NCBI GenBank assembly: GCA_963756905.1
Contig: CAVWPO010000009.1
Coordinates: 18,179 to 82,178 of the forward strand
DNA: 64,000 nt
From: an uncultured Alphaproteobacteria bacterium
Lineage (GTDB): Bacteria; Pseudomonadota; Alphaproteobacteria; Geminicoccales; Geminicoccaceae
Reading direction: 5' to 3'
Shown: in pieces, positions 1-64,000 of the stretch
Position numbering within the stretch: position 1 is the first letter of the stretch
How the letters are laid out: each line of letters starts with the position of its first letter
Program-made: the position numbers and the translations under genes
Notes under the pieces: model-generated
Told to the model about the DNA's origin: nothing
Database searches by the model: none
The model's input: only the letters and a program-made list of their open reading frames with translations

Positions 1-2243
1 GCTTCGAACTGGCCGAGGTCCAGCACTACCTGCATTCGGCGAGCGTCCGCCAGGTGCTGATCCAGGCGCTGCTGGATGCGCCGATGTTCATCACGCGCTG
101 GCGCTGGGTCGCGGCCGTGGCCCTCGCGCTGCCGCGCTTCCGTGGCGGCCGCAAGGTACCGCCCCAGCTCGCGCGCATGGAGGCCGAGGACCTGGTCGCT
201 GCGGTCTTTCCCGACCAGCTCGCCTGCGCCGAGAACCTGGTCGGCGAGCGCGAGGTGCCCGACCACCCCCTGGTCGGCCAGACGATCGCCGACTGCCTGC
301 ACGACGCGATGGACATCGACGGTCTGGAACGCCTCCTGACCGGGCTCGAATCCGGCGCGATCGCCGTCGTCACGCGCGATCTGACCGAGCCCTCGCCGCT
401 CGCCCTCGAAGTGCTCTCGGCAAGGCCCTACGCCTATCTCGACGACGCGCCCTTGGAGGAGCGCCGGACTCAGGCGGTGATGAGCCGGCGCTGGCTCGCC
501 CCGGAGGCCGCCTCCGACCTCGGTCGGCTCGATCCGGAGGCGATCGCGCGGGTCCGCGGCGAAGCCTGGCCCGACGCCGCGAATGCCGACGAGCTGCACG
601 ATGCCCTGGTCTGGCTCGGGTTCCTGTCCACGGCGGAAGCGGAGGCCGGGCCAGGCTGGAGCGAATGGCTGGCGGCACTGGCGCGCGAGCGGCGCGTGAC
701 GAGGTTGCACATGCCACGGGCGACGCTCTGGATCACCGCCGAGCGCCTGCCGCAGTTCCAGGCGCTCTGGCCCGAAGCGAGGCTCGAGCCGGCGATCGTC
801 GCCCCGGCCGCTTATGCCGGGCATGACTGGTCGGAGGAGGACGCGCTGATCGAGATCCTGCGCGGTCGGCTCGAGGGCCAGGGTCCGGTCACGGGTGCAA
901 TGCTTGCGGCGCCGCTCGGGCTCGAGCCCGGCGAAATCGCGGCCGCGCTGGCGGCGCTCGAGGTCGAAGGCTTTGCGCTCCGCGGCCGCTTCACGCCGGC
1001 GGCGGCCGCGGAGGAATGGTGCGAGCGCCGCCTGCTGGCGCGAATCCACGGCTATACGGTCAAGCGCCTGCGGGCGGAGATCGAGCCGGTCGCCGCACGC
1101 GACTTCCTGCGATTCCTGGTGGACTGGCAGCACGTCGCGGCGGACGCTCGCATGCAGGGTCCGGATGCGCTCGAGGTCGTGGTCGCCCAGCTGGAGGGCT
1201 TCGAGGCGCCGGCCGGCGCCTGGGAGACCGAGATCCTCCCGGCGCGCCTTGCCGACTACGAGCCGAGCTGGCTCGATGACCAATGCCTGGCGGGGCGGAT
1301 CACGTGGGCGCGGCTCAGACCGCGCATCGCACGGCCAAACGGTGGCGAGCGCGCGGCGGCGCCGGTGCGGACCACGCCGATCACCCTGCTCGCGCGCCGC
1401 CACGCCCAGCTCTGGGCCTCGCTCTCGACAGTTCCGGATGCCGTTCCCCTCAGTGCCCGGGCGCAGGCGGTTGCCGACCATATCCGGGAGCAGGGCGCCT
1501 CCTTCTTCGACGAGCTGGTTCAAGGCAGCGGCCTGTTGCGCTCCCAGGTCGAGGAGGCGCTGGCCGAGCTGGTCGCGTTGGGCCTCGTGACCTCGGACAG
1601 CTTCGGCGGCCTGCGCGCGCTGCTCGTGCCGTCCGATCGCCGCAAGCCCGGCGCCTTCGGGCGGCGTCGGCGCCGCAGCCTGCTGTTCGGCATGGAAGAT
1701 GCGGGGCGATGGGCGCTCGCCCACCGCGCCCGACCGGCGCCGAGCGGCCCGCAGGTCAAACCGGAGGCGATCGAGCACGTCGCGCGCCGGTTGCTGGTCC
1801 GGTATGGCGTCGTGTTCTGGCGCCTCCTCGAGCGCGAGGCCGACTGGCTGCCGCCATGGCGCGATCTGCTGCGCGTCTATCGCAGGCTCGAGGCACGCGG
1901 GGACCTCCGGGGCGGCCGGTTCGTCGCCGGTTTCTCGGGCGAGCAGTTCGCCCTGCCGGATGCGGTCGGCATGCTGCGTGAGGTCCGGCGCAAGGCGGGC
2001 TCCGATGCCTGGATCTCGATCTCCGGCGCCGACCCGCTCAACCTCGTGGGCATCCTGACGCCGGGGCCAAAGCTCGCCGCGCTTGCCGGCAACCGCGTGC
2101 TGTATCGGAACGGCCTGCCGGTCGCCCTGCTCGCGGGCGGTGAGGTGCGTTTTCTCGAGACGCTCGAGGCCAGCACCGAGTGGCAGGCCCGCAAGGCTCT
2201 GCTCCGCGGTGCGGCGCCGGCGCCGCTCGTCGATCTGGCCTGA
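1..2243 (+). CDS. lhr: ATP-dependent DEXH helicase Lhr, C-terminal part (5' end lies upstream of the window)
   Basis: The frame of ORF 54..2243 stays open back to base 3, so the gene enters from upstream. The translation (DAPMFITRWRWVAAVALALPRFRGGRKVP, PDHPLVGQTIADCLHDAMDIDGLERLL) fits the DEAD_assoc region plus the long C-terminal extension of Lhr-type helicases as I remember them. Overlapping antisense ORFs look like GC-rich shadow frames. Confidence 0.8.
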   Translation, partial: FELAEVQHYLHSASVRQVLIQALLDAPMFITRWRWVAAVALALPRFRGGRKVPPQLARMEAEDLVAAVFPDQLACAENLVGEREVPDHPLVGQTIADCLHDAMDIDGLERLLTGLESGAIAVVTRDLTEPSPLALEVLSARPYAYLDDAPLEERRTQAVMSRRWLAPEAASDLGRLDPEAIARVRGEAWPDAANADELHDALVWLGFLSTAEAEAGPGWSEWLAALARERRVTRLHMPRATLWITAERLPQFQALWPEARLEPAIVAPAAYAGHDWSEEDALIEILRGRLEGQGPVTGAMLAAPLGLEPGEIAAALAALEVEGFALRGRFTPAAAAEEWCERRLLARIHGYTVKRLRAEIEPVAARDFLRFLVDWQHVAADARMQGPDALEVVVAQLEGFEAPAGAWETEILPARLADYEPSWLDDQCLAGRITWARLRPRIARPNGGERAAAPVRTTPITLLARRHAQLWASLSTVPDAVPLSARAQAVADHIREQGASFFDELVQGSGLLRSQVEEALAELVALGLVTSDSFGGLRALLVPSDRRKPGAFGRRRRRSLLFGMEDAGRWALAHRARPAPSGPQVKPEAIEHVARRLLVRYGVVFWRLLEREADWLPPWRDLLRVYRRLEARGDLRGGRFVAGFSGEQFALPDAVGMLREVRRKAGSDAWISISGADPLNLVGILTPGPKLAALAGNRVLYRNGLPVALLAGGEVRFLETLEASTEWQARKALLRGAAPAPLVDLA

Positions 2244-2541
2244 AGCTGCGCCGAGGACCAGACGCTCGCAGCCGGCAGGGGCAGCTCGCGCCTCGCCGCT
2301 GCTAACGTTGCGGTTGGCAGACAAGGACTTGCCTGCAACCGCCCAAAGAGTTCGGCAGATCAAGCGCTTGGCCGCAGTCTCGCAGTTTGGCAGTTAATGC
2401 TCGCCAAAGCCAACTTCCATGATATTTGTCAGATTGTCGGTCGGCCAGCGGCGGGCGACGGGGAGACGGGTCCATGCGCGGGCCGCAACAACGATAGCCA
2501 CCGCCCCGGATGAAGCAACTCCAGGAGATGGAGGGACTGGG

Positions 2542-3882
2542 ATGGACAAGCGCAACGACGATCGAACCCAAGGTTTGTTGCTGCCTGCCTCGGCGCTGTC
2601 GCGGCGCGGCTTCATCGAGGCCGCCGGTGGCGCCGCCGCCGCCAGCGCCGCGTTCCTGCTCGCGACCACGGCGCTTGGCGCCGCCGAAGGACCGCTCAAG
2701 ATCGGCTCGATGGGACCGTTCACCGGGCCTGCCAGCCGCACCGGCGACGAGATCAAGAACGGTGTCAAGCTCGCCCTCGAGGATGCCAAGGCCGACGGCG
2801 ACCTGCCCCTCAAGATCGGCGGTCAGGAGCGGGACGTCGAGATCGTCTACATCGACAGCCAGTCGAGCCCGGAGAAGGCGGTCAAGGCGGTCACCGACGC
2901 GATCAGCCGCCAGGGCGTGCAGTTCATCTGCAACGGCTGGCATTCCTCGGTCGCGATGGCGGTGATCGACGCCGAGGCGCCGTTCAAGATCGTCCACATC
3001 GGCCACCTCGGCGAGTCGCAGTTCATCTCGGAGAAGATCAACACCGATCCGCAGAAGTATCGCGGCTGGTTCAAGGGCTGGCCGGCGCCGCCCAAGCTCG
3101 CTGGCCTGTACGGCCCGCCCTTGCAGCACTTCATCGAGTCGGGCGCCTGGAAACCAAAGAACATGAAGGCCGCGATCCTGGTCGAGGACACCGACTTCGG
3201 CCGCGGCTGGGGTGATGCGATCATCGAGAGCCTGAGCAAGGCCGGCTTCGAGGTCCTGCCCTACGACGTCACCTCGCTCGAGGAGACCGAGTTCACGCCG
3301 CTGCTCACCAAATACAAGGCGCAGCAGGTGTCCCTGGTCGGCATGACCTCGACCGGCAACGTCAGCGCATCCAACTTCGTCAAGCAGTTCCACCAGCAGA
3401 AGCTGCCGGCGCTCCTGATCGCGCACGGGCTCGGCTGGTTCAGCGAATGGTACCAGCTGACCGGCGAGGCCTCCAACTACGCGGTCGCGATCGATTCGCC
3501 GCAGGTGATCGCCGATTTCCAGAAAGACTGGGTCAAGCGCTACCAGGACAAGTTCGGGATCGAGCCCGGGATCGCGGCCTCCGGCATCACCTACGACTAC
3601 ATGCGCATGGCGCTCAAGGTCCTGAACAAGGCCGGCACGCTCGACTTCGACACCTTGGTCAAAACCATCTACGATACCCCCTACAAAGGGGTCTGGAACC
3701 TGTACAAGTTCCCCAAGGAGGCGAACGAGAACGCGCTCGCGCCGGGCGAGGTCGAGGTCGGGCCGTTCATGAAGGGCTTCTTCTTCCCGATGGTCCAGCT
3801 GATGGACGGCAAGGCCAAGGTGATCTGGCCGCTCGAGTACGCCGCGGCCGAGTTCCAGGCGCCGCCCTGGCTCAAAGCGTGA
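2542..3882 (+). CDS. ABC transporter periplasmic substrate-binding protein, LivJ/amide-type (PBP type 1), Tat-type signal
   Basis: ORF 2419..3882. I moved the start to ATG 2542, which is preceded by GGAGGGA. The N-terminus has the twin-arginine motif SRRGFIEAAGG followed by an Ala-rich h-region. Matching ATPase and permease genes follow. Confidence 0.85.
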   Translation: MDKRNDDRTQGLLLPASALSRRGFIEAAGGAAAASAAFLLATTALGAAEGPLKIGSMGPFTGPASRTGDEIKNGVKLALEDAKADGDLPLKIGGQERDVEIVYIDSQSSPEKAVKAVTDAISRQGVQFICNGWHSSVAMAVIDAEAPFKIVHIGHLGESQFISEKINTDPQKYRGWFKGWPAPPKLAGLYGPPLQHFIESGAWKPKNMKAAILVEDTDFGRGWGDAIIESLSKAGFEVLPYDVTSLEETEFTPLLTKYKAQQVSLVGMTSTGNVSASNFVKQFHQQKLPALLIAHGLGWFSEWYQLTGEASNYAVAIDSPQVIADFQKDWVKRYQDKFGIEPGIAASGITYDYMRMALKVLNKAGTLDFDTLVKTIYDTPYKGVWNLYKFPKEANENALAPGEVEVGPFMKGFFFPMVQLMDGKAKVIWPLEYAAAEFQAPPWLKA

Positions 3883-3931
3883 TCTGGCGCCGGGGGCGGA
3901 CCGCGGTCCGTCCCCTCTGATCGCCGCCGCC

Positions 3932-4651
3932 ATGGCCGAGCCGATCCTCGCGGTCGAGGCGCTGGTCAAGCGCTTCGGCGGCATGGTGGTGCTGGACGGC
4001 GTCTCGCTCGCGGTCGAGCGTGGCCAGATCCACGGCGTGATCGGCCCGAACGGCGCCGGCAAGACCACGCTCTTCAACGTCGTGAACGGCATCTATACCG
4101 CGAGCGGCGGGCGCGTGACGTTCAAGGGGCGGGAGATCACCAATCGCAAGCTCAACGAGATCGCGAGTCGGGGCCTCGGGCGCACCTTCCAGGTGGCGCG
4201 CACCTTCAACGAGATGAGCCTGCTCGACAACCTGGTGGTGCCGACGATTCCCAAGGGCATGCCCCGGCGGGAGGCGGAGCGCCGCGCGCTCGAGCTTCTG
4301 GAGCTGGCCGGCCTCGCCGACCTGAAGAGCCAGGTCGCGGTCGAGATCTCGGGCGGTCAGAAGAAGCTGCTCGAGTTCCTGCGCACGCTGATGGCGGACC
4401 CCGAGCTGATCCTGCTCGACGAGCCGTTCGGCGGCATCAACCCGGCGCTGATCGAGCGCCTGACCGGGATCGTGACCGCGCTCAACCGGGACCGCGGCAA
4501 GACCTTCCTCCTGATCAGCCACGAGATGCCCCAGGTCATGCGCCTGTGCGCGACCGTGACCGTGCTCGCCGCCGGCCGCACGATCGCGTTCGGCCCGCCC
4601 GCCGAGGTCCGCCGCGACCCCGCGGTGATCGAGGCCTACCTCGGCCACTGA
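3932..4651 (+). CDS. ABC transporter ATP-binding protein, LivG-type
   Basis: Walker A GPNGAGKTT, signature SGGQKKLLEF, Walker B LILLDEP. Confidence 0.9.
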   Translation: MAEPILAVEALVKRFGGMVVLDGVSLAVERGQIHGVIGPNGAGKTTLFNVVNGIYTASGGRVTFKGREITNRKLNEIASRGLGRTFQVARTFNEMSLLDNLVVPTIPKGMPRREAERRALELLELAGLADLKSQVAVEISGGQKKLLEFLRTLMADPELILLDEPFGGINPALIERLTGIVTALNRDRGKTFLLISHEMPQVMRLCATVTVLAAGRTIAFGPPAEVRRDPAVIEAYLGH

Positions 4652-4836
4652 AGTGCCTCTCGTCGAGGGTCTCCCTCATGTGGCCCGGCTGGCGCGGCCC
4701 GCAGCTTGGCTCGTGTTGACCGCGGCCCGGCGGGCCCCTACAGCTTGGAGAATGCGACCCCCGGGCCGGCCGGGGAGTCGGAGGCCTGGTCAATGGTCAG
4801 AACGCGTCAGCTGCTCCGCCGGGGCGTCATGATGCG

Positions 4837-5547
4837 ATGAGCCTCGAGACGCGGGGCATCGTCGCGGGCTACACGCGCGAGGTGCCGATCCTGAAGGGCG
4901 TCGACCTCGTCGCGCGGGATGGCCTCGTCACCGTGATCATCGGCCCGAACGGGGCGGGCAAGTCGACGCTGCTGCGGACCATCTACGGCTATCTGCATCC
5001 GACCGAGGGCGATGTCCTGCACGACGGGCGCTCGATCAGGGGTCTGGCGCCGGAGGCGATGCTGGGCCAGGGCATCGCCTATCTGCTCCAGGGCCACAGC
5101 GTGTTTCCGGCCATGACCGTCGAGGAGAATCTGGAGCTCGGCGGCTGGATCCTGAAGCGCGACCGGGTGGCGCTGCAACAGGCGTTCGACGAGGTCTACG
5201 CGCGTTTCCCCGAGCTCAAGGAGCGGCGCCGGCACGCGGCGGGCGCCCTCTCGGGCGGCCAGCAACGGATGCTGGAGATCGCGCGCCTGACCATGACCCG
5301 GCCGCGCACGCTCCTTCTGGACGAGCCTTCGGTCGGCCTGATGCCGAAGCTGGTCGACCTGGTCTACAACGAGATCGCCAAGCTGAAGGCGGAAAAGTTC
5401 ACGATCGTCGTGGTCGATCAGAACGTCAAGAAGTCGATCGAGATCGCCGACTACGTCTATGTGCTCAATCTCGGGGAGAACAGTCACCACGGACCCCAGC
5501 AGGACTTCGAGGCGCGGCTCGAGGACATCATCCGGGAATGGCTGTGA
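4837..5547 (+). CDS. ABC transporter ATP-binding protein, LivF-type
   Basis: Walker A GPNGAGKST, signature LSGGQQRML, Walker B LLLDEPS. It is separated from the previous ATPase gene by an unusual 185-bp spacer. Confidence 0.9.
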   Translation: MSLETRGIVAGYTREVPILKGVDLVARDGLVTVIIGPNGAGKSTLLRTIYGYLHPTEGDVLHDGRSIRGLAPEAMLGQGIAYLLQGHSVFPAMTVEENLELGGWILKRDRVALQQAFDEVYARFPELKERRRHAAGALSGGQQRMLEIARLTMTRPRTLLLDEPSVGLMPKLVDLVYNEIAKLKAEKFTIVVVDQNVKKSIEIADYVYVLNLGENSHHGPQQDFEARLEDIIREWL

Positions 5548-6455
5548 TGGTCGATCTCAACATATTGACCGACCCGGCGGTGCTGTCCGAGCTGATCTTC
5601 CAGGGTCTGGTGCGGGGGGCGATGTACGGGCTGATGGGGATCGGCCTGTCGCTGATCTTCGGGATTCTCGGGATCGTCAACTTCGCTCATGGCGAGCTGT
5701 TCATGCTCGGCGCCTACGTCATGTACTTCGTCGCCGCGGTGCTCGGCCTGCCGTTCGTCGCAGGCGTCGCCGCCGCCGGCGTCGCGCTGTTCGTGGTCGG
5801 GGTGGTGATCGAGCGCGGCCTGATCGAGCCCTTGCGCCGGCGCGCCGGGCGCGACTGGCTGTTGGACTCCTTCGTGCTCACGATCGGGCTGATGGTGATC
5901 CTGCAGAACCTGGCGCTGATCCTGTTCGGCAGCGAGCGGCGGGGCGTCAGCACCCTGATTGCGGGCAGCGTCTCCTTCGGCGAGGTCACGATCACCTACG
6001 AGCGTCTCGTGATCCTGGCGCTCGCCTGCGTCGTGGTCCTGCTGCTCGCCGCCTACGTCAAGTTCACCCGCATGGGCAAGGCGATCCGCGCGACCGCCCA
6101 GCACCCGGAGGCGGCCCAGACGCTCGGGATCGACATCAACCGGATCTACACGATCGCGTTCGCGATCGGCGCGGCGCTGGCCGGCATGGCCGGCGCCATG
6201 CTGATCTCGATCTTCCCGGCCTTCCCCACGGTCGGCGCCCAGCCGGTGCTCAAGAGCTTCGCGGTCGTGATCCTGGGCGGGCTCGGCAACATCCCGGGCG
6301 CGATCGCGGCGGGGTTCCTATTGGGCGTCGTCGAGGCCTACGCCGTCTTCTTCATGTCGGCCGGCTGGCAGAGCGTGATCACGCCGCTGATCATCATCCT
6401 GGTCCTGATCCTGCGGCCGCAGGGCCTGTTCACGGCGCAGGGCGAGCGACCGTGA
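5538..6455 (+). CDS. branched-chain-amino-acid-type ABC permease, LivH-type
   Basis: 305-aa polytopic membrane protein (GLSLIFGILGIVNFAHGELFMLGAY). It overlaps the upstream ATPase gene by 10 nt. Confidence 0.9.
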   Translation: MAVMVDLNILTDPAVLSELIFQGLVRGAMYGLMGIGLSLIFGILGIVNFAHGELFMLGAYVMYFVAAVLGLPFVAGVAAAGVALFVVGVVIERGLIEPLRRRAGRDWLLDSFVLTIGLMVILQNLALILFGSERRGVSTLIAGSVSFGEVTITYERLVILALACVVVLLLAAYVKFTRMGKAIRATAQHPEAAQTLGIDINRIYTIAFAIGAALAGMAGAMLISIFPAFPTVGAQPVLKSFAVVILGGLGNIPGAIAAGFLLGVVEAYAVFFMSAGWQSVITPLIIILVLILRPQGLFTAQGERP

Positions 6456-7420
6456 CGACGTTCGCCGCCGGCGCGCTCGGGTCATCGACGCCGGCGCGGG
6501 CACTCAAGGTGGCGGCGCTGGTCGGCCTCCTGATCCTGGTCCCGCCGCTGGCCAATCATCCGTATATCACGACGATCTTCATCTCGGCGCTGATGTTCGG
6601 CCTGCTGGGCGCGATCTACGATCTGATGATCGGCTACGCCGGGCTCGCCAACTTCGGCTACGCCGGGTTCATCGCCGCCGGCGCCTACGGCTCGGCGCTC
6701 GCCTCCTTCCACTACGGCATCAGCCCGTGGTTCGGGCTCCTGATCGGCGGCCTGTGCGGCGGCCTCATGGGCCTGCTGACCGGCCTGATCACGCTCCGGC
6801 TGCGCGGCCTGTATCTGGGCCTCACCACCTGGTTCGTCGCCGAGGCGCTGCGCTTCACCATCTCCAACACCCCGAACTACACCCGCGGCATGCTCGGGCT
6901 CGCGGTCGCGCCGTTCCCCAACCTCCTGGGGATCGACTTCGCCCGCGGCCGCCTGCTCGCCTACTACTATCTGCTGCTGATGCTGGGCGCGGTGATCATG
7001 GTCCTCATGCACCTTCTGGTCCGCTCCCGGATCGGGCTCGCCTTCAAGGCGATCCGCGAGGACCAGCTGGCGACCGAGAGCCTCGGCCTCAACACCACCA
7101 AGTACAAGCTGATCAACTTCACCGTCGCCTGCTGCTTCACCGGCGTGATCGGCTCGTTCTACGCCCACTACCTCGGCATCCTGTCGCCGACGCCCGAGGA
7201 GTTCGGCGTGCCGCGTACGGTCGAGGTCCTGACCATCGCCTATGTCGGCGGCCGCGGCACGCTCTGGGGCTCGCTGTTCGCGGCCTTCCTGCTGATCGGC
7301 GTCCAGGAGTATTTCCGCGAGCTCGAGGCCTGGCGGCTGGTGATGTTCGGCGCGCTGCTGATCCTGGTCATGATCTTCGCGCCCAAGGGCCTCGCGGGCC
7401 TGAAGAGATACCTGTGGTAG
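6452..7420 (+). CDS. branched-chain-amino-acid-type ABC permease, LivM-type
   Basis: Only the last 323 codons of track ORF 5459..7420 look coding. GTG 6452 overlaps the LivH stop (GTGA). Hydrophobic LivM-like sequence (YDLMIGYAGLANFGYAGFIAAGAY). Confidence 0.85.
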   Translation: MTTFAAGALGSSTPARALKVAALVGLLILVPPLANHPYITTIFISALMFGLLGAIYDLMIGYAGLANFGYAGFIAAGAYGSALASFHYGISPWFGLLIGGLCGGLMGLLTGLITLRLRGLYLGLTTWFVAEALRFTISNTPNYTRGMLGLAVAPFPNLLGIDFARGRLLAYYYLLLMLGAVIMVLMHLLVRSRIGLAFKAIREDQLATESLGLNTTKYKLINFTVACCFTGVIGSFYAHYLGILSPTPEEFGVPRTVEVLTIAYVGGRGTLWGSLFAAFLLIGVQEYFRELEAWRLVMFGALLILVMIFAPKGLAGLKRYLW

Positions 7421-7478
7421 AAACCCGTCCGGGCGCGTTTGAGGCCGACCACTGCTGGACGCCTCGGCGGTCCGCCGG

Positions 7479-7805
7479 TCAGGGCCGGGGGGCCGGCTGC
7501 CAGGGGCGACCCCACCCGGAGAGGCCGGCCAGCGCCAGCACGAGGGTCGCGATGATGATGCCCAGGCTCTCGCGCTCGGTCTCGATGTGGATCCAGCCCG
7601 CGGGCAGCGCCGGCCAGCACCAGAGGCTGCCGGCGATGGCGGCGGCGAGGCAGGCCAGATAGGCGCCGATCACGGGCGCACGCGGCGCCAGGCGCTCCGG
7701 CCGGAAAGCGGTGAGGCCTGCCCAGATCGCCGGAATCGCATAGATCAGGAGCCACAGGATCGCGTCCGGGTCGTTGTACTGGACCAGGGCGAACCCCGCG
7801 AGCAT
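7479..7805 (-). CDS. small 4-TM membrane protein (TMEM220-like), function unknown
   Basis: ORF 7479..7883. I prefer the internal Met (MLAGFALVQYNDPDAILWLLIYAIP) as the start. The protein is hydrophobic throughout. Confidence 0.45.
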   Translation of the reverse strand: MLAGFALVQYNDPDAILWLLIYAIPAIWAGLTAFRPERLAPRAPVIGAYLACLAAAIAGSLWCWPALPAGWIHIETERESLGIIIATLVLALAGLSGWGRPWQPAPRP

Positions 7806-8031
7806 CACGCACGAGCAACCATTGACCGTACGCACGGGCCCATCTCCCGGCCGGATGCTGCATGCCGGCTGGTATTCATCCAACCCTCATCATGCGCAAT
7901 CCCGGCCGCATTTGACAAGTCGGTCGGGACAACTTGCCATTTTCGGACTATGTTGTCATCGAGGGAGACGCCCCGGCCCGGTAACCGGGCCGCAGGCAGG
8001 GCGAAAATCGTCCAGGCGAAAGAAAGGTCCG

Positions 8032-9249
8032 ATGGCTCCAGAATCTCGCGTGGCCCAGCCCGGCAAGGCTGAAGACGCTCAGACCGCGGTGCACGTGCAG
8101 CGCTTCGCGGTCGCGTTCGAATATCCGGTCTATTTCACCGAGCGGCTGTTCGACCCGGGCAATCCGGCCCTGATCGAGGCGCTGGGAAGGCTGGAGCCAG
8201 AGCGCTGCCACCGCTGCCTGGTGTTCGTCGACGACGGCCTGCTCGCCAGCCGGCCCGGGCTCGGTGAGGAGATCGAGGGCTACGCCCGCACGCATGCCCG
8301 GCGCATGCAGCTGGTCTGCCCGCCCCTGCCGGTCCCGGGCGGCGAGCGGATCAAGAGCGAGCTGTTCTTCGTCGAGCAGATGCAGCAGCGCCTGCACGAG
8401 CACAACATCGACCGTCATTCCTACGTGATCGCGATCGGCGGCGGGGCAGTGCTCGACGCGGTCGGGCTGGTGGCGGCCGTGACCCATCGCGGCGTGCGCC
8501 TGATCCGGGTGCCGACCACCGTCCTCGCCCAGGACGACAGCGGCGTCGGGGTCAAGAACGGGGTCAACCTCTACGGCGTCAAGAACTTCGTCGGCACCTT
8601 CGCGCCGCCGTTTGCGGTCCTGAACGACCTCGAGCTGCTGACGGCGCTCTCGCCCCGCGACAAGATCGCGGGCATCGCCGAGGCGGTGAAGGTGGCGTTG
8701 ATCCGGGACGGTGCGTTCTTCGCCTGGCTCGAGCGCCATGCCGACGATCTGCTGACCTTCGAGCGCGCAGCCATGGCGGCGATGATCCGGCGCTGCGCCG
8801 AGCTGCACATGCATCAGATCGCCCACGGCGGCGACCCGTTCGAGACCGGCAGCGCGCGGCCGCTCGACTACGGCCACTGGTCGGCGCACAAGCTCGAGAG
8901 CCTGACCAAGCACCACGTCCGCCATGGCGAGGCGGTCGCGATCGGGATGGCGCTCGATGCCCGCTATTCGGTGCTGGCGGGCCTGCTCGCGGCGGGCGGG
9001 GAGGAGCGGATCTGCGCCCTGCTCGAGCATCTGGGCTTTCGCCTCTGGCATCCGGCGCTCGACCTGCCGAGGCAGGACGGCAGCCTCGCGATCCTCGAGG
9101 GTCTGCGCGAGTTCCGCGAGCATCTGGGCGGCGAGCTGACCGTGACCCTGCTCGAGGGCATCGGCCGCGGCGTCGAGGTCCACGAGATCGACGAGAGCCG
9201 CATGCGCGCTGCCATGATCTGGCTTCAGGAGCGGGACCGGACGCCATGA
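8032..9249 (+). CDS. eboD: EboD, 3-dehydroquinate-synthase-like sugar phosphate cyclase
   Basis: Track ORF 7774..9249, start moved to ATG 8032. DHQS-fold motifs IAIGGGAVLDAVGLVAAVTHRGVRLIRVPTT and DDSGVGVKNGVN. Coupled by an ATGA overlap to the next gene. Confidence 0.85.
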   Translation: MAPESRVAQPGKAEDAQTAVHVQRFAVAFEYPVYFTERLFDPGNPALIEALGRLEPERCHRCLVFVDDGLLASRPGLGEEIEGYARTHARRMQLVCPPLPVPGGERIKSELFFVEQMQQRLHEHNIDRHSYVIAIGGGAVLDAVGLVAAVTHRGVRLIRVPTTVLAQDDSGVGVKNGVNLYGVKNFVGTFAPPFAVLNDLELLTALSPRDKIAGIAEAVKVALIRDGAFFAWLERHADDLLTFERAAMAAMIRRCAELHMHQIAHGGDPFETGSARPLDYGHWSAHKLESLTKHHVRHGEAVAIGMALDARYSVLAGLLAAGGEERICALLEHLGFRLWHPALDLPRQDGSLAILEGLREFREHLGGELTVTLLEGIGRGVEVHEIDESRMRAAMIWLQERDRTP

Positions 9250-10463
9250 AGCTCGCCCCCACGAGTCGGGCCGATGCCGACGCCGCGCACCTGACCTATT
9301 GCAGCAACATCCATCCGGGCGAGACCTGGCCGGAGGTGTTGTCCAACCTGCGGCGCCACCTGCCGGCCATCAAAGCCGAGGTGGCGGCCGGGCGCGACTT
9401 CGGCGTCGGGCTCCGGCTGTCGGCGATCGCCGCCGAGGCGCTGCGCGAGCCCGCGGCCATGGCCGAGCTTCGGGACTTCCTCGGCACCAACGGGCTCTAC
9501 GTCTTCACGATCAATGGCTTTCCCTACGGCCCGTTTCACGGCGTCCGGGTCAAGGAGCAGGTCTATCAGCCCGACTGGCAGCATGCCGAACGGCTCGCCT
9601 ACACCGATCTTTTGGCCGATCTGCTGGCCGAGCTGCTCCCGGACGATCCGGCGCTCGACGGCAGCGTCAGCACGGTGCCCGGGACCTTCAAGCCGATCGC
9701 CGAGGCGCCGGGGGTGGTCGAGCGGATCGCCGGCAACCTGATCCGGCACGCGGCCCACCTGGTGCGCCTGCGCGAACGTACCGGGCGCACCATCGCGCTC
9801 GCCCTGGAGCCCGAGCCCTACTGCCTGCTCGAGACCATCGACGAGACGATCGCCTTCTTCGAGGAGCATCTGCTCGGGCCGGCGGCGGTCCGTGAGTTGC
9901 GCGAACTCACCGGCCTTGCGAGCGGGGAGGCCGAGGCGGCGCTCCGGCGCCATCTCGGCGTCTGCTACGACGTCTGTCATGCCGCGGTCGAGTTCGAGGA
10001 CCCGGCGGGCAGTCTGGAGGCCCTGCGAGGCGCCGGCATCGCCGTGCCCAAGCTGCAGCTGAGCGCGGCCCTCAAGATCGCCAGCGTCGGGCCCGAGACC
10101 GCCCGGCAGCTGCGGCCGTTCGACGAGCCGGTCTACCTGCACCAGGTGGTCGCGCGGGCGGGCGGACGGCTGACCCGCCACCTCGACCTGCCGCAGGCGC
10201 TCGCCACCCTGGATGCGAGCCAGGGCGCCGAATGGCGGGTGCATTTTCACGTCCCGATCTTCCTCGACCAGCTGCAGGACTTCTCGACCACGCAGGACTT
10301 CCTCCGCCAGATTCTGGCGCTCCACCGGCAGGCGCCGATCTCGCCGCATCTCGAGGTCGAGACCTACACCTGGGACGTGCTGCCCGTGCGCTACCGCGAG
10401 GCCGGCATCGCGAGCGCGATCGCCCGCGAGCTCGCCTGGACCCTGGACCAGCTGCGGGCATGA
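9246..10463 (+). CDS. eboE: EboE, xylose-isomerase-like TIM-barrel protein ('metabolite traffic protein')
   Basis: 405 aa, beginning LTYCSNIHPGETWPEV. ATGA overlaps at both ends (9246-9249 and 10460-10463). Its position between the cyclase and the prenyltransferase is typical of ebo clusters. Confidence 0.8.
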   Translation: MKLAPTSRADADAAHLTYCSNIHPGETWPEVLSNLRRHLPAIKAEVAAGRDFGVGLRLSAIAAEALREPAAMAELRDFLGTNGLYVFTINGFPYGPFHGVRVKEQVYQPDWQHAERLAYTDLLADLLAELLPDDPALDGSVSTVPGTFKPIAEAPGVVERIAGNLIRHAAHLVRLRERTGRTIALALEPEPYCLLETIDETIAFFEEHLLGPAAVRELRELTGLASGEAEAALRRHLGVCYDVCHAAVEFEDPAGSLEALRGAGIAVPKLQLSAALKIASVGPETARQLRPFDEPVYLHQVVARAGGRLTRHLDLPQALATLDASQGAEWRVHFHVPIFLDQLQDFSTTQDFLRQILALHRQAPISPHLEVETYTWDVLPVRYREAGIASAIARELAWTLDQLRA

Positions 10464-11332
10464 GCTGGCAGGTCGCGCTCAGGCTCGGCCGCGTCTCCAA
10501 CCTGCCGACCGTCTGGACCAACACGCTGGCCGGCATCGTGCTGGCGGGCGGTCACGCGCTCGATCCGCGGACCTTGCCGCTGCTCGTGGCGTTGTCCCTG
10601 TTTTACGTCGCCGGCATGTATCTGAACGATGCCTTCGATGCCGGGATCGACGCGATCGAGCGGCCCGAGCGCCCGATCCCGGCGGGCCTGGTCAGCGCCG
10701 ATACCGTGTTCGCGGCCGGCTTCGGGATGATGGCGCTCGGCCTTGGCGTGCTGCTCTGGGTTGGCTACGGCGTCCCGGCCGCGACCGGCATCGGCCCGGT
10801 GTTTGGCGGCCTCGGGCTCGGCGCGGCGATCGTGCTCTACAACCGGCGCCACAAGGGCAACCCCTTGAGCCCGGTGCTGATGGGCATCTGCCGGATGCTG
10901 GTCTACCTCACGGCCGGGCTCGCGATCGCGCCCGAGCTCCCGGCGCCGCTCCTGATCGGCGCGCTCTTGCTGCTCTGCTACCTGATCGGCCTCACCTACG
11001 TCGCCAAGCAGGAGACGCTGGGCGAGGTCCAGAACCTCTGGCCGCTCCTCTTTCTCGCGGCGCCGGTCGTCTATGGCCTGAGGATCGCGACCGAAGGCCC
11101 GGCGAGCGCCCTCCTGCTCCTGATCTTCGTCGCCTGGATCGGAGTCGCGCTCTGGTTCCTGAAGCGCCGCCGGCCGGGCGACGTGCCGCGCGCGGTGATC
11201 TGCCTGATCGCCGGCATTTCGCTCCTCGATGCGCTCCTGATCGCCGGCGCCGGCGACCACGGCGTCGCCGGCCTTGCGGTCGGCGGGTTCCTGCTCACCC
11301 TCGCCCTGCAGCGCTGGGTCGCCGGCACGTGA
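10460..11332 (+). CDS. eboC: EboC, UbiA-family prenyltransferase
   Basis: Last 290 codons of ORF 10232..11332, starting MSWQVALRLGRVSNLPTVWTN. Contains the Asp-rich UbiA motif YLNDAFDAGIDAIERPERPIPAG and multiple TM helices. Confidence 0.85.
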   Translation: MSWQVALRLGRVSNLPTVWTNTLAGIVLAGGHALDPRTLPLLVALSLFYVAGMYLNDAFDAGIDAIERPERPIPAGLVSADTVFAAGFGMMALGLGVLLWVGYGVPAATGIGPVFGGLGLGAAIVLYNRRHKGNPLSPVLMGICRMLVYLTAGLAIAPELPAPLLIGALLLLCYLIGLTYVAKQETLGEVQNLWPLLFLAAPVVYGLRIATEGPASALLLLIFVAWIGVALWFLKRRRPGDVPRAVICLIAGISLLDALLIAGAGDHGVAGLAVGGFLLTLALQRWVAGT

Positions 11333-11474
11333 TCAAAAACCGCCAAGATTAAAGAAAGCTAAGTGCCAGATTAAAAACTGATGATCCGGTTGCTGCTCAA
11401 CAATTTCTGTGGTGCTAGTTCGTCGCAGCTAATCAAGGGCGCAGCGGTTGCGCGAAAAACGGGGGGCAATACGA

Positions 11475-12788
11475 ATGCGGCGCACGCACTATCTGGGCAC
11501 AGCGTCGGCGCTGATGCTTGGGCTGAGCGCGATCAGCGCGCCTGCCAAGGCCGACATGACGGTCAAGCTGGAGGAGGTGGCATCGGGACTGAGCGCGCCG
11601 CTCGCTCTGGTGCAGCCGGCCGGCGACGATCGCCGCTTCATCATCGAGCAGCCGGGGCGGGTTCGCATCCTGACCAAGGACGGCGAGCTTCTCGACGAGC
11701 CGTTTCTCGACATCCGGCAGAAGATCGTGCACCAGCTCTCGGACTTCGATGAGCGCGGCCTGCTCGGGATCGCCTTCCACCCGGACTTCGCCCACAATCA
11801 CAAGTTCTACATCGCCTACTCGACCTACCTGAACGGTCACGGCGATCCGGGCCTGCAGCTCTGGTGGGACCATACCAACGTGGTCGCCGAGTACACGGTC
11901 TCCAAGGACGACGCCAATGTCGCCGACGTGACCTCGGAGCACATCCTGACCGCGATCGACTGGCCGCAGTTCAACCACAACGGCCATTCGATCAACTTCG
12001 GGCCCGATGGCATGCTGTACATCTCGACCGGCGATGGCGGCTACGCCAACGACTGGGGCATCGGCCACAACGTCGAGTTCGGCAACGGCCAGGATCTGAC
12101 CGACCTGCACGGCAAGATGCTGCGGATCGACGTCAACAACGCGTCCGAGGGCCACAACTACGCCATCCCCAAGGACAACCCGTTCGTCAACGATCAGCAG
12201 GCGATGCACGAGATCTACGGCTATGGCCTGCGCAATCCCTGGCGCTGCTCGTTCGACATGGGCGGCGACCACCAGCTGTTCTGCGGCAACGTCGGGCAGA
12301 ACAGCTTCGAGTCGATCGTGGTCGTCGGCAAGGGCAGCAACGCAGGCTGGCGGCGCATGGAGGCCAGCCACTGCTTCGACCTGATGGCGCCGAACAACCA
12401 TCCGGACAGCTGCGACCAGAGCGGGATCACCCCGCCGATCCTCGAGTACAAGAACTGCACGGCCAAGCCCCAGGGCTGCGATGGCATCTCGATCACCGGC
12501 GGCTACGTCTACCGCGGCAGCGTCAAGGACTGGGACGGCAAGTACTTCTTCGGCGATTGGAGCAAGACCTTCGGGGCCATGAACGGCCAGCTGTTCGTGG
12601 CGACGAAGGGCAGCGATGGCAAGTGGACCAAGGAGCATGTCACGGTCGCCAACATGCAGGGTCCGCTGCCTTACGTCCTCGCTTTCGGGCAGGACGCGGC
12701 TGGTGAGGTCTACGTTCTGACCTCGGTGACCACCGGCCCGGTGGGCGGCCTCGACAAGGTGTATCGGATCCGTCCCGCCACCCCATGA
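11475..12788 (+). CDS. PQQ-dependent (GSDH/sorbosone-dehydrogenase family) sugar dehydrogenase, periplasmic
   Basis: Signal peptide MRRTHYLGTASALMLGLSAISAPAKA. Beta-propeller motifs GLLGIAFHPDF, HNGHSINFGPDGMLYISTGDGG, LHGKMLRIDV and YGYGLRNPWRCSFD. Preceded by a 142-bp AT-rich spacer. Confidence 0.8.
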   Translation: MRRTHYLGTASALMLGLSAISAPAKADMTVKLEEVASGLSAPLALVQPAGDDRRFIIEQPGRVRILTKDGELLDEPFLDIRQKIVHQLSDFDERGLLGIAFHPDFAHNHKFYIAYSTYLNGHGDPGLQLWWDHTNVVAEYTVSKDDANVADVTSEHILTAIDWPQFNHNGHSINFGPDGMLYISTGDGGYANDWGIGHNVEFGNGQDLTDLHGKMLRIDVNNASEGHNYAIPKDNPFVNDQQAMHEIYGYGLRNPWRCSFDMGGDHQLFCGNVGQNSFESIVVVGKGSNAGWRRMEASHCFDLMAPNNHPDSCDQSGITPPILEYKNCTAKPQGCDGISITGGYVYRGSVKDWDGKYFFGDWSKTFGAMNGQLFVATKGSDGKWTKEHVTVANMQGPLPYVLAFGQDAAGEVYVLTSVTTGPVGGLDKVYRIRPATP

Positions 12789-13228
12789 CTGCAGCAGTAG
12801 TTCTCCTCTTGCTTGAGGGGTGGTCGCGCCGGCGCGGCGCCGCCGCCCCTCTTTTTTCCCGCGCCGGCCCGCGCCGGCGGGCAGGCGGGCGGCTGACGCT
12901 GGCGCTGGCGGCGATCGGCCCGGTTCTCCTGACCCTGGCGGCGGGCGGCGCCGCGGCCGATCCGGTGTTCACCGATGCCTATCTCGCCGACCCGGCCAAC
13001 GTCGCGCTCGGCAAGAAACTGTTCAAGCAGCAATGCGCGCTCTGCCACGGCCACCTCGCCTATCCCGGCAAGGCGCCGCATCTCAAGCCCAAGCCGCTCG
13101 CCCCCGATGACATCTACGCCCGGATCACCTATGGCTACGGCAAGATGCCGGCCTGGGAGGACGTGTTCACCGACGCGGAGCGGATGGCGATCACCGCCTA
13201 TCTGAAGAGCCCCAACTTTTCCAACTAG
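12785..13228 (+). CDS. c-type cytochrome (class I)
   Basis: Single heme motif CALCHG and a distal Met region YGKMPAW. ATGA overlap with the dehydrogenase gene. The N-terminal start is uncertain. Confidence 0.75.
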   Translation: MTAAVVLLLLEGWSRRRGAAAPLFSRAGPRRRAGGRLTLALAAIGPVLLTLAAGGAAADPVFTDAYLADPANVALGKKLFKQQCALCHGHLAYPGKAPHLKPKPLAPDDIYARITYGYGKMPAWEDVFTDAERMAITAYLKSPNFSN

Positions 13229-13291
13229 CCGCGGACCCCGCGCCCCCGTCTAAGCTCGGGCCAGAGGCAACACCGCAACCGGGGGCAGGGC

Positions 13292-13732
13292 ATGGGGTGG
13301 AGGCTGGTCATGGCATGGGCTGGGATGGCGACGCTGGTCGGGCTCGCGGCCGGCCAGGCGCTCGCGCAGAACGATCAGGCGCCGGCCGGGCAGGCGCCAG
13401 CCAATCCGATCCCGCACGACCAGGCGCTGGCCGACGTCGAGCACTTCACCGGCGGCGATGCCGAGCACGGCAACCAGCTGTTCCAGCGCTATTGTCGGGG
13501 CTGTCACGGGCCGGACGGACGCGGCGCGGGCGAGACCTTCATGCCGCACATCGGCAATCTCACCAAAAAGGATTATATCGAGTTCCTCCCCGACGGCTTT
13601 TTGTATACAGTGATCACGGAAGGGGGGGCCGCGGTCGGGAAGAGCGGCTTTATGCCGTCCTGGAAGTCGACGCTGAGCGACCAGGACATCAAAGACGTGA
13701 TCGCCTTCATCCGGACCCTGCCGACCTACTGA
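13292..13732 (+). CDS. c-type cytochrome (class I), signal peptide
   Basis: Signal peptide ending AGQALAQ, heme motif CRGCHG, distal FMPSW. Confidence 0.8.
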   Translation: MGWRLVMAWAGMATLVGLAAGQALAQNDQAPAGQAPANPIPHDQALADVEHFTGGDAEHGNQLFQRYCRGCHGPDGRGAGETFMPHIGNLTKKDYIEFLPDGFLYTVITEGGAAVGKSGFMPSWKSTLSDQDIKDVIAFIRTLPTY

Positions 13733-13793
13733 GCAATCTGCGCGACCAAAAAACGCGGCGACGCCTGGTCGCCGTCCATCGCAGGGGGACGTA

Positions 13794-15462
13794 ATGAGAA
13801 TCTGGTCCTGTCTAGCGCTCTCGGCTGGAGCCTTGCTGCTTCCGGCCTCGCTGGCCTATGCCGACATGGGCACCACCGCCGCGGCCGGCAGCGGCAACTC
13901 CGGCGGCTGGGCAAAGCGCACGGCGATCGAGCCCAACCCGGCCAAGGTCGTCGTGCCCGACGGCTACGAGGTCGGCGTGTTCGTCAAGGGGCTGAACGCG
14001 CCATCGGCGGCCACCGTCGACGGCGACGGCAATCTCTGGGTCGTGGTCTCGCCGCCGCTGCTCGGCAGCCCGGTCGCCGACGAGTTCGAATCCGCACGCA
14101 TCAAAGTGTTCGACAAGAACGGCAAGTTCATCAAGGACATCGGGGTCGACAAGTTCACGACCGCGATGAACGAGCTCTCCTACTGCCCCGACAACCACAA
14201 GATCTATGTGCCGGAGTATGCGGAGAAGATCTGGGAGGTCGATGGCATCAACAGCGAGCCCAAGCTGATCATCAAGGACCTGCCGATCGGCGACCACCGC
14301 AACGGCGGCGTCACGTGCAAGGACGGCTATCTCTATTTCGCGCTCGGGTTCCCGAGCAACTCGGGCTTCGCCGATCCGGACAACCACGGCTGGACCGACA
14401 TCCCGAACGATCCGTTCTGGGTCAAGCACCAAGGACGGCTTCGGCACCACGCCGCATGACCCGATGTGCCGCGACATCGTCCACACCGGCCTCAACATGA
14501 TGTCGTCCGACGGCCGCATGACCGGCGCTTTGCTGCCGGTCGGCGTGCCGGCCAAGCCCGGCATGAAGATCAAGGCGCAGGTGCCCTGCGGCGGCTCGAT
14601 CATGCGGGTCAAGCTCGGACGACAAAGGGTCCGACGGCATCTACCCGCACGAGAAGATGGAGGTCTACGCCTTCGGCTTCCGCAACCAGTCGGGCGTCGC
14701 CTTCGGGCCCAAGGGCTCGCGCTTCGAGAACGCGCTCGCGGTCTCCGACAACGGCGCCAACGACCTCGGCAACCGGCGGATCGCGAACGGCGCCGAGAAG
14801 CTCTGGATCGTGACCGAGAAGGGGCAGGACGGCGGCTTCCCCGACAAGGAGGGCATGCTGTTCGTCAACACCAAGCGCTATGGCTGGGACTTCTATCGGG
14901 GCAACCCGGTGCTGCGCCCCTATCCGCAACCTTTACATCGGCGACAAGCCGTTCATCCCGCCAGGTCTACCCCTACCACTTGCAGAAGCACGTCGACGGC
15001 AACCGCGGCGTGCCGCTGATCATCGCCAACCCCGACCCGAACGGCTACATCAACCCGGTGCTCGAGTGGGACACCAACAACCCGATCGACGGCATCGCCT
15101 GGAGCAACAACGACTTCAGCAGCCAGAACGACCTGTACGGGGCGGTCTACGGCATTCTCGACACCGGTCCTGAGAGCCTGACGCCGACCTGGCCGGCAGT
15201 CCTCCAGGTCCAGTTCCTGGAGCCCACCGGCGTCAAGTGGTCGTACTTCGCCCGCAACATCGAGATGGGCCCGAACGCCTATCAGAAGCCCGAGAACCGG
15301 GGCGGTCTGGAGCGGCCGAACGACGTGGTCTTCTCCAACGACGGCAAGATCATGTACGTGGTCGACTACGGCGAGGTGTTCGGCGACTTCACCAAGCCGA
15401 CGCCGTTCTATACGACGCCGAAGTCGGGCGTGATCTGGACGATCAAGAAGAAGGCCATGTAA
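13794..15462 (+). pseudogene. second GSDH/PQQ-type beta-propeller dehydrogenase, interrupted by four +1 frameshifts as sequenced
   Basis: Signal peptide MRIWSCLALSAGALLLPASLAYA. The reading path goes frame 0 to about 14430 (WVKH), then frame 1 to about 14617 (IMRVKL), frame 2 to about 14927 (VLRPYP), frame 0 to about 14964 (NLYIGDKPFIPP), and frame 1 to the stop at 15462. The motif YAFGFRNQSGVAFGP is typical of the family. This could be true decay or an assembly error. Confidence 0.65.
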
Positions 15463-15492
15463 CCTGCGCGAGCAGGAACGCGAGCTGAGCTC

Positions 15493-16443
15493 GTGATGGC
15501 GGGGGCGCTGGCTGACCTTATGGCCAGCGCCCCTCTGCCTCCCGGCCCACGGCACGGCTGGGACACCGGAGTAAGCCCTTTGCCGACGGCTTCCGACCTG
15601 CTGAACCTCTGGCTGCGCCGGCAGTTGCCGGCGGCCGCCTCTGCGTGGCTCGGGGAACAACTCTCGAAGCTCGCGGCCGATGCTGGCGACCGTGACCTGT
15701 ACGTCTCGCTCGGCCTCGTGCCGCGCAAGCTCGGCCGGCCCGATCTCGACCTCGTCGAAGCCGACCTGGCGCAGGCGAGCGCCGCCCGCGCCGGTTGGGA
15801 CCCGCGTGGCTGGAGCGTCGATCAGGCGGCGCGCATCCTGATCCTCCTGGTGGCCGGCGGCAGCGGCGAGCGCTTCGCCACGCGCTTCATGCAGCTCTGC
15901 CGGACCGCGGACGTCGTCGAGGCGATCGCGTTCTACCGCGGCCTGCCGCTCTATCCCGATCCGGAGCGGCTCGAGGCGCAGGCGGCCGAAGGCACCCGCT
16001 CCAACATGCGTGCGGTGTTCGAGGCGGTGGCCCATCGCAACCCCTATCCGCGCGAGCAGTTCTCCGAGAACCGCTGGAACCACATGGTGCTGAAGGCGCT
16101 GTTCGTGGGCTCCACGCTCGGGCCCATCCAGGGCCTCGATGAGCGCGCCAACCCGGCGCTCGCGCGCATGCTCTGCGACTACGCGCACGAGCGCTGGGCC
16201 GCCGGCCGGCCGGTCAGCCCGGAGCTGTGGCGCTGCGTCGGCGCCTTCGCCGACGCCGAGGCGCTGGCCGATCTGCAGCGCGTGCTCGCGACCGGCGCCG
16301 CGATGGAGCGCAAGGCCGCGGCGCTGGCGCTCGCCGCCTGCCCGGCAACCCGCGCCAAGGAGCTCCTGGCCGGCGCCCCCGACCTCGCGGCAGCGGTTGA
16401 GCGGGGTGCGCTGACCTGGGATACTCTCGGCCCAGCGTCTTGA
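15493..16443 (+). CDS. eboA: EboA family protein
   Basis: 316 aa. Resembles EboA-domain proteins as I recall them (AIAFYRGLPLYPDPE, NPYPREQFSENRWNHMVLKALF, ERWAAGRPVSPELW). It sits immediately upstream of the TatD-type gene, as in ebo operons. The start is GTG 15493 or ATG 15496. Confidence 0.7.
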   Translation: MMAGALADLMASAPLPPGPRHGWDTGVSPLPTASDLLNLWLRRQLPAAASAWLGEQLSKLAADAGDRDLYVSLGLVPRKLGRPDLDLVEADLAQASAARAGWDPRGWSVDQAARILILLVAGGSGERFATRFMQLCRTADVVEAIAFYRGLPLYPDPERLEAQAAEGTRSNMRAVFEAVAHRNPYPREQFSENRWNHMVLKALFVGSTLGPIQGLDERANPALARMLCDYAHERWAAGRPVSPELWRCVGAFADAEALADLQRVLATGAAMERKAAALALAACPATRAKELLAGAPDLAAAVERGALTWDTLGPAS

Positions 16444-16496
16444 CATCGGCGGCGGCGCGCCTCTTCGGACCGGCGCGCGCTTGTGGGAGACCAGGC

Positions 16497-17423
16497 ATGA
16501 TGTTCATCGATCCGCACACCCACATGATCTCGCGGACCACCGACGACTACGAGGCGATGGCTGCGGCCGGCATCGTGGCCCTGATCGAGCCCGCGTTCTG
16601 GATCGGCCAGCCGCGCACCCACGTCGGCACCTATATCGACTACCTCTCGGCGATCGTCGGTTGGGAGCGCTTCCGCGCCGGCCAGTTCGGCATCCGCCAC
16701 TACTGCACGATCGGCCTCAACTCGAAGGAGGCCAACAACGAGGAGCTGGCCGAGGGGGTCATGGAGATCCTGCCGCGCTTTGCCTTGAAGGAGGGCGTGG
16801 TCGCGATCGGCGAGATCGGCTACGACGAGCAGACCGACCTCGAGGACAAATACTTCCGCCTCCAGCTCGAGCTGGCCAAGGAGTTGGAGGTGCCGGTCAT
16901 GATCCATACGCCGCATCGCGACAAGAAGCGGGGCACCACCCGCTCCATGGACGTGATTGAGGAGCACGGGCTCGCGCCCTCGAAGGTCGTGATCGACCAC
17001 AACAACGAGGAGACCGTGCAGGAGGTCCTGGAGCGCGGCTTCTGGGCGGGCTTCTCGATCTATCCCTCGACCAAGATGGGCAACGAGCGCATGGTCGAGA
17101 TCGTCCGCCAGTACGGGCCCGAGCGGATCATCGTCGATTCCGCCTGCGACTGGGGCATCTCGGAGCCGCTGGGCGTGCCGAAGACCGCGAAGCTTGCCCT
17201 GCAGCGCGGCGTCCCCGAAGAGCACGTCCGCCTGATCTGCTACCAGAACGCGCTCGACGCCTACGGTCAGAGCGGCCAGATCAAGGAGGACGACTGGCTG
17301 AACCCGCCGGCGATCGACCAGCGCACGCTCTACGAGGGCAACTCGATCCTGCGCGGCGGCCGCGAGCCCCGGGTCGAGGAGCCCAAGGTCAAGCGCCCCA
17401 TGGACGAGCTCCTGATCGAGTAG
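16497..17423 (+). CDS. eboB: EboB, TatD-family metal-dependent hydrolase
   Basis: Start moved to ATG 16497 (MMFIDPHTHMISRTTDDYE, an HxH metal motif). Also contains IGEIGYDEQT, VMIHTPHRDK and VVIDHNNEET. Confidence 0.85.
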   Translation: MMFIDPHTHMISRTTDDYEAMAAAGIVALIEPAFWIGQPRTHVGTYIDYLSAIVGWERFRAGQFGIRHYCTIGLNSKEANNEELAEGVMEILPRFALKEGVVAIGEIGYDEQTDLEDKYFRLQLELAKELEVPVMIHTPHRDKKRGTTRSMDVIEEHGLAPSKVVIDHNNEETVQEVLERGFWAGFSIYPSTKMGNERMVEIVRQYGPERIIVDSACDWGISEPLGVPKTAKLALQRGVPEEHVRLICYQNALDAYGQSGQIKEDDWLNPPAIDQRTLYEGNSILRGGREPRVEEPKVKRPMDELLIE

Positions 17424-17545
17424 GACGCGGCCCGGCCGGCTGGGGCCGAGCCCCGACGGTTGCGATGGAATAAACGGGCGATGTCCGGTGTCTCCAGATG
17501 GGTCGCGCGCCGCGATGCCGGACGGCGCGGATCGGGGAGGGATTG

Positions 17546-18191
17546 ATGATCAAGCGGAGACTGGCGTGGACGTTCGTGATCGCGGCCGCGGCGCTCGCCA
17601 CGGCGCTGCCGGCCAGCGCCGAGGAGCAGAAGCCCTATCGGGCGCGCGGCACCTTGGAGGCCGTGCAGGGTGACCAGCTGACGGTCAAGACCCGGGAGGG
17701 CGAGACCCTCGACGTCACGTTGAAGCCCGACAGCCGGGTGCTGGATCGTGCGACCGGCCAGCCTCGACCAGATCAAGAAGGGCGACTACGTCGGCCTGAC
17801 CTCGATCGATGCGGGCGGCAAGCGGATCGCGATCGAGGCCCACATCTTCGCCGAGGACCTGCGCGGCGCGTCCGAAGGCCACGTGCCCTGGGACCTGATC
17901 AAGGAGCCCAACACCATGACCAACGCGACCGTCGCCGAGGTCGAGTCGGTCGGTGCCCAGCACGAGCTCAAGGTGAACTACAAGCAGGGCCAGGGCGACC
18001 AGAAGACCGCGGGCAGCCAGACCATCTACGTGCCGGACGATCTGTCGGTGGTGCGCCTCGAGAAGGCGCCCGATCGTTCGGTGCTGGCACCGGGCAAGGC
18101 CACCTTCATGGTGCTCCGGGACGAGGCCGACGGCAGCCGCACGGCGCTCGCGGTGGTCGTGGGTGTGGACGGCGCCTCGCCGCCGATGTGA
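17546..18191 (+). CDS. periplasmic protein of unknown function (DUF5666-like), one +1 frameshift near 17744
   Basis: Signal peptide MIKRRLAWTFVIAAAALATALPASA. ORF 17498.. and ORF 17748..18191 join as ...LKPDSRVL/IVRPASLDQIKKGDYVG. The total length of 646 nt is 1 mod 3. Confidence 0.5.
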
Positions 18192-18245
18192 GACCCGGTC
18201 GACGAAGCCCTGATCCCCCGAGGGCCGCGCTCGCTCGCATCGTGC

Positions 18246-18809
18246 TCAAGGGCCACCGGGTCCAGGTTCCGGGCCGCCGGTTCGCCGACGGCCTTTGGCG
18301 GGACGTCCTCGATCGTGGGCGCCGCCCGTGCGCTCGACCGGCGGCGGCGCCGCGGCGGGAGCTCCGACCGGCAGGTCGTGGTACTCCAGCGACCACTCGC
18401 GCATGAACCTCACCCGTTCGGGCAGGATGCGATACACGATCAGCTCGGGGTTGTCGGGCGAGCCGAGATAGTGGCGCAGCAGCGGGTTCGCCGCCCAGAT
18501 CTCCCGCAGCAGCGCCCCGTCGGTCACCACCTCGGCCCGGCCGGAGATCCGCAGCTGGTCGTGATCGGCGCTCAGATAGGCGAGCTCGACCCTGGGATTG
18601 GCCGCGATCTCCTGGGTCTTGTGGTAGCTCTTCAGGTTGGCGACGTAGACCGTGAAGCCATCGGTGCGCACCGGCGACACCGGGCGCAGGCGCGGCCTGT
18701 CGCCATCCAGCGTGGCGAGGAACGGAAAGCGATCCGCCTCGATGACTGCCTGCGCGAGCCGCGGCAGCTCGCTCCGATCGACCGGCTTTGCGGTCGGTTT
18801 CCTGGTCAT
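18246..18809 (-). CDS. pyridoxamine-5'-phosphate-oxidase (PPOX/split-barrel flavin or deazaflavin) family protein
   Basis: C-terminal part of track ORF 18246..20282 (MTRKPTAKPVDRSELPRLAQAVIEADRFPFLATLDGDRPRLRPVSP...). A GGTGGAGAGG Shine-Dalgarno sequence precedes ATG 18809. An alternative in-frame ATG at 18881 overlaps the reconstructed eboF stop (ATGA). The Pro/Gly/Arg-rich C-terminal tail is doubtful. Confidence 0.6.
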   Translation of the reverse strand: MTRKPTAKPVDRSELPRLAQAVIEADRFPFLATLDGDRPRLRPVSPVRTDGFTVYVANLKSYHKTQEIAANPRVELAYLSADHDQLRISGRAEVVTDGALLREIWAANPLLRHYLGSPDNPELIVYRILPERVRFMREWSLEYHDLPVGAPAAAPPPVERTGGAHDRGRPAKGRRRTGGPEPGPGGP

Positions 18810-18877
18810 GGCCACCTCTCCACCGCCTCTGCATGGGGCTCGGTCAACCGATGCGCGGTCGCTCAGCAGGAGCCGGG

Positions 18878-20282
18878 TCATGGTCGCAGGCGCGGCTCGC
18901 GGCCGAAGACATGGTCGAGCACCAGGGCCTTGAAGGCCGTAGCTTGGACGGGGCCTTCCGGCAACAGCTCGGGCGCGCTCGAGATCACCAGCGGCCCGTG
19001 CGTCGGGATCGTCGGTGATCCGGCCGTGCGAGCCCTTCACCAGGCTTGTGTCCTTGAGCGAGATCACATCCAGGAGCGTGCGTGCCCCGAGCTTGCGCTT
19101 GAGGAGGCGCCAGCCGATCGCGAGCGGCGGCAGGCGGATCGCCGGATCGACGAACAGCTCGACCGGGTCGTAGCCGGGCTTCCGGTGGATGTCGACGGTG
19201 CGGGCGAAATCGGGGGCGCGCGCGTCGTCGAGCCAGTAGTAGTAGCTGAACCAGCGATCCGGGCGGGCGATCGCGACCAGCTCGCCGGCGCGCGGATGGT
19301 CGAGCCCGAAGGCGCGCTTGCCGGCCTCATCCAGCACCCGCTCGACGCCGTCGACGCCCTCCAGGAGCGCCTTGACCTCGGCGACGCTGGCGCCTGCCTG
19401 GACGTAGACATGGGCCACCTGGTGATCGGCGAGGGCGAAGGCGCCTGAGGCGCCGGCATCCAGGACCTCGCGGCCGAGCTCGAGGCGGACCTGGATCAGG
19501 CCCGCCCGCCGCAGCGCGCGGTTGATGTGCACGGCGTCGGTCACCGGCGTGATGCCGTACTCCGAGACCACGATGATCCGGGCGCCGTCCCGCTCGGCCT
19601 GCCCGATCAGCTCGCCGGCCAGGGCATCGATCTCCTCGAGGTCCTGCTGCAGGCGCGGATGGCCGAGGTCGGGCCCGAGCCGCTGCAGATTGTAGTCGAG
19701 ATGCGGCAGATAGCAGAGCGTGAGGGTCGGCTTGCGGGTCTGGCGCACGTGCAGGGTCGCCCGGGCGATCCACCGGCTCGACGTGATGTCGGCGGCCGGC
19801 CCCCAGAACTTGAACAGCGGGAACCGGCCGAGCCTGGCATCGAGCTCGTCGTGGAGCTCGGGCGGCCAGGCGTAGTGGTCCGGAATCTTGCGGCCGTCGG
19901 CCGGGTACATCGGCCGCGGCGTGGCGCTCCAGTCGGCCGATGAGTACATGTTGTACCACCAGAACATCTGGGCGCAGGTGAAGCCCGGATCGCGCCGTTT
20001 GGCGGCCTCCCAGATCTTCTCGCCCGCGATCAGCCGGTTCGACTGGCGCCACAGCCAGACCTCGGCCTGGTCGCGAAAGTACCAGCCGTTGGCGACCGCG
20101 CCATGGCCCGACGGCGGCAGGCCTGTCAGCAGCGTCGACTGCACCGTGCAGGTGACCGCCGGCGTCACCGTGGCGAGCGGCCGCAGACCGCCCGCCGCCG
20201 CCAGGCGCTGCAGGTGGGGCGTGTGCCGCCCGAGCAGGGCGGGGGTCAGGCCGACCACGAGGATGACCAGGGTTGGTTGCAT
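18878..20282 (-). CDS. eboF: EboF, alkaline-phosphatase/nucleotide pyrophosphatase-phosphodiesterase family; one +1 frameshift near 19001
   Basis: N-terminus MQPTLVILVVGLTPALLGRHTPHL...TCTVQSTLLTGLPPSGHG (metal/nucleophile Thr region). After ...SHGRITDDPD the sense continues one frame over as HGPLVISSAPELLPEGPVQATAFKALVLDHVFGREPRLRP, with the stop at 18878. The length of 1405 nt is 1 mod 3. Confidence 0.8.
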
Positions 20283-20680
20283 GGGATCGGGAAGCCGCCT
20301 CTGAAACCCCAGGGACCATGACGTCGTGCGCGCGACGCGACCCCGCCCGGCCGCCGACCGGCGGACAGGTCAGGTCGCCACCCAGACCTCTTCTGAGGCT
20401 TGGTACATCATCGCGCCGCGCCTGACATCCAAAATCATTCGCGATCATTCAGAGTCATCTGCAAGCATATCCGCAGTGCGATCGCTGGTCTTCGCCTGGG
20501 CTTGCCGCCGTCAAACCCACGCTCGATGGTTGATTTCCAGGGTTGATCCGGAATCGGGACTTCCGAGAATCGGGCCAAGTTACAGATCTGCCCGCCGATG
20601 GCACGAATCTGCGCCTCCCGGGTCACACATCTGGCGCAGGATGATCTTTGCCGCCGACAAGTCAAGCCGGGCGATCAAGC

Positions 20681-20725
20681 GGTCTCCAGTCCATCGTCTG
20701 GAGGCCGCCTCCAGGGGTGGAGACC
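20681..20725. other. nested hairpin element in the long eboF upstream spacer
   Basis: Outer arms GGTCTCCA (20681-20688) and TGGAGACC (20718-20725) enclose an inner hairpin CTGGAGG-CCG-CCTCCAG (20698-20714). No U tract follows on either strand. Function unknown. Confidence 0.3.
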
Positions 20726-20952
20726 GAATACCCTTGAATGCCCGGGAATCCTCAGGTTCATGGACATTGTCCGACGGTCGAACGGTTGATCTGGAATCAA
20801 CCTCCAGCCTGGGAATCAATCTAGTCTCCACCGCTGATGTGGCAGATGGAGATACAGATGTGACGCATGGTGGCGGCCGAACCCCGCGCGCCGATGACCG
20901 TGGCCGGCGCCTCGAGGCTCGCGGGGCCGGAGGCTCGAAGGGTCGGCGGGCC

Positions 20953-21789
20953 TCACTTCAGGTAGGCCGTGTGCTGCTCGATCACCGGCATGACCGCATC
21001 GCGCCCCTCCGGCGGCAGGGCGAACAGCGCGCGATCGAGGCCGGCCGCCCGGCACTGCTCGACGTAGCCGGCATCCGGCTTGGTGCCGAACAGGGTCGTC
21101 GACACGGTCTTGATGTCGCGCCCGGCCTCATCGGCGAAGCTCTTGAGCCGCGCCATCTCGGCCTTGGGGTCATCGAAGCCCCGCCCGCGCGGGAACCAGC
21201 CGTCGCAGAACTCCATCACGCGCCTGAGCGTGTACTTGGTCTCGCCGCCCAAGAGGATCGGCGGATGCGGCTTCTGCAAGGGCTTCGGCCAGGACCAGAT
21301 TTTCTCGAACTTCGTGAACTCGCCGTCATAGGCCGCCTCGTCCTGGGTCCAGATCGCCTGCATCGCCTTGGCGCGATCGACCATGACCTTGAAGCGGTCC
21401 TCGAACCTGGTGCCGTGGTTCTCCATCTCCTCGGCGTTCCAGCCCGCCCCGATCCCGAACTCGAAGCGGCCATGGGAGATCAGATCGAGGGTCGCGACGA
21501 TCTTCGCGGTCACGATCGGATCGCGCTCGGTCAGCAGGCTGACCCCGGTCCCAAGGCGCAGCGTCTTGGTGACGGCGGCCGCCGCCGCGAGGCCGACGTA
21601 GGGGTCGAGCGTGTGCGAATACTGCCTGGGCAGCTCCGGCCCGCCCGGCCAGGGCGACCTGCGGGCGGCCGGGATGTGGGTGTGCTCGGGCACGAACAGC
21701 AATTCGTAGCCGTGCGCCTCGAGCTCCTTTGCCACCTCGACGATGGGCATCGAATAGTCGGTGGCGAAGTAGTAGAAGCCGATCTTCAT
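20953..21789 (-). CDS. LLM-class (luciferase-like) putative F420-dependent oxidoreductase
   Basis: Last 278 codons of ORF 20953..22389 (MKIGFYYFATDYSMPIVEVAKELEAHGYELLFVPEHTHIP...GRFEFGIGAGWNAEEMENHG). It lies next to the F420 biosynthesis genes. Confidence 0.75.
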   Translation of the reverse strand: MKIGFYYFATDYSMPIVEVAKELEAHGYELLFVPEHTHIPAARRSPWPGGPELPRQYSHTLDPYVGLAAAAAVTKTLRLGTGVSLLTERDPIVTAKIVATLDLISHGRFEFGIGAGWNAEEMENHGTRFEDRFKVMVDRAKAMQAIWTQDEAAYDGEFTKFEKIWSWPKPLQKPHPPILLGGETKYTLRRVMEFCDGWFPRGRGFDDPKAEMARLKSFADEAGRDIKTVSTTLFGTKPDAGYVEQCRAAGLDRALFALPPEGRDAVMPVIEQHTAYLK

Positions 21790-21861
21790 GGGTCGGTTGC
21801 CTCCTCGCGGTCGGAAGCCCCACCCTAGGCCGCAGCGCGCCCGGCGGCTAGCCTCTGTCGC

Positions 21862-22575
21862 ATGCGCCGACCACGAGTGAGGGAGCCGCCGTCCGTGCCA
21901 CCATCGCGTCTCTGGGTCGTGCTGCCGGTCAAGGACCTGGCGAACGCCAAGCAGCGGCTTGCGGGCGTGCTCGACGCCGCCGAGCGTCAGGCGCTGTTTC
22001 GGGCCATGCTGGAGGACGTCCTGAGCGCGCTCGCCGCGACCGCCGGCCTCGCTGGCATCCTGATGGTGACCCGCGATCCCGAGGCGCAGGCGCTCGCCGC
22101 CCGCTACGGTGCCCGGGTCCTCATGGAAGAGACCAACCGCGGCCACACCGCCGCCAGCAGCTTCGGCGCAAGGACGCTCGCCCGCGAAGGCGCGGTCGGC
22201 ATGCTGCAGCTGCCGGCTGACATCCCCCGGGTGACGCCCGCGGACATCGATGCGGTGCTGCGGGTCCATGGGCCAGCGCCGGCCGTGACGCTGGCACCCT
22301 CGCGCGATGAGCGGGGCTCGAACGCGGTCGCCTGCTCGCCGCCCGATCTTTTGCCGCTGCGTTTCGGCGACGACAGTTTTTTCCCGCATTTGCGGCGGGC
22401 GCGAGAGCTCGGAATCGAGCCGCGGATCGTGCAGCGCCCGGGGCTCGCGCTCGACATCGACACGCGGGACGACCTCACGGCGTTCCTTGCCGAGCCGTCG
22501 CCAACGCGGGCCCGCGGCTATCTGGCCGCGAGCGGCATCGCGGAACGCCTGCTGCGAGGTCAGTCCGAGCCGTAG
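21862..22575 (+). CDS. cofC: CofC/FbiD-type guanylyltransferase of F420 biosynthesis
   Basis: [37 protein letters not shown] and GSNAVACSP are typical of CofC. The start may be GTG 21895. The 3' end overlaps the convergent fgd-like gene by 16 nt. Confidence 0.8.
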
Positions 22576-23570
22576 CGCTCGCGCAGGCGCGGCAGGACCT
22601 GCTCGGCGTAGAGGTCGAGGAAGCGCTTCTGGTCGGGGCCGGGGGCGTGGAAGACCAGGTGGGTGAAGCCCAGCGCGATGGTCTCGGCGAGGCGCTCGAC
22701 GTGCTCCTCGGGGTCGGTCGAGACGAGGAAGCGGCTGGCGGCGCGCTCGACCGGCAGCGCGTCGGCGAGCTTTTCCATCTCCACCGGGTCCTCGACGCCG
22801 GTCTTCTCCTCGGGCTTGAGCGCGAGGGCCGCCCAGTGGCGGGTGTCCTCGCGGGCGCGCTCGAGGTCGGTATCGAACGAGACCTTCATCTCGATCATGC
22901 GCTCGATGGCATCGGGGGCGCGGCCGGCCTTCTCGAGGCCCTCGGCGAGCGCCGGCAGCAGGGTCTCGGTGTAGAGCTCCTTGGCCTTGCCGCTGGTGCA
23001 GATGAAGCCGTCGCCGATCCGGCCGGCGAGCCGCGCGGCGACCGCGCCTGAGGCTGCGATGTAGATCGGGACCGGGATTTCCGGACGGTCGTAAACGGTG
23101 GCTTTGTCAGTTCGGAAAAAATCGCCCTCGAAGGTCACGCGGTCCTCGCGCGCGAGCCGGCGCATCAGTTCGATCGCCTCGCGCAGGCGGGCAAAGCGCT
23201 CCTTGAAGGGCGGCCATTCCATGCCGGTCGCCGGCACCTCGTTCAGGGATTCGCCGGTGCCGACTCCAAGCAGCACCCGGCCGGGGTAGAGGACGCCGAG
23301 CGTCCCGATCGCCTGGGCGACGACCGAGGGGTGATAGCGGAAGGTCGGGGTCACGACGCTGGTGCCGATCAGCGCCCGCGAGGTGCGCTCGCCCAAAGCC
23401 CCCATCCAGGCGAACGAGAACGGCGCGTGGCCGCCGGTATGCCGCCAGGGCTGGAAATGGTCGCTGACCAGGATCGAATCGAAGCCCTTGGCTTCGGCGT
23501 GGATCGCGAAATCGAGCAGCTCGCGGGGCGGGAACTGCTCCGCCGAGGCTTTGTAGCCGAGTTTCAGCAT
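22560..23570 (-). CDS. fgd: F420-dependent glucose-6-phosphate dehydrogenase family protein (LLM class)
   Basis: [60 protein letters not shown] matches the Fgd family N-terminus as I recall it. 336 aa. Confidence 0.75.
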
Positions 23571-23673
23571 GGAACGTCCTCGCCGCTTCCTGGGTTCGGG
23601 GAGCGGCCCGCATGGTCGACCGCCGCCCTATCCTGATATCCTCTGGGCCCACGTCAACAGCCGCGAGATCGCA

Positions 23674-24738
23674 ATGCGCGCGCTTCGGATCCTGCTCGGC
23701 GTGGCGCTGGCCGCGGCCATCCTCGCGGCGGTCGTGCCGCGTCACGTCGACGACCCCGAGCGGGCGTTCCAGCGCGCGGTCGCGGGCGCGCTCGCGAGCG
23801 GCATGGACGACCGCCTGCTCGAGGTCGCCCTCGATCAGTATCCCGACCAGGCCCCGGCGATCGTCATCACCTATGGCCGCCTCGAGCTGTTCCGGGAGCA
23901 GCTCGCTCGCTTCGGGCCGCAGGTCGTGCCGATCGTCGCCGCCTATCAGCGCTCGCGCACGATCGCCGACCTCGCGCAGATGGCAAAGGAGGGCTGGCAG
24001 CGGTTCGAGGCCTGGCTCAAGGGCGGCGGCAGCGCCGTCGATCTGGCGCCGCTGACCGCGGAGCAGCGCGGGCTGATAGCACTCCTCAAGATGCGCGCCC
24101 AGGGCAACGGCTTCGTCGGGCTCTGGGAGATCACGGCCGGAGGCGAGGCGCGGTGGGTCCCGAGCCGCCTCGTCACGCTCGGCGGCGCCGAGCTCCTGTT
24201 CGGCGGCCTCACGGCCCTCGAGCGCGACCTGGTCCAGGGCAAGGAGGTCGACTGGCGGACCTACGGGCTCGCGGCGGTCGACCTCGCCGCGATCGCCTCG
24301 GGCGTGGCCCTGCTGCGCTTTGCGCGCACGGCCGCGGGTGGTGCCAGCGCCGCCCGGGCTGCCGGCGCGGCCGAGGGCGTGGCGGCGGCAGGGACCGGCG
24401 CCGAGGCGGCGACGCTCAGGTCGGGCGCGCTCGCTGCGGGCGAGGTGCTCGGCATCAACGCCGTCAGGGTCGCCGTGCCGGTCGGCGTGATCGCGCTGAT
24501 GGCGCTGCACCCGGGCGTGTTCACGCACTATGCCTGGCTGCTCGCGGACGGCCTCGGGCTGCCCGGCGTCCTCGGCCCGATCGCCCTTTGGAGCCTCGTC
24601 CTCCTGCCGCTCTCGTTCCTTCTGTCCTGGCTCCTGCTCTCGGTGCGCGTGCTGCGCCTGAGCGGCCGGCTGCTGGCGGGTGCCGGGCGGGGCTGCCAGC
24701 GTCTCGCCGTCCGGCTTGCGGCCGCCGACGATCGCTGA
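23674..24738 (+). CDS. membrane protein of unknown function, inside the F420 island
   Basis: ORF 23569..24738 with the start moved to ATG 23674 (MRALRILLGVALAAAILAAVV). It has an N-terminal TM helix, a soluble middle and C-terminal TM helices (IALWSLVLLPLSFLLSWLLLSV). I recognise no family. Confidence 0.45.
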   Translation: MRALRILLGVALAAAILAAVVPRHVDDPERAFQRAVAGALASGMDDRLLEVALDQYPDQAPAIVITYGRLELFREQLARFGPQVVPIVAAYQRSRTIADLAQMAKEGWQRFEAWLKGGGSAVDLAPLTAEQRGLIALLKMRAQGNGFVGLWEITAGGEARWVPSRLVTLGGAELLFGGLTALERDLVQGKEVDWRTYGLAAVDLAAIASGVALLRFARTAAGGASAARAAGAAEGVAAAGTGAEAATLRSGALAAGEVLGINAVRVAVPVGVIALMALHPGVFTHYAWLLADGLGLPGVLGPIALWSLVLLPLSFLLSWLLLSVRVLRLSGRLLAGAGRGCQRLAVRLAAADDR

Positions 24739-24887
24739 GCCGCCCGACTTGTACGGGCGCGCGAGATGGGCTGTACTCCGGCGGCCACCGGGCGGCTTGG
24801 CCCGCGGCGACCGGTTGGCGCCGACCCTGACCTCCTCTGGCACCGCAGACCTCAAGCAGGGGGCGCGCGCACGCGCCGATCGAACCC

Positions 24888-27317
24888 ATGGCCCAAGATA
24901 CGATCCTCGCCGATGCCGCCGCCGGCGCCCCGCTCACCGACGCGCAGGCGCAGGCACTCCTCGCGTGCGACGACCTGGAGGCGCTGCTGGCGGCGGCCCG
25001 CGCCCGCCGGGATCTCGCCCACCCGGCGGTCGTCAGCTATTCGCCAAAAGTCTTCATCCCGCTGACCCAGCTCTGCCGGGATGCCTGCCGCTACTGCACC
25101 TTCGCGCAGGCACCCCGGGAGCTGAAGGCGCCCTATCTGTCGGTCGACGAGGCGGTCAGGATCGCCGAGGCGGGGGCCGAGGCCGGCTGCCGCGAGGCGC
25201 TGTTCACGCTCGGCGACCAGCCGGAGCAGCGCTACCGGATCGCACGGGACGCGCTGGCGGCGCTCGGCCACGGGTCGACCATCCAGTACCTGGCCGAGGT
25301 CGCGGGGCGGGTCCAGAAGGCGACCGGCCTGTTGCCGCACGTCAATCCGGGCGTCATGAGCCGGGCCGATCTCGAGCGGCTGCGCGGGGTTTCGGTGTCG
25401 GCCGGGCTGATGCTGGAGTCGGCCTCCGAGCGCCTCTGCGCGCGCGGCGGCCCGCACCACGGCTGTCCCGACAAGCGCCCCGAGGTCCGGCTCGCGACCA
25501 TCCGCGCGGCCGGCGAGCTTGCCGTGCCGTTCACCAGCGGCATCCTGATCGGGATCGGCGAGACCCGGCGCGAGCGGATCGAAGCTTTGCTGGCGTTGCG
25601 CGCGCTGCACGCCGAATACGATCATCTGCAGGAGATCATCGTCCAGAATTTCCGCGCCAAGCCCGGCACCGCGATGGCGGCGGCGCCGGAGCCGTCGCTC
25701 GAGGATCACCTCTGGACGATCGCGCTCGCCCGCCTGGTCTTCGCGCCCGAGATGAGCATCCAGGCGCCGCCCAACCTCAATCCCGCCGCCCTCGACCGGC
25801 TGCTCGCGGCCGGCATCGACGATTGGGGCGGCATCTCGCCGGTGACCCCCGACCACGTCAATCCCGAGGCGCCCTGGCCCGCGCTCGAAGCCTTGCGGCG
25901 GGCGACCGAGGCGGCCGGCAAGGAGCTCGCGCCACGCCTGGCGATCTACCCGCGCTATGTCCTGGAGCCGGAGCGCTGGCTGGCGCCGGCCATGCGCAAG
26001 CCGGTCCTCGACCACGCCGACGCCGAAGGCTTCGCGCGCGAGAACGGCTGGATCGCGGGTGCTGCCTCGAAGCCCGTGGCCCCGATTACGGATCGCAGCC
26101 CGCCGGGGCCGGCGCTGGGGGCGATCCTGCGGCGCGCGCGGGGTGGCCAGACGCTCGAGGAGGCCGAGGTCGTGCGTCTGTTCGCGGCCCGCGGCCGCGA
26201 GGCCGAAGCGGTCTGCCGGGCGGCCGACGAGCTGCGCCGGGAGGTGAGCGGCGAGCGGGTCGCCTACGTCGTCAATCGCAACATCAACTATACCAACGTC
26301 TGCTACTTCCGCTGCCGCTTCTGCGCGTTCTCCAAGGGCAAGCTCTCGGAGAACCTGCGCGGCCCGGCCTACGACCTCGATCTCGAGGAGATCGCGCGCC
26401 GGACCCGCGAGGCCTGGGCGCGCGGGGCGACCGAGATGTGCCTCCAGGGCGGCATCCACCCCGACTACAGCGGCCGGACCTACCTCGAGATCTGCCGGAC
26501 CGTGAAGCAGGCGGCGCCCGAGATCCACGTCCACGCCTTCTCGCCGCTCGAGGTCTGGCAGGGCGCGCGCACCCTCGGGATCTCGCTCGCCGACTTCCTC
26601 GCCGAGCTGAAACGCGCCGGGCTCGGCTCGCTGCCCGGCACCGCCGCCGAGATCCTGGACGACGAGGTCCGGCGCGTGATCTGCCCCGACAAGATCACGA
26701 CCGCCCAATGGCTCGAGGTCATGCGCACCGCCCATGCGCAGGGCCTGCGCAGCACCGCGACCATCATGTTCGGCCACGTCGACCATCCCCGCCACTGGGC
26801 GCGGCATCTTCTGCGCATCCGCGAGCTGCAGGCCGAGACCGGGGGCTTCACCGAGCTGGTGCCCCTGCCCTTCGTGCACATGGAGGCGCCGATCTACCTC
26901 AAGGGCGGCGCGCGCCGCGGCCCGACCTGGCGCGAGGCTTTGCTGATGCATGCGGTCGCGCGTCTGGTGCTGCACCCGCAGATCACCAACGTCCAGACCT
27001 CCTGGGTCAAGATGGGCCCGCGCGGAGCGCAGGCCTGCCTGCAGTCCGGGGCGAACGATCTCGGCGGCACGCTGATGAACGAATCGATCACCCGCGCCGC
27101 CGGCGCCGCCTTCGGCCAGGAGATGCCGCCTCGGGCGATGGAGGAGCTGATCAGAGAGCTCGGACGCCTGCCCGCTCAGCGCACGACCGTCTACGGCGAG
27201 GCGCCGCCCGAGCGCGTCGACGCCTCGTTCCGGGCCGCACCGCTCACCGAGCCCGTCAACCAGCCGCCGCGGCGCCGCGAACGCTCCGGAGACCAGCTGC
27301 TGGTGCGCTTCGGATAG
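24888..27317 (+). CDS. fbiC: bifunctional FO synthase FbiC (CofG + CofH radical-SAM domains)
   Basis: 809 aa with two radical-SAM cluster motifs, CRDACRYCTF and CYFRCRFCAF. The domain order is typical of fused FbiC. Confidence 0.95.
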   Translation: MAQDTILADAAAGAPLTDAQAQALLACDDLEALLAAARARRDLAHPAVVSYSPKVFIPLTQLCRDACRYCTFAQAPRELKAPYLSVDEAVRIAEAGAEAGCREALFTLGDQPEQRYRIARDALAALGHGSTIQYLAEVAGRVQKATGLLPHVNPGVMSRADLERLRGVSVSAGLMLESASERLCARGGPHHGCPDKRPEVRLATIRAAGELAVPFTSGILIGIGETRRERIEALLALRALHAEYDHLQEIIVQNFRAKPGTAMAAAPEPSLEDHLWTIALARLVFAPEMSIQAPPNLNPAALDRLLAAGIDDWGGISPVTPDHVNPEAPWPALEALRRATEAAGKELAPRLAIYPRYVLEPERWLAPAMRKPVLDHADAEGFARENGWIAGAASKPVAPITDRSPPGPALGAILRRARGGQTLEEAEVVRLFAARGREAEAVCRAADELRREVSGERVAYVVNRNINYTNVCYFRCRFCAFSKGKLSENLRGPAYDLDLEEIARRTREAWARGATEMCLQGGIHPDYSGRTYLEICRTVKQAAPEIHVHAFSPLEVWQGARTLGISLADFLAELKRAGLGSLPGTAAEILDDEVRRVICPDKITTAQWLEVMRTAHAQGLRSTATIMFGHVDHPRHWARHLLRIRELQAETGGFTELVPLPFVHMEAPIYLKGGARRGPTWREALLMHAVARLVLHPQITNVQTSWVKMGPRGAQACLQSGANDLGGTLMNESITRAAGAAFGQEMPPRAMEELIRELGRLPAQRTTVYGEAPPERVDASFRAAPLTEPVNQPPRRRERSGDQLLVRFG

Positions 27318-27322
27318 CCCTG

Positions 27323-28099
27323 GTGCCGGCCGCGCCCCAGCCGATCACGCTCGTCGCCATCCCCGGCATTCCGGCGATCGGCGCGGGCGACGACCTCGCG
27401 GCCATCCTGGGCGACGCCCTGGCGGCGGCGGACCTGCGCCCGAGACGCGGCGACGTGCTGGTGGTGACCCACAAGATCGTCTCCAAGGCCGAAGGCCGCT
27501 CGGTGTCGCTCGCCGACGTCCGGCCATCGGCGCGCGCCCGGGAGCTGGCGGCGGCGACCGGCAAGGACCCGGCCCTGGTCGAGGTGATCCTCGCGGAATC
27601 CCGCGCCGTGCTCCGCCACCGGCCGGGGCTGATCATCACCGAGCATCGGCTCGGCCTCGTGCTCGCCAACGCCGGGGTCGATCAGTCCAACGTGCCCCAG
27701 GGCGATGGCGAGCCGCGGGTCCTGCTGCTGCCGAGCGACCCGGATGCCAGCGCCGCCGGGCTGCGGGCCGGCCTCGGGCGGCGGTTCGGCGAGCCGGTCG
27801 GCGTGGTCGTGAGCGACAGCGTCGGGCGTGCCTGGCGGAACGGCGTCGTCGGGCTCGCGATCGGCGTCGCCGGGCTGCCGGCGCTGCTCGACCTGCGCGG
27901 GCGGCCGGACCTCGAAGGCCGGCCGCTGCAGGTGACCCAGGTCGGGCTCGCCGACCAGATCGCCGCGGCGGCGGAGCTGCTGATGGGCGAGGCCGACGAG
28001 GGCCTGCCCGCGGTGCTGGTGCGCGGGTTTGCCACCGACGCCCCGGCGCTGCCGGCCGCGGCCCTGATCCGCGAGCGCGCGGCGGATCTGTTCCGGTGA
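27323..28099 (+). CDS. cofE: F420-0:gamma-glutamyl ligase CofE (single-domain, no FbiB-type C-terminal nitroreductase domain)
   Basis: Last 259 codons of track ORF 24680..28099, from GTG 27323 (PITLVAIPGIPAIGAGDDLA...VVTHKIVSKAEGR...LVLANAGVDQSN...SDSVGRAWRNG). It ends in a 4-nt overlap with cofD. Confidence 0.85.
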   Translation: MPAAPQPITLVAIPGIPAIGAGDDLAAILGDALAAADLRPRRGDVLVVTHKIVSKAEGRSVSLADVRPSARARELAAATGKDPALVEVILAESRAVLRHRPGLIITEHRLGLVLANAGVDQSNVPQGDGEPRVLLLPSDPDASAAGLRAGLGRRFGEPVGVVVSDSVGRAWRNGVVGLAIGVAGLPALLDLRGRPDLEGRPLQVTQVGLADQIAAAAELLMGEADEGLPAVLVRGFATDAPALPAAALIRERAADLFR

Positions 28100-29061
28100 G
28101 CGCGTCCCCCACCGTCGTCGCGCTCTCGGGCGGCATCGGCGGCGCCAAGCTGGCGCTCGGGCTCTACCGGACGCTGCCGCCGGACTCGCTGATGGTGGTC
28201 GGCAACACGGGCGACGATTTCGAGCACCTCGGGCTCAGGGTCTCGCCGGATCTGGACACGGTGCTCTATACGCTGGCCGGGATCGCGAACCCGGAGACCG
28301 GCTGGGGCCGCGCGGGGGAGACCTGGAGCTTCATGCGGGCGCTAGGCGAGCTGGGCGGCGAGACCTGGTTCCGGCTCGGCGATGCCGATCTCGCGACCCA
28401 CATCGAGCGCACCCGCCGCCTCGCCGGAGGCGAGAGCCTGGCCGACATCAGCCTGGACTTCTGCCGGCGGCTCGGGGTGCGCGCCCAGGTCGTGCCCATG
28501 TGCGACCAGCCGGTCCGCACCATGGTCGAGACCGAAGGCGGCGTCCTGCCGTTCCAGCGTTATTTCGTCGAGCAGCGCTGCGCCCCTCGGGTCAGGAGCT
28601 TCGAGTTTCGCGGCGCCGCCGAGGCGCGGCCGCTGCCGGCGCTCGAGGAGGCGCTCGCGAGCGATCGGCTCGAGGCGATCGTGATCTGTCCCTCGAACCC
28701 CTTCATCAGCATCGACCCGATCCTGGCGGTGCCGGGCCTGCGCGCGGCGATCGCCGCCAGCCCGGCGCCGATCGTCGCGGTCTCGCCGATCATCGGCGGG
28801 CGCGCGGTCAAGGGCCCGACCGCCAAGATGATGGCCGAGCTCGGCCTCGCGACCAGTGCCCAAACGGTCGCCCGGCACTACGCGCGGCTGATCGACGGCC
28901 TGGTGATCGATGCCGCCGATGCCGCCCTGGCCCAGGCGATCGATCTCCCTTGCCTCGCGACGCCGACCCTCATGACCAGTGAGGCCGACAAGCGCCGTCT
29001 CGCCTCGGAGGTCCTGGCGTTCGCGCGCGGGCTCCGCCGGCCGGTCCGGCTGCGCTTGTAG
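28096..29061 (+). CDS. cofD: 2-phospho-L-lactate (or analogue) transferase CofD/FbiA
   Basis: VVALSGGIGGAKLALGL, GNTGDDFEHLGLRVSPDLDTVLYTLAG and PSNPFISIDPILAVPG are hallmark CofD motifs. Confidence 0.9.
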   Translation: MSASPTVVALSGGIGGAKLALGLYRTLPPDSLMVVGNTGDDFEHLGLRVSPDLDTVLYTLAGIANPETGWGRAGETWSFMRALGELGGETWFRLGDADLATHIERTRRLAGGESLADISLDFCRRLGVRAQVVPMCDQPVRTMVETEGGVLPFQRYFVEQRCAPRVRSFEFRGAAEARPLPALEEALASDRLEAIVICPSNPFISIDPILAVPGLRAAIAASPAPIVAVSPIIGGRAVKGPTAKMMAELGLATSAQTVARHYARLIDGLVIDAADAALAQAIDLPCLATPTLMTSEADKRRLASEVLAFARGLRRPVRLRL

Positions 29062-29137
29062 CGGCTCGAACGGGCGGGTCGACGGTCAGCGTTCCCGATC
29101 GAGGAAGGCGCGGATCGCGGCGCGACGGGGCTCGGGG

Positions 29138-30097
29138 CTATCTGATCAGCGGCCGGACCTCGGCCATGAAGCGTTGCATGCTGGCAAGCGATTTCTCGAG
29201 CGTGTCGCGCTGGAAGTTGAGCACGAGGTCGCTCACGCCGAGCGCGCTCAGCGCGGCGATGTCCTGGGCGAGCTCGGCGGCACTGCCGGTCAGGATGTGC
29301 CGCTCGCCGCTCTCGAGCCGGGCGGCGGGCTTGGCTTCGTCGAACCAGCCGGCGTAGTACACGAGCCCGATGGTCTTGGGATCGCGGCCGTTCTGCTCCG
29401 CCGCCTGGTGGAGCTTCTCGATCCCGGCCTTGAGACGGGCCGGGGTGTCGAGCGGATGCTGCGGGTTGTTGCCGATCGGGAACCAGGCATCGCCGTAGCG
29501 CACGGTGCGCCGGACCGCGGGCGGGCTCTCGCCGCCGACCCAGATCGGCGGATGCGGCTTTTGGATGGGCTTGGGCTGGAAGCTGACGTTCTCGAACTTG
29601 ACGTGGCGGCCCTGGAAGCGCGGGTTCTCCTCGGTCCAGAGGATCTTGAACGCCTGCAGCCACTCGTCGGTGACCCGGCCGCGCTCCTCGAACGGCGGCG
29701 TGTTGATCGCCTCGAACTCCTCCTTCATCCAGCCGGCGCCGGCGCCGAGCACCATGCGGCCCTTGGACAAGACGTCGATCGTGGCGACGATCTTGGCGGT
29801 GTGCATCGCCGCGCGGTAGGGGATCACGGCGACCGCGGTGATCAGGCGCACTTTGTCCGTGATCGCCGCCAGCCAGGCGAGCTCGGTGAACTGCTCGAAG
29901 CAGTCGCCCGAGGCGGCGCCCGGCCAGGTGCCGGAGGCGGAATAGGGGTAGCGCGAGTCGATGCTGCGCGGCACGACCAGGTGGTCGGACAGCGACAGAT
30001 GGGCAAAGCCCAGCTCTTCGGCCCGGCGCGCCATGGCCGCGATCGCGTCCGCGGTCGCGAGCGGGCCGCGGGTGGGAATGGTGAGGCCGACGTCCAT
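29138..30097 (-). CDS. LLM-class putative F420-dependent oxidoreductase
   Basis: 319 aa, intact (GRMVLGAGAGWMKEEFEAIN, PKPIQKPHPPIWVGGES). Luciferase-like fold in F420 gene context. Confidence 0.8.
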   Translation of the reverse strand: MDVGLTIPTRGPLATADAIAAMARRAEELGFAHLSLSDHLVVPRSIDSRYPYSASGTWPGAASGDCFEQFTELAWLAAITDKVRLITAVAVIPYRAAMHTAKIVATIDVLSKGRMVLGAGAGWMKEEFEAINTPPFEERGRVTDEWLQAFKILWTEENPRFQGRHVKFENVSFQPKPIQKPHPPIWVGGESPPAVRRTVRYGDAWFPIGNNPQHPLDTPARLKAGIEKLHQAAEQNGRDPKTIGLVYYAGWFDEAKPAARLESGERHILTGSAAELAQDIAALSALGVSDLVLNFQRDTLEKSLASMQRFMAEVRPLIR

Positions 30098-30135
30098 CGT
30101 GGTATCCCTCCAGAAGGCGGCAACGGCGGGGCGGC

Positions 30136-30565
30136 ATGCTGACCGATCAGGAGCGGCGCTTTCTCGAGGCCGGCCGGGTCGCCCGCCTGGCGACGGCGGA
30201 TGCCGACGGGCGGCCGCACGTGGTGCCGGTCTGCTACGCGCTGACCCCGAGCACGGTCTACTTCACGATCGATGAGAAGCCCAAGCGCCGCCCGGGCGCA
30301 AGCCTGAAGCGGCTCTCGAACCTGCGGGCGAACCCGTTCGCGGCGCTGGTCGTCGACCGCTACGACGAGGACTGGAGCCGGCTCGGCTGGGTCATGGTCC
30401 AGGGCCGCGCCGAGATTCTCCACGCGGGTCCCGAGCACGACCGGGCTCAAGCCGAGCTGCGCGCCCGCTACCCGCAGCTCATCGCGATGCAGATCGAGGC
30501 CCTGCCCGTGGTCGCGGTGCGCATCGACCATGTCTCGAGCTGGGGGCGGCTCGAGGGCGCTCTGA
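30136..30565 (+). CDS. PPOX-class putative F420-dependent oxidoreductase (3' end uncertain)
   Basis: MLTDQERRFLEAGRVARLATADADGRPHVVPVCYAL...FAALVVDRYDEDWSRLGWVMVQGRAEIL. The track ORF runs on to 31245 as the shadow of the convergent gene. A +1 insertion in the G5 run at 30542-30546 would give a stop at 30563-30565. This is an inference. Confidence 0.6.
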
Positions 30566-30576
30566 GCCGGCCGCGC

Positions 30577-31522
30577 TCAGACGACCGGGGTCAAAAGCGG
30601 CTGGCCGCCGAAGTGCGCCTTCAGATTGTCGAGCACCAATTGGCCCATGGCGTCGCGGGTCTCCCAGGTGGCGCTCGCCTGGTGCGGCTGCAGGACGACG
30701 TTGTCGAGCGCAAGCAGCGCCTCGGGAATGTTCGGCTCGGTCGCGAACACGTCCAGCCCGGCGGCGCCGAGCCGGCCGGCGACCAGGGCCTCGACCAGGG
30801 CCGGCTCCTCGATCACCGAGCCGCGCGCGACGTTGATCAGCCAGCCCTCGGGCCCGAGCGCCTCGATCACCGCCCGGCTGACGAGGCCGGCCGTGGTCGG
30901 GCCGCCGAGGCAGGTCACCATCAGGCAGTCGACCGCCTTGCGCCATCTCGACCAGGTCGGGAAAATACTCGTAAGCGACATCCGGCTTGCGGTGCGGGCC
31001 GTGGTAGACGATCGCCATGTCGAAGGCCTCGGCGCGCCTCGCGACCGCCCGGCCGATCCGGCCGAGGCCGAGGATGCCCAGGCGCTTGCCGGCGAGCGAG
31101 TTGGAGAGCACCGGGTCGCCCTCCTTGGGCCAGCGCCCGGCGCGCACGTAGCGGTCGTTGCAGGCGACCCGGCGCGCGACATCGAGCAGGAGCGCCATGC
31201 CGAGCTCGGCCACGCCGGTGGTCAGCACGTCCGGGGTGTTGGTGACCCGGATGCCGCGGGCGCGCGCGGTCTTAAGGTCGACCGCATCGGTCCCGACCCC
31301 ATAGACGCCGACGATCTCGACCTTGGGCAGGTTGTCGAGCAGCGCCTTGCCGGCGCCGATGATGCCGTTGGTGAAGATCCCCCGCACCCAGGGCGCGACC
31401 TCGCGGACGTACGCCTCGGCATCCGGCGCGCCCCAGAGCTTGCGCAGCGTGAACGCCTCGTCCGCCTGCGCCTGGATCCTGGGCGTGATCGGCATCATCT
31501 GCAGAACTTCCGGCTTGTCCAT
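30577..31522 (-). CDS. D-isomer-specific 2-hydroxyacid dehydrogenase (glyoxylate/hydroxypyruvate reductase-like); one +1 frameshift near 30941
   Basis: NAD-binding motif [16 protein letters not shown]. The sense jumps from ...[11 protein letters not shown] to [20 protein letters not shown]...[10 protein letters not shown]. The length of 946 nt is 1 mod 3. Confidence 0.8.
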
Positions 31523-31637
31523 GACGGCCCCCGCCTTTTCCCCCACTTCGCGCCCGATCATCCCCGCCCCGCGCGCCGCGTCAACAAGGCCGGCGAGAAT
31601 TGCGGGAAGTGAGGGCTCGGCTGCGATCAGACCGCGG

Positions 31638-32156
31638 CTACAGGTGATCGCCTGCGAAGCCGAGCGCCTTGGCGAGGCCGGCGGTCGGGAAGGCGACCTC
31701 GTGGGCCTTGGCCTGCTGGTCGAGGAAGCGCACCCGGATGGCATCGGCGTTGGCGAGGCCCGGGAGATCCGATCTCGGCAAGGTAAAGCGCGCCGCGAGG
31801 CGGCCGTGCCGGCCGACGCCTTCGACCGCGAGCTTCCGGTCGCCGAACGCGATCTCGACGTCGAGCCGGGGCGCCAGCTCGAGACCGGCGATCCGGACCA
31901 GGCCGTCGGCCTCGTTGCTCCCGCTGTTCAAGGTGAATGAAAGCAGCCGCGACTGCTCGAGCGCGGGCAGGCCGCCCTCGTCATTGCGCACCTCGCACTG
32001 GCGCCCGCCGGCCTCGGTCTTCTCGCAGGCCACGATCCATTTGCCGACGGTCCGCGTCAGGTCGGGCTCGGCCAGCGCCATCCCGGTAAAGGAAGCTGCG
32101 CCGACGACGGCCGCATGAGGCAAGCAAGCAGGTGGCAGGAGCCGAAGCTTCGCCAT
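31638..32156 (-). CDS. IalB (invasion-associated locus B)-like periplasmic protein
   Basis: 172 aa with a signal-like N-terminus. The pattern WIVACEKTEAGGRQCEV with a later repeat is reminiscent of the IalB family. The assignment is tentative. Confidence 0.45.
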   Translation of the reverse strand: MAKLRLLPPACLPHAAVVGAASFTGMALAEPDLTRTVGKWIVACEKTEAGGRQCEVRNDEGGLPALEQSRLLSFTLNSGSNEADGLVRIAGLELAPRLDVEIAFGDRKLAVEGVGRHGRLAARFTLPRSDLPGLANADAIRVRFLDQQAKAHEVAFPTAGLAKALGFAGDHL

Positions 32157-32163
32157 GGCTGAT

Positions 32164-33242
32164 TCAGATGTTCGCGCCGCTCAGGAGGTCACACACGCGG
32201 GCGGTGACCTCTGCGGTCGTGGCGCGGCCGCCGAGGTCGGGGGTCAGCACGTCGCCGGCCGCAAGCGTGCGCTCGATGGCGCTCATGAGGAGGGTCGCGG
32301 CCGCGGGCTCGCCCAGGTGGTCGAGCATGAGCGCGGCGGTCCAGAAGGTCGCGATCGGGTTGGCGATGCCCTTTGCCCGTGATGTCGAAGGCCGAGCCGT
32401 GGATCGGCTCGAACATCGAGGGGTACTTGCGCTCCGGGTTGAGGTTCGCGGTCGGGCCGACGCCGAGCGAGCCGCGTGAGCGCCGAGGCGAGGTCGGAGA
32501 GGATGTCGGCGTGCAGGTTGGTCGCGACGATCACATCCAGCGTCCCGGGCTTCAGGACCATGCGCGTGGTCATCGCGTCGACCAGCTCCTTGTCTGTGCG
32601 GACCTCGGGAAACTCTTTCCTGAGTTCGGCAAAGACCTCGTCCCAGAGGACCATGCCATGACGCTGGGCGTTCGATTTGGTGACCAGGGTCAGGAGCTTC
32701 TTCGGGCGGGTGCGGGCGAGCTCGAAGGCAAAGCGCATGATCCGCTCGCAGCCCGTGCGGGTGAAGATCGCGACCTCGGTGCCGACCTCCTCGGGCAGGC
32801 CGCGGTGGACCCGGCCGCCGGCGCCGGCGTACTCGCCCTCGGTGTTCTCCCGGACCACGATCCAGTCGAGGTCGCCAGGGGCGACGCCCCGAAGGGGTCC
32901 GACAACGCCCGGCAGGAGGCGGGCCGGGCGGACGTTGGCGTACTGGTCGAAGCCCTGGCAGATCGCAAGGCGCAGCCCCCAGAGCGTGATGTCGTCGGGG
33001 ATGTCGGGCGCGCCGACCGCGCCGAAGTAGAGCGCATCGAAGGGCTTCAGGCGGGCGAGGCCATCCTCGGGCATCATCCGGCCATGGGTCCGATAGTAAG
33101 CCGAGCCCCAGTCGAACGCCTCGACCTCGAGCTCGAGGCCGGGCGCGCGGGTCGCCAGCGCCCGCAGGACCTCGAGCCCGGCGGCGATCACCTCCTGCCC
33201 GATGCCATCGCCGGGAATCGCCGCAATCCTGTGCTTCGCCAA
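32164..33242 (-). CDS. tartrate dehydrogenase/decarboxylase-like isopropylmalate-DH-family enzyme; two +1 frameshifts (near 32475 and near 32370)
   Basis: [19 protein letters not shown]...[11 protein letters not shown]...[14 protein letters not shown], then [35 protein letters not shown], then [19 protein letters not shown], in three frames. The length of 1079 nt is 2 mod 3. Confidence 0.8.
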
Positions 33243-33508
33243 GGGTGTTCCTCACCATCGATCGGGACGCCGGAGCTGGGTGGGCGTCAGACTGCGAGTC
33301 CTGCGCTCACCCGTCAATGTCGGTCGGCGCTCGCGGCCGGGCGAGGGACCGGTCGCTGCACTCGGCAGGGCCGCCAGGTCCCGCGGGCTTGACAAGCCAG
33401 ACGGCCCTGCCCTCAATGGCGGGCCTCTTTGGCCCATGTTTGGCCCATGGCTCGAAAGCAAAGCCCGGCGACGCCACCTCATTGCCGCAAGTCCATCGGA
33501 GTCCTGCC

Positions 33509-34876
33509 ATGTCCGCTCCGCCAGAAGCCAAGGGCGAGCCGATCACCGACTACCGCCAGCTGGTCGAGTATCTCGAGGCCGGCTGCAAGCCGAAGGCCGA
33601 CTGGCGGATCGGCACCGAGCACGAGAAGTTCGGCTACACCCACGACGACCTGCGGCCCCTGCCCTACGACGGCGAGCGCAGCGTGCGGGCGCTGCTCGAG
33701 GGGCTCGCGGCGCGCTTCGGCTGGCAGCCGATCCTGGAGGAGGGCCGGCCGATCGCGCTCCAGCGCGGCCGCGCCAACATCACCCTCGAGCCGGGCGGCC
33801 AGTTCGAGCTGTCGGGGGCGCCGGTTGTGACCCTGCACGAGACCTGCTGCGAGGTCCACGAGCATCTGGATCAGGTGCGCACGGTCGCCGGCCCGCTCGG
33901 CATCGGCATGCTCGGCCTCGGCTTTCAGCCCAAATGGCGGCGCGAGGACATCCCCTGGATGCCCAAGGGCCGCTACCGGATCATGCGCGCCTACATGCCG
34001 AAGAAGGGCCGGCTCGGGCTCGACATGATGCTGCGGACCTGCACCATCCAGGTCAACCTCGACTTCGAGTCCGAGGCCGACATGGTGCGGAAGTTCCGGG
34101 TCGGCATGGCGCTCCAGCCGGTCGCGACCGCGCTGTTCGCCAACTCGCCCTTCACCGAGGGCAAGCCCAACGGCTTCCTCAGCTATCGCAGCCACATCTG
34201 GACCGACACCGATCCGGACCGCTCGGGCATCCTGCCGTTCGTGTTCGAGGCAGGGATGGGCTTCGAGCGCTACGTCGCGCATGCGCTCGACGTGCCGATG
34301 TATTTCGTCTACCGGGACGGCAGGTACATCGACGCCAGTGGCCAGAGCTTTCGCGACTTCCTGGCCGGCCGCCTGCCGGCGCTGCCGGGCGAGATCCCGA
34401 CGCTCACCGACTGGAACGACCACCTGACCACGCTGTTCCCGGAGGTCCGCCTGAAGCGCTTCCTCGAGATGCGCGGCGCCGATGGCGGACCCTGGCGAAG
34501 CCTGTGCGCCCTGCCGGCGCTCTGGGTTGGCGTCCTCTATCATCATGCGGCGCTCGACGAGGCCTGGGAGTGGGTCAAGGACTGGACGCTCGAGGAGCAT
34601 GCTCACCTGCGCGCCGAGGTGCCGAAGCACGGGCTCAAGACGCCGTTTCGCGGCGGCAGCGTGCGGGACCTGGCGCGGCGGATGCTCGAGCTTGCCGACC
34701 TCGGCCTCAAGCGACGCGCCGAGGAGGACTGGGCCGGCCAGGACGAGCGCCAGTTCCTGACCGCGCTCACCGGCATCGCCGAGACCGGCCGGACGCCCGC
34801 GGAGGGCCTGCTCGACCTCTACCAGGGCCGCTGGGGCGGCTCGGTCGATCCGGTGTTCAGCGAGCTTGCCTACTGA
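33509..34876 (+). CDS. gshA: glutamate-cysteine ligase, plant/alphaproteobacterial type (GCS2)
   Basis: Track ORF 33245..34876, start moved to ATG 33509. [39 protein letters not shown] and [18 protein letters not shown] are characteristic. Confidence 0.9.
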
Positions 34877-34885
34877 CGAACTTGA

Positions 34886-35839
34886 CTACTGAGACGCAGC
34901 GGTCTGCCCCGGTCCGTCGGCATCGGGACCGGTCGCGAGGTAGGCAAGCGGGAACTGGTCGGGGCTGCGCAGGACATAGGCCTCGAGCAGCCGGCCATAG
35001 GCGGCGAGCATGTCGGCCACGGCGGCGGCGCGGTCCAGCCGGCGGTCGGGCGGGAGCGCCGGCTCGATGCGCGTGACCAGCGCGCCATCCGGCTCGCGCA
35101 GCGTGAAGACCGGCAACAGCGGCGCGCCGGTCTGCCAGGCGAGGGCGAGGGCGCCGGTCGCAACCCGGATCCGGCCATCCAGGAGGTCCAAAAGCCGGGT
35201 CACCTGGCCGGTCGACGCGACCGTGATCGAGACCGGCCGGTTCTGCTTCAGGCGGAGCGCGAGCGCGCGCAGCGGCGCCAGGGGGTTCTCCTCGGTCATG
35301 ACCAGGCGCTCGGCGACGTAGCGGCGCTCGATGCCGGTCTTGATCGGATTGAGCCAGCGCCGGCCGAAGCGCGTCTGCGAGAAGCCGTGGCTGTCGCGGC
35401 TCAGATGGCTGACCGCATAGCCCGCCTCGTGCAGGGCGCGCTTGGTCACGAGATCGCTGAACGCGAACGGGGTCACCCAGAGGATGGCGCCCCTGCCCTG
35501 CTCGAGCGCTCGGTCGAGCTCCGCCCGGCCTTCGAGGCGGGGCGTGGCCGGCCAGCCGCGCGGGTGGTAGCAGCGCATGAGCTGCATCCACGCGAGATAG
35601 TTGTGGCTGAGATGGGCGCGCCAGCAGGCCGCCGGCGTGACGCCGAGCGGCCGCCCGCCGACCACCGCCTGGAGCCGGGCGACCTCGCCCGCCGCCCGGC
35701 CGCCGCGCAAGGCGAGGCGCAGACCGGCCAGACGCCCGGCCCAGGTCGGCCAGGCGCCCTCCGGGACCGTCCAGGCGAGCGCAGCCAGGACCGGCAGCAG
35801 GCCGATCAGCCCGATGTCCTTGCGGTCGATCCAGGGCAC
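34886..35839 (-). CDS. hypothetical protein, distant resemblance to LpxL/HtrB-type acyltransferases
   Basis: 317-aa intact ORF with an N-terminal TM helix. The segment GAILWVTPFAFSDLV aligns by eye with the HxxxxD/E region of lipid A acyltransferases but lacks the His. Function is uncertain. Confidence 0.35.
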   Translation of the reverse strand: MPWIDRKDIGLIGLLPVLAALAWTVPEGAWPTWAGRLAGLRLALRGGRAAGEVARLQAVVGGRPLGVTPAACWRAHLSHNYLAWMQLMRCYHPRGWPATPRLEGRAELDRALEQGRGAILWVTPFAFSDLVTKRALHEAGYAVSHLSRDSHGFSQTRFGRRWLNPIKTGIERRYVAERLVMTEENPLAPLRALALRLKQNRPVSITVASTGQVTRLLDLLDGRIRVATGALALAWQTGAPLLPVFTLREPDGALVTRIEPALPPDRRLDRAAAVADMLAAYGRLLEAYVLRSPDQFPLAYLATGPDADGPGQTAASQ

Positions 35840-36033
35840 CGGACGGCGGCGCGGTGGGGCGGACGAGGCGATCGCGGGCTCCTGCGGGCTCCGCAGCCCG
35901 GCGGGCGATCCTGCGCGCGGCGCCCTAACCGCCGCTTAAATGCGAAAGGCGAGGTTCGGCCGGACTGCACGAAGGGCTCGGCGGCGGCGGCCTGGTCGTG
36001 TACAAGAGCCGCAAAGTCCGAGGAGGTGACCCC

Positions 36034-36855
36034 ATGCCGCGCTTTGCTGCCAACATCAGCACCATGTTCACCGATCGGCCGTTCGTCAACCGGGTCGAGG
36101 CGGCGGCGACCGCCGGGTTCAAAGCGGTCGAGTGCCAGTTCCCCTACCTCGCGGGCGCGGCCGAGCTGAAGGCCAAGCTGGCGGCCTGCGGTCTGCCGCT
36201 GGTGCTCATGAACACCCCGCCCGGCGACTTCGCGGCCGGCGAGCGCGGCCTCGCGGGGCTGCCCGGACGCGAGGCCGACTTCGAGGCGGCGCTGGGCGAG
36301 GCGCTGACCTACGCCCTGGCGCTGGAGTGCCCGATGATCCACGTCATGGCCGGGGTCCAGCCGCCCGGCGCCAGCCGGGAAGCCTGCCTTCGGGTCTTCA
36401 AGGCGAACCTCCGGCGCGCCGCCGAGGCCTGCGCGCGCGCCGGGCGCCTGGCCCTGATCGAGCCGATCAACAGCCGCGACATTCCGGGCTACCTGCTCAA
36501 CACGCCGGCCGAAGGCGCGGCCCTGATCGCCGAGCTGAACCAACCGGGCCTGAAGCTCCAGTTCGACTTCTACCACGCCCAGATCATGACCGGCGATCTC
36601 GCGCGGAGCTTCGAGCGCCATCAGCCGGTCACCGCCCACGTCCAGATCGCGGGCGTGCCCGAGCGCCACGAGCCGGATGTCGGCGAGGTCAACTATCCCT
36701 ACCTGTTCGATCTGCTCGACCGGTCGGGCTATGCCGGCTGGGTCGGCTGCGAGTATTTCCCGGCCGGCCGGACCGAGGATGGTCTCGGCTGGGCGATCCG
36801 CCATGGCATCGCGCCCAAGGGCATCCTGCTCGCGACGGGCGGCGAGCGCGTCTGA
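36034..36855 (+). CDS. hyi: hydroxypyruvate isomerase
   Basis: Start at ATG 36034 after GAGGAGGTGA. MPRFAANISTMFTDRPFVNRVEAAATAGFKAVECQFPY...NYPYLFDLLDRSGYAGWVGCEY. Confidence 0.85.
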   Translation: MPRFAANISTMFTDRPFVNRVEAAATAGFKAVECQFPYLAGAAELKAKLAACGLPLVLMNTPPGDFAAGERGLAGLPGREADFEAALGEALTYALALECPMIHVMAGVQPPGASREACLRVFKANLRRAAEACARAGRLALIEPINSRDIPGYLLNTPAEGAALIAELNQPGLKLQFDFYHAQIMTGDLARSFERHQPVTAHVQIAGVPERHEPDVGEVNYPYLFDLLDRSGYAGWVGCEYFPAGRTEDGLGWAIRHGIAPKGILLATGGERV

Positions 36856-36858
36856 GCC

Positions 36859-37774
36859 ATGCGGTCGGCCGCAGCGGCGCGCCGCGCCCGCGGACCGGAG
36901 TCCGGTTCGGCCGGGATGACCGGGATCGCGCTCTCCGCCGACGAGGCGAGGTCCTGGGGCCGACGGCTCTGGGCGTTCGCGCGCCGCGAGCCGCTGGTCC
37001 ACTTCGTGGTCCTGGGCGGGCTGCTGTTCGGGGCTGACGCGCTGCGCCAGTCCGCCCAGCGCGAGACCATCGTGATCGACCCGCCGACCGTCCAGACGCT
37101 GGTCGACCAGCAGGCGCAGCTCCTCGGCCGGCCCCTGTCGGACGCGGAGCGGGCGCGCGTCGTGCAGGGCACGATCGACGACGCGGTGCTCCTGCGCGAG
37201 GCCTACAAGCGCGGGCTCGAGCAGGACAGCCTGGTCGAGCAGCATCTGGTCCAGAAGATGCGCTTCCTTTTGACCGAGGACCTGCCGGAGCCGAGCGAGG
37301 CCGAGCTCAGGGCCTATCTCGCAGCCCACGCCGAAAGCTACCGGCGTCCGGCGACGGTCACTCTCGACCAGGTCTATTTCGCCAAGCCGGGCGCCGTTCC
37401 CGATGGCCTGCTCGAGCGCCTGCGCGCCGGCGCCGACATCCAGGGCCTGGGTGACCCGCTCTACATGCTGGGCCCCCGGCTCACCGGCTACAGCGCACGC
37501 GACCTCGGCGACCTGTTGGGCGCCGACAACGCCGCGCGTATCCTGGAGCTGCCGGTCGGCGAATGGCAGGGGCCGCTGCGCTCGGCCGAGGGCCTGCATT
37601 TCGTACGGGTGGTGGCGAAGCAGCCCGCGCGGCTGCCGGCCTATCGAGGAAATCCAGAACTCGGTCCGCGAGGACTGGCGGCGAACCAGGCAGAGCGAGA
37701 TCGTCGGTCAGCGGGTCGCCGAGCTGCGCGAGCGCTACCGCATCGTGATCGCGCCGAACGGGGACGGGCGGTGA
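36859..37774 (+). CDS. PpiC-type peptidyl-prolyl isomerase-like protein with N-terminal TM anchor; one +1 frameshift near 37642
   Basis: First segment of track ORF 36859..39999; the start may be ATG 36916. The sense moves from ...HFVRVVAKQPARLPA to IEEIQNSVREDWRRTRQSEIVGQRVAELRERYRIVIAPNGDGR (frame of ORF 37403..37774). The length is 1 mod 3. Confidence 0.5.
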
Positions 37775-38788
37775 TGGCGACGCGCGCCTGGTGCCCGCTA
37801 CTGGCCCTGCTGCTCGGCCTCGGGTTGGCATTGCCGGCCGCGGCGCACGATCTCGGGGTCGCGGGCGCCGCTCTCGAGGAGCTCTCGGCGGGCCGCTACG
37901 CCCTCGACGTCGACCTCGCGACCAGCCCGGCCGAGGCGTTCGCGCCGCCAAGTCTGCCGGCACGCTGCGGCCTCGAGCCCGCGCCGCGCGGGCGGCCGAG
38001 CGCGGCCAGCCTTCGCTACGTCTTCGATTGCGTCGGTCAGCCGCTGCATGCAGGCGACATCCTGCGTTTCGCCTGGCAGCGCCAGGGCGTCTTGCTCGCC
38101 GCGCGCTGGCTGGACGGCTCGAGCGCGCGTCGGTTCTTCGGCCGCAGCGGCGCCACCATCGAAGTGCCGCTCGCGGCGCTGCGGGCCGGCTCCGGCTCGT
38201 TCGCCGCCGCCGCAAAGCGCTACCTGGCGCTCGGCATCGAGCACATCCTGTTCGGGATCGACCACCTGCTGTTCGTGCTCGGGCTGCTCCTGATCGTCCG
38301 GGGGCCCTGGATGCTGGTCAAGACCGTGACCGCCTTCACGGTCGCCCACAGCCTGACGCTCGCGCTCGCGACCCTCGGCGTGCTCGACGTGCCGCCGCGG
38401 CCGGTCGATGCGCTGATCGCGCTCAGCATCGTCTTCCTCGGCGCCGAGATCCTGCGCGGCCGCGACGGTCGGTTCGGCCTCACCCACAGGCTCCCCTGGC
38501 TGATCGCCTTCGCCTTCGGCCTGCTGCACGGCCTGGGCTTTGCGAGCGCGCTCGGCCAGATCGGTCTGCCCGCGGCCGAGATTCCGCTGGCGCTGCTGTT
38601 CTTCAACCTCGGCGTCGAGGCGGGCCAGCTGCTGTTCGTGGCGTTCTGCCTGAGCTTCGCCTGGGCGTTCGGACGCCTCGAGGTGGCCTGGCCGAAGCGG
38701 CTCGAGCCCCTGCCCGCCTATGTGATCGGCACAGCAGCCGCGTTCTGGTTCATCGAGCGGACGGTCGCGATCGCGCTTCGCCTCTTGA
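37774..38788 (+). CDS. HupE/UreJ_2-family membrane protein (3' end uncertain)
   Basis: ATG 37774 overlaps the previous stop. Signal peptide MATRAWCPLLALLLGLGLALPAAA. Hallmark GIEHILFGIDHLLFVLGLLL...AHSLTLALA...GLLHGLGFA...NLGVEAGQL. No in-frame stop occurs before the next gene. The stop at 38786-38788 is reached only if a +1 insertion lies in 38726-38785. This is an inference. Confidence 0.55.
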
Positions 38789-38814
38789 GCGCCGGCCAGC
38801 TGGAGGAGACCGAG

Positions 38815-39436
38815 ATGCCCAGCCACCCAGCCCCGCGGCCGGCGTCGCGCCGGCCCTCGGCCGCGCCGGCCTTGCTGGCGGCGGCCCTGATGCTGCTCGC
38901 CACACCGGCGCTCGCGCATACCGGCCAGGGCGTCGCCGGCGGCTTCGTCGACCGGCTTCCTGCACCCGATCACCGGCCCCGATCACGTGGTCGCCATGGT
39001 CGCGGTCGGCATGTGGGGCGCGTTCCTCGGACCGCCGGCGATCTGGCTGCTGCCGATCGTCTTCCCGCTGGTGATGTCCTTCGGCGGCGTGCTCGGCGTC
39101 CTCGGCGTGCCGATGCCGGGGGTCGAGATCGGCATCGCGCTGTCCGCGATCGGGCTCGGCGCCATGGTCGCCTTCGCCGCCCGGCCGCCGCTCTGGACCG
39201 CGGCGGTGCTGGTCGGCGCGTTCGCGATCTTTCACGGCTATGCCCACGGCGCCGAGCTGCCGAGGGCGACCAACCCGCTCGCCTACGGCATCGGGTTCGT
39301 GGTCGCGACCGGACTGCTCCACCTCTGCGGCATCAGCTTCGGCCTCCTGGTCCGCTGGCCGCTCGGCGAGCGGGTGGTGCGGGCGACCGGCGGCCTGATC
39401 GCCTGCGCCGGCTTCTATTTCCTGATCGGCACATGA
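38815..39436 (+). CDS. hupE: HupE/UreJ nickel/cobalt-type permease; one +1 frameshift near 38953
   Basis: GGAGGAG Shine-Dalgarno sequence, then MPSHP...AAALMLLATPALAHTGQGVAGGFVD, then GFLHPITGPDHVVAMVAVGMWGA...FHGYAHGAE (frame of ORF 38987..39436). The length of 622 nt is 1 mod 3. Confidence 0.8.
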
Positions 39437-40060
39437 ACCAGGCATGGCACCGGCCCGCGGCGAGGGCGCCGGAAGCCCTCGCCCTGCTCTTCGCCCTCGC
39501 CTGGCCGGGCCGTGCCCTCGCGCACAGCCTGGGCGCCAGCTTTGGCGACTTCTACGGCGGCCTGCTGCACCCGACGACCGCGCTCGATCTGGCGCCGCCG
39601 CTGGTGGCGCTGGGCCTGCTCGCGGGCCAGAACGGGAAGGCCGTCAGCGCGCCGGATGTTGATGGTGCTGCCGGCCGCCTTCATCGTTGGCACGGGTCTC
39701 GGCGGCGCGCTGCCGCCGCCCGCCCATCTGGCGACCGTCAACGCCGGCTCGTTCGTGGTCCTGGGCCTCCTGCTCGCGCTCGACGCGACGCTGCCAGCCG
39801 CCGTCCTGCTCGGGCTCGGGTCAGCGCTCGGCCTGTGCAACGGCCTCGCCAACGGCTCGGGCATGGCCGGCGGGTCGGATCCGGCGCTGTTCCTGCTCGG
39901 CAGCGCGCTCGCCGGGCTCGCCGCCATCCTCCTGCCGAGCGCCGTCGTGGTGTCGCTCGAGGCCCAATGGCAGCGGATCCTGGTCCGGGTCGTCGGTAGC
40001 TGGCTCGCCGCGGTCGGCGCCATGGTCCTCGCCCTGCCGCAGAGCATGCTCTCCGGCTGA
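39433..40060 (+). CDS. third HupE-like membrane protein; one +1 frameshift near 39650
   Basis: ATG 39433 overlaps the hupE stop (ATGA). ...[46 protein letters not shown], then [18 protein letters not shown]... (ORF 39512..40060). The length is 1 mod 3. Confidence 0.5.
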
Positions 40061-40194
40061 GGCGAAACCGTCCCTCTTGCGGGGGTAGGGAGAATTCGCG
40101 ACCGCGGTCACGCCCGCCGGGCGCGGCTTTGGCTTGGCCTTCCGGCCGGCCGCGCCTATATAGGCGCAACCTTCCGGGCAGGGTGAGGTCAGCG

Positions 40195-41673
40195 ATGCAG
40201 CGGGCGGCGATGGCGATCCGAGAGGCGCTCACCTTCGACGACGTTCTGCTGGAGCCCGCCCATTCCGAAGTCCTGCCGGCCGAGGTCGACGTCGCGACCC
40301 GCCTGACCCGCGAGATCGAGCTCGGCATCCCGCTGCTGTCGGCGGCCATGGACACGGTGACCGAGGCGGGCCTCGCGATCGCGATGGCCCAGCACGGCGG
40401 GATCGGCGTGATCCACCGCAATCTGAGCCCCGCGGCCCAGGCCGACGAGGTGAGGAAAGTCAAGAAGTTCGAGGCCGGCATGGTGGTCAACCCGATCACG
40501 CTCGGTCCCGACGCGACGCTCGCCGAGGCGCTCGACCTGATGGCCGCGCACGGCATCTCGGGGATCCCGGTGGTCGAGGGCGAAAGCCGCCGGCTGGTCG
40601 GCATCCTCACCAACCGCGACGTCCGCTTCGCCACCGACCTCGAGGTCTCGGTGCGCGAGCTGATGACCGCCGAACGGCTGGTCACCGTGCGCGAGGGGGT
40701 CGGGCGCGAGGAGGCCAAGCAACTCCTGCATCGCCATCGGATCGAGAAGCTCCTGGTGGTCGACGCCGACTACCGGCTGATCGGCCTCGTGACGGTCAAG
40801 GACATCGAGAAGGCGCAGAGCTTCCCCAGCGCCTGCAAGGACCAGCAGGGCCGGCTCCGGGTTGGCGCCGCGACCGGCGTGGGGCCGGCCGGGCTCGAGC
40901 GGGCCGACGCCCTGATCGAGGCCGGGGTCGACCTGTTGGTGGTCGACACGGCGCACGGCCACTCGGCGCGCGTGCTCGAGGCGGTCGAGCGCATCCGGCG
41001 GCGCAGCAACGCGACCCAGATCCTGGCCGGCAACATCGCGACGCTGGCCGGCGCCAAGGCGCTGATCGATGCCGGCGCCGATGCCGTCAAGGTCGGGATC
41101 GGACCGGGCTCGATCTGCACCACGCGCGTGGTCGCGGGCGTCGGGGTGCCCCAGCTGGCGGCGTTGATGGACGTCGCCGAGCACTGCCATCAGCAGGGGG
41201 TGCCGGTGATCGCCGACGGCGGCATCCGGGCATCCGGCGATCTCGCCAAGGCGATCGCGGCCGGCGCCGACTGCGCCATGATCGGCTCCTTGTTCGCCGG
41301 CTCCGATGAAAGTCCGGGCGAGGTCTACCTCTACCAGGGGCGGTCCTACAAAGCCTACCGCGGCATGGGCTCGCTCGGCGCGATGGCGCGCGGCTCGGCC
41401 GACCGCTATTTCCAGGAGGAGATCCGGGACTCGCTCAAGCTGGTGCCCGAAGGGATCGAGGGCCAGGTGCCCTACCGCGGCCCGGTCGCGACCATCGTCC
41501 ACCAGCTGGTCGGCGGCCTGCGCGCCGCCATGGGCTACACCGGCAACGCCAGCATCGCCGCCATGCAGCGGGGCTGCACCTTTCTGCGGGTGACCCAGGC
41601 CGGCGTGCGCGAGGGCCACGTCCACGACGTCGGGATCACCCGCGAGGCGCCCAACTACCGGCGGGAGGTCTAG
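40195..41673 (+). CDS. guaB: IMP dehydrogenase
   Basis: [21 protein letters not shown] pair, [28 protein letters not shown]. The start is ATG 40195 or 40210. Confidence 0.95.
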
Positions 41674-41741
41674 TCTTCAGTCCAGCCGGTCACGTCGCCT
41701 GCGCGGCCCGGAGCCCGCGGGTGGTGGCGGCGACCCGGGCA

Positions 41742-41822
41742 GACGATCGGATGCGGGGCGCGGCTCGGGACGAACGGACGCGGGGCGCGACAGGGGACGA
41801 TCGGACGCGGGCGGGGCTCAGG
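41742..41822. repeat. three imperfect tandem copies of a 27-bp unit
   Basis: GACGATCGGATGCGGGGCGCGGCTCGG / GACGAACGGACGCGGGGCGCGACAGGG / GACGATCGGACGCGGGCGGGGCTCAGG. The array lies between convergent guaB and the small secreted-protein gene. The third unit carries that gene's stop codon. Confidence 0.7.
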
Positions 41823-42060
41823 AACGCAATTCGGCCGGCAGCTTCTTGGGCGGCAGCGGCTCGTCGACGATGATCGGCTTTGGCATCTTGGCGTCCTCGC
41901 TTTCGATCTTGACGTCTTTGACCGCGGGGACGTCCTGGAAATAGGGATGGGTATAAATACCGTCCAGGAACTTGCCGGGGACATAGGTCGCGGCAGCCGA
42001 CGCGGGCCCGGCGAGGGCGAGCGCACCCAAGACCAGCAGCGGAGCGAGCAGCCACGACAT
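41818..42060 (-). CDS. small secreted protein, unknown function
   Basis: 80 aa. Strong Shine-Dalgarno sequence (GGAAGGAGA) 7 nt upstream. Signal peptide MSWLLAPLLVLGALALAGPASA. Confidence 0.55.
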   Translation of the reverse strand: MSWLLAPLLVLGALALAGPASAAATYVPGKFLDGIYTHPYFQDVPAVKDVKIESEDAKMPKPIIVDEPLPPKKLPAELRS

Positions 42061-42369
42061 TACCGTCTCCTTCCGTGATTCGGCCGGAAACTGATATGAC
42101 GATTGCGGCTAGGCAAAGAAAGTTAAAATTCGGTAGCGGCGTACGCACCCGGCGCATTTTGGTCGAATTGGTGCGAATTCACGGCGCGCGGCCCTTGTCG
42201 AGACACCGCGTCGGGTTCAGGACGCCCGTTCTGCCCGAACCTGACCTGATAATCGGCCCGGGCTCCCGTTCGAGCGAGGGAGTCCTGCCCCCCGCCCGGG
42301 GGTGCCGACGCCATGCCGGGCAGGCGCGCTCGGCAGTTGAAGTTCGGCCAGCCGGCGCTGCCGGCCGGC

Positions 42370-42798
42370 CTACACGATCTCGACCAGCTTGAGCTCGAAG
42401 GTCAAATCCTCGCCCGCGAGCGGGTGGTTGGCATCGAGCTTGACCGCGGCGTCGGTGACCTCGACCACGGTCAGGTGCAGGCGCTTGCCGGCGGCATCGG
42501 TGCCTTCGAGCCGGTCGCCGACGTCGACCTTCATCTCCGGCGAGAGCTTGTCGCGCCCGATCTCGTGGATCAGCTCGTCGCGATGCGGGCCGTAGGCCTT
42601 CTCGGCCGGGACCGTCACCGTCTTGCTGTCGCCCGGCGCCATGCCGGTCAGCGCCTGATCGACGCCGGCGATGATCTGGCCGCGGCCCAGCTCGACCCGG
42701 AGCGGCTCGCGGCCGGTCGAAGAATCGAACACGGTGCCGTCGGTGAGGCTGCCGGTGTAGTGGAACAGGACCTGGTTGCCCGCTGTTGCTCTGCTCAT
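42370..42798 (-). CDS. FKBP-type peptidyl-prolyl cis-trans isomerase (SlyD-like, short)
   Basis: Start at ATG 42798. VLFHYTGSLTDGTVFDSS...LRVELGRGQIIAGVDQALTGMAPGD...NHPLAGEDLTFELKLVEI. Confidence 0.85.
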   Translation of the reverse strand: MSRATAGNQVLFHYTGSLTDGTVFDSSTGREPLRVELGRGQIIAGVDQALTGMAPGDSKTVTVPAEKAYGPHRDELIHEIGRDKLSPEMKVDVGDRLEGTDAAGKRLHLTVVEVTDAAVKLDANHPLAGEDLTFELKLVEIV

Positions 42799-43082
42799 GG
42801 CGGTCTCCTCAGGGTTGGCGGTTGCCTTCGGTCGCGCCGCCGCCCGCCGGCCCCCTGATGGGCGCCGGCGCCGGCGTGCTGCCGATTGAACTGCCGCACA
42901 TGTCCTAGGAGCAGACGGCGCTCGCGGGGATGCGAGGCGCCGGACACACGCGAAAGACCATGCGAAGCTCAAGAGGTTTAGGTGAGGGCAGCGACCGGGA
43001 AGTCAACCCGCAACGCCGGATCGGGCGCCCGCGCGCGCTGCCGGCGATCGATCGAGCCGCGCCCTGGCCGCAGGCGAGCGGC

Positions 43083-43745
43083 TCAGTCCTCGGCCCACAT
43101 GCGCAACAGATTGGTGCGGGTCTTGGCGAGCGTGTCGAACAGCGGCGACTTGCCGTCGCGGGCGTGGACCGCGCGCAGCGCCGTCTCGAGGTCGAACAGG
43201 ATCTCGCGCCGGCCGGGGTCGCGGACGAAGCTGCGGACCCAGCCGACCGCCGCGAGCCGGATGCCGTCGGTCACCGGCGCCACCCGGTGCAGCGTGGTCG
43301 ACGGATAGAGAAAGAGCTCGCCCGCCGGCAGCTTGACCTCGCGCTCGCCATAGGCGTCGTCGATCACCAGGGCGCCGCCCTGGTAGCTCTCGGGGTCGGC
43401 GAGGAACAGCGTGAACGACAGGTCGGTGCGCACGCCATCCATGAGCGCGTCGTCGACGTGGGGGCCGTAGGTCATGCCCGGCTCGTAGCGGCTGATCGTG
43501 AGCCGCAAGATCGCCTTCGGCCGCGCCGCGGCGGCGAACACCTCGTGCTGGAGCAGCGCGCGCCTGATCTGCGCCAGGGCGTCGTCGACGATGCCGCCGT
43601 GCCGCGCCTGAAGGTTGTGCTTGACCGCGCGCGCGTGCCAGCCGGCGGTCGCCCGGCCGTCCTCGAACAATCCCGGATCGGCGAGCGCGCTCTGCAGGGC
43701 CGCAAGGCGCTCGCGATCGAGCAGCGCCGCGATCCGCAGCATCAT
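43083..43745 (-). CDS. Fe(II)/2-oxoglutarate-dependent PKHD-type hydroxylase (PiuC/YbiX-like)
   Basis: 220 aa. YEPGMTYGPHVDDA (HxD), TDLSFTLFL, LYPSTTLHRV (distal His). Confidence 0.85.
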   Translation of the reverse strand: MMLRIAALLDRERLAALQSALADPGLFEDGRATAGWHARAVKHNLQARHGGIVDDALAQIRRALLQHEVFAAAARPKAILRLTISRYEPGMTYGPHVDDALMDGVRTDLSFTLFLADPESYQGGALVIDDAYGEREVKLPAGELFLYPSTTLHRVAPVTDGIRLAAVGWVRSFVRDPGRREILFDLETALRAVHARDGKSPLFDTLAKTRTNLLRMWAED

Positions 43746-43802
43746 GCGGGCGCGGTCCTGAGACGCCGGCGCCGCCGGCCGCGATCGCCCGCTGTCCGGC
43801 GG

Positions 43803-44751
43803 TCAGCGGACATGGAGGCCGGCGATCTCGATGTAGGCGGCGGCGCCGAACAGCTCGGATGGATCGCCCTCGACCACGGGCGGCGGCACCAGGCTCGGCC
43901 AGAGGCCGGCGACCGCCTCGAACTGCGCCTTGGCCCGGGCGATCGCATCGGCGGCCTTGGCGCGCTCGGCGGCCGGCGTCTGGTCGAGGATCGCCCTGGC
44001 GGACCGCACGAAGCCGAGCGCGTCCTGATACCCGACCGGCTGGACGACCTGGCCCTTCTGGTCAACCGCCTGGTCGTACTCGGCGGCCGCGGTGCGCACG
44101 AGGTTGACCATGACCGCGAAGCGGGTCGGGAGCCCCAGGCGTTTGGCCTCGGGCACCGCCGCTTCGGCGGCGGCGATGCCGGCCAGCGCCTGCTGATAGG
44201 CGGCCTCGACCTGGTCGACCGGGGCGCCCTGCTCGACCTTCTTCTCGAGCGCCTCGAGCGGCGCCTCGAAGCCCGCCGCGCCCCGCTTCTCGAGCGCCGG
44301 CTCGAGCGCCTTGTACTGCACCTCGATCGGACGCTCCATGTGGGTCTCGGCGGCCTTCCGCTCGCCCTGCCGGTAGAGGTCCATGCCGACCTCGAGGTGG
44401 CCGCGCACCAGCCCGAGCTGGGTCAGATAAGCCACGTCGTCGGTGCCGAGGTCGGCCGCCTTGGCCGCACCGCTCTCACCACCCTCGCCGCCTTCGCCGC
44501 CCTCGCCGCCTTCACCGCCCTTCGCCGCCCGCCGCGATCTGGGTCAGCGACGGCGCGCTGGCGCCGGGCTTGGCGAGCTTCCCGAGCACCCCCGCCTGGG
44601 GCGTATGGGGCAGCAGCGAGAGGGCCGCCCCCGCGAGCAGAACGGTGCCGAGCCCGGTCCAGACCTTGGCCCGGGTGGTGGCCGGAACCGGCCGCTGGTC
44701 CTCGTAAGGCGCACCAGCCGGCGCCGCTCGACGATCGGTCCTCTCGGTCAT
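43803..44751 (-). CDS. membrane-anchored protein with (GGE)n repeat and helical C-terminal domain; +1 frameshift inside the repeat (near 44519)
   Basis: ORF 44512..44844 (from MTERTDRR; TM helix VWTGLGTVLLAGAALSLL) ends in ...IAAGGEGR-stop. One frame over it continues GGEGGEGGEGGEGGESGAAKAADLGTDDVAYLTQ... into ORF 43803..44435. The length of 949 nt is 1 mod 3. Confidence 0.5.
44475..44527. repeat. 9-bp (Gly-Gly-Glu) coding tandem repeat
   Basis: Plus strand CTCACCACCCTCGCCGCCTTCGCCGCCCTCGCCGCCTTCACCGCCCTTCGCCGCC. There are at least five GGE units, and the frameshift falls in the CCC at 44518-44520. Confidence 0.7.
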
Positions 44752-45041
44752 CCTGTCCTCGCTCGGCTCGCATGGTCCGCGTCGACCCGCGGCGCCGGCG
44801 CCGCCCTGGTCGCGCGGCTGATCTTTAGCAGGCCAAGAACTCATAGTAAAGCTATAGACGACGCATCTATAACTGGAATTGTTCTAAGATGACCGGAGCG
44901 ACCGTCAGGCTCAGCCGACCGATCGAATATTCAACCGGATCGGGATCACCTTAGAAGTAGACCATTTCAAGCGGATTGCCGCCGGCGCCTGTGCCTGCTA
45001 GCAATTGCCGGCACAGGGCTTCGCCCAGGGAGGGAGCGAGA

Positions 45042-45806
45042 ATGAAACCGTTCGATCTGAGTGGCAAGGTCGCGATCGTCACCGGCGGCAACGGCGGCAT
45101 CGGGCTCGGCATGGCGCGCGGCCTGGCCGGCGCCGGGGCCACGGTGGTGGTGGCGGCGCGCAACCCGGACAAGAGCGCCCAGGCGGTCACTGAGCTCGAG
45201 GCCCTCGGCGCGCGAGCGCTCGCGGTCGAGGTCGAGGTCACCAGCGAGGCCTCCTGCCGCGCCCTGGTGCAGAGCACGCTCGCCGAGCTTGGCCGGCTCG
45301 ACATCCTGGTCAACAACGCCGGCACCAACATCCGCAAGCAGCCGCATGAATATGCGCTCGCGGAGTGGCACCGGATCCTCGAGACCAATCTCACCAGCGC
45401 CTTCATGTGCTGCCAGGCGGCCTACCCCGCCCTGGTCGCGGCCGGCGGCGGCAAGATCATCAACATCGGCTCGATGATGTCGATCTTCGGCGCCTCGTTC
45501 ACCGCCCCCTACGCCGCGACCAAGGGCGGCATGGTCCAGCTCACCCGCGCGCTCGCCTGCGCCTGGGCGAAAGACCGGATCCAGGTCAACGCGGTCCTGC
45601 CGGGCTGGATCGACACGGCACTCACGGTCCAGGGCCGGCGCGACGTGCCGGGCCTCGAGGAGCGGGTGGTCGCGCGCACGCCGGCCGGCCGCTGGGGCCA
45701 CCCGGACGATTTCGCCGGCATCGCCGTGTTCCTCGCCAGCCCGGCCTCGGACTTCGTCACCGGCACCGCGATCCCGGTCGACGGCGGTTATTCCGTACAG
45801 GGCTGA
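45042..45806 (+). CDS. SDR-family oxidoreductase (KduD/gluconate-5-DH-like)
   Basis: Start at ATG 45042 after GGGAGGGAG. TGGNGGIGLG, NNAG, S...YAATK catalytic motif, PGWIDT. Confidence 0.9.
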   Translation: MKPFDLSGKVAIVTGGNGGIGLGMARGLAGAGATVVVAARNPDKSAQAVTELEALGARALAVEVEVTSEASCRALVQSTLAELGRLDILVNNAGTNIRKQPHEYALAEWHRILETNLTSAFMCCQAAYPALVAAGGGKIINIGSMMSIFGASFTAPYAATKGGMVQLTRALACAWAKDRIQVNAVLPGWIDTALTVQGRRDVPGLEERVVARTPAGRWGHPDDFAGIAVFLASPASDFVTGTAIPVDGGYSVQG

Positions 45807-45831
45807 GCCGGCCGGCGGCCGCCCGGCCGGC
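45807..45831. terminator. GC hairpin between convergent SDR and DUF1330 genes (possible bidirectional terminator, no U tract)
   Basis: GCCGGCCGG (45807-45815), loop CGGCCGC, CCGGCCGGC (45823-45831). Confidence 0.25.
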
Positions 45832-45835
45832 GGCG

Positions 45836-46120
45836 TCAGGCGCCTTCGACCAGGATGACCCGGCTCTTGGCCGCCTTCTGCCGGATGCCGACGATCGCCC
45901 GATACTCGGGCGAGTCGTAGAAGCGCCGGGCGGCGGCGACGTCTTGAAACTCGATCACCACGATCCGCGCGGGCGGGCTGCCCTCCAGGGATTCCGCCGC
46001 GCCGCCGCGGACGATGAAGCGGCCGCCGTAGCGCTCGACCACGCCCGGGGTCTGCGCCCGGTAGGTGGCGTAGGTCTCGGGGTCGGTCACCTCGACCTCG
46101 GCGATGATGTAGCCGGCCAT
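45836..46120 (-). CDS. DUF1330 domain protein
   Basis: MAGYIIAEVEVTDPETYATYRAQTPGVVERYGGRFIVRGG...IVVIEFQDVAAARRFYDSPEY. 94 aa. Confidence 0.8.
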   Translation of the reverse strand: MAGYIIAEVEVTDPETYATYRAQTPGVVERYGGRFIVRGGAAESLEGSPPARIVVIEFQDVAAARRFYDSPEYRAIVGIRQKAAKSRVILVEGA

Positions 46121-46317
46121 GCGCTCTCCTCCTTCCAGGTCGGTCCGTCTGCGGCCCGATCGTTCCAGCTCCGGTCGGCCGCGGCCCGGCCCCCCAAGGT
46201 AGCCATCGAGGGCCGCCCCGGCTATGGTCCGACACCTTTCTCGTCCCCTCTGCTCGCGATCCCCTCCCTCGTGATCCTCCTCCACGACTGATCCTCGCCC
46301 CCATGGCGGCGCTGGCG

Positions 46318-46941
46318 TTAACCTTTGGTTAGCTTTGCCTTGACATGGTCGCGGATGGTGGAAAAGGGACCGCCGCCAAGAATCTTGGCAGTGGTGCCGC
46401 ACGGCCGGCATGATCCAAGCGATGGGGAGAGGTCGGTTCGAACGATGAGCGATAACAAGTATTGATCCGGATATGGATCATTTGGATTAGCGAAAGTTGA
46501 GTACCAGCGGGCTCGGGCCGCGCACTCGATGTTGTCCATGTGACGATCGTGAGGCTCCGAGAATTCAGAAGTGGCGCATCCGATTACAGTATGTCCATGA
46601 ACTCCATCCGGCGGCGGGCAGATCGCTCTGCAATCAGCCGCATTATGCCAAATGTTCTTAATAATTCGGAAATTCACAGCAATGGAGCACGAATCACATC
46701 GGCTGCTGATACGATGCCGGAGCAAACTGTTGGCCAGTATCAGTCGTATTGCCTGTCCGGCTGGCTGGAGCTCCGAATCTGACGCATGGAGGCGCCAGAA
46801 GCGGTTGCCGCCGGCGACCCGCGACCTCCCGACCACGACTCGCCCGACTTCCAATGCATAGACCAGGCGTGCGAGCGGTTGACTTGGACTAGGGCTGGTG
46901 CCACTTGGTTGCCAGGATGGCAGCGACGGACGGGAAACCAA
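46318..46941 (-). CDS. orphan ORF in low-GC islet (maximal ORF; true start unknown)
   Basis: The only sizeable ORF in the roughly 500-bp stretch that is visibly AT-richer than its surroundings. The C-terminal part (CPPPDGVHGHTVIGC...WYSTFANPNDPYPDQYLLSLIVRTD...CRPCG) looks protein-like, but I recognise no family. The 5' part overlaps vapB on the other strand and is probably not coding. Confidence 0.3.
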   Translation of the reverse strand: MVSRPSLPSWQPSGTSPSPSQPLARLVYALEVGRVVVGRSRVAGGNRFWRLHASDSELQPAGQAIRLILANSLLRHRISSRCDSCSIAVNFRIIKNIWHNAADCRAICPPPDGVHGHTVIGCATSEFSEPHDRHMDNIECAARARWYSTFANPNDPYPDQYLLSLIVRTDLSPSLGSCRPCGTTAKILGGGPFSTIRDHVKAKLTKG

Positions 46942-47198
46942 TGACGAGCCGGCATGTCAAGATCGCAGCCGGCGGGCGGGTGGTCATCCCGGCCGAGTTC
47001 CGCAAGGCGCTCGGCGTCGAGGTCGGCGATGCTGTGGTGATCGAGCTTAGAGACGGCGAGTTGCGGCTGCGTTCGCTCGACGCCGCGATCCGCCGGGCGC
47101 AGGAGATCGTGCGCAAATACGTGCCCGAAGGCGTGTCGCTGGCCGATGAGCTGATCCGGGAGCGGCGGGAGGAGGCGGCGCGCGAGGAGCGCGAGTGA
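46941..47198 (+). CDS. vapB: AbrB/SpoVT-family antitoxin (VapB-type)
   Basis: MTSRHVKIAAGGRVVIPAEFRKALGVEVGDAVVIELRDGELRL. Its stop overlaps the GTG start of the PIN gene (GTGA). Confidence 0.75.
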   Translation: MTSRHVKIAAGGRVVIPAEFRKALGVEVGDAVVIELRDGELRLRSLDAAIRRAQEIVRKYVPEGVSLADELIRERREEAAREERE

Positions 47199-47575
47199 CT
47201 TTCGTGCTCGATGCCTCGGCGCTGCTGGCTCTGATCCAGGGCGAGCCCGGGGCGAGGCGCGTCCGGGCGGTCGTGCGCGAGGCGGCGCTCAGCAGCGTCA
47301 ACCTGACCGAGGTCGTGACCAAGCTGGTCACCAAGGGAATGCTGCTCGAGGAGGTGCACGAGATTCTCGACGGCATCGAGCTGCGCGTGCATGCGCATGA
47401 CGAGCAGCTGGCCATTGATGCCGGCGCCATGTCTGCCGAGACGCAAAGGCTCGGCCTGTCGCTCGGCGATCGCGCCTGTCTCGCGCTCGCGCGTCGGCTC
47501 GGAGCCACCGCCTTGACCACCGACCGGGCCTGGGGCCGGGTCGACGTGGGCGTCGCGATCGAGGTGATCCGGTAG
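47195..47575 (+). CDS. vapC: PIN-domain ribonuclease toxin VapC
   Basis: FVLDASALLALIQGEPG...NLTEVVTKL...LSLGDRACLALARRLGATALTTDRAW, the acidic PIN residue pattern. Confidence 0.85.
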   Translation: MTFVLDASALLALIQGEPGARRVRAVVREAALSSVNLTEVVTKLVTKGMLLEEVHEILDGIELRVHAHDEQLAIDAGAMSAETQRLGLSLGDRACLALARRLGATALTTDRAWGRVDVGVAIEVIR

Positions 47576-47691
47576 GGCAGCCGGTCGGCGGACCCCCGGT
47601 CGGTCGGGATCAGCCAGACGTCGTCCGGTCGCCAGTGAGGCGGACCGGCGTGCCGGCGCGAAGCGGGCGCCCGGGTCGGTCGCCCAGCGTA

Positions 47692-47717
47692 TCTCGGCTG
47701 AGCCGTCAGCCGAGATA
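47692..47717. other. perfect 11-bp-stem hairpin
   Basis: ATCTCGGCTGA-GCCG-TCAGCCGAGAT. It overlaps the stop of a 36-71-codon hydrophobic mini-ORF (47706..47921, minus). No U tract follows. Confidence 0.4.
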
Positions 47718-47924
47718 GATCTTGAGGACCGTCGCGAGGGCGCCAACGGCGACCAGGCCGATACCGCCCGGCGTGGAGCCGATCAGGACTGCCACGCGCA
47801 CGAGGCGGCGCTCCATGCGGTGCCGAAGCCGACCACGCCGGCGATCTCGGCCGCTGCTTCCGCGGGGGCGGTTCAAGTAGGGAATCGCGATCGGCCGAAG
47901 CTCGAGTCCGAGCGGACCCATCGC

Positions 47925-48317
47925 TCAGGGCGCCACCACTGGGACGGCACCCGCGAGCGGCCGTGCCTTGCGCCGCAAGGCGCGGTCGAACGTCGCGAAG
48001 GCGTCGGCGCGGCCGCTCGAGGCGAGGTGCAGGGCATCGGCGAAGTCGAGCCCGCGCCGATACCAGTCGAGCGCCCGGGCGACCGCCGGCCGGTCCTCGA
48101 TCTCGACGCCCGGCAGGCCGAGCAGGCGCGTGATGCCGTCGAAGATCGCCGGCTGCCGGAACCGATAAAGGCTACGGAGCACCCATTCGGTCTCGAGCAG
48201 CACGCTCTTCAGCAGAAGCACGGCACCGGTTTTCAAGACCGCCTCGGCCCGGTCGGTCTGGGCCACATCGTCCTCGACCAGGTAGCGCACGAGGATATTG
48301 GTATCGACCGCGATCAC
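47925..48317 (-). CDS. vapC: PIN-domain ribonuclease toxin VapC (second module)
   Basis: Last 130 codons of ORF 47925..49253, from GTG 48317. IAVDTNILVRYLVEDD...ETEWVLRSLY...DFADALHLASS. Confidence 0.85.
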   Translation of the reverse strand: MIAVDTNILVRYLVEDDVAQTDRAEAVLKTGAVLLLKSVLLETEWVLRSLYRFRQPAIFDGITRLLGLPGVEIEDRPAVARALDWYRRGLDFADALHLASSGRADAFATFDRALRRKARPLAGAVPVVAP

Positions 48318-48589
48318 TTGGGCTGCCGCTCGAACTCCTGCCACATCCGGCGCGCCTCGCGCTCGATCCCCTCGTGCATCTCCTCGATGCTGATCGGCGG
48401 GCCATCGTACTTGAGACAGCCGCGCACCTCCTCGATCGTGGTCGGCGGGAACGGGTTGGCCGGCCGCAGCACGACGACGTCGCCCCGGTCCTCGACCTCG
48501 AGCTCGACGCCGGGCTGCCAGCCGTGCCGGTCCCGGACCGCCTTCGGGATGATCACCTGCCCCTTGCTGGAGAGCCGCGTCTTGGTCAT
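48314..48589 (-). CDS. vapB: AbrB/MazE/SpoVT-family antitoxin (second module)
   Basis: MTKTRLSSKGQVIIPKAVRDRHGWQPGVELEVEDRGDVVVLRP. Its stop overlaps the toxin GTG start. Confidence 0.85.
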   Translation of the reverse strand: MTKTRLSSKGQVIIPKAVRDRHGWQPGVELEVEDRGDVVVLRPANPFPPTTIEEVRGCLKYDGPPISIEEMHEGIEREARRMWQEFERQPK

Positions 48590-48667
48590 CGCCCCTGCCC
48601 TGGTAAGATCCGGGTAAGAAGATGCGTCCGCCCGGCCCGCCGGTCAACCGCGGCCGGGCGAAGGCGC

Positions 48668-49828
48668 TCAGCGATCGTGGTCGACCGGGAAGCGGGGGAT
48701 GGTCACCTCGCGATGGATGTCGACGCTCAGCATCAGGCCAAAGCCGATCAGCACGGTCATCATCGCGGTGCCGCCGTAGGAGATCAGCGGCAGGGGCACG
48801 CCGACCACCGGGATCAGGCCGGTGACCATGGCGATGTTGATCACGACGTAGAGCGAGAAGGTGACCGTGATGCCCATCGCCAGCAGGCGGCCGAACTGGT
48901 TGCGGGCGCGCAGCGCGAAGGCGAAGCCGTAGGCGACCAGGACCAGGAACAGGCAGAGCAGGCCGAGCGCGCCGACCAGGCCCGCCTCCTCGGCCAGCAT
49001 GGTGAACACGAAATCGGTCTGCTTCTCGGGCAGGAAGCTGAGCTGGCTCTGGGTGCCATGGAGGATGCCCTTGCCCCAGATGCCGCCGGAGCCGAGCGCG
49101 ATCTTCGACTGGATGATGTGATAGCCGGCCCCCAGCGGGTCGCGCTCGGGGTTGAGGAAGGTCATCACGCGCTCGCGCTGGTAGTCGTGCAACTGGTGCC
49201 ACAGGATCGGCAGCGCGCCGAGCACGGCGCCGATCACCAGCGCGAACTTCCACCAGCGGACGCCGGCCAGGAACAGGAGCGCGCCGCCGCCCGCGAGCAG
49301 CATGACCGAGGTGCCGAGGTCCGGCTGCTCGAGCACCAGGGCGGTCGGCACCAGGATGATCGCGAGCGGCAGGACCAGCTGGGTCGGCCGCGCGACGTCC
49401 TCCAGATAGGTGCCGTGGAAATAGCGCGCGAGCGCCAGCACGAGCGCGATCTTCATGACCTCGGACGGCTGCAGCTGGAACAGGCCGAGGTTGATCCAGC
49501 GCTGCGCGCCCATGCTGATGTTGCCGGCGATCTCGACCGCGATCAGGCCGAGCAGGGCGACCCCGTAGATCGCGTAGGACCAGCGGAACCAGACCCGGAC
49601 GTCGGTGAGCGCGATCGCCAGCATCAGGACCAGGCCGATCGCGAAGCGGACGCTGTGGCGCCAGGCCCAGGGCTCGTGCGAGCCGCCGGCGGCCGAATAC
49701 AGCATGCCGTAGCCGATCAGGGCGACCAGGACCACGACCGCGACGAACGGCCAGTTGAGGAGCCGCAGCTTCTCGACCAGCGACAGCTCGATGGTCTTGA
49801 AGCGGGCGACGACCGTCATCGTCGTCAC
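48668..49828 (-). CDS. rodA: rod-shape-determining SEDS glycosyltransferase RodA
   Basis: 386 aa, FtsW/RodA/SpoVE family (PSEVMKIALVLALA, LGTSVMLL, FLPEKQTDFVFTMLAEE, ISYGGTAMM). ATGA overlap with mrdA. Confidence 0.95.
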   Translation of the reverse strand: MTTMTVVARFKTIELSLVEKLRLLNWPFVAVVVLVALIGYGMLYSAAGGSHEPWAWRHSVRFAIGLVLMLAIALTDVRVWFRWSYAIYGVALLGLIAVEIAGNISMGAQRWINLGLFQLQPSEVMKIALVLALARYFHGTYLEDVARPTQLVLPLAIILVPTALVLEQPDLGTSVMLLAGGGALLFLAGVRWWKFALVIGAVLGALPILWHQLHDYQRERVMTFLNPERDPLGAGYHIIQSKIALGSGGIWGKGILHGTQSQLSFLPEKQTDFVFTMLAEEAGLVGALGLLCLFLVLVAYGFAFALRARNQFGRLLAMGITVTFSLYVVINIAMVTGLIPVVGVPLPLISYGGTAMMTVLIGFGLMLSVDIHREVTIPRFPVDHDR

Positions 49829-51714
49829 GTCGGATCGCCCGGGGGGTGCGGGCCCGGCGCGCCGTCGGCGGTCACCGGCGCGCGCGCCCGGATCGGATCG
49901 AGCTCGAGCGCCTTGGCCATGATGTCGCGGGCGATCGGCGACGCCGTGGCCGCGCCGCTGCCGCCATGCTCGACGACCACCGCGAGCGCGTAGCGCGGCG
50001 CCCGGAAGGGCGCGAACGCGACGAACAGGGCATGGTCGCGCTCCTCCCAGGGCTTGTCATCGTTCTTGCGCACCGTGGTCAGGCGCTCGGCGCGGCTGAT
50101 CCGGCGCACCTGCGAGGTGCCGGTCTTGCCGGCCAGCGCGACCTCGGCATCGCCGAGGCTGGCCTGGCGGGCGGTGCCGCGCTCGCCGTTGACCACCTCG
50201 TACATGCCCTGCCTGACGAACCGGAGCGCCCAGTCCGAGACGCCGAGCGCGGGCGCCGGCTCCGGTCGCTCGCCGGCGTCGGCGGCCGGATCGGCGCGCA
50301 CCAGCCGCGGCCGGACCGCCCGGCCGCCGTTGGCGATCCGCGCCGTCATCACCGCCAGCTGCAGCGGCGTCGTCTGCATGTAGCCCTGGCCGATCCCGGT
50401 GATCAGCGTCTCCCCGAGCTGCCAGGGCGCGCCGCGCGTGGCCTGCTTCCACGCCCGGTCGGGCACCAGCCCGGGACGCTCGCCCGGCAGATCGATCGCG
50501 AGCGTCTGGCCGAGCCCGAACCGGCGCGCCATCGCCGCGATCGCATCGACGCCGACGCGCCGGGCGAGGTCGTAGAAGTAGACGTCGCAGGATTGGGCGA
50601 TGCCGTCGATCAGCTTCAGCCGGCCGTGACCCCAACGCTTCCAGCAGTGGAACTCGTGGTCGCCGAGCTGAATGGAGCCGTTGCAGGTGACTTCGTAGTC
50701 CGGCCCGCTGACGCCGCCCTCGAGGGCCGCGAGCGCGGTCAGCAGCTTGAACGTCGAGCCCGGCGGGTACTGGCCGCCGATCGCCTTGTTGACCAGGGGC
50801 GAGTTGGCGCTGCCCGTGAGCTCGCGCCAGGTGTCCTGGGTGAGGCCGTTGGTGAACGCGCGCGGGTCGAAGGTCGGCACCGAGGCGAGCGCCAGCACGT
50901 CCCCGGTCTCGACGTCGAGGACCACGACCGCAGCGCTCTGCTCGGCGCTCAGCCGCTCGTAGACATAGCGCTGCAGGTCGAGGTCGATGGTGAGGTTGAG
51001 GTCGCGACCGGCCTCGCCGTCGGAGCGGTACAGCTCCTTGATCTCGCGGCCGAGCGCGTTGACCTCGAACCGGCTGATCCCGGCACGGCCGCGCAGGACC
51101 GCGTCGTAGACCTTCTCGATGCCGTTCTTGCCGATCCGGAAGTCCGGCAGCTCCAGCAGCGGATCGCCGTTCAGCTCGGTTTCCGAGACCGGCCCGACAT
51201 AGCCCAGGACATGGGCCATGATCGCGCCGGTCGGGTAGTCGCGCAGCAGGCCGGCATCCAGGCTCACGCCCGGCAGGTCGGGGGCGTTGACCGCGATCCG
51301 CGACAGCTCGGTCCAGTTGAGGTCCTCCTCGACCGTGATCGGCACGAACCGGCGGCGCCGGGCGGCTTCGGCGATCACCTCCTGGAGGTGCTCCTCCGGC
51401 AGCGGGATGAGGCCGGCCAGCGCCTCGAGGGTCGCGCGCAGGTCCGCGGTCTGCTCGCGGGTCACGAGCACGCGATAGGTCGGGCTGTTGCGCGCGACCG
51501 GCACCCCGTGGCGGTCGAAGATCCGGCCGCGGGCCGGCGGCAGGAGGCGATGATTGATCCGGTTCTCGTCGGCGAGCAACGCGTATTCGTCGGCGCTGAC
51601 CACCTGCAGGTAGTAGAGCCGCGCCGCGAGCAGACCGAACAGGCCGAGCTGGCCCGCCCCGAGGCAGAGCGCGCGGCGCGAGAAGGTGCGCAGGCGGTCG
51701 CCTTCACGATGCAT
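49825..51714 (-). CDS. mrdA: penicillin-binding protein 2
   Basis: Start at ATG 51714. Dimerisation domain plus transpeptidase motifs STFK (PPGSTFKLLT), SCD (AQSCDVYF) and KTGT (LAGKTGTSQV). Confidence 0.95.
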   Translation of the reverse strand: MHREGDRLRTFSRRALCLGAGQLGLFGLLAARLYYLQVVSADEYALLADENRINHRLLPPARGRIFDRHGVPVARNSPTYRVLVTREQTADLRATLEALAGLIPLPEEHLQEVIAEAARRRRFVPITVEEDLNWTELSRIAVNAPDLPGVSLDAGLLRDYPTGAIMAHVLGYVGPVSETELNGDPLLELPDFRIGKNGIEKVYDAVLRGRAGISRFEVNALGREIKELYRSDGEAGRDLNLTIDLDLQRYVYERLSAEQSAAVVVLDVETGDVLALASVPTFDPRAFTNGLTQDTWRELTGSANSPLVNKAIGGQYPPGSTFKLLTALAALEGGVSGPDYEVTCNGSIQLGDHEFHCWKRWGHGRLKLIDGIAQSCDVYFYDLARRVGVDAIAAMARRFGLGQTLAIDLPGERPGLVPDRAWKQATRGAPWQLGETLITGIGQGYMQTTPLQLAVMTARIANGGRAVRPRLVRADPAADAGERPEPAPALGVSDWALRFVRQGMYEVVNGERGTARQASLGDAEVALAGKTGTSQVRRISRAERLTTVRKNDDKPWEERDHALFVAFAPFRAPRYALAVVVEHGGSGAATASPIARDIMAKALELDPIRARAPVTADGAPGPHPPGDPT

Positions 51715-52228
51715 GGAGCACCCTCGGGATCTGGTTGTGCAGGCGGGTGAGGAGCCAGCTGGCCGCAGGATACAAGGCCATCGTGACCGCCAGCTCAAGC
51801 AGCATCGGCCGGAGCGCGAACACGTGTCCCCACCACAGGCTCGAGAGCAGCCAGCGGGCCACCTCGATCACCGGCGCCAGGACCAGAAAGCAGCTCCAGA
51901 TGACCGGAAACGAGCGGGCCAGAAAGAACCGCTGCTGCACGATCATCAGATTGCGGACCAGCAGGAGGGTCAGCGAGGTCAGGCCGAGGGGCAGGCCGGC
52001 CAGGCCGTCGTAGACCAGGCCGGTCAGGAAGGCCGCGGCCGGCGTGAACAGATCCGGGCGATAGAGGCTCCAGAAGTAGGCCACGCCGAGCGTCGAGAAC
52101 GAGGTCAGGCCGGCCGGCCCGGAGCCGGCGAGCGGCGCGACGTCGATCAGGACGGCGATCAGCGCGGTCAGGAACGGCACCACGACCCGCAGCTGCGCGT
52201 CCAGCTGGCGCAGCCAGAGCCAGGTCAC
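51704..52228 (-). CDS. mreD: rod-shape-determining protein MreD
   Basis: GTG 52228 overlaps the mreC stop. Hydrophobic protein of about 174 aa, in the position between mreC and mrdA. Confidence 0.8.
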   Translation of the reverse strand: MTWLWLRQLDAQLRVVVPFLTALIAVLIDVAPLAGSGPAGLTSFSTLGVAYFWSLYRPDLFTPAAAFLTGLVYDGLAGLPLGLTSLTLLLVRNLMIVQQRFFLARSFPVIWSCFLVLAPVIEVARWLLSSLWWGHVFALRPMLLELAVTMALYPAASWLLTRLHNQIPRVLHAS

Positions 52229-53253
52229 TCCGGCGTCTCCGCCGGCGGCTGGGGATCGTCGGGCAGGTCGACCGGCGGCGGTTCGGGGGCTCCGACCGGC
52301 GGCTGCCCGACCAGCCGGGCGGCCGGCACGGCGGGGGGCGCCCCGCCGACCCGGTAGCCCGGCGGCAGGGGTGGCCCGTAGACCTCCTGCTGCCCGGCAT
52401 CGAGCCGCTCCGGCGCGAGCACCGGCGCATACGCCAGCAGACGCAGATAGTCCAGCCGGTCCCAGTCGACCAGCGGCGTGATCGTGACCTTCCGGTCGCC
52501 GACCGCGCTGATCACGCCGATCGCCAGCCCCGGTGGCAGGACGCCGCCACGCCCCGAGGTGACCACGCGATCGCCGATCGAGAGCCTTGGATTGAGCGGC
52601 AGGAACACGAGGCCGGGCTCGCGGCCGTTGTCGCCCGCGAGGATCGCCTGATCGCGCGAGGGCTCGACCATCACCGGAATGCGGGAGTTGAAATCGGTCA
52701 ACAGCAGGACCCGGGCGCTGCGCCGCCCGACCTCGATCACCCGGCCGGCGAGGCCGCGCTCGTTGACCGCCGCCATGCCCTTGACCACCCCCTGCTCGGC
52801 ACCGGCGTCGACCAGCACCGTCTGCACGAAGGGTCCGCCGGCATCCGCGACCACCCGCGCGGTGACCGCGGTCGGATGGTCGTCCTCGGGCACCGCGTTC
52901 AGCAGCTGGCGCAGGCCGGCGTTCTCCAGCGCCAGCTGGCGGGCGGTGCTCTGCCATTCGAGCAGGCGCCGGTTCTGCTCGCGCAGCTGAACATTCTCGG
53001 TGCGCAGCGCGATCAGCTCGCCGACGTTCTGGGCCAGGCGGCGCGAGGCGTGGATCGGCTGCACGGCGACCTCGAGCACCGGCGCCAAAAGATCGCTGAC
53101 GCGGCCGTCGATGGCCTCCAGCAGCCGGACGTCGGCTTTGCTGACGATCAGAAGGAAGATCGAGACGACGATCAGGGTGCCGAAGGCAAAGCGGTCGGCC
53201 AGCGCCTTCAACGGCACGGTCAGACGTGACAGCGAGCGGCGCTCGAGCTTCAC
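52225..53253 (-). CDS. mreC: rod-shape-determining protein MreC
   Basis: N-terminal TM helix, coiled coil (LRTENVQLREQNRRLLEWQ), beta domains and a Pro-rich tail. Confidence 0.9.
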   Translation of the reverse strand: MKLERRSLSRLTVPLKALADRFAFGTLIVVSIFLLIVSKADVRLLEAIDGRVSDLLAPVLEVAVQPIHASRRLAQNVGELIALRTENVQLREQNRRLLEWQSTARQLALENAGLRQLLNAVPEDDHPTAVTARVVADAGGPFVQTVLVDAGAEQGVVKGMAAVNERGLAGRVIEVGRRSARVLLLTDFNSRIPVMVEPSRDQAILAGDNGREPGLVFLPLNPRLSIGDRVVTSGRGGVLPPGLAIGVISAVGDRKVTITPLVDWDRLDYLRLLAYAPVLAPERLDAGQQEVYGPPLPPGYRVGGAPPAVPAARLVGQPPVGAPEPPPVDLPDDPQPPAETPE

Positions 53254-53349
53254 GCGAAGCCTCCGTCACGATCGATCAGGCGCGCGGGACGGTGCCCGCC
53301 GAGCGGCCCGAAGCCATCCGCAGGACCCGGCGGCGGCCCTTGGAAATCA

Positions 53350-56146
<2,797 letters not shown>

Positions 56147-56410
56147 GGCCCGATTCCCTTCTGGCGGATGGTTGATGCTTCGCTGTTGCACGACTGTCCC
56201 CTGAACGCGCGCAGATCGGCAGCGGCTCAGGGGCAGCTAAGTCGAAGCTCCGCCGGAAGGAGAACCCCCTGAGCACGGTCGCCGCGACCGCTGGTCGTCC
56301 GTTCGTCGCGGCACAGCATCACCCGTGGTCCCAAGTCCCCGTTCAGGTTCGCCTTTAGGGTCACCCGCCCAACCTGGCGATCACCCATCGCGGCACGATA
56401 CAAGACCATC
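56147..56410 (-). promoter_or_regulatory. candidate leuA leader with alternative hairpins and a Leu-containing upstream ORF
   Basis: On the transcript strand, CTCAGGGG (56273-56266), CCCCTGAG (56233-56226) and TCAGGGG (56204-56198) allow mutually exclusive pairings. An upstream ORF ends ...GVLLPAELRLSCP, with its stop inside the middle segment. A further stem pairs GCCGCGAC with GTCGCGGC (56281-56312). Confidence 0.35.
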
Positions 56411-56498
56411 GGCTGGTATTTGTAAAGCCCGATGCCTTCAGTTTGGTAAGCGTCGGCGCTAGGGTGATCGCCTCCGAGACCGCCCCGAGGAACGCGCC

Positions 56499-57200
56499 AT
56501 GCCCGTCTTCGACCGCCTGAGCGCGCGCGGCGCGGATCGCATCGCCTTCGAGGCGAGCGATCTGATCATGGCCGGCTGGACGGGGCGCGACTCCGCCGCG
56601 GTCGCGCATCACGTGGCCGAGCTCGCGGCGCTCGGCGTTCCGGGGCCTTCGCGCGTGCCGCTGTTCTACCGCCTCGACCCGGCGCTGCTCGCCGGCCCGG
56701 TCGCGTCGATCCAGGTGCTGGGCGAGGCGACCTCGGGCGAGGTCGAGGCGGTGCTGGTGGCGCTCGCCGACGGGCTCTGGGTCGGCCTCGGCTCGGATCA
56801 CACCGACCGGGCGATGGAAGCGCACGGCGTGGCGCTGTCCAAGCAGCTCTGCCGCAAGCCCATGGCCGCAGGCCTCTGGCGCTTCGAGGAGCTGATCCCG
56901 CACTGGGACCGGGTGGTGCTGCGCGCGCACATCGTCGAGGCCGGCTCGCGGAAGCTCTACATGGAGAGCCCGCTCGCCGCGGTCCGCCGCCCGGAGGATC
57001 TGATCGCCGCCTACGTCTGCGAGCAGGGGCTCGGCGCCGACGCGCCGCTGCCACCCGGCACGGTCATGTTCTCAGGCGCAATCGCCGCGATCGGCGGCAT
57101 CCGGCCTGCAGCCCGCTTCGAGATGGAACTCGAAGACCCGGTCCTCGGCCGCACCCTCCGCCACGCCTACGATATCCGGGCGCTGCCGATCGTGAGATAA
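56499..57200 (+). CDS. DUF2848 domain protein
   Basis: 233 aa (IMAGWTGRDSAAVAHHVAELAALGVP...GLGSDHTDR...GTVMFSGAI). Matches my recollection of DUF2848, a FAH-like fold. Confidence 0.7.
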   Translation: MPVFDRLSARGADRIAFEASDLIMAGWTGRDSAAVAHHVAELAALGVPGPSRVPLFYRLDPALLAGPVASIQVLGEATSGEVEAVLVALADGLWVGLGSDHTDRAMEAHGVALSKQLCRKPMAAGLWRFEELIPHWDRVVLRAHIVEAGSRKLYMESPLAAVRRPEDLIAAYVCEQGLGADAPLPPGTVMFSGAIAAIGGIRPAARFEMELEDPVLGRTLRHAYDIRALPIVR

Positions 57201-57215
57201 TCCGAGGGAGCTGGT

Positions 57216-57524
57216 TCAGGGCGTCAAGGCGCGATCGACCGCCTCGGGCTCCCGTTCGATCACCGTGAGCAGAACGCGGGCTGCCTGATCGGGCGTGCGC
57301 CGTCCCTGCTCCCAGTCCTGTAGCGTGCGTGGATCGAGGCGGAAGCGTTCGGCGAAGCGCCGGCGGCTCAGGCCCAGCTTCTTCCGCACGGCGCGGATGT
57401 CGGCGCTGGCGGGCGCGTCGATCAGCCGGGTCGGCAGGGCGATCTCGCCCCGCACATGCGCCAGAACCTCGTTCAGCGCTGCCTCGACCTCGAGCCCAAG
57501 CTCGCTCCGGTCGTCGTCAGTCAT
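57216..57524 (-). CDS. XRE-family HTH antitoxin (HigA/NadS-like)
   Basis: MTDDDRSELGLEVEAALNEVLAHVRGE...IRAVRKKLGLSRRRFAERFRLDPRTLQDWEQGRRTPDQAARVLL. The ATG overlaps the reconstructed toxin stop (ATGA). Confidence 0.8.
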   Translation of the reverse strand: MTDDDRSELGLEVEAALNEVLAHVRGEIALPTRLIDAPASADIRAVRKKLGLSRRRFAERFRLDPRTLQDWEQGRRTPDQAARVLLTVIEREPEAVDRALTP

Positions 57525-57851
57525 GAGCGCCTTTCCTTCTTGATGGTCGCCACGAGTTCGCGCCCAGCCTTTCAGGTCGCCGGGTCTGAGGTCCTCGCGG
57601 TCCGCTTTGGCATAGATCGTGAGCAGATAGATCGTCGCGACTTCGGCGTAGTGAAAATAGATCGTCCGGACGCCACCGCGCTTGCCTCGACCTGAGCCGG
57701 CCCAGCGCACCTTGCGGATGCCGCCACTGCCGGGAATGACCGGCGCCGCCAGCGGGTCGGCCGCGATCGAGCTTTCCATCGCGTCACGTTCACTCGCGGT
57801 GAGGAGTTTGCGAGCAGCCCGTTCATAAGTCGCGGTGACGACGATCCGCAC
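57521..57851 (-). CDS. RelE/HigB-like toxin; one +1 frameshift near 57571 (AAA run)
   Basis: GTG 57851. VRIVVTATYERAARKLL...GGIRKVRWAGSGRGKRGGVRTIYFHY...IYLLTIYAKADREDL. The track ORF fuses it in frame to the antitoxin. Removing one A gives ...DLKAGRELVATIKKERRS-stop. Confidence 0.7.
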
Positions 57852-57854
57852 AGG

Positions 57855-57887
57855 GTTATATGTGCGGCATTGCCGCACTTTTGTCAA
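57855..57887 (-). promoter_or_regulatory. putative promoter with embedded operator palindrome of the toxin-antitoxin pair
   Basis: The minus strand reads TTGACA (57887-57882), then AAA-GTGCGGCA-A-TGCCGCAC (perfect 8-bp inverted repeat, 57878-57862), then ATATAAC. This lies directly upstream of the GTG start. Confidence 0.45.
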
Positions 57888-57978
57888 GGATCGCGCTGGC
57901 CGAAATCGGTCTGGCCGCTATCCACTGAGGCCTCTTCCAGGGACCGGCGCCTCCCGCAATCCGCCAGGCGAACTTGTG

Positions 57979-59751
<1,773 letters not shown>

Positions 59752-59792
59752 TCAGTCCGCGATCAAGTCGCCACGGCGCCGGGATTTTGAGC

Positions 59793-60348
59793 TCAGCGGC
59801 CGCTGCGCGCGTAGATCGCCCCGAGCGACAATGTCGCGCCCAGACCCTCCAGCACCACCGCATCTTCGGGAGGTTCGATGGCAACCAACTCCCAGCCGCG
59901 CTCCGTGCGTGAGTGAACCTCGATCCGGCGCTCCCTTTGCGCAATCAGAACGACAGTGCTGGAGAGAACCGATCCTCTGGTATTCGCGCCATTTGGCGAT
60001 TCGATCGTGGCGCTCGGTCGTCGGCGAGAGCACCTCCACCACGACAGCTGGATCGGAGATCCGGTCGTCGTCAGGCGCCAGAGGCCCGCAGGCCACGACC
60101 ACATCCGGATACATGACTGCGGTCTCCGTCACGACCTTCAGCTCGTCAACAATGGCAATACAGGGACCCTCGCCCAACGCGGCGTTGAGCGAATTCGCCA
60201 TGTTGCTCTTGATGATGCCGTGCGCGACCGAGCCACCGGTCATCATGCGCACGACGCCGTCGACGAACTCGTAACGCTCGGGCTCCTGGACCTCGAACGC
60301 GAGGAAATCCTCGACGGTCCAGAGATAAGAGCGCGCCTTGGCCATCAT
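59793..60348 (-). CDS. Uma2-family (DUF820) endonuclease; one +1 frameshift near 59955
   Basis: WTVEDFLAFEVQEPERYEFVDGVV...PDVVVACGP...AVVVEVLSPTTERHDRIAKWREYQRIGSLQH, then VVLIAQRERRIEVHSRTERGWEL (ORF 59793..60104). The length is 1 mod 3. Confidence 0.7.
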
Positions 60349-60406
60349 CCTCTCCCGTAGGGCAGACGCCGCTCGCGCTGCCCCGCAATCGATGACCGCC
60401 AGCTTA

Positions 60407-60913
60407 TCACAAGGTCCGCGTGCCGTGCGCGATCGCGACTACGCCGGCGCGGCTGACCTCGGCGAGGCCGAGCGGCTCCATGAGGTCGATGAAGGCGTCG
60501 AGCTCCGCGGGCGAGCCCGTGATCTCGAAGACGAAGCTGTCGAGCGTGCTGTCGACCAGGCGGGCGTGCATGAAGTCGGCGATCCGGAGCGCCTGGACCC
60601 GCTTCTCGCGATCGCCCGTGACCTTGACCAGCGCCAGCTCGCGCTCGAGGCAGGGGCCCTCGACCGTGAGGTCGGCCACTTTGTGCACCGGGACGAGCTT
60701 GTCGAGCAGCGCCTTGATCTGCTCGATCACCTGGGCGGTGCCGGTGGTCACGATGTTGATCCGCGAGCGGCCGCGCTCGCGGTCGACCTCGGCTACCGTC
60801 AGGCTGTCGATGTTGTAGCCCCGGCCCGAGAACAGGCCGATCACCCGGGCGAGCACGCCCGGCTCGTTGTCGACCAGCACCGCGATCGTGTGCCGCTGCT
60901 CTGACTGGCTCAT
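60407..60913 (-). CDS. ilvH: acetolactate synthase small (regulatory) subunit
   Basis: Last 168 codons of ORF 60407..61711. HTIAVLVDNEPGVLARVIGLFSGRGYNIDSLTVA (ACT domain). Confidence 0.9.
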   Translation of the reverse strand: MSQSEQRHTIAVLVDNEPGVLARVIGLFSGRGYNIDSLTVAEVDRERGRSRINIVTTGTAQVIEQIKALLDKLVPVHKVADLTVEGPCLERELALVKVTGDREKRVQALRIADFMHARLVDSTLDSFVFEITGSPAELDAFIDLMEPLGLAEVSRAGVVAIAHGTRTL

Positions 60914-60999
60914 GACAAGGCTACCCTGCTCCGCAAACTCACCCGTCCGGGCGCCGCCTGGGGCGGCATCCGGACCGCAGGCGGCGCAAGGGGCAAGGG

Positions 61000-62811
61000 T
61001 CAGACGAGGACCATGCCCTCCTCGGAGCGCTTTACGTCCCCGGCGCCGTCGTCCTCGGGACAGAGCTTGATCTCGTTGTGCGCCGAGCCGCCCGGGATCA
61101 TCGGATAGACGTTCTCGGTCCGATCGACCACGATGTCGGCGATCACCGGCCGCGGCGTCCCGATCATCGCCTTGATCACGTCGTCGACCTCGTCCGGCGT
61201 CTGCGCGCGCAGGCCGACCGCGCCGAACGCCTCGGCCAGCTTCACGAAGTCCGGCAGGCTGTCCATGTAGCTCTCGCTGTAGCGATTGCCGTGGAAGAAC
61301 TCCTGCCACTGGCGGACCATGCCCATGTAGGAGTTGTTGAGGATGAACGACTTCACCGGCAGGCGGTACTGCACGATGGTCGACATCTCCTGCATGTTCA
61401 TGACCCACGAGGCCTCGCCCGCGATGTCGATCACGAGCGCGTCGGGGTGCGCGACCTGCACGCCCATGGCGGACGGCAGGCCGTAGCCCATGGTGCCGAG
61501 CCCGCCCGAGGTCATCCAATGGCGCGGCCGCTCGAACTTGTAGTGCTGGGCGGCCCACATCTGATGCTGGCCGACCTCGGTCGTGATGTAGGTCTCGCGG
61601 TCCCTGGTCAGCTCGTACAGGCGCTGGATCGCGTACTGCGGCTTGATGACCTTGCCGTTCTGGCGGTAGCGCAGGCTGTCCTTCGCCTGCCACTCGCGGA
61701 TCTTGCCCCACCAGGGCTCGAGCCTGGCCGGGTCGGCCTGGTTGCCCTTGGCCCGCCAGGCCTCGAGCAGGGCTTTGAGCGCGCGGGCGGCGTCGCCCAC
61801 GATCGCGACGTCGACCGGCACGTTCTTGTTGATCGAGCTCGGATCGATGTCGATCTGGATCTTCTGGGAGCCCGGCGAGAACCGGTCGAGGCGGCCGGTC
61901 ACGCGGTCGTCGAAGCGGGCGCCGATCGCGATCATCAGATCGCAGCCGTGCATCGCGAGGTTGGCCTCGTAGGTGCCGTGCATGCCGAGCATGCCGATGA
62001 ACTGCGGGTCCGAGGCCGGATAGCCGCCGAGCCCCATGAGGGTCAGCGTGATCGGGAAGCCGGTCGCGCGCACCAGCTCGGTCACCAGCTCCGAGGCCTC
62101 GAGGCCCGAGTTGATCACGCCGCCGCCGACGTAGAAGATCGGCCGGTGCGCCTTGGTCATCAATTCGACCGCCCGGGCGATCGGCTCGGGCTGCGGCTCC
62201 ACGCGCGGATTGTAGGTCCGATGCCGGACCTGGTCGGCGCCGACGTAGGTGGCCGGCCCCATCAGGATGTCCTTGGGCAGGTCGATCACGACCGGGCCGG
62301 GTCGGCCGCTGCGCGCGACGTGGAACGCCTCGTGGACCACCCGCGCGACCGCATCGCCCGACTTGACCAGGTAATTGTGCTTGGTGCAGGGCCGGGTGAT
62401 GCCGACCGTATCCGCCTCCTGGAAGGCGTCGTTGCCGATCATGTGGGTCGGCACCTGGCCGGTCAGGCAGACCACCGGCACGCTGTCCATGAGCGCGTCG
62501 GTGAGGCCGGTCACGGTGTTGGTGGCGCCGGGCCCCGAGGTCACGAGCACGACGCCGACCCTGCCGGTCGAGCGCGCGTAGCCCTCGGCGGCGTGGACCG
62601 CGCCCTGCTCGTGCCGCACCAGGATGTGGCGGATCTTGTCCTGCTTGAAGATCGCGTCATAAATCGGCAGGACGGCGCCGCCCGGATAGCCGAATACCAC
62701 CTCGACCCCCTGCTCGACCAGCGCCTGGAGCACGACCTCCGAGCCGGTCATCGGCTGGGTGGTCGCCTGATTTTGGGCGTCGGTTCGGGTCAGGGAGGTG
62801 GCATCTGGCAT
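61000..62811 (-). CDS. ilvI: acetolactate synthase large subunit (biosynthetic type)
   Basis: 603 aa, intact. TPP enzyme motifs GYPGGAVLPIYDA and GLGTMGYGLPSAMG...NNSYMGMVRQWQ. Confidence 0.95.
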   Translation of the reverse strand: MPDATSLTRTDAQNQATTQPMTGSEVVLQALVEQGVEVVFGYPGGAVLPIYDAIFKQDKIRHILVRHEQGAVHAAEGYARSTGRVGVVLVTSGPGATNTVTGLTDALMDSVPVVCLTGQVPTHMIGNDAFQEADTVGITRPCTKHNYLVKSGDAVARVVHEAFHVARSGRPGPVVIDLPKDILMGPATYVGADQVRHRTYNPRVEPQPEPIARAVELMTKAHRPIFYVGGGVINSGLEASELVTELVRATGFPITLTLMGLGGYPASDPQFIGMLGMHGTYEANLAMHGCDLMIAIGARFDDRVTGRLDRFSPGSQKIQIDIDPSSINKNVPVDVAIVGDAARALKALLEAWRAKGNQADPARLEPWWGKIREWQAKDSLRYRQNGKVIKPQYAIQRLYELTRDRETYITTEVGQHQMWAAQHYKFERPRHWMTSGGLGTMGYGLPSAMGVQVAHPDALVIDIAGEASWVMNMQEMSTIVQYRLPVKSFILNNSYMGMVRQWQEFFHGNRYSESYMDSLPDFVKLAEAFGAVGLRAQTPDEVDDVIKAMIGTPRPVIADIVVDRTENVYPMIPGGSAHNEIKLCPEDDGAGDVKRSEEGMVLV

Positions 62812-62889
62812 GATTTTGGCTCCTCGATCGATGCCTCGGCGGTCGATAGGGGGTTGGCTGCCCTTCGTGCGCCGGTTTTTTGGCCCTCT

Positions 62890-63858
62890 TCAAGGGCTGG
62901 ATCGGAAACTATGCGGCAACGCGGCATCGGTCAACAAGCGGCGCTCGAGCCTTCGCAGATCCAGCGGGATGCCTGGATCGTCGCCGAACCCCTGGAGCGG
63001 CTCCAGCTCGGGCAGCTGATGGCGCAGCCAGGTCACCTGGCGCTTGGCGTACTGGCGCGTGCGCACGACGGCGCGGGCGAGCGCAGTTGCGAGATCCAGG
63101 CGGCCGTCCAGATGGGCGCAGAGCTCGGGCACCGCGACCGCCTTGAGAAGCGGCAGATCGGGCTCCGGGTGGGCGGCCCGGAGCAGGTTGAGCTCGGCGA
63201 GCGCGCCCCCAGCGATCATCGCCTGCAGCCGGCGCTCGATCCGGAGGTGCAACTCGGCGCGCGGCGGCAGCAGGGCAATGCCCATGACCGGCTGCGGCAG
63301 CCCCACCCGGAACCGGGGCAGGGCCTGCCAGTCGGCGAGCGAGCGGCCGGTCGCGGTCACCACCTCGAAGGCGCGGACCAGCCGCTGCCGGTCGCTCGGA
63401 CGCAGGCGCGCGGCCATGACCGGATCGCGCCGCCCGAGCTCGGCATGCAGACCCGGCCCGCCCAGGCGCTCGAACATCGCCTCGGCCGCGGCCCGAGCGG
63501 CCGCCGGCACGGGCGGCACGGGTGCCAGGCCCCGGAGCAGGGCGGACAGATAGAGGCCGGTGCCGCCGACCACGATCGGCAGCCGGCCCACGGCCGCGCT
63601 CCCGGCGATCGCCTCGCCGGCGAGCTCGAGCCAGCGCCCGACCGAGGCCGGGTCGGCGGCGCCGAGGACGCCAAAGAGGCGGTGCGGCGCCCGGGCCTCG
63701 TCGGCCGGGCCCGGCCGCGCGGTCAGCAGCGGCAGCTCGCGGTAGAGCTGCATGCTGTCGGCATTGATGATCACGCCCCCCAGGGCCTCGGCCAGGCGCA
63801 GCGCCAGCGCCGACTTGCCGCTCGCGCTCGGGCCGCCGATCACGATCAGGCCGTTCAC
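62890..63858 (-). CDS. miaA: tRNA dimethylallyltransferase
   Basis: P-loop IVIGGPSASGKSALA, then DSMQLYRELPLLTARP and VGGTGLY. Confidence 0.9.
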   Translation of the reverse strand: MNGLIVIGGPSASGKSALALRLAEALGGVIINADSMQLYRELPLLTARPGPADEARAPHRLFGVLGAADPASVGRWLELAGEAIAGSAAVGRLPIVVGGTGLYLSALLRGLAPVPPVPAAARAAAEAMFERLGGPGLHAELGRRDPVMAARLRPSDRQRLVRAFEVVTATGRSLADWQALPRFRVGLPQPVMGIALLPPRAELHLRIERRLQAMIAGGALAELNLLRAAHPEPDLPLLKAVAVPELCAHLDGRLDLATALARAVVRTRQYAKRQVTWLRHQLPELEPLQGFGDDPGIPLDLRRLERRLLTDAALPHSFRSSP

Positions 63859-63911
63859 GGGACCGCTCCGGGCCCGGTGCCGCGGGGCCGGCGCGCAAGG
63901 GACGCCCGGCG

Positions 63912-64000
63912 GTGAGCCAGGTGCTCTGCCTGATCGCCGATCCCGCGCGGGCGCCGCTCCGGCCCGGGCTGGTCGCCGAGGTCGGCCGCGCGGTCGGCGC
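63912..64000 (+). CDS. serB: possible 5' end of phosphoserine phosphatase gene (runs off the window)
   Basis: Open frame from GTG 63912 (VSQVLCLIADPARAPLRPGLVAEVGRAVG) resembles SerB N-termini that sit divergent from miaA in alphaproteobacteria. Only 29 codons are visible. Confidence 0.3.
   Translation, partial: MSQVLCLIADPARAPLRPGLVAEVGRAVG

What the first reader, a model, noticed from the sequence alone, without database searches (positions are those of the whole stretch)
8032..20282. Rearranged ebo (eboA-F) cluster with a periplasmic dehydrogenase/cytochrome c cassette inserted in its middle
Seen: all six Ebo families are present. They are EboD (DHQS-like sugar-phosphate cyclase, 8032-9249), EboE (TIM barrel, 9246-10463), EboC (UbiA prenyltransferase, 10460-11332), EboA (15493-16443), EboB (TatD hydrolase, 16497-17423) and EboF (alkaline-phosphatase/NPP type, 18878-20282, opposite strand). 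eboD, eboE and eboC are chained by ATGA overlaps. The arrangement I know from cyanobacteria, pseudomonads and eustigmatophyte plastids is a collinear eboABCDEF operon. Here the order is D-E-C, four extra genes, A-B, one extra gene, then an inverted PPOX gene and eboF. Established, as I recall (Yurchenko et al. 2016; Klicki et al. 2018; Burlinson et al. 2013): the ebo product is chemically undefined. The cluster is needed to move a scytonemin precursor to the periplasm in Nostoc punctiforme. It also corresponds to the nematode-repellent EDB locus of Pseudomonas fluorescens NZI7. Inference: the enzyme set predicts a prenylated cyclitol-like lipid. The signal-peptide-bearing quinoprotein-type dehydrogenases and cytochromes c sit between eboC and eboA. 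This suggests the head group or its cargo is oxidised in the periplasm, with electrons passed to c-type cytochromes. I am not aware of this extension of the ebo system having been described.
Basis: partly seen in the sequence, partly recalled or inferred. Interest (0 to 1): 0.85.

Follow-up and report, generated by a model that had tools for sequence, protein, structure and literature searches.

The report
ebo cluster with conserved periplasmic dehydrogenase–cytochrome genes
This is a genuine ebo (thallusin-type meroterpenoid) gene cluster of an alphaproteobacterium, and its secreted dehydrogenase-like propeller plus cytochrome c genes are a conserved companion of ebo genes across many Proteobacteria, not a strain-specific insertion, which makes them candidates for the pathway's still-unassigned oxidation step.

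Summary
All six Ebo families lie at the stated coordinates and the ATGA overlaps are real. The raw sequence, however, carries six single-base insertions: four in the second propeller gene, one in the gene after eboB and one in eboF. Frameshifts also hit ilvC and mreB, so these are assembly errors, not pseudogenes.

The "inserted cassette" is two gene pairs, each a secreted sGDH-fold propeller with a monoheme cytochrome c. It is not strain-specific:
- Of 76 genome loci holding an orthologue of the first propeller, 69 have ebo genes within 10 kb.
- 73 of 74 have the cytochrome c directly downstream.
- The pair stays inside the cluster through 21 different gene orders, in Alpha-, Beta- and Gammaproteobacteria.

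[quoted passage not shown] A 2026 preprint assigns ebo genes to saccharoquinoline/thallusin biosynthesis and leaves the oxidative step without an enzyme.

Best reading (inferred): these propellers oxidise the exported hydroxyquinoline meroterpenoid in the periplasm and pass electrons to cytochrome c. I found no description of this module in the papers I could search. It is a new variant of a known system.

The parts
7479..7883 (-). Small TMEM220-like membrane protein, transcribed divergently from eboD. The start codon is uncertain.
   Evidence: A tblastn hit at 7847-7536 matches a family found next to eboD in 55 loci. Homologues carry PF15071.
8032..9249 (+). eboD, a DHQS-like sugar-phosphate cyclase.
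   Evidence: NF004852 scores 584 bits against a cut-off of 333. PF01761 and PF24621 also match.
9246..10463 (+). eboE, a TIM-barrel protein. Its start overlaps the eboD stop as ATGA.
   Evidence: NF035939 scores 467 bits against a cut-off of 250. The overlap was read directly from the sequence.
10460..11332 (+). eboC-position UbiA-family prenyltransferase. Its start overlaps the eboE stop as ATGA.
   Evidence: PF01040 scores 54 bits. The EboC equivalog gives 107 bits, below its cut-off of 250. The D-E-C block is conserved across loci.
11333..11474 (.). AT-rich 142-nt intergenic spacer in a roughly 68% GC region. It may hold an internal promoter or regulatory region.
   Evidence: Read directly from the sequence. 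The consensus promoter scan found nothing there.
11475..12788 (+). Secreted GSDH-family (sGDH/HHIP-like) six-bladed propeller, a putative dehydrogenase.
   Evidence: PF07995 scores 123 bits. The N-terminus has a signal-like sequence ending AKA|D. Equivalents of sGDH His144 and Arg228/Asn229 align and are among the near-invariant (at least 98%) positions across about 120 relatives. It is ebo-linked in 69 of 76 loci.
12785..13228 (+). Monoheme c-type cytochrome (CytC1), overlapping the GSDH stop as ATGA.
   Evidence: PF13442 scores 62 bits, and the motif CALCH is present. A homologue lies within 1 kb downstream of GSDH in 73 of 74 loci.
13292..13732 (+). Second monoheme c-type cytochrome (CytC2) with a signal peptide. 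It is paired with the second propeller.
   Evidence: PF13442 and PF00034 match, and the motif CRGCH is present. It always lies directly upstream of Prop2.
13794..15462 (+). Second secreted propeller (Prop2, about 549 aa), a divergent sGDH-like fold. In this assembly it is interrupted by four +1 insertions at 14429, 14617, 14930 and 14969.
   Evidence: Three-frame reading. Indels relative to L024. Intact homologues are 68-86% identical. The AF2 model has pTM 0.70, and its best Foldseek hits are PQQ pyranose/sugar dehydrogenases. The RN motif aligns to sGDH.
15493..16443 (+). eboA.
   Evidence: NF035938 scores 172 bits against a cut-off of 50. Orthologues carry PF28008.
16497..17423 (+). eboB, a TatD-like metal hydrolase.
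   Evidence: PF01026 scores 66 bits. It follows eboA in nearly every surveyed locus that holds both (exceptions L080, L083). It is 72-97% identical across the surveyed loci, apart from about 55% in two Thermodesulfobacteriota MAGs.
17546..18191 (+). Secreted protein of unknown family (about 214 aa), found only in the closest relatives. It has a +1 insertion at 17745.
   Evidence: Three-frame reading and indel comparison. There is no family hit. It is present in L001, L011, L024, L086 and L087.
18246..18809 (-). PPOX-class flavin- or F420-dependent oxidoreductase. The C-terminal end is uncertain.
   Evidence: PF01243 scores 63 bits. TIGR03618 gives a weak match. It lies next to ebo genes in L001, L011, L024, L086, L087 and L125.
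18878..20282 (-). eboF, of the nucleotide pyrophosphatase/alkaline-phosphatase type. It has a +1 insertion at about 19001.
   Evidence: PF01663 scores 213 bits. The frame change was seen. It is 92% identical to the intact L024 copy.

Best explanation
The region is the ebo biosynthetic cluster of an uncultured alphaproteobacterium. Its nearest relative is the Microflora Danica MAG MFD00822.bin.2.115, with affinity to Geminicoccaceae.

**Cytoplasmic and membrane enzymes.** EboD, E, C, A, B and F are expected to build a prenylated hydroxyquinoline-carboxylate meroterpenoid of the saccharoquinoline/thallusin type.

**Periplasmic redox modules.** Two conserved modules are embedded in the cluster, GSDH-family propeller -> CytC1 and CytC2 -> Prop2.

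**Proposed mechanism (inferred, not shown).**
1. The amphiphilic product reaches the outer face of the inner membrane.
2. Its 6,7,8-trihydroxyquinoline head group is dehydrogenated (2 e-, quinol/catechol to o-quinone) in the active-site pocket of the sGDH-like propeller.
3. The electrons pass to the partner monoheme cytochrome c and on to the respiratory chain.
4. The o-quinone is the activated intermediate for the ring-opening that converts saccharoquinoline-type precursors into thallusin-type tricarboxylates, or into another oxidised end product.

**Shown.** Gene identities, secretion signals, heme motifs, conservation of the catalytic His/Arg/Asn, and tight conserved linkage.

**Inferred.** The substrate, the direction of electron flow and the link to the missing oxidative step.
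For: - HMM identities of all the genes.
- The GSDH orthologue group (58-93% identity) is ebo-linked in 69 of 76 genome loci, and 36 of those have all six ebo genes. A cytochrome c lies directly downstream in 73 of 74.
- There are 21 different gene orders among 46 complete loci, and in every one GSDH and CytC1 stay adjacent and inside the cluster.
- The linkage spans Alphaproteobacteria, Granulosicoccaceae, a Burkholderiaceae isolate and two MAGs labelled Thermodesulfobacteriota.
- In the reverse survey, 13 of 17 EboB-anchored metagenome loci of at least 10 kb with EboB at 80% identity or more carry the pair.
- Prop2 with its own cytochrome is ebo-linked in 2 of 3 independently anchored contexts. 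In L167 it stands in the cluster without GSDH.
- sGDH His144 and Arg228/Asn229 align to near-invariant (at least 98% conserved) residues of GSDH. The Arg/Asn motif also aligns in Prop2.
- The preprint states that the oxidative conversion of saccharoquinoline to thallusin has no assigned enzyme.
- The preprint's Table S3 lists a fused cytochrome c + COG2133 gene among the 91 genes specific to Maribacter producers.
- In Nostoc, ebo function is tied to a periplasmic oxidative step carried out by a secreted protein, ScyE.
Against: - Thallusin producers in Bacteroidota, Actinomycetota and Cyanobacteriota have ebo clusters without these genes, according to the preprint's description. The module is therefore not universally required.
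- About half of the EboB-anchored loci of at least 10 kb lack it, and only 2 of 12 carry it when EboB identity is below 80%.
- Characterised sGDH-family enzymes oxidise sugar hemiacetals, not catechols.
- Ring cleavage to a diacid needs oxygen insertion, which a dehydrogenase alone does not provide.
- The best solved-structure sequence match of GSDH is the non-enzymatic HHIP propeller (150 bits, against 54-67 bits for PQQ enzymes).
- The PQQ-carboxylate-binding Arg406/Arg408 of sGDH could not be aligned.
- There is no expression or chemical data for this organism.
- The thallusin assignment itself rests on a preprint.
Confidence: 0.45

Rival explanations
1. The propellers carry out classical sGDH chemistry. 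They are PQQ-dependent periplasmic sugar or cyclitol dehydrogenases that act on an exported cyclitol, such as the inosose or a glycosylated or cyclitol-bearing intermediate. Alternatively they salvage or catabolise such a compound, with cytochrome c as the electron acceptor.
For: - PF07995 membership, with conserved His/Arg/Asn.
- Foldseek places Prop2 nearest to PQQ pyranose and aldose dehydrogenases.
- EboD makes an inosose.
Against: - The cyclitol steps use phosphorylated cytoplasmic substrates.
- The labelling reported in the preprint indicates that the cyclitol is consumed into the aromatic ring.
- Nothing explains why a general sugar dehydrogenase would stay locked to ebo genes through 21 rearrangements.
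Confidence: 0.2
2. The dependency runs the other way. The ebo product, a membrane-anchored quinoline o-quinone/quinol, serves as the cofactor or dedicated electron carrier of these propellers, which oxidise some other periplasmic substrate.
For: - The oxidised 8-hydroxyquinoline-2-carboxylate head group has the same O,N,O chelating edge and adjacent o-quinone as PQQ (chemical reasoning, not tested here).
- GSDH keeps the residues that face the quinone (His, Arg, Asn). The Arg pair that holds the extra PQQ carboxylates could not be aligned.
- Linkage is as strong as expected for an enzyme and the biosynthesis of its cofactor.
Against: - Thallusin and saccharoquinoline are found in culture supernatants and act as external signals.
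- Many ebo clusters lack the propellers.
- No biochemical precedent exists.
Confidence: 0.12
3. The ebo product is a prenylated lipid carrier that moves a separate cargo to the periplasm, where the propellers oxidise that cargo. It is analogous to the scytonemin monomer and ScyE.
For: - The Klicki 2018 phenotype in Nostoc.
- The extra proteins are secreted.
- Prop2 has a weak blade-level similarity to the ScyD/ScyE model (24.6 bits).
Against: - The preprint attributes the scytonemin phenotype to indirect effects and shows that the ebo genes themselves make the meroterpenoid.
- No cargo pathway is encoded nearby in the window.
- The ScyE match is far below its cut-off of 80 bits.
Confidence: 0.1
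4. The neighbourhood carries no shared function. The GSDH-cytochrome pair is an independent respiratory dehydrogenase that merely lies near the ebo genes.
For: - Seven of 76 GSDH loci show no ebo gene in the available flank. Three of these (L041, L045, L077) have full 10-kb flanks.
- L166 has Prop2 without ebo genes.
Against: - 69 of 76 loci are linked, and the linkage persists across three proteobacterial classes and 21 gene orders.
- The GSDH and CytC1 genes overlap in ATGA, and the cluster is compact.
Confidence: 0.05

Closest known systems
ebo (eboA-F) cluster / EDB locus, proposed as the thallusin-saccharoquinoline biosynthetic genes (Yurchenko 2016; Klicki 2018; bioRxiv 10.64898/2026.05.21.724671)
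   Same: All six families are present. The core genes eboB, C, E and F are present. The D-E-C and A-B blocks and the opposite-strand eboF match other Pseudomonadota clusters. A UbiA prenyltransferase and a DHQS-like cyclase are both there.
   Different: It carries two secreted propeller-cytochrome c pairs, a TMEM220-like gene, a secreted protein of unknown family and a PPOX gene. None of these is discussed in the papers I could search. EboC falls below the NCBIfam equivalog cut-off. The product is untested in this lineage.
Soluble PQQ glucose/aldose dehydrogenases (sGDH, Asd/YliI; Pfam GSDH PF07995) and fungal AA12 pyranose dehydrogenase with its cytochrome domain
   Same: The proteins are periplasmic six-bladed propellers. 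The catalytic His and the Arg-Asn pair that faces the quinone are conserved. Each has a dedicated heme partner for electron exit.
   Different: By sequence, GSDH is closer to the HHIP propeller than to any PQQ enzyme. The PQQ carboxylate-binding arginines were not found. Prop2 is about 100-200 residues longer and fails the Pfam model. The substrate is presumed to be aromatic rather than a sugar.
ScyE/ScyD, the periplasmic proteins of the scytonemin operon, which sits next to ebo genes in cyanobacteria
   Same: In both systems a secreted protein encoded beside ebo genes is credited with a periplasmic oxidative step.
   Different: Only a single-blade similarity was found (24.6 bits against a cut-off of 80). 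No cytochrome partner is known for ScyE. The pathway is different.
Quinoprotein alcohol dehydrogenase with cytochrome c550 (PedE/PedF-type pairs)
   Same: The operon logic is the same: a periplasmic quinoprotein gene lies next to its small c-type cytochrome acceptor gene.
   Different: The propeller family is different (eight-bladed PF01011). CytC1 matches PedF only weakly (24 bits against a cut-off of 122).

Membership tests
ebo cluster (eboA-F) | EboD: a DHQS-like cyclase of the PRK06203 type. | tested here: met
   NF004852 scores 584 bits against a cut-off of 333.
ebo cluster (eboA-F) | EboE: a TIM-barrel equivalog. | tested here: met
   NF035939 scores 467 bits against a cut-off of 250.
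ebo cluster (eboA-F) | EboC: a UbiA-like prenyltransferase equivalog. | tested here: inconclusive
   PF01040 passes. NF035940 scores 107 bits, below its cut-off of 250, and nearly ties with the SCO3242 family at 102 bits. The gene's position overlapping eboE is conserved.
ebo cluster (eboA-F) | EboA domain. | tested here: met
   NF035938 scores 172 bits against a cut-off of 50. The family model gives 255 bits, below its cut-off of 320. Orthologues carry PF28008.
ebo cluster (eboA-F) | EboB (TatD-like) and EboF (NPP/alkaline-phosphatase type), co-localised with the other genes. | tested here: met
   PF01026 and PF01663 pass. There is no dedicated equivalog model for either. The A-B adjacency and F linkage are seen in most surveyed loci. 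The eboF frame needs one correction.
Thallusin/saccharoquinoline producers (preprint definition) | [quoted passage not shown] | tested here: met
   The definition comes from the preprint.
Thallusin/saccharoquinoline producers (preprint definition) | Thallusin or saccharoquinoline is actually produced. | not testable with these tools
   This needs culture and LC-HRMS. The organism is known only as a MAG.
PQQ-dependent soluble sugar dehydrogenase (GSDH, PF07995) | The family HMM is passed. | tested here: met
   GSDH 11475-12788 scores 123 bits against a cut-off of 25. Prop2 has no PF07995 hit.
PQQ-dependent soluble sugar dehydrogenase (GSDH, PF07995) | The catalytic His (sGDH His144) and Arg228/Asn229 at the quinone are present. 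| tested here: met
   A profile alignment to the verified 1C9U sequence pairs His168 and Arg253/Asn254 with these residues. The positions are at least 98% conserved in about 120 relatives. In Prop2 only the Arg-Asn motif aligned.
PQQ-dependent soluble sugar dehydrogenase (GSDH, PF07995) | The basic residues that bind the PQQ carboxylates (Lys377, Arg406, Arg408) are present. | tested here: inconclusive
   The HMM alignment stops at sGDH residue 269. Manual alignment suggests an invariant Pro-Tyr in their place. The best PDB sequence match is cofactor-less HHIP.
PQQ-dependent soluble sugar dehydrogenase (GSDH, PF07995) | PQQ is available, with pqqABCDE in the genome, and PQQ is bound. | not testable with these tools
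   Only 20-kb loci and one 64-kb window were available. No pqq genes were seen in the parts of the window that were annotated.
Class I c-type cytochrome | A CXXCH heme motif, the family HMM and an export signal are present. | tested here: met
   PF13442 scores 62 and 49 bits. The motifs CALCH and CRGCH are present, and both proteins have hydrophobic N-termini.
ScyD/ScyE family | The family HMM NF033206 is passed. | tested here: not met
   The score is 24.6 bits against a cut-off of 80, covering one blade only.

The most novel reading that the evidence does not exclude
The sGDH-fold propellers do not use PQQ at all. Their quinone pocket binds the ebo-made 8-hydroxyquinoline-2-carboxylate head group, which has the same O,N,O metal-chelating edge and adjacent o-quinone as PQQ. 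The head group would serve either as a dedicated substrate (a quinoline-quinol:cytochrome c oxidoreductase that triggers ring opening to thallusin) or as a new lipid-anchored, PQQ-like cofactor. This would define a new quinoprotein class and supply the missing oxidative step of thallusin biosynthesis in Proteobacteria.
Probability: 0.15. Interest if true: 0.85.

Novelty: new variant of a known kind. Interest (0 to 1): 0.66.

Why it matters
The ebo cluster occurs in thousands of genomes. Only recently was it tied to a product, thallusin, a picomolar morphogen for green seaweeds. The preprint that makes this link leaves the oxidative conversion of saccharoquinoline to thallusin without an enzyme.

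A periplasmic propeller-cytochrome c pair that stays locked to ebo genes across three proteobacterial classes is a concrete candidate for that step, or for a lineage-specific oxidised derivative. It can be tested genetically, because several cultivable strains carry it.

It would also extend the chemistry of the sGDH/HHIP-like propeller family beyond sugars. In addition, it gives a mechanistic parallel to the periplasmic, ScyE-dependent step seen beside ebo genes in cyanobacteria.

Tried and rejected
- An exact-sequence lookup of the window's EboE found no record.
- Rfam found nothing in the window.
- The consensus promoter and terminator scan was at background level.
- I considered real pseudogenisation of Prop2, because four of the six insertions fall in one gene. 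I rejected it because ilvC and mreB are also frameshifted and the translated frames remain about 86% identical to intact homologues.
- I considered a true EboF-PPOX fusion, because the raw ORF is continuous. I rejected it because the conserved EboF C-terminus and stop lie in the +1 frame, and L024 keeps the two genes separate.
- Homology of Prop2 to ScyE rests only on a one-blade match below the cut-off.
- Profile-profile comparison of GSDH with Prop2 aligned only the RN motif, at 2% probability.
- The PDB sequence search with Prop2 gave only designed propeller blades.
- I tried to find the GSDH of the validated producer Tranquillimonas by searching with the Phaeobacter orthologue. It was not among the 120 listed hits.
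- Burlinson 2013 and Tanoeyadi 2024 are not held in the library. The three extra EDB genes of Pseudomonas could therefore not be compared.
- Literature searches for ebo with PQQ or with cytochrome c returned nothing relevant.

Full report
**What is in the sequence**

The window is about 70% GC.
- EboD 8032-9249 scores 584 bits on NF004852.
- EboE 9246-10463 scores 467 bits on NF035939.
- EboA 15493-16443 scores 172 bits on the EboA domain model.
- EboB 16497-17423 matches TatD.
- EboF matches PF01663 at 213 bits.
- A UbiA-family protein lies at 10460-11332. It reaches only 107 bits on the EboC equivalog, whose cut-off is 250.

The ATGA overlaps eboD/eboE and eboE/eboC are real. A third joins the GSDH gene to the first cytochrome gene at 12785-12788.

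Four genes lie between eboC and eboA:
- A GSDH-family propeller at 11475-12788 (PF07995, 123 bits).
- Two monoheme c-type cytochromes at 12785-13228 and 13292-13732.
- One further gene at 13794-15462, here called Prop2.

All four, and the gene after eboB (17546-18191), begin with signal-peptide-like sequences.

**Sequence quality**

Prop2 reads correctly only if the frame is changed four times. The gene after eboB needs one change and eboF needs one. Locus L024, a Microflora Danica alphaproteobacterial MAG, is 90% identical in DNA and has the same gene order. Aligned against it, these changes are single-base insertions at 14429, 14617, 14930, 14969, 17745 and 19001. L024 has uninterrupted Prop2 and eboF.

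The insertion in eboF makes the raw ORF run on into the PPOX gene as a 678-aa 'fusion'. The conserved EboF C-terminus and its stop at 18878 lie in the +1 frame.

Frameshifts also interrupt ilvC, mreB and a 2-hydroxyacid dehydrogenase elsewhere in the window. I therefore read them all as assembly errors, not gene decay.

**Is the inserted cassette strain-specific? No**

A scan of one genome per species with the GSDH protein returned 80 loci at 58-93% identity. They come from Geminicoccaceae, Rhodobacteraceae, Aurantimonadaceae, Rhizobiaceae, Thalassobaculaceae, Kiloniellales and Granulosicoccaceae, plus two MAGs labelled Thermodesulfobacteriota.

I then ran tblastn against these loci with the window's proteins:
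- 69 of the 76 loci with usable flank contain ebo genes within 10 kb, and 36 contain all six.
- A CytC1-like gene lies within 1 kb downstream of GSDH in 73 of 74.
- Among 46 complete loci there are 21 different gene orders. In every one, GSDH and CytC1 stay together and inside the cluster.

Gene-call look-ups with Pfam labels confirm the same picture in bacterium HR40, a Rhodobacteraceae genome, a Burkholderiaceae isolate and a Tepidamorphus-type contig.

In the reverse direction I anchored on EboB in metagenome contigs. Fifteen of 29 loci of at least 10 kb carry the pair. The figure is 13 of 17 when EboB is at least 80% identical and 2 of 12 below that. The module is therefore a common accessory of a large proteobacterial branch of ebo clusters, but it is not universal.

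The second pair, CytC2 followed by Prop2, occurs in a subset of loci, mostly Geminicoccaceae-like. Three Prop2-anchored look-ups always showed the cytochrome directly upstream. Two of the three had ebo genes alongside, and one of those had no GSDH.

Unbiased clustering of the remaining ORFs found other recurrent neighbours:
- A TMEM220-like small membrane protein divergent from eboD, in 55 loci. The window has it at 7479-7883 on the minus strand.
- A VTT/DedA membrane protein in 40 loci, absent from the window.
- A type-1 IPP isomerase in 34 loci, absent from the window.

**What the propellers are**

The best solved-structure sequence match of GSDH is the Hedgehog-interacting protein propeller at 150 bits. 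PQQ sugar dehydrogenases score 54-67 bits. I confirmed the sGDH sequence against 1C9U and aligned it to a profile of the orthologues. sGDH His144 pairs with His168, and Arg228/Asn229 pair with Arg253/Asn254. These positions lie in blocks conserved in at least 98% of about 120 relatives. The alignment does not reach the arginines that hold the PQQ carboxylates, so PQQ dependence is unproven.

Prop2 has intact homologues of about 549 aa at 68-86% identity. It has no Pfam domain. An AlphaFold model of moderate quality (pLDDT 61, pTM 0.70) has as its best Foldseek matches the PQQ pyranose dehydrogenase, PQQ aldose dehydrogenases, sGDH and HHIP. Its GFRNQSG motif aligns to sGDH GHRNPQG. A match to the ScyD/ScyE model is one blade long and far below the cut-off.

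**State of knowledge**

- A May 2026 preprint ties the ebo genes to saccharoquinoline and thallusin. Its evidence is producer/non-producer genomics, aspartate labelling, EboC-catalysed farnesylation of trihydroxyquinaldic acid, and deletions of eboB, C, E and F.
- The preprint notes a different gene order in Pseudomonadota. It states that no enzyme is known for the oxidative conversion of saccharoquinoline to thallusin.
- Its main text never mentions cytochromes, PQQ or dehydrogenases. Its Table S3, however, lists a fused cytochrome c + COG2133 gene among the 91 genes specific to Maribacter producers, far from the ebo genes.
- Yurchenko 2016 noted inserted uncharacterised genes but left them unanalysed.
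- Klicki 2018 remarked that non-ebo ORFs of the Pseudomonas EDB locus carry signal peptides, and placed an oxidative step (ScyE) in the periplasm.
- Searches for ebo with PQQ or cytochrome c found nothing relevant.

**Interpretation**

Persistent linkage through many rearrangements, the dedicated cytochrome partners, the export signals and the retained quinone-facing catalytic residues together argue for periplasmic redox enzymes that work on the ebo product.

I propose that the propellers dehydrogenate the trihydroxyquinoline head group to its o-quinone and pass electrons to cytochrome c. This would prime the ring opening that gives thallusin-type compounds. The proposal is inference.

Weaknesses of this reading:
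- Producers in other phyla lack the genes in their clusters.
- Known family members oxidise sugars.
- Ring cleavage also needs oxygen insertion.

Rival readings are a sugar or cyclitol dehydrogenase role, a reversed dependency in which the ebo product is a PQQ-like cofactor or carrier, the older cargo-export model, and mere neighbourhood.

The PPOX gene, together with the downstream F420-dependent LLM oxidoreductase, cofC, fgd, fbiC and cofD, forms an F420 island. Its link to ebo is suggestive. L085 has cofC and LLM beside eboD, and L125 has PPOX beside eboD. I did not establish the link.

**Verdict**

The conserved propeller-cytochrome module appears to be undescribed and can be tested experimentally in cultivable strains. 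I rate it a new variant of a known system.

Noticed in passing
window 18246-29061: An F420 gene island lies directly beside the ebo cluster in what appears to be an alphaproteobacterium. It comprises PPOX-class and LLM-class F420-type oxidoreductases, cofC, F420-dependent glucose-6-phosphate dehydrogenase (fgd), a fused fbiC (two radical-SAM halves) and cofD. L024 shares it. L085 has cofC and LLM next to eboD, and L125 has PPOX next to eboD.
   Followed up: partly
window ~58,800 (ilvC), ~53,600 (mreB), ~30,900 (2-hydroxyacid dehydrogenase): Housekeeping genes are split by frameshifts, so the assembly carries roughly 0.2-0.5 indel errors per kb. L001 and L024 show similar damage. ORF-based gene calls in this window are unreliable.
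   Followed up: partly
window 16497-17423 and loci L002-L165: EboB is by far the most conserved protein of the cluster. It is 72-97% identical across Alpha-, Beta- and Gammaproteobacteria, whereas EboA, EboC and EboE are mostly 40-65% identical.
   Followed up: no
L004 14591-15907, L015, L080, L100, L110, L114, L125, L133, L144, L162: A second, distant GSDH paralogue (30-36% identical to the window's GSDH, matching PF07995 in L004) lies within ebo clusters in these loci, directly beside eboF in L004, L110 and L133. This suggests that several propeller lineages have been recruited to ebo clusters.
   Followed up: no
L116 and L131: These compact clusters have the order D-A-B-B'-E-F-C. They carry a second EboB-like gene at about 40% identity and no GSDH or cytochrome.
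   Followed up: no
L169 15609-18532 (Burkholderiaceae bacterium FT117): A nitroreductase, an ABM monooxygenase and an FMO-like flavin monooxygenase lie immediately after eboC. These are further candidate tailoring oxidoreductases in a cultivable strain.
   Followed up: no
window 11333-11474: A 142-nt AT-rich spacer separates eboC from the GSDH gene in an otherwise GC-rich, tightly packed cluster. It may be an internal promoter or regulatory site.
   Followed up: partly
window 13756-13774: A GC-rich hairpin (GGCGAC...GTCGCC) preceded by an A-run lies between CytC2 and Prop2. It scores as a terminator only on the minus strand, where no gene ends.
   Followed up: no
many loci, e.g. L017 8278-8949, L109 10917-11555, L170 11842-12426: A VTT/DedA-type membrane protein (40 loci) and a type-1 IPP isomerase (34 loci) commonly sit between eboB and the GSDH gene. 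Neither is present in the window.
   Followed up: partly
preprint 10.64898/2026.05.21.724671, Table S3, gene 788: A fused cytochrome c + glucose/arabinose dehydrogenase (COG2010+COG2133) gene is among the 91 genes found only in thallusin-producing Maribacter. The authors do not discuss it.
   Followed up: partly
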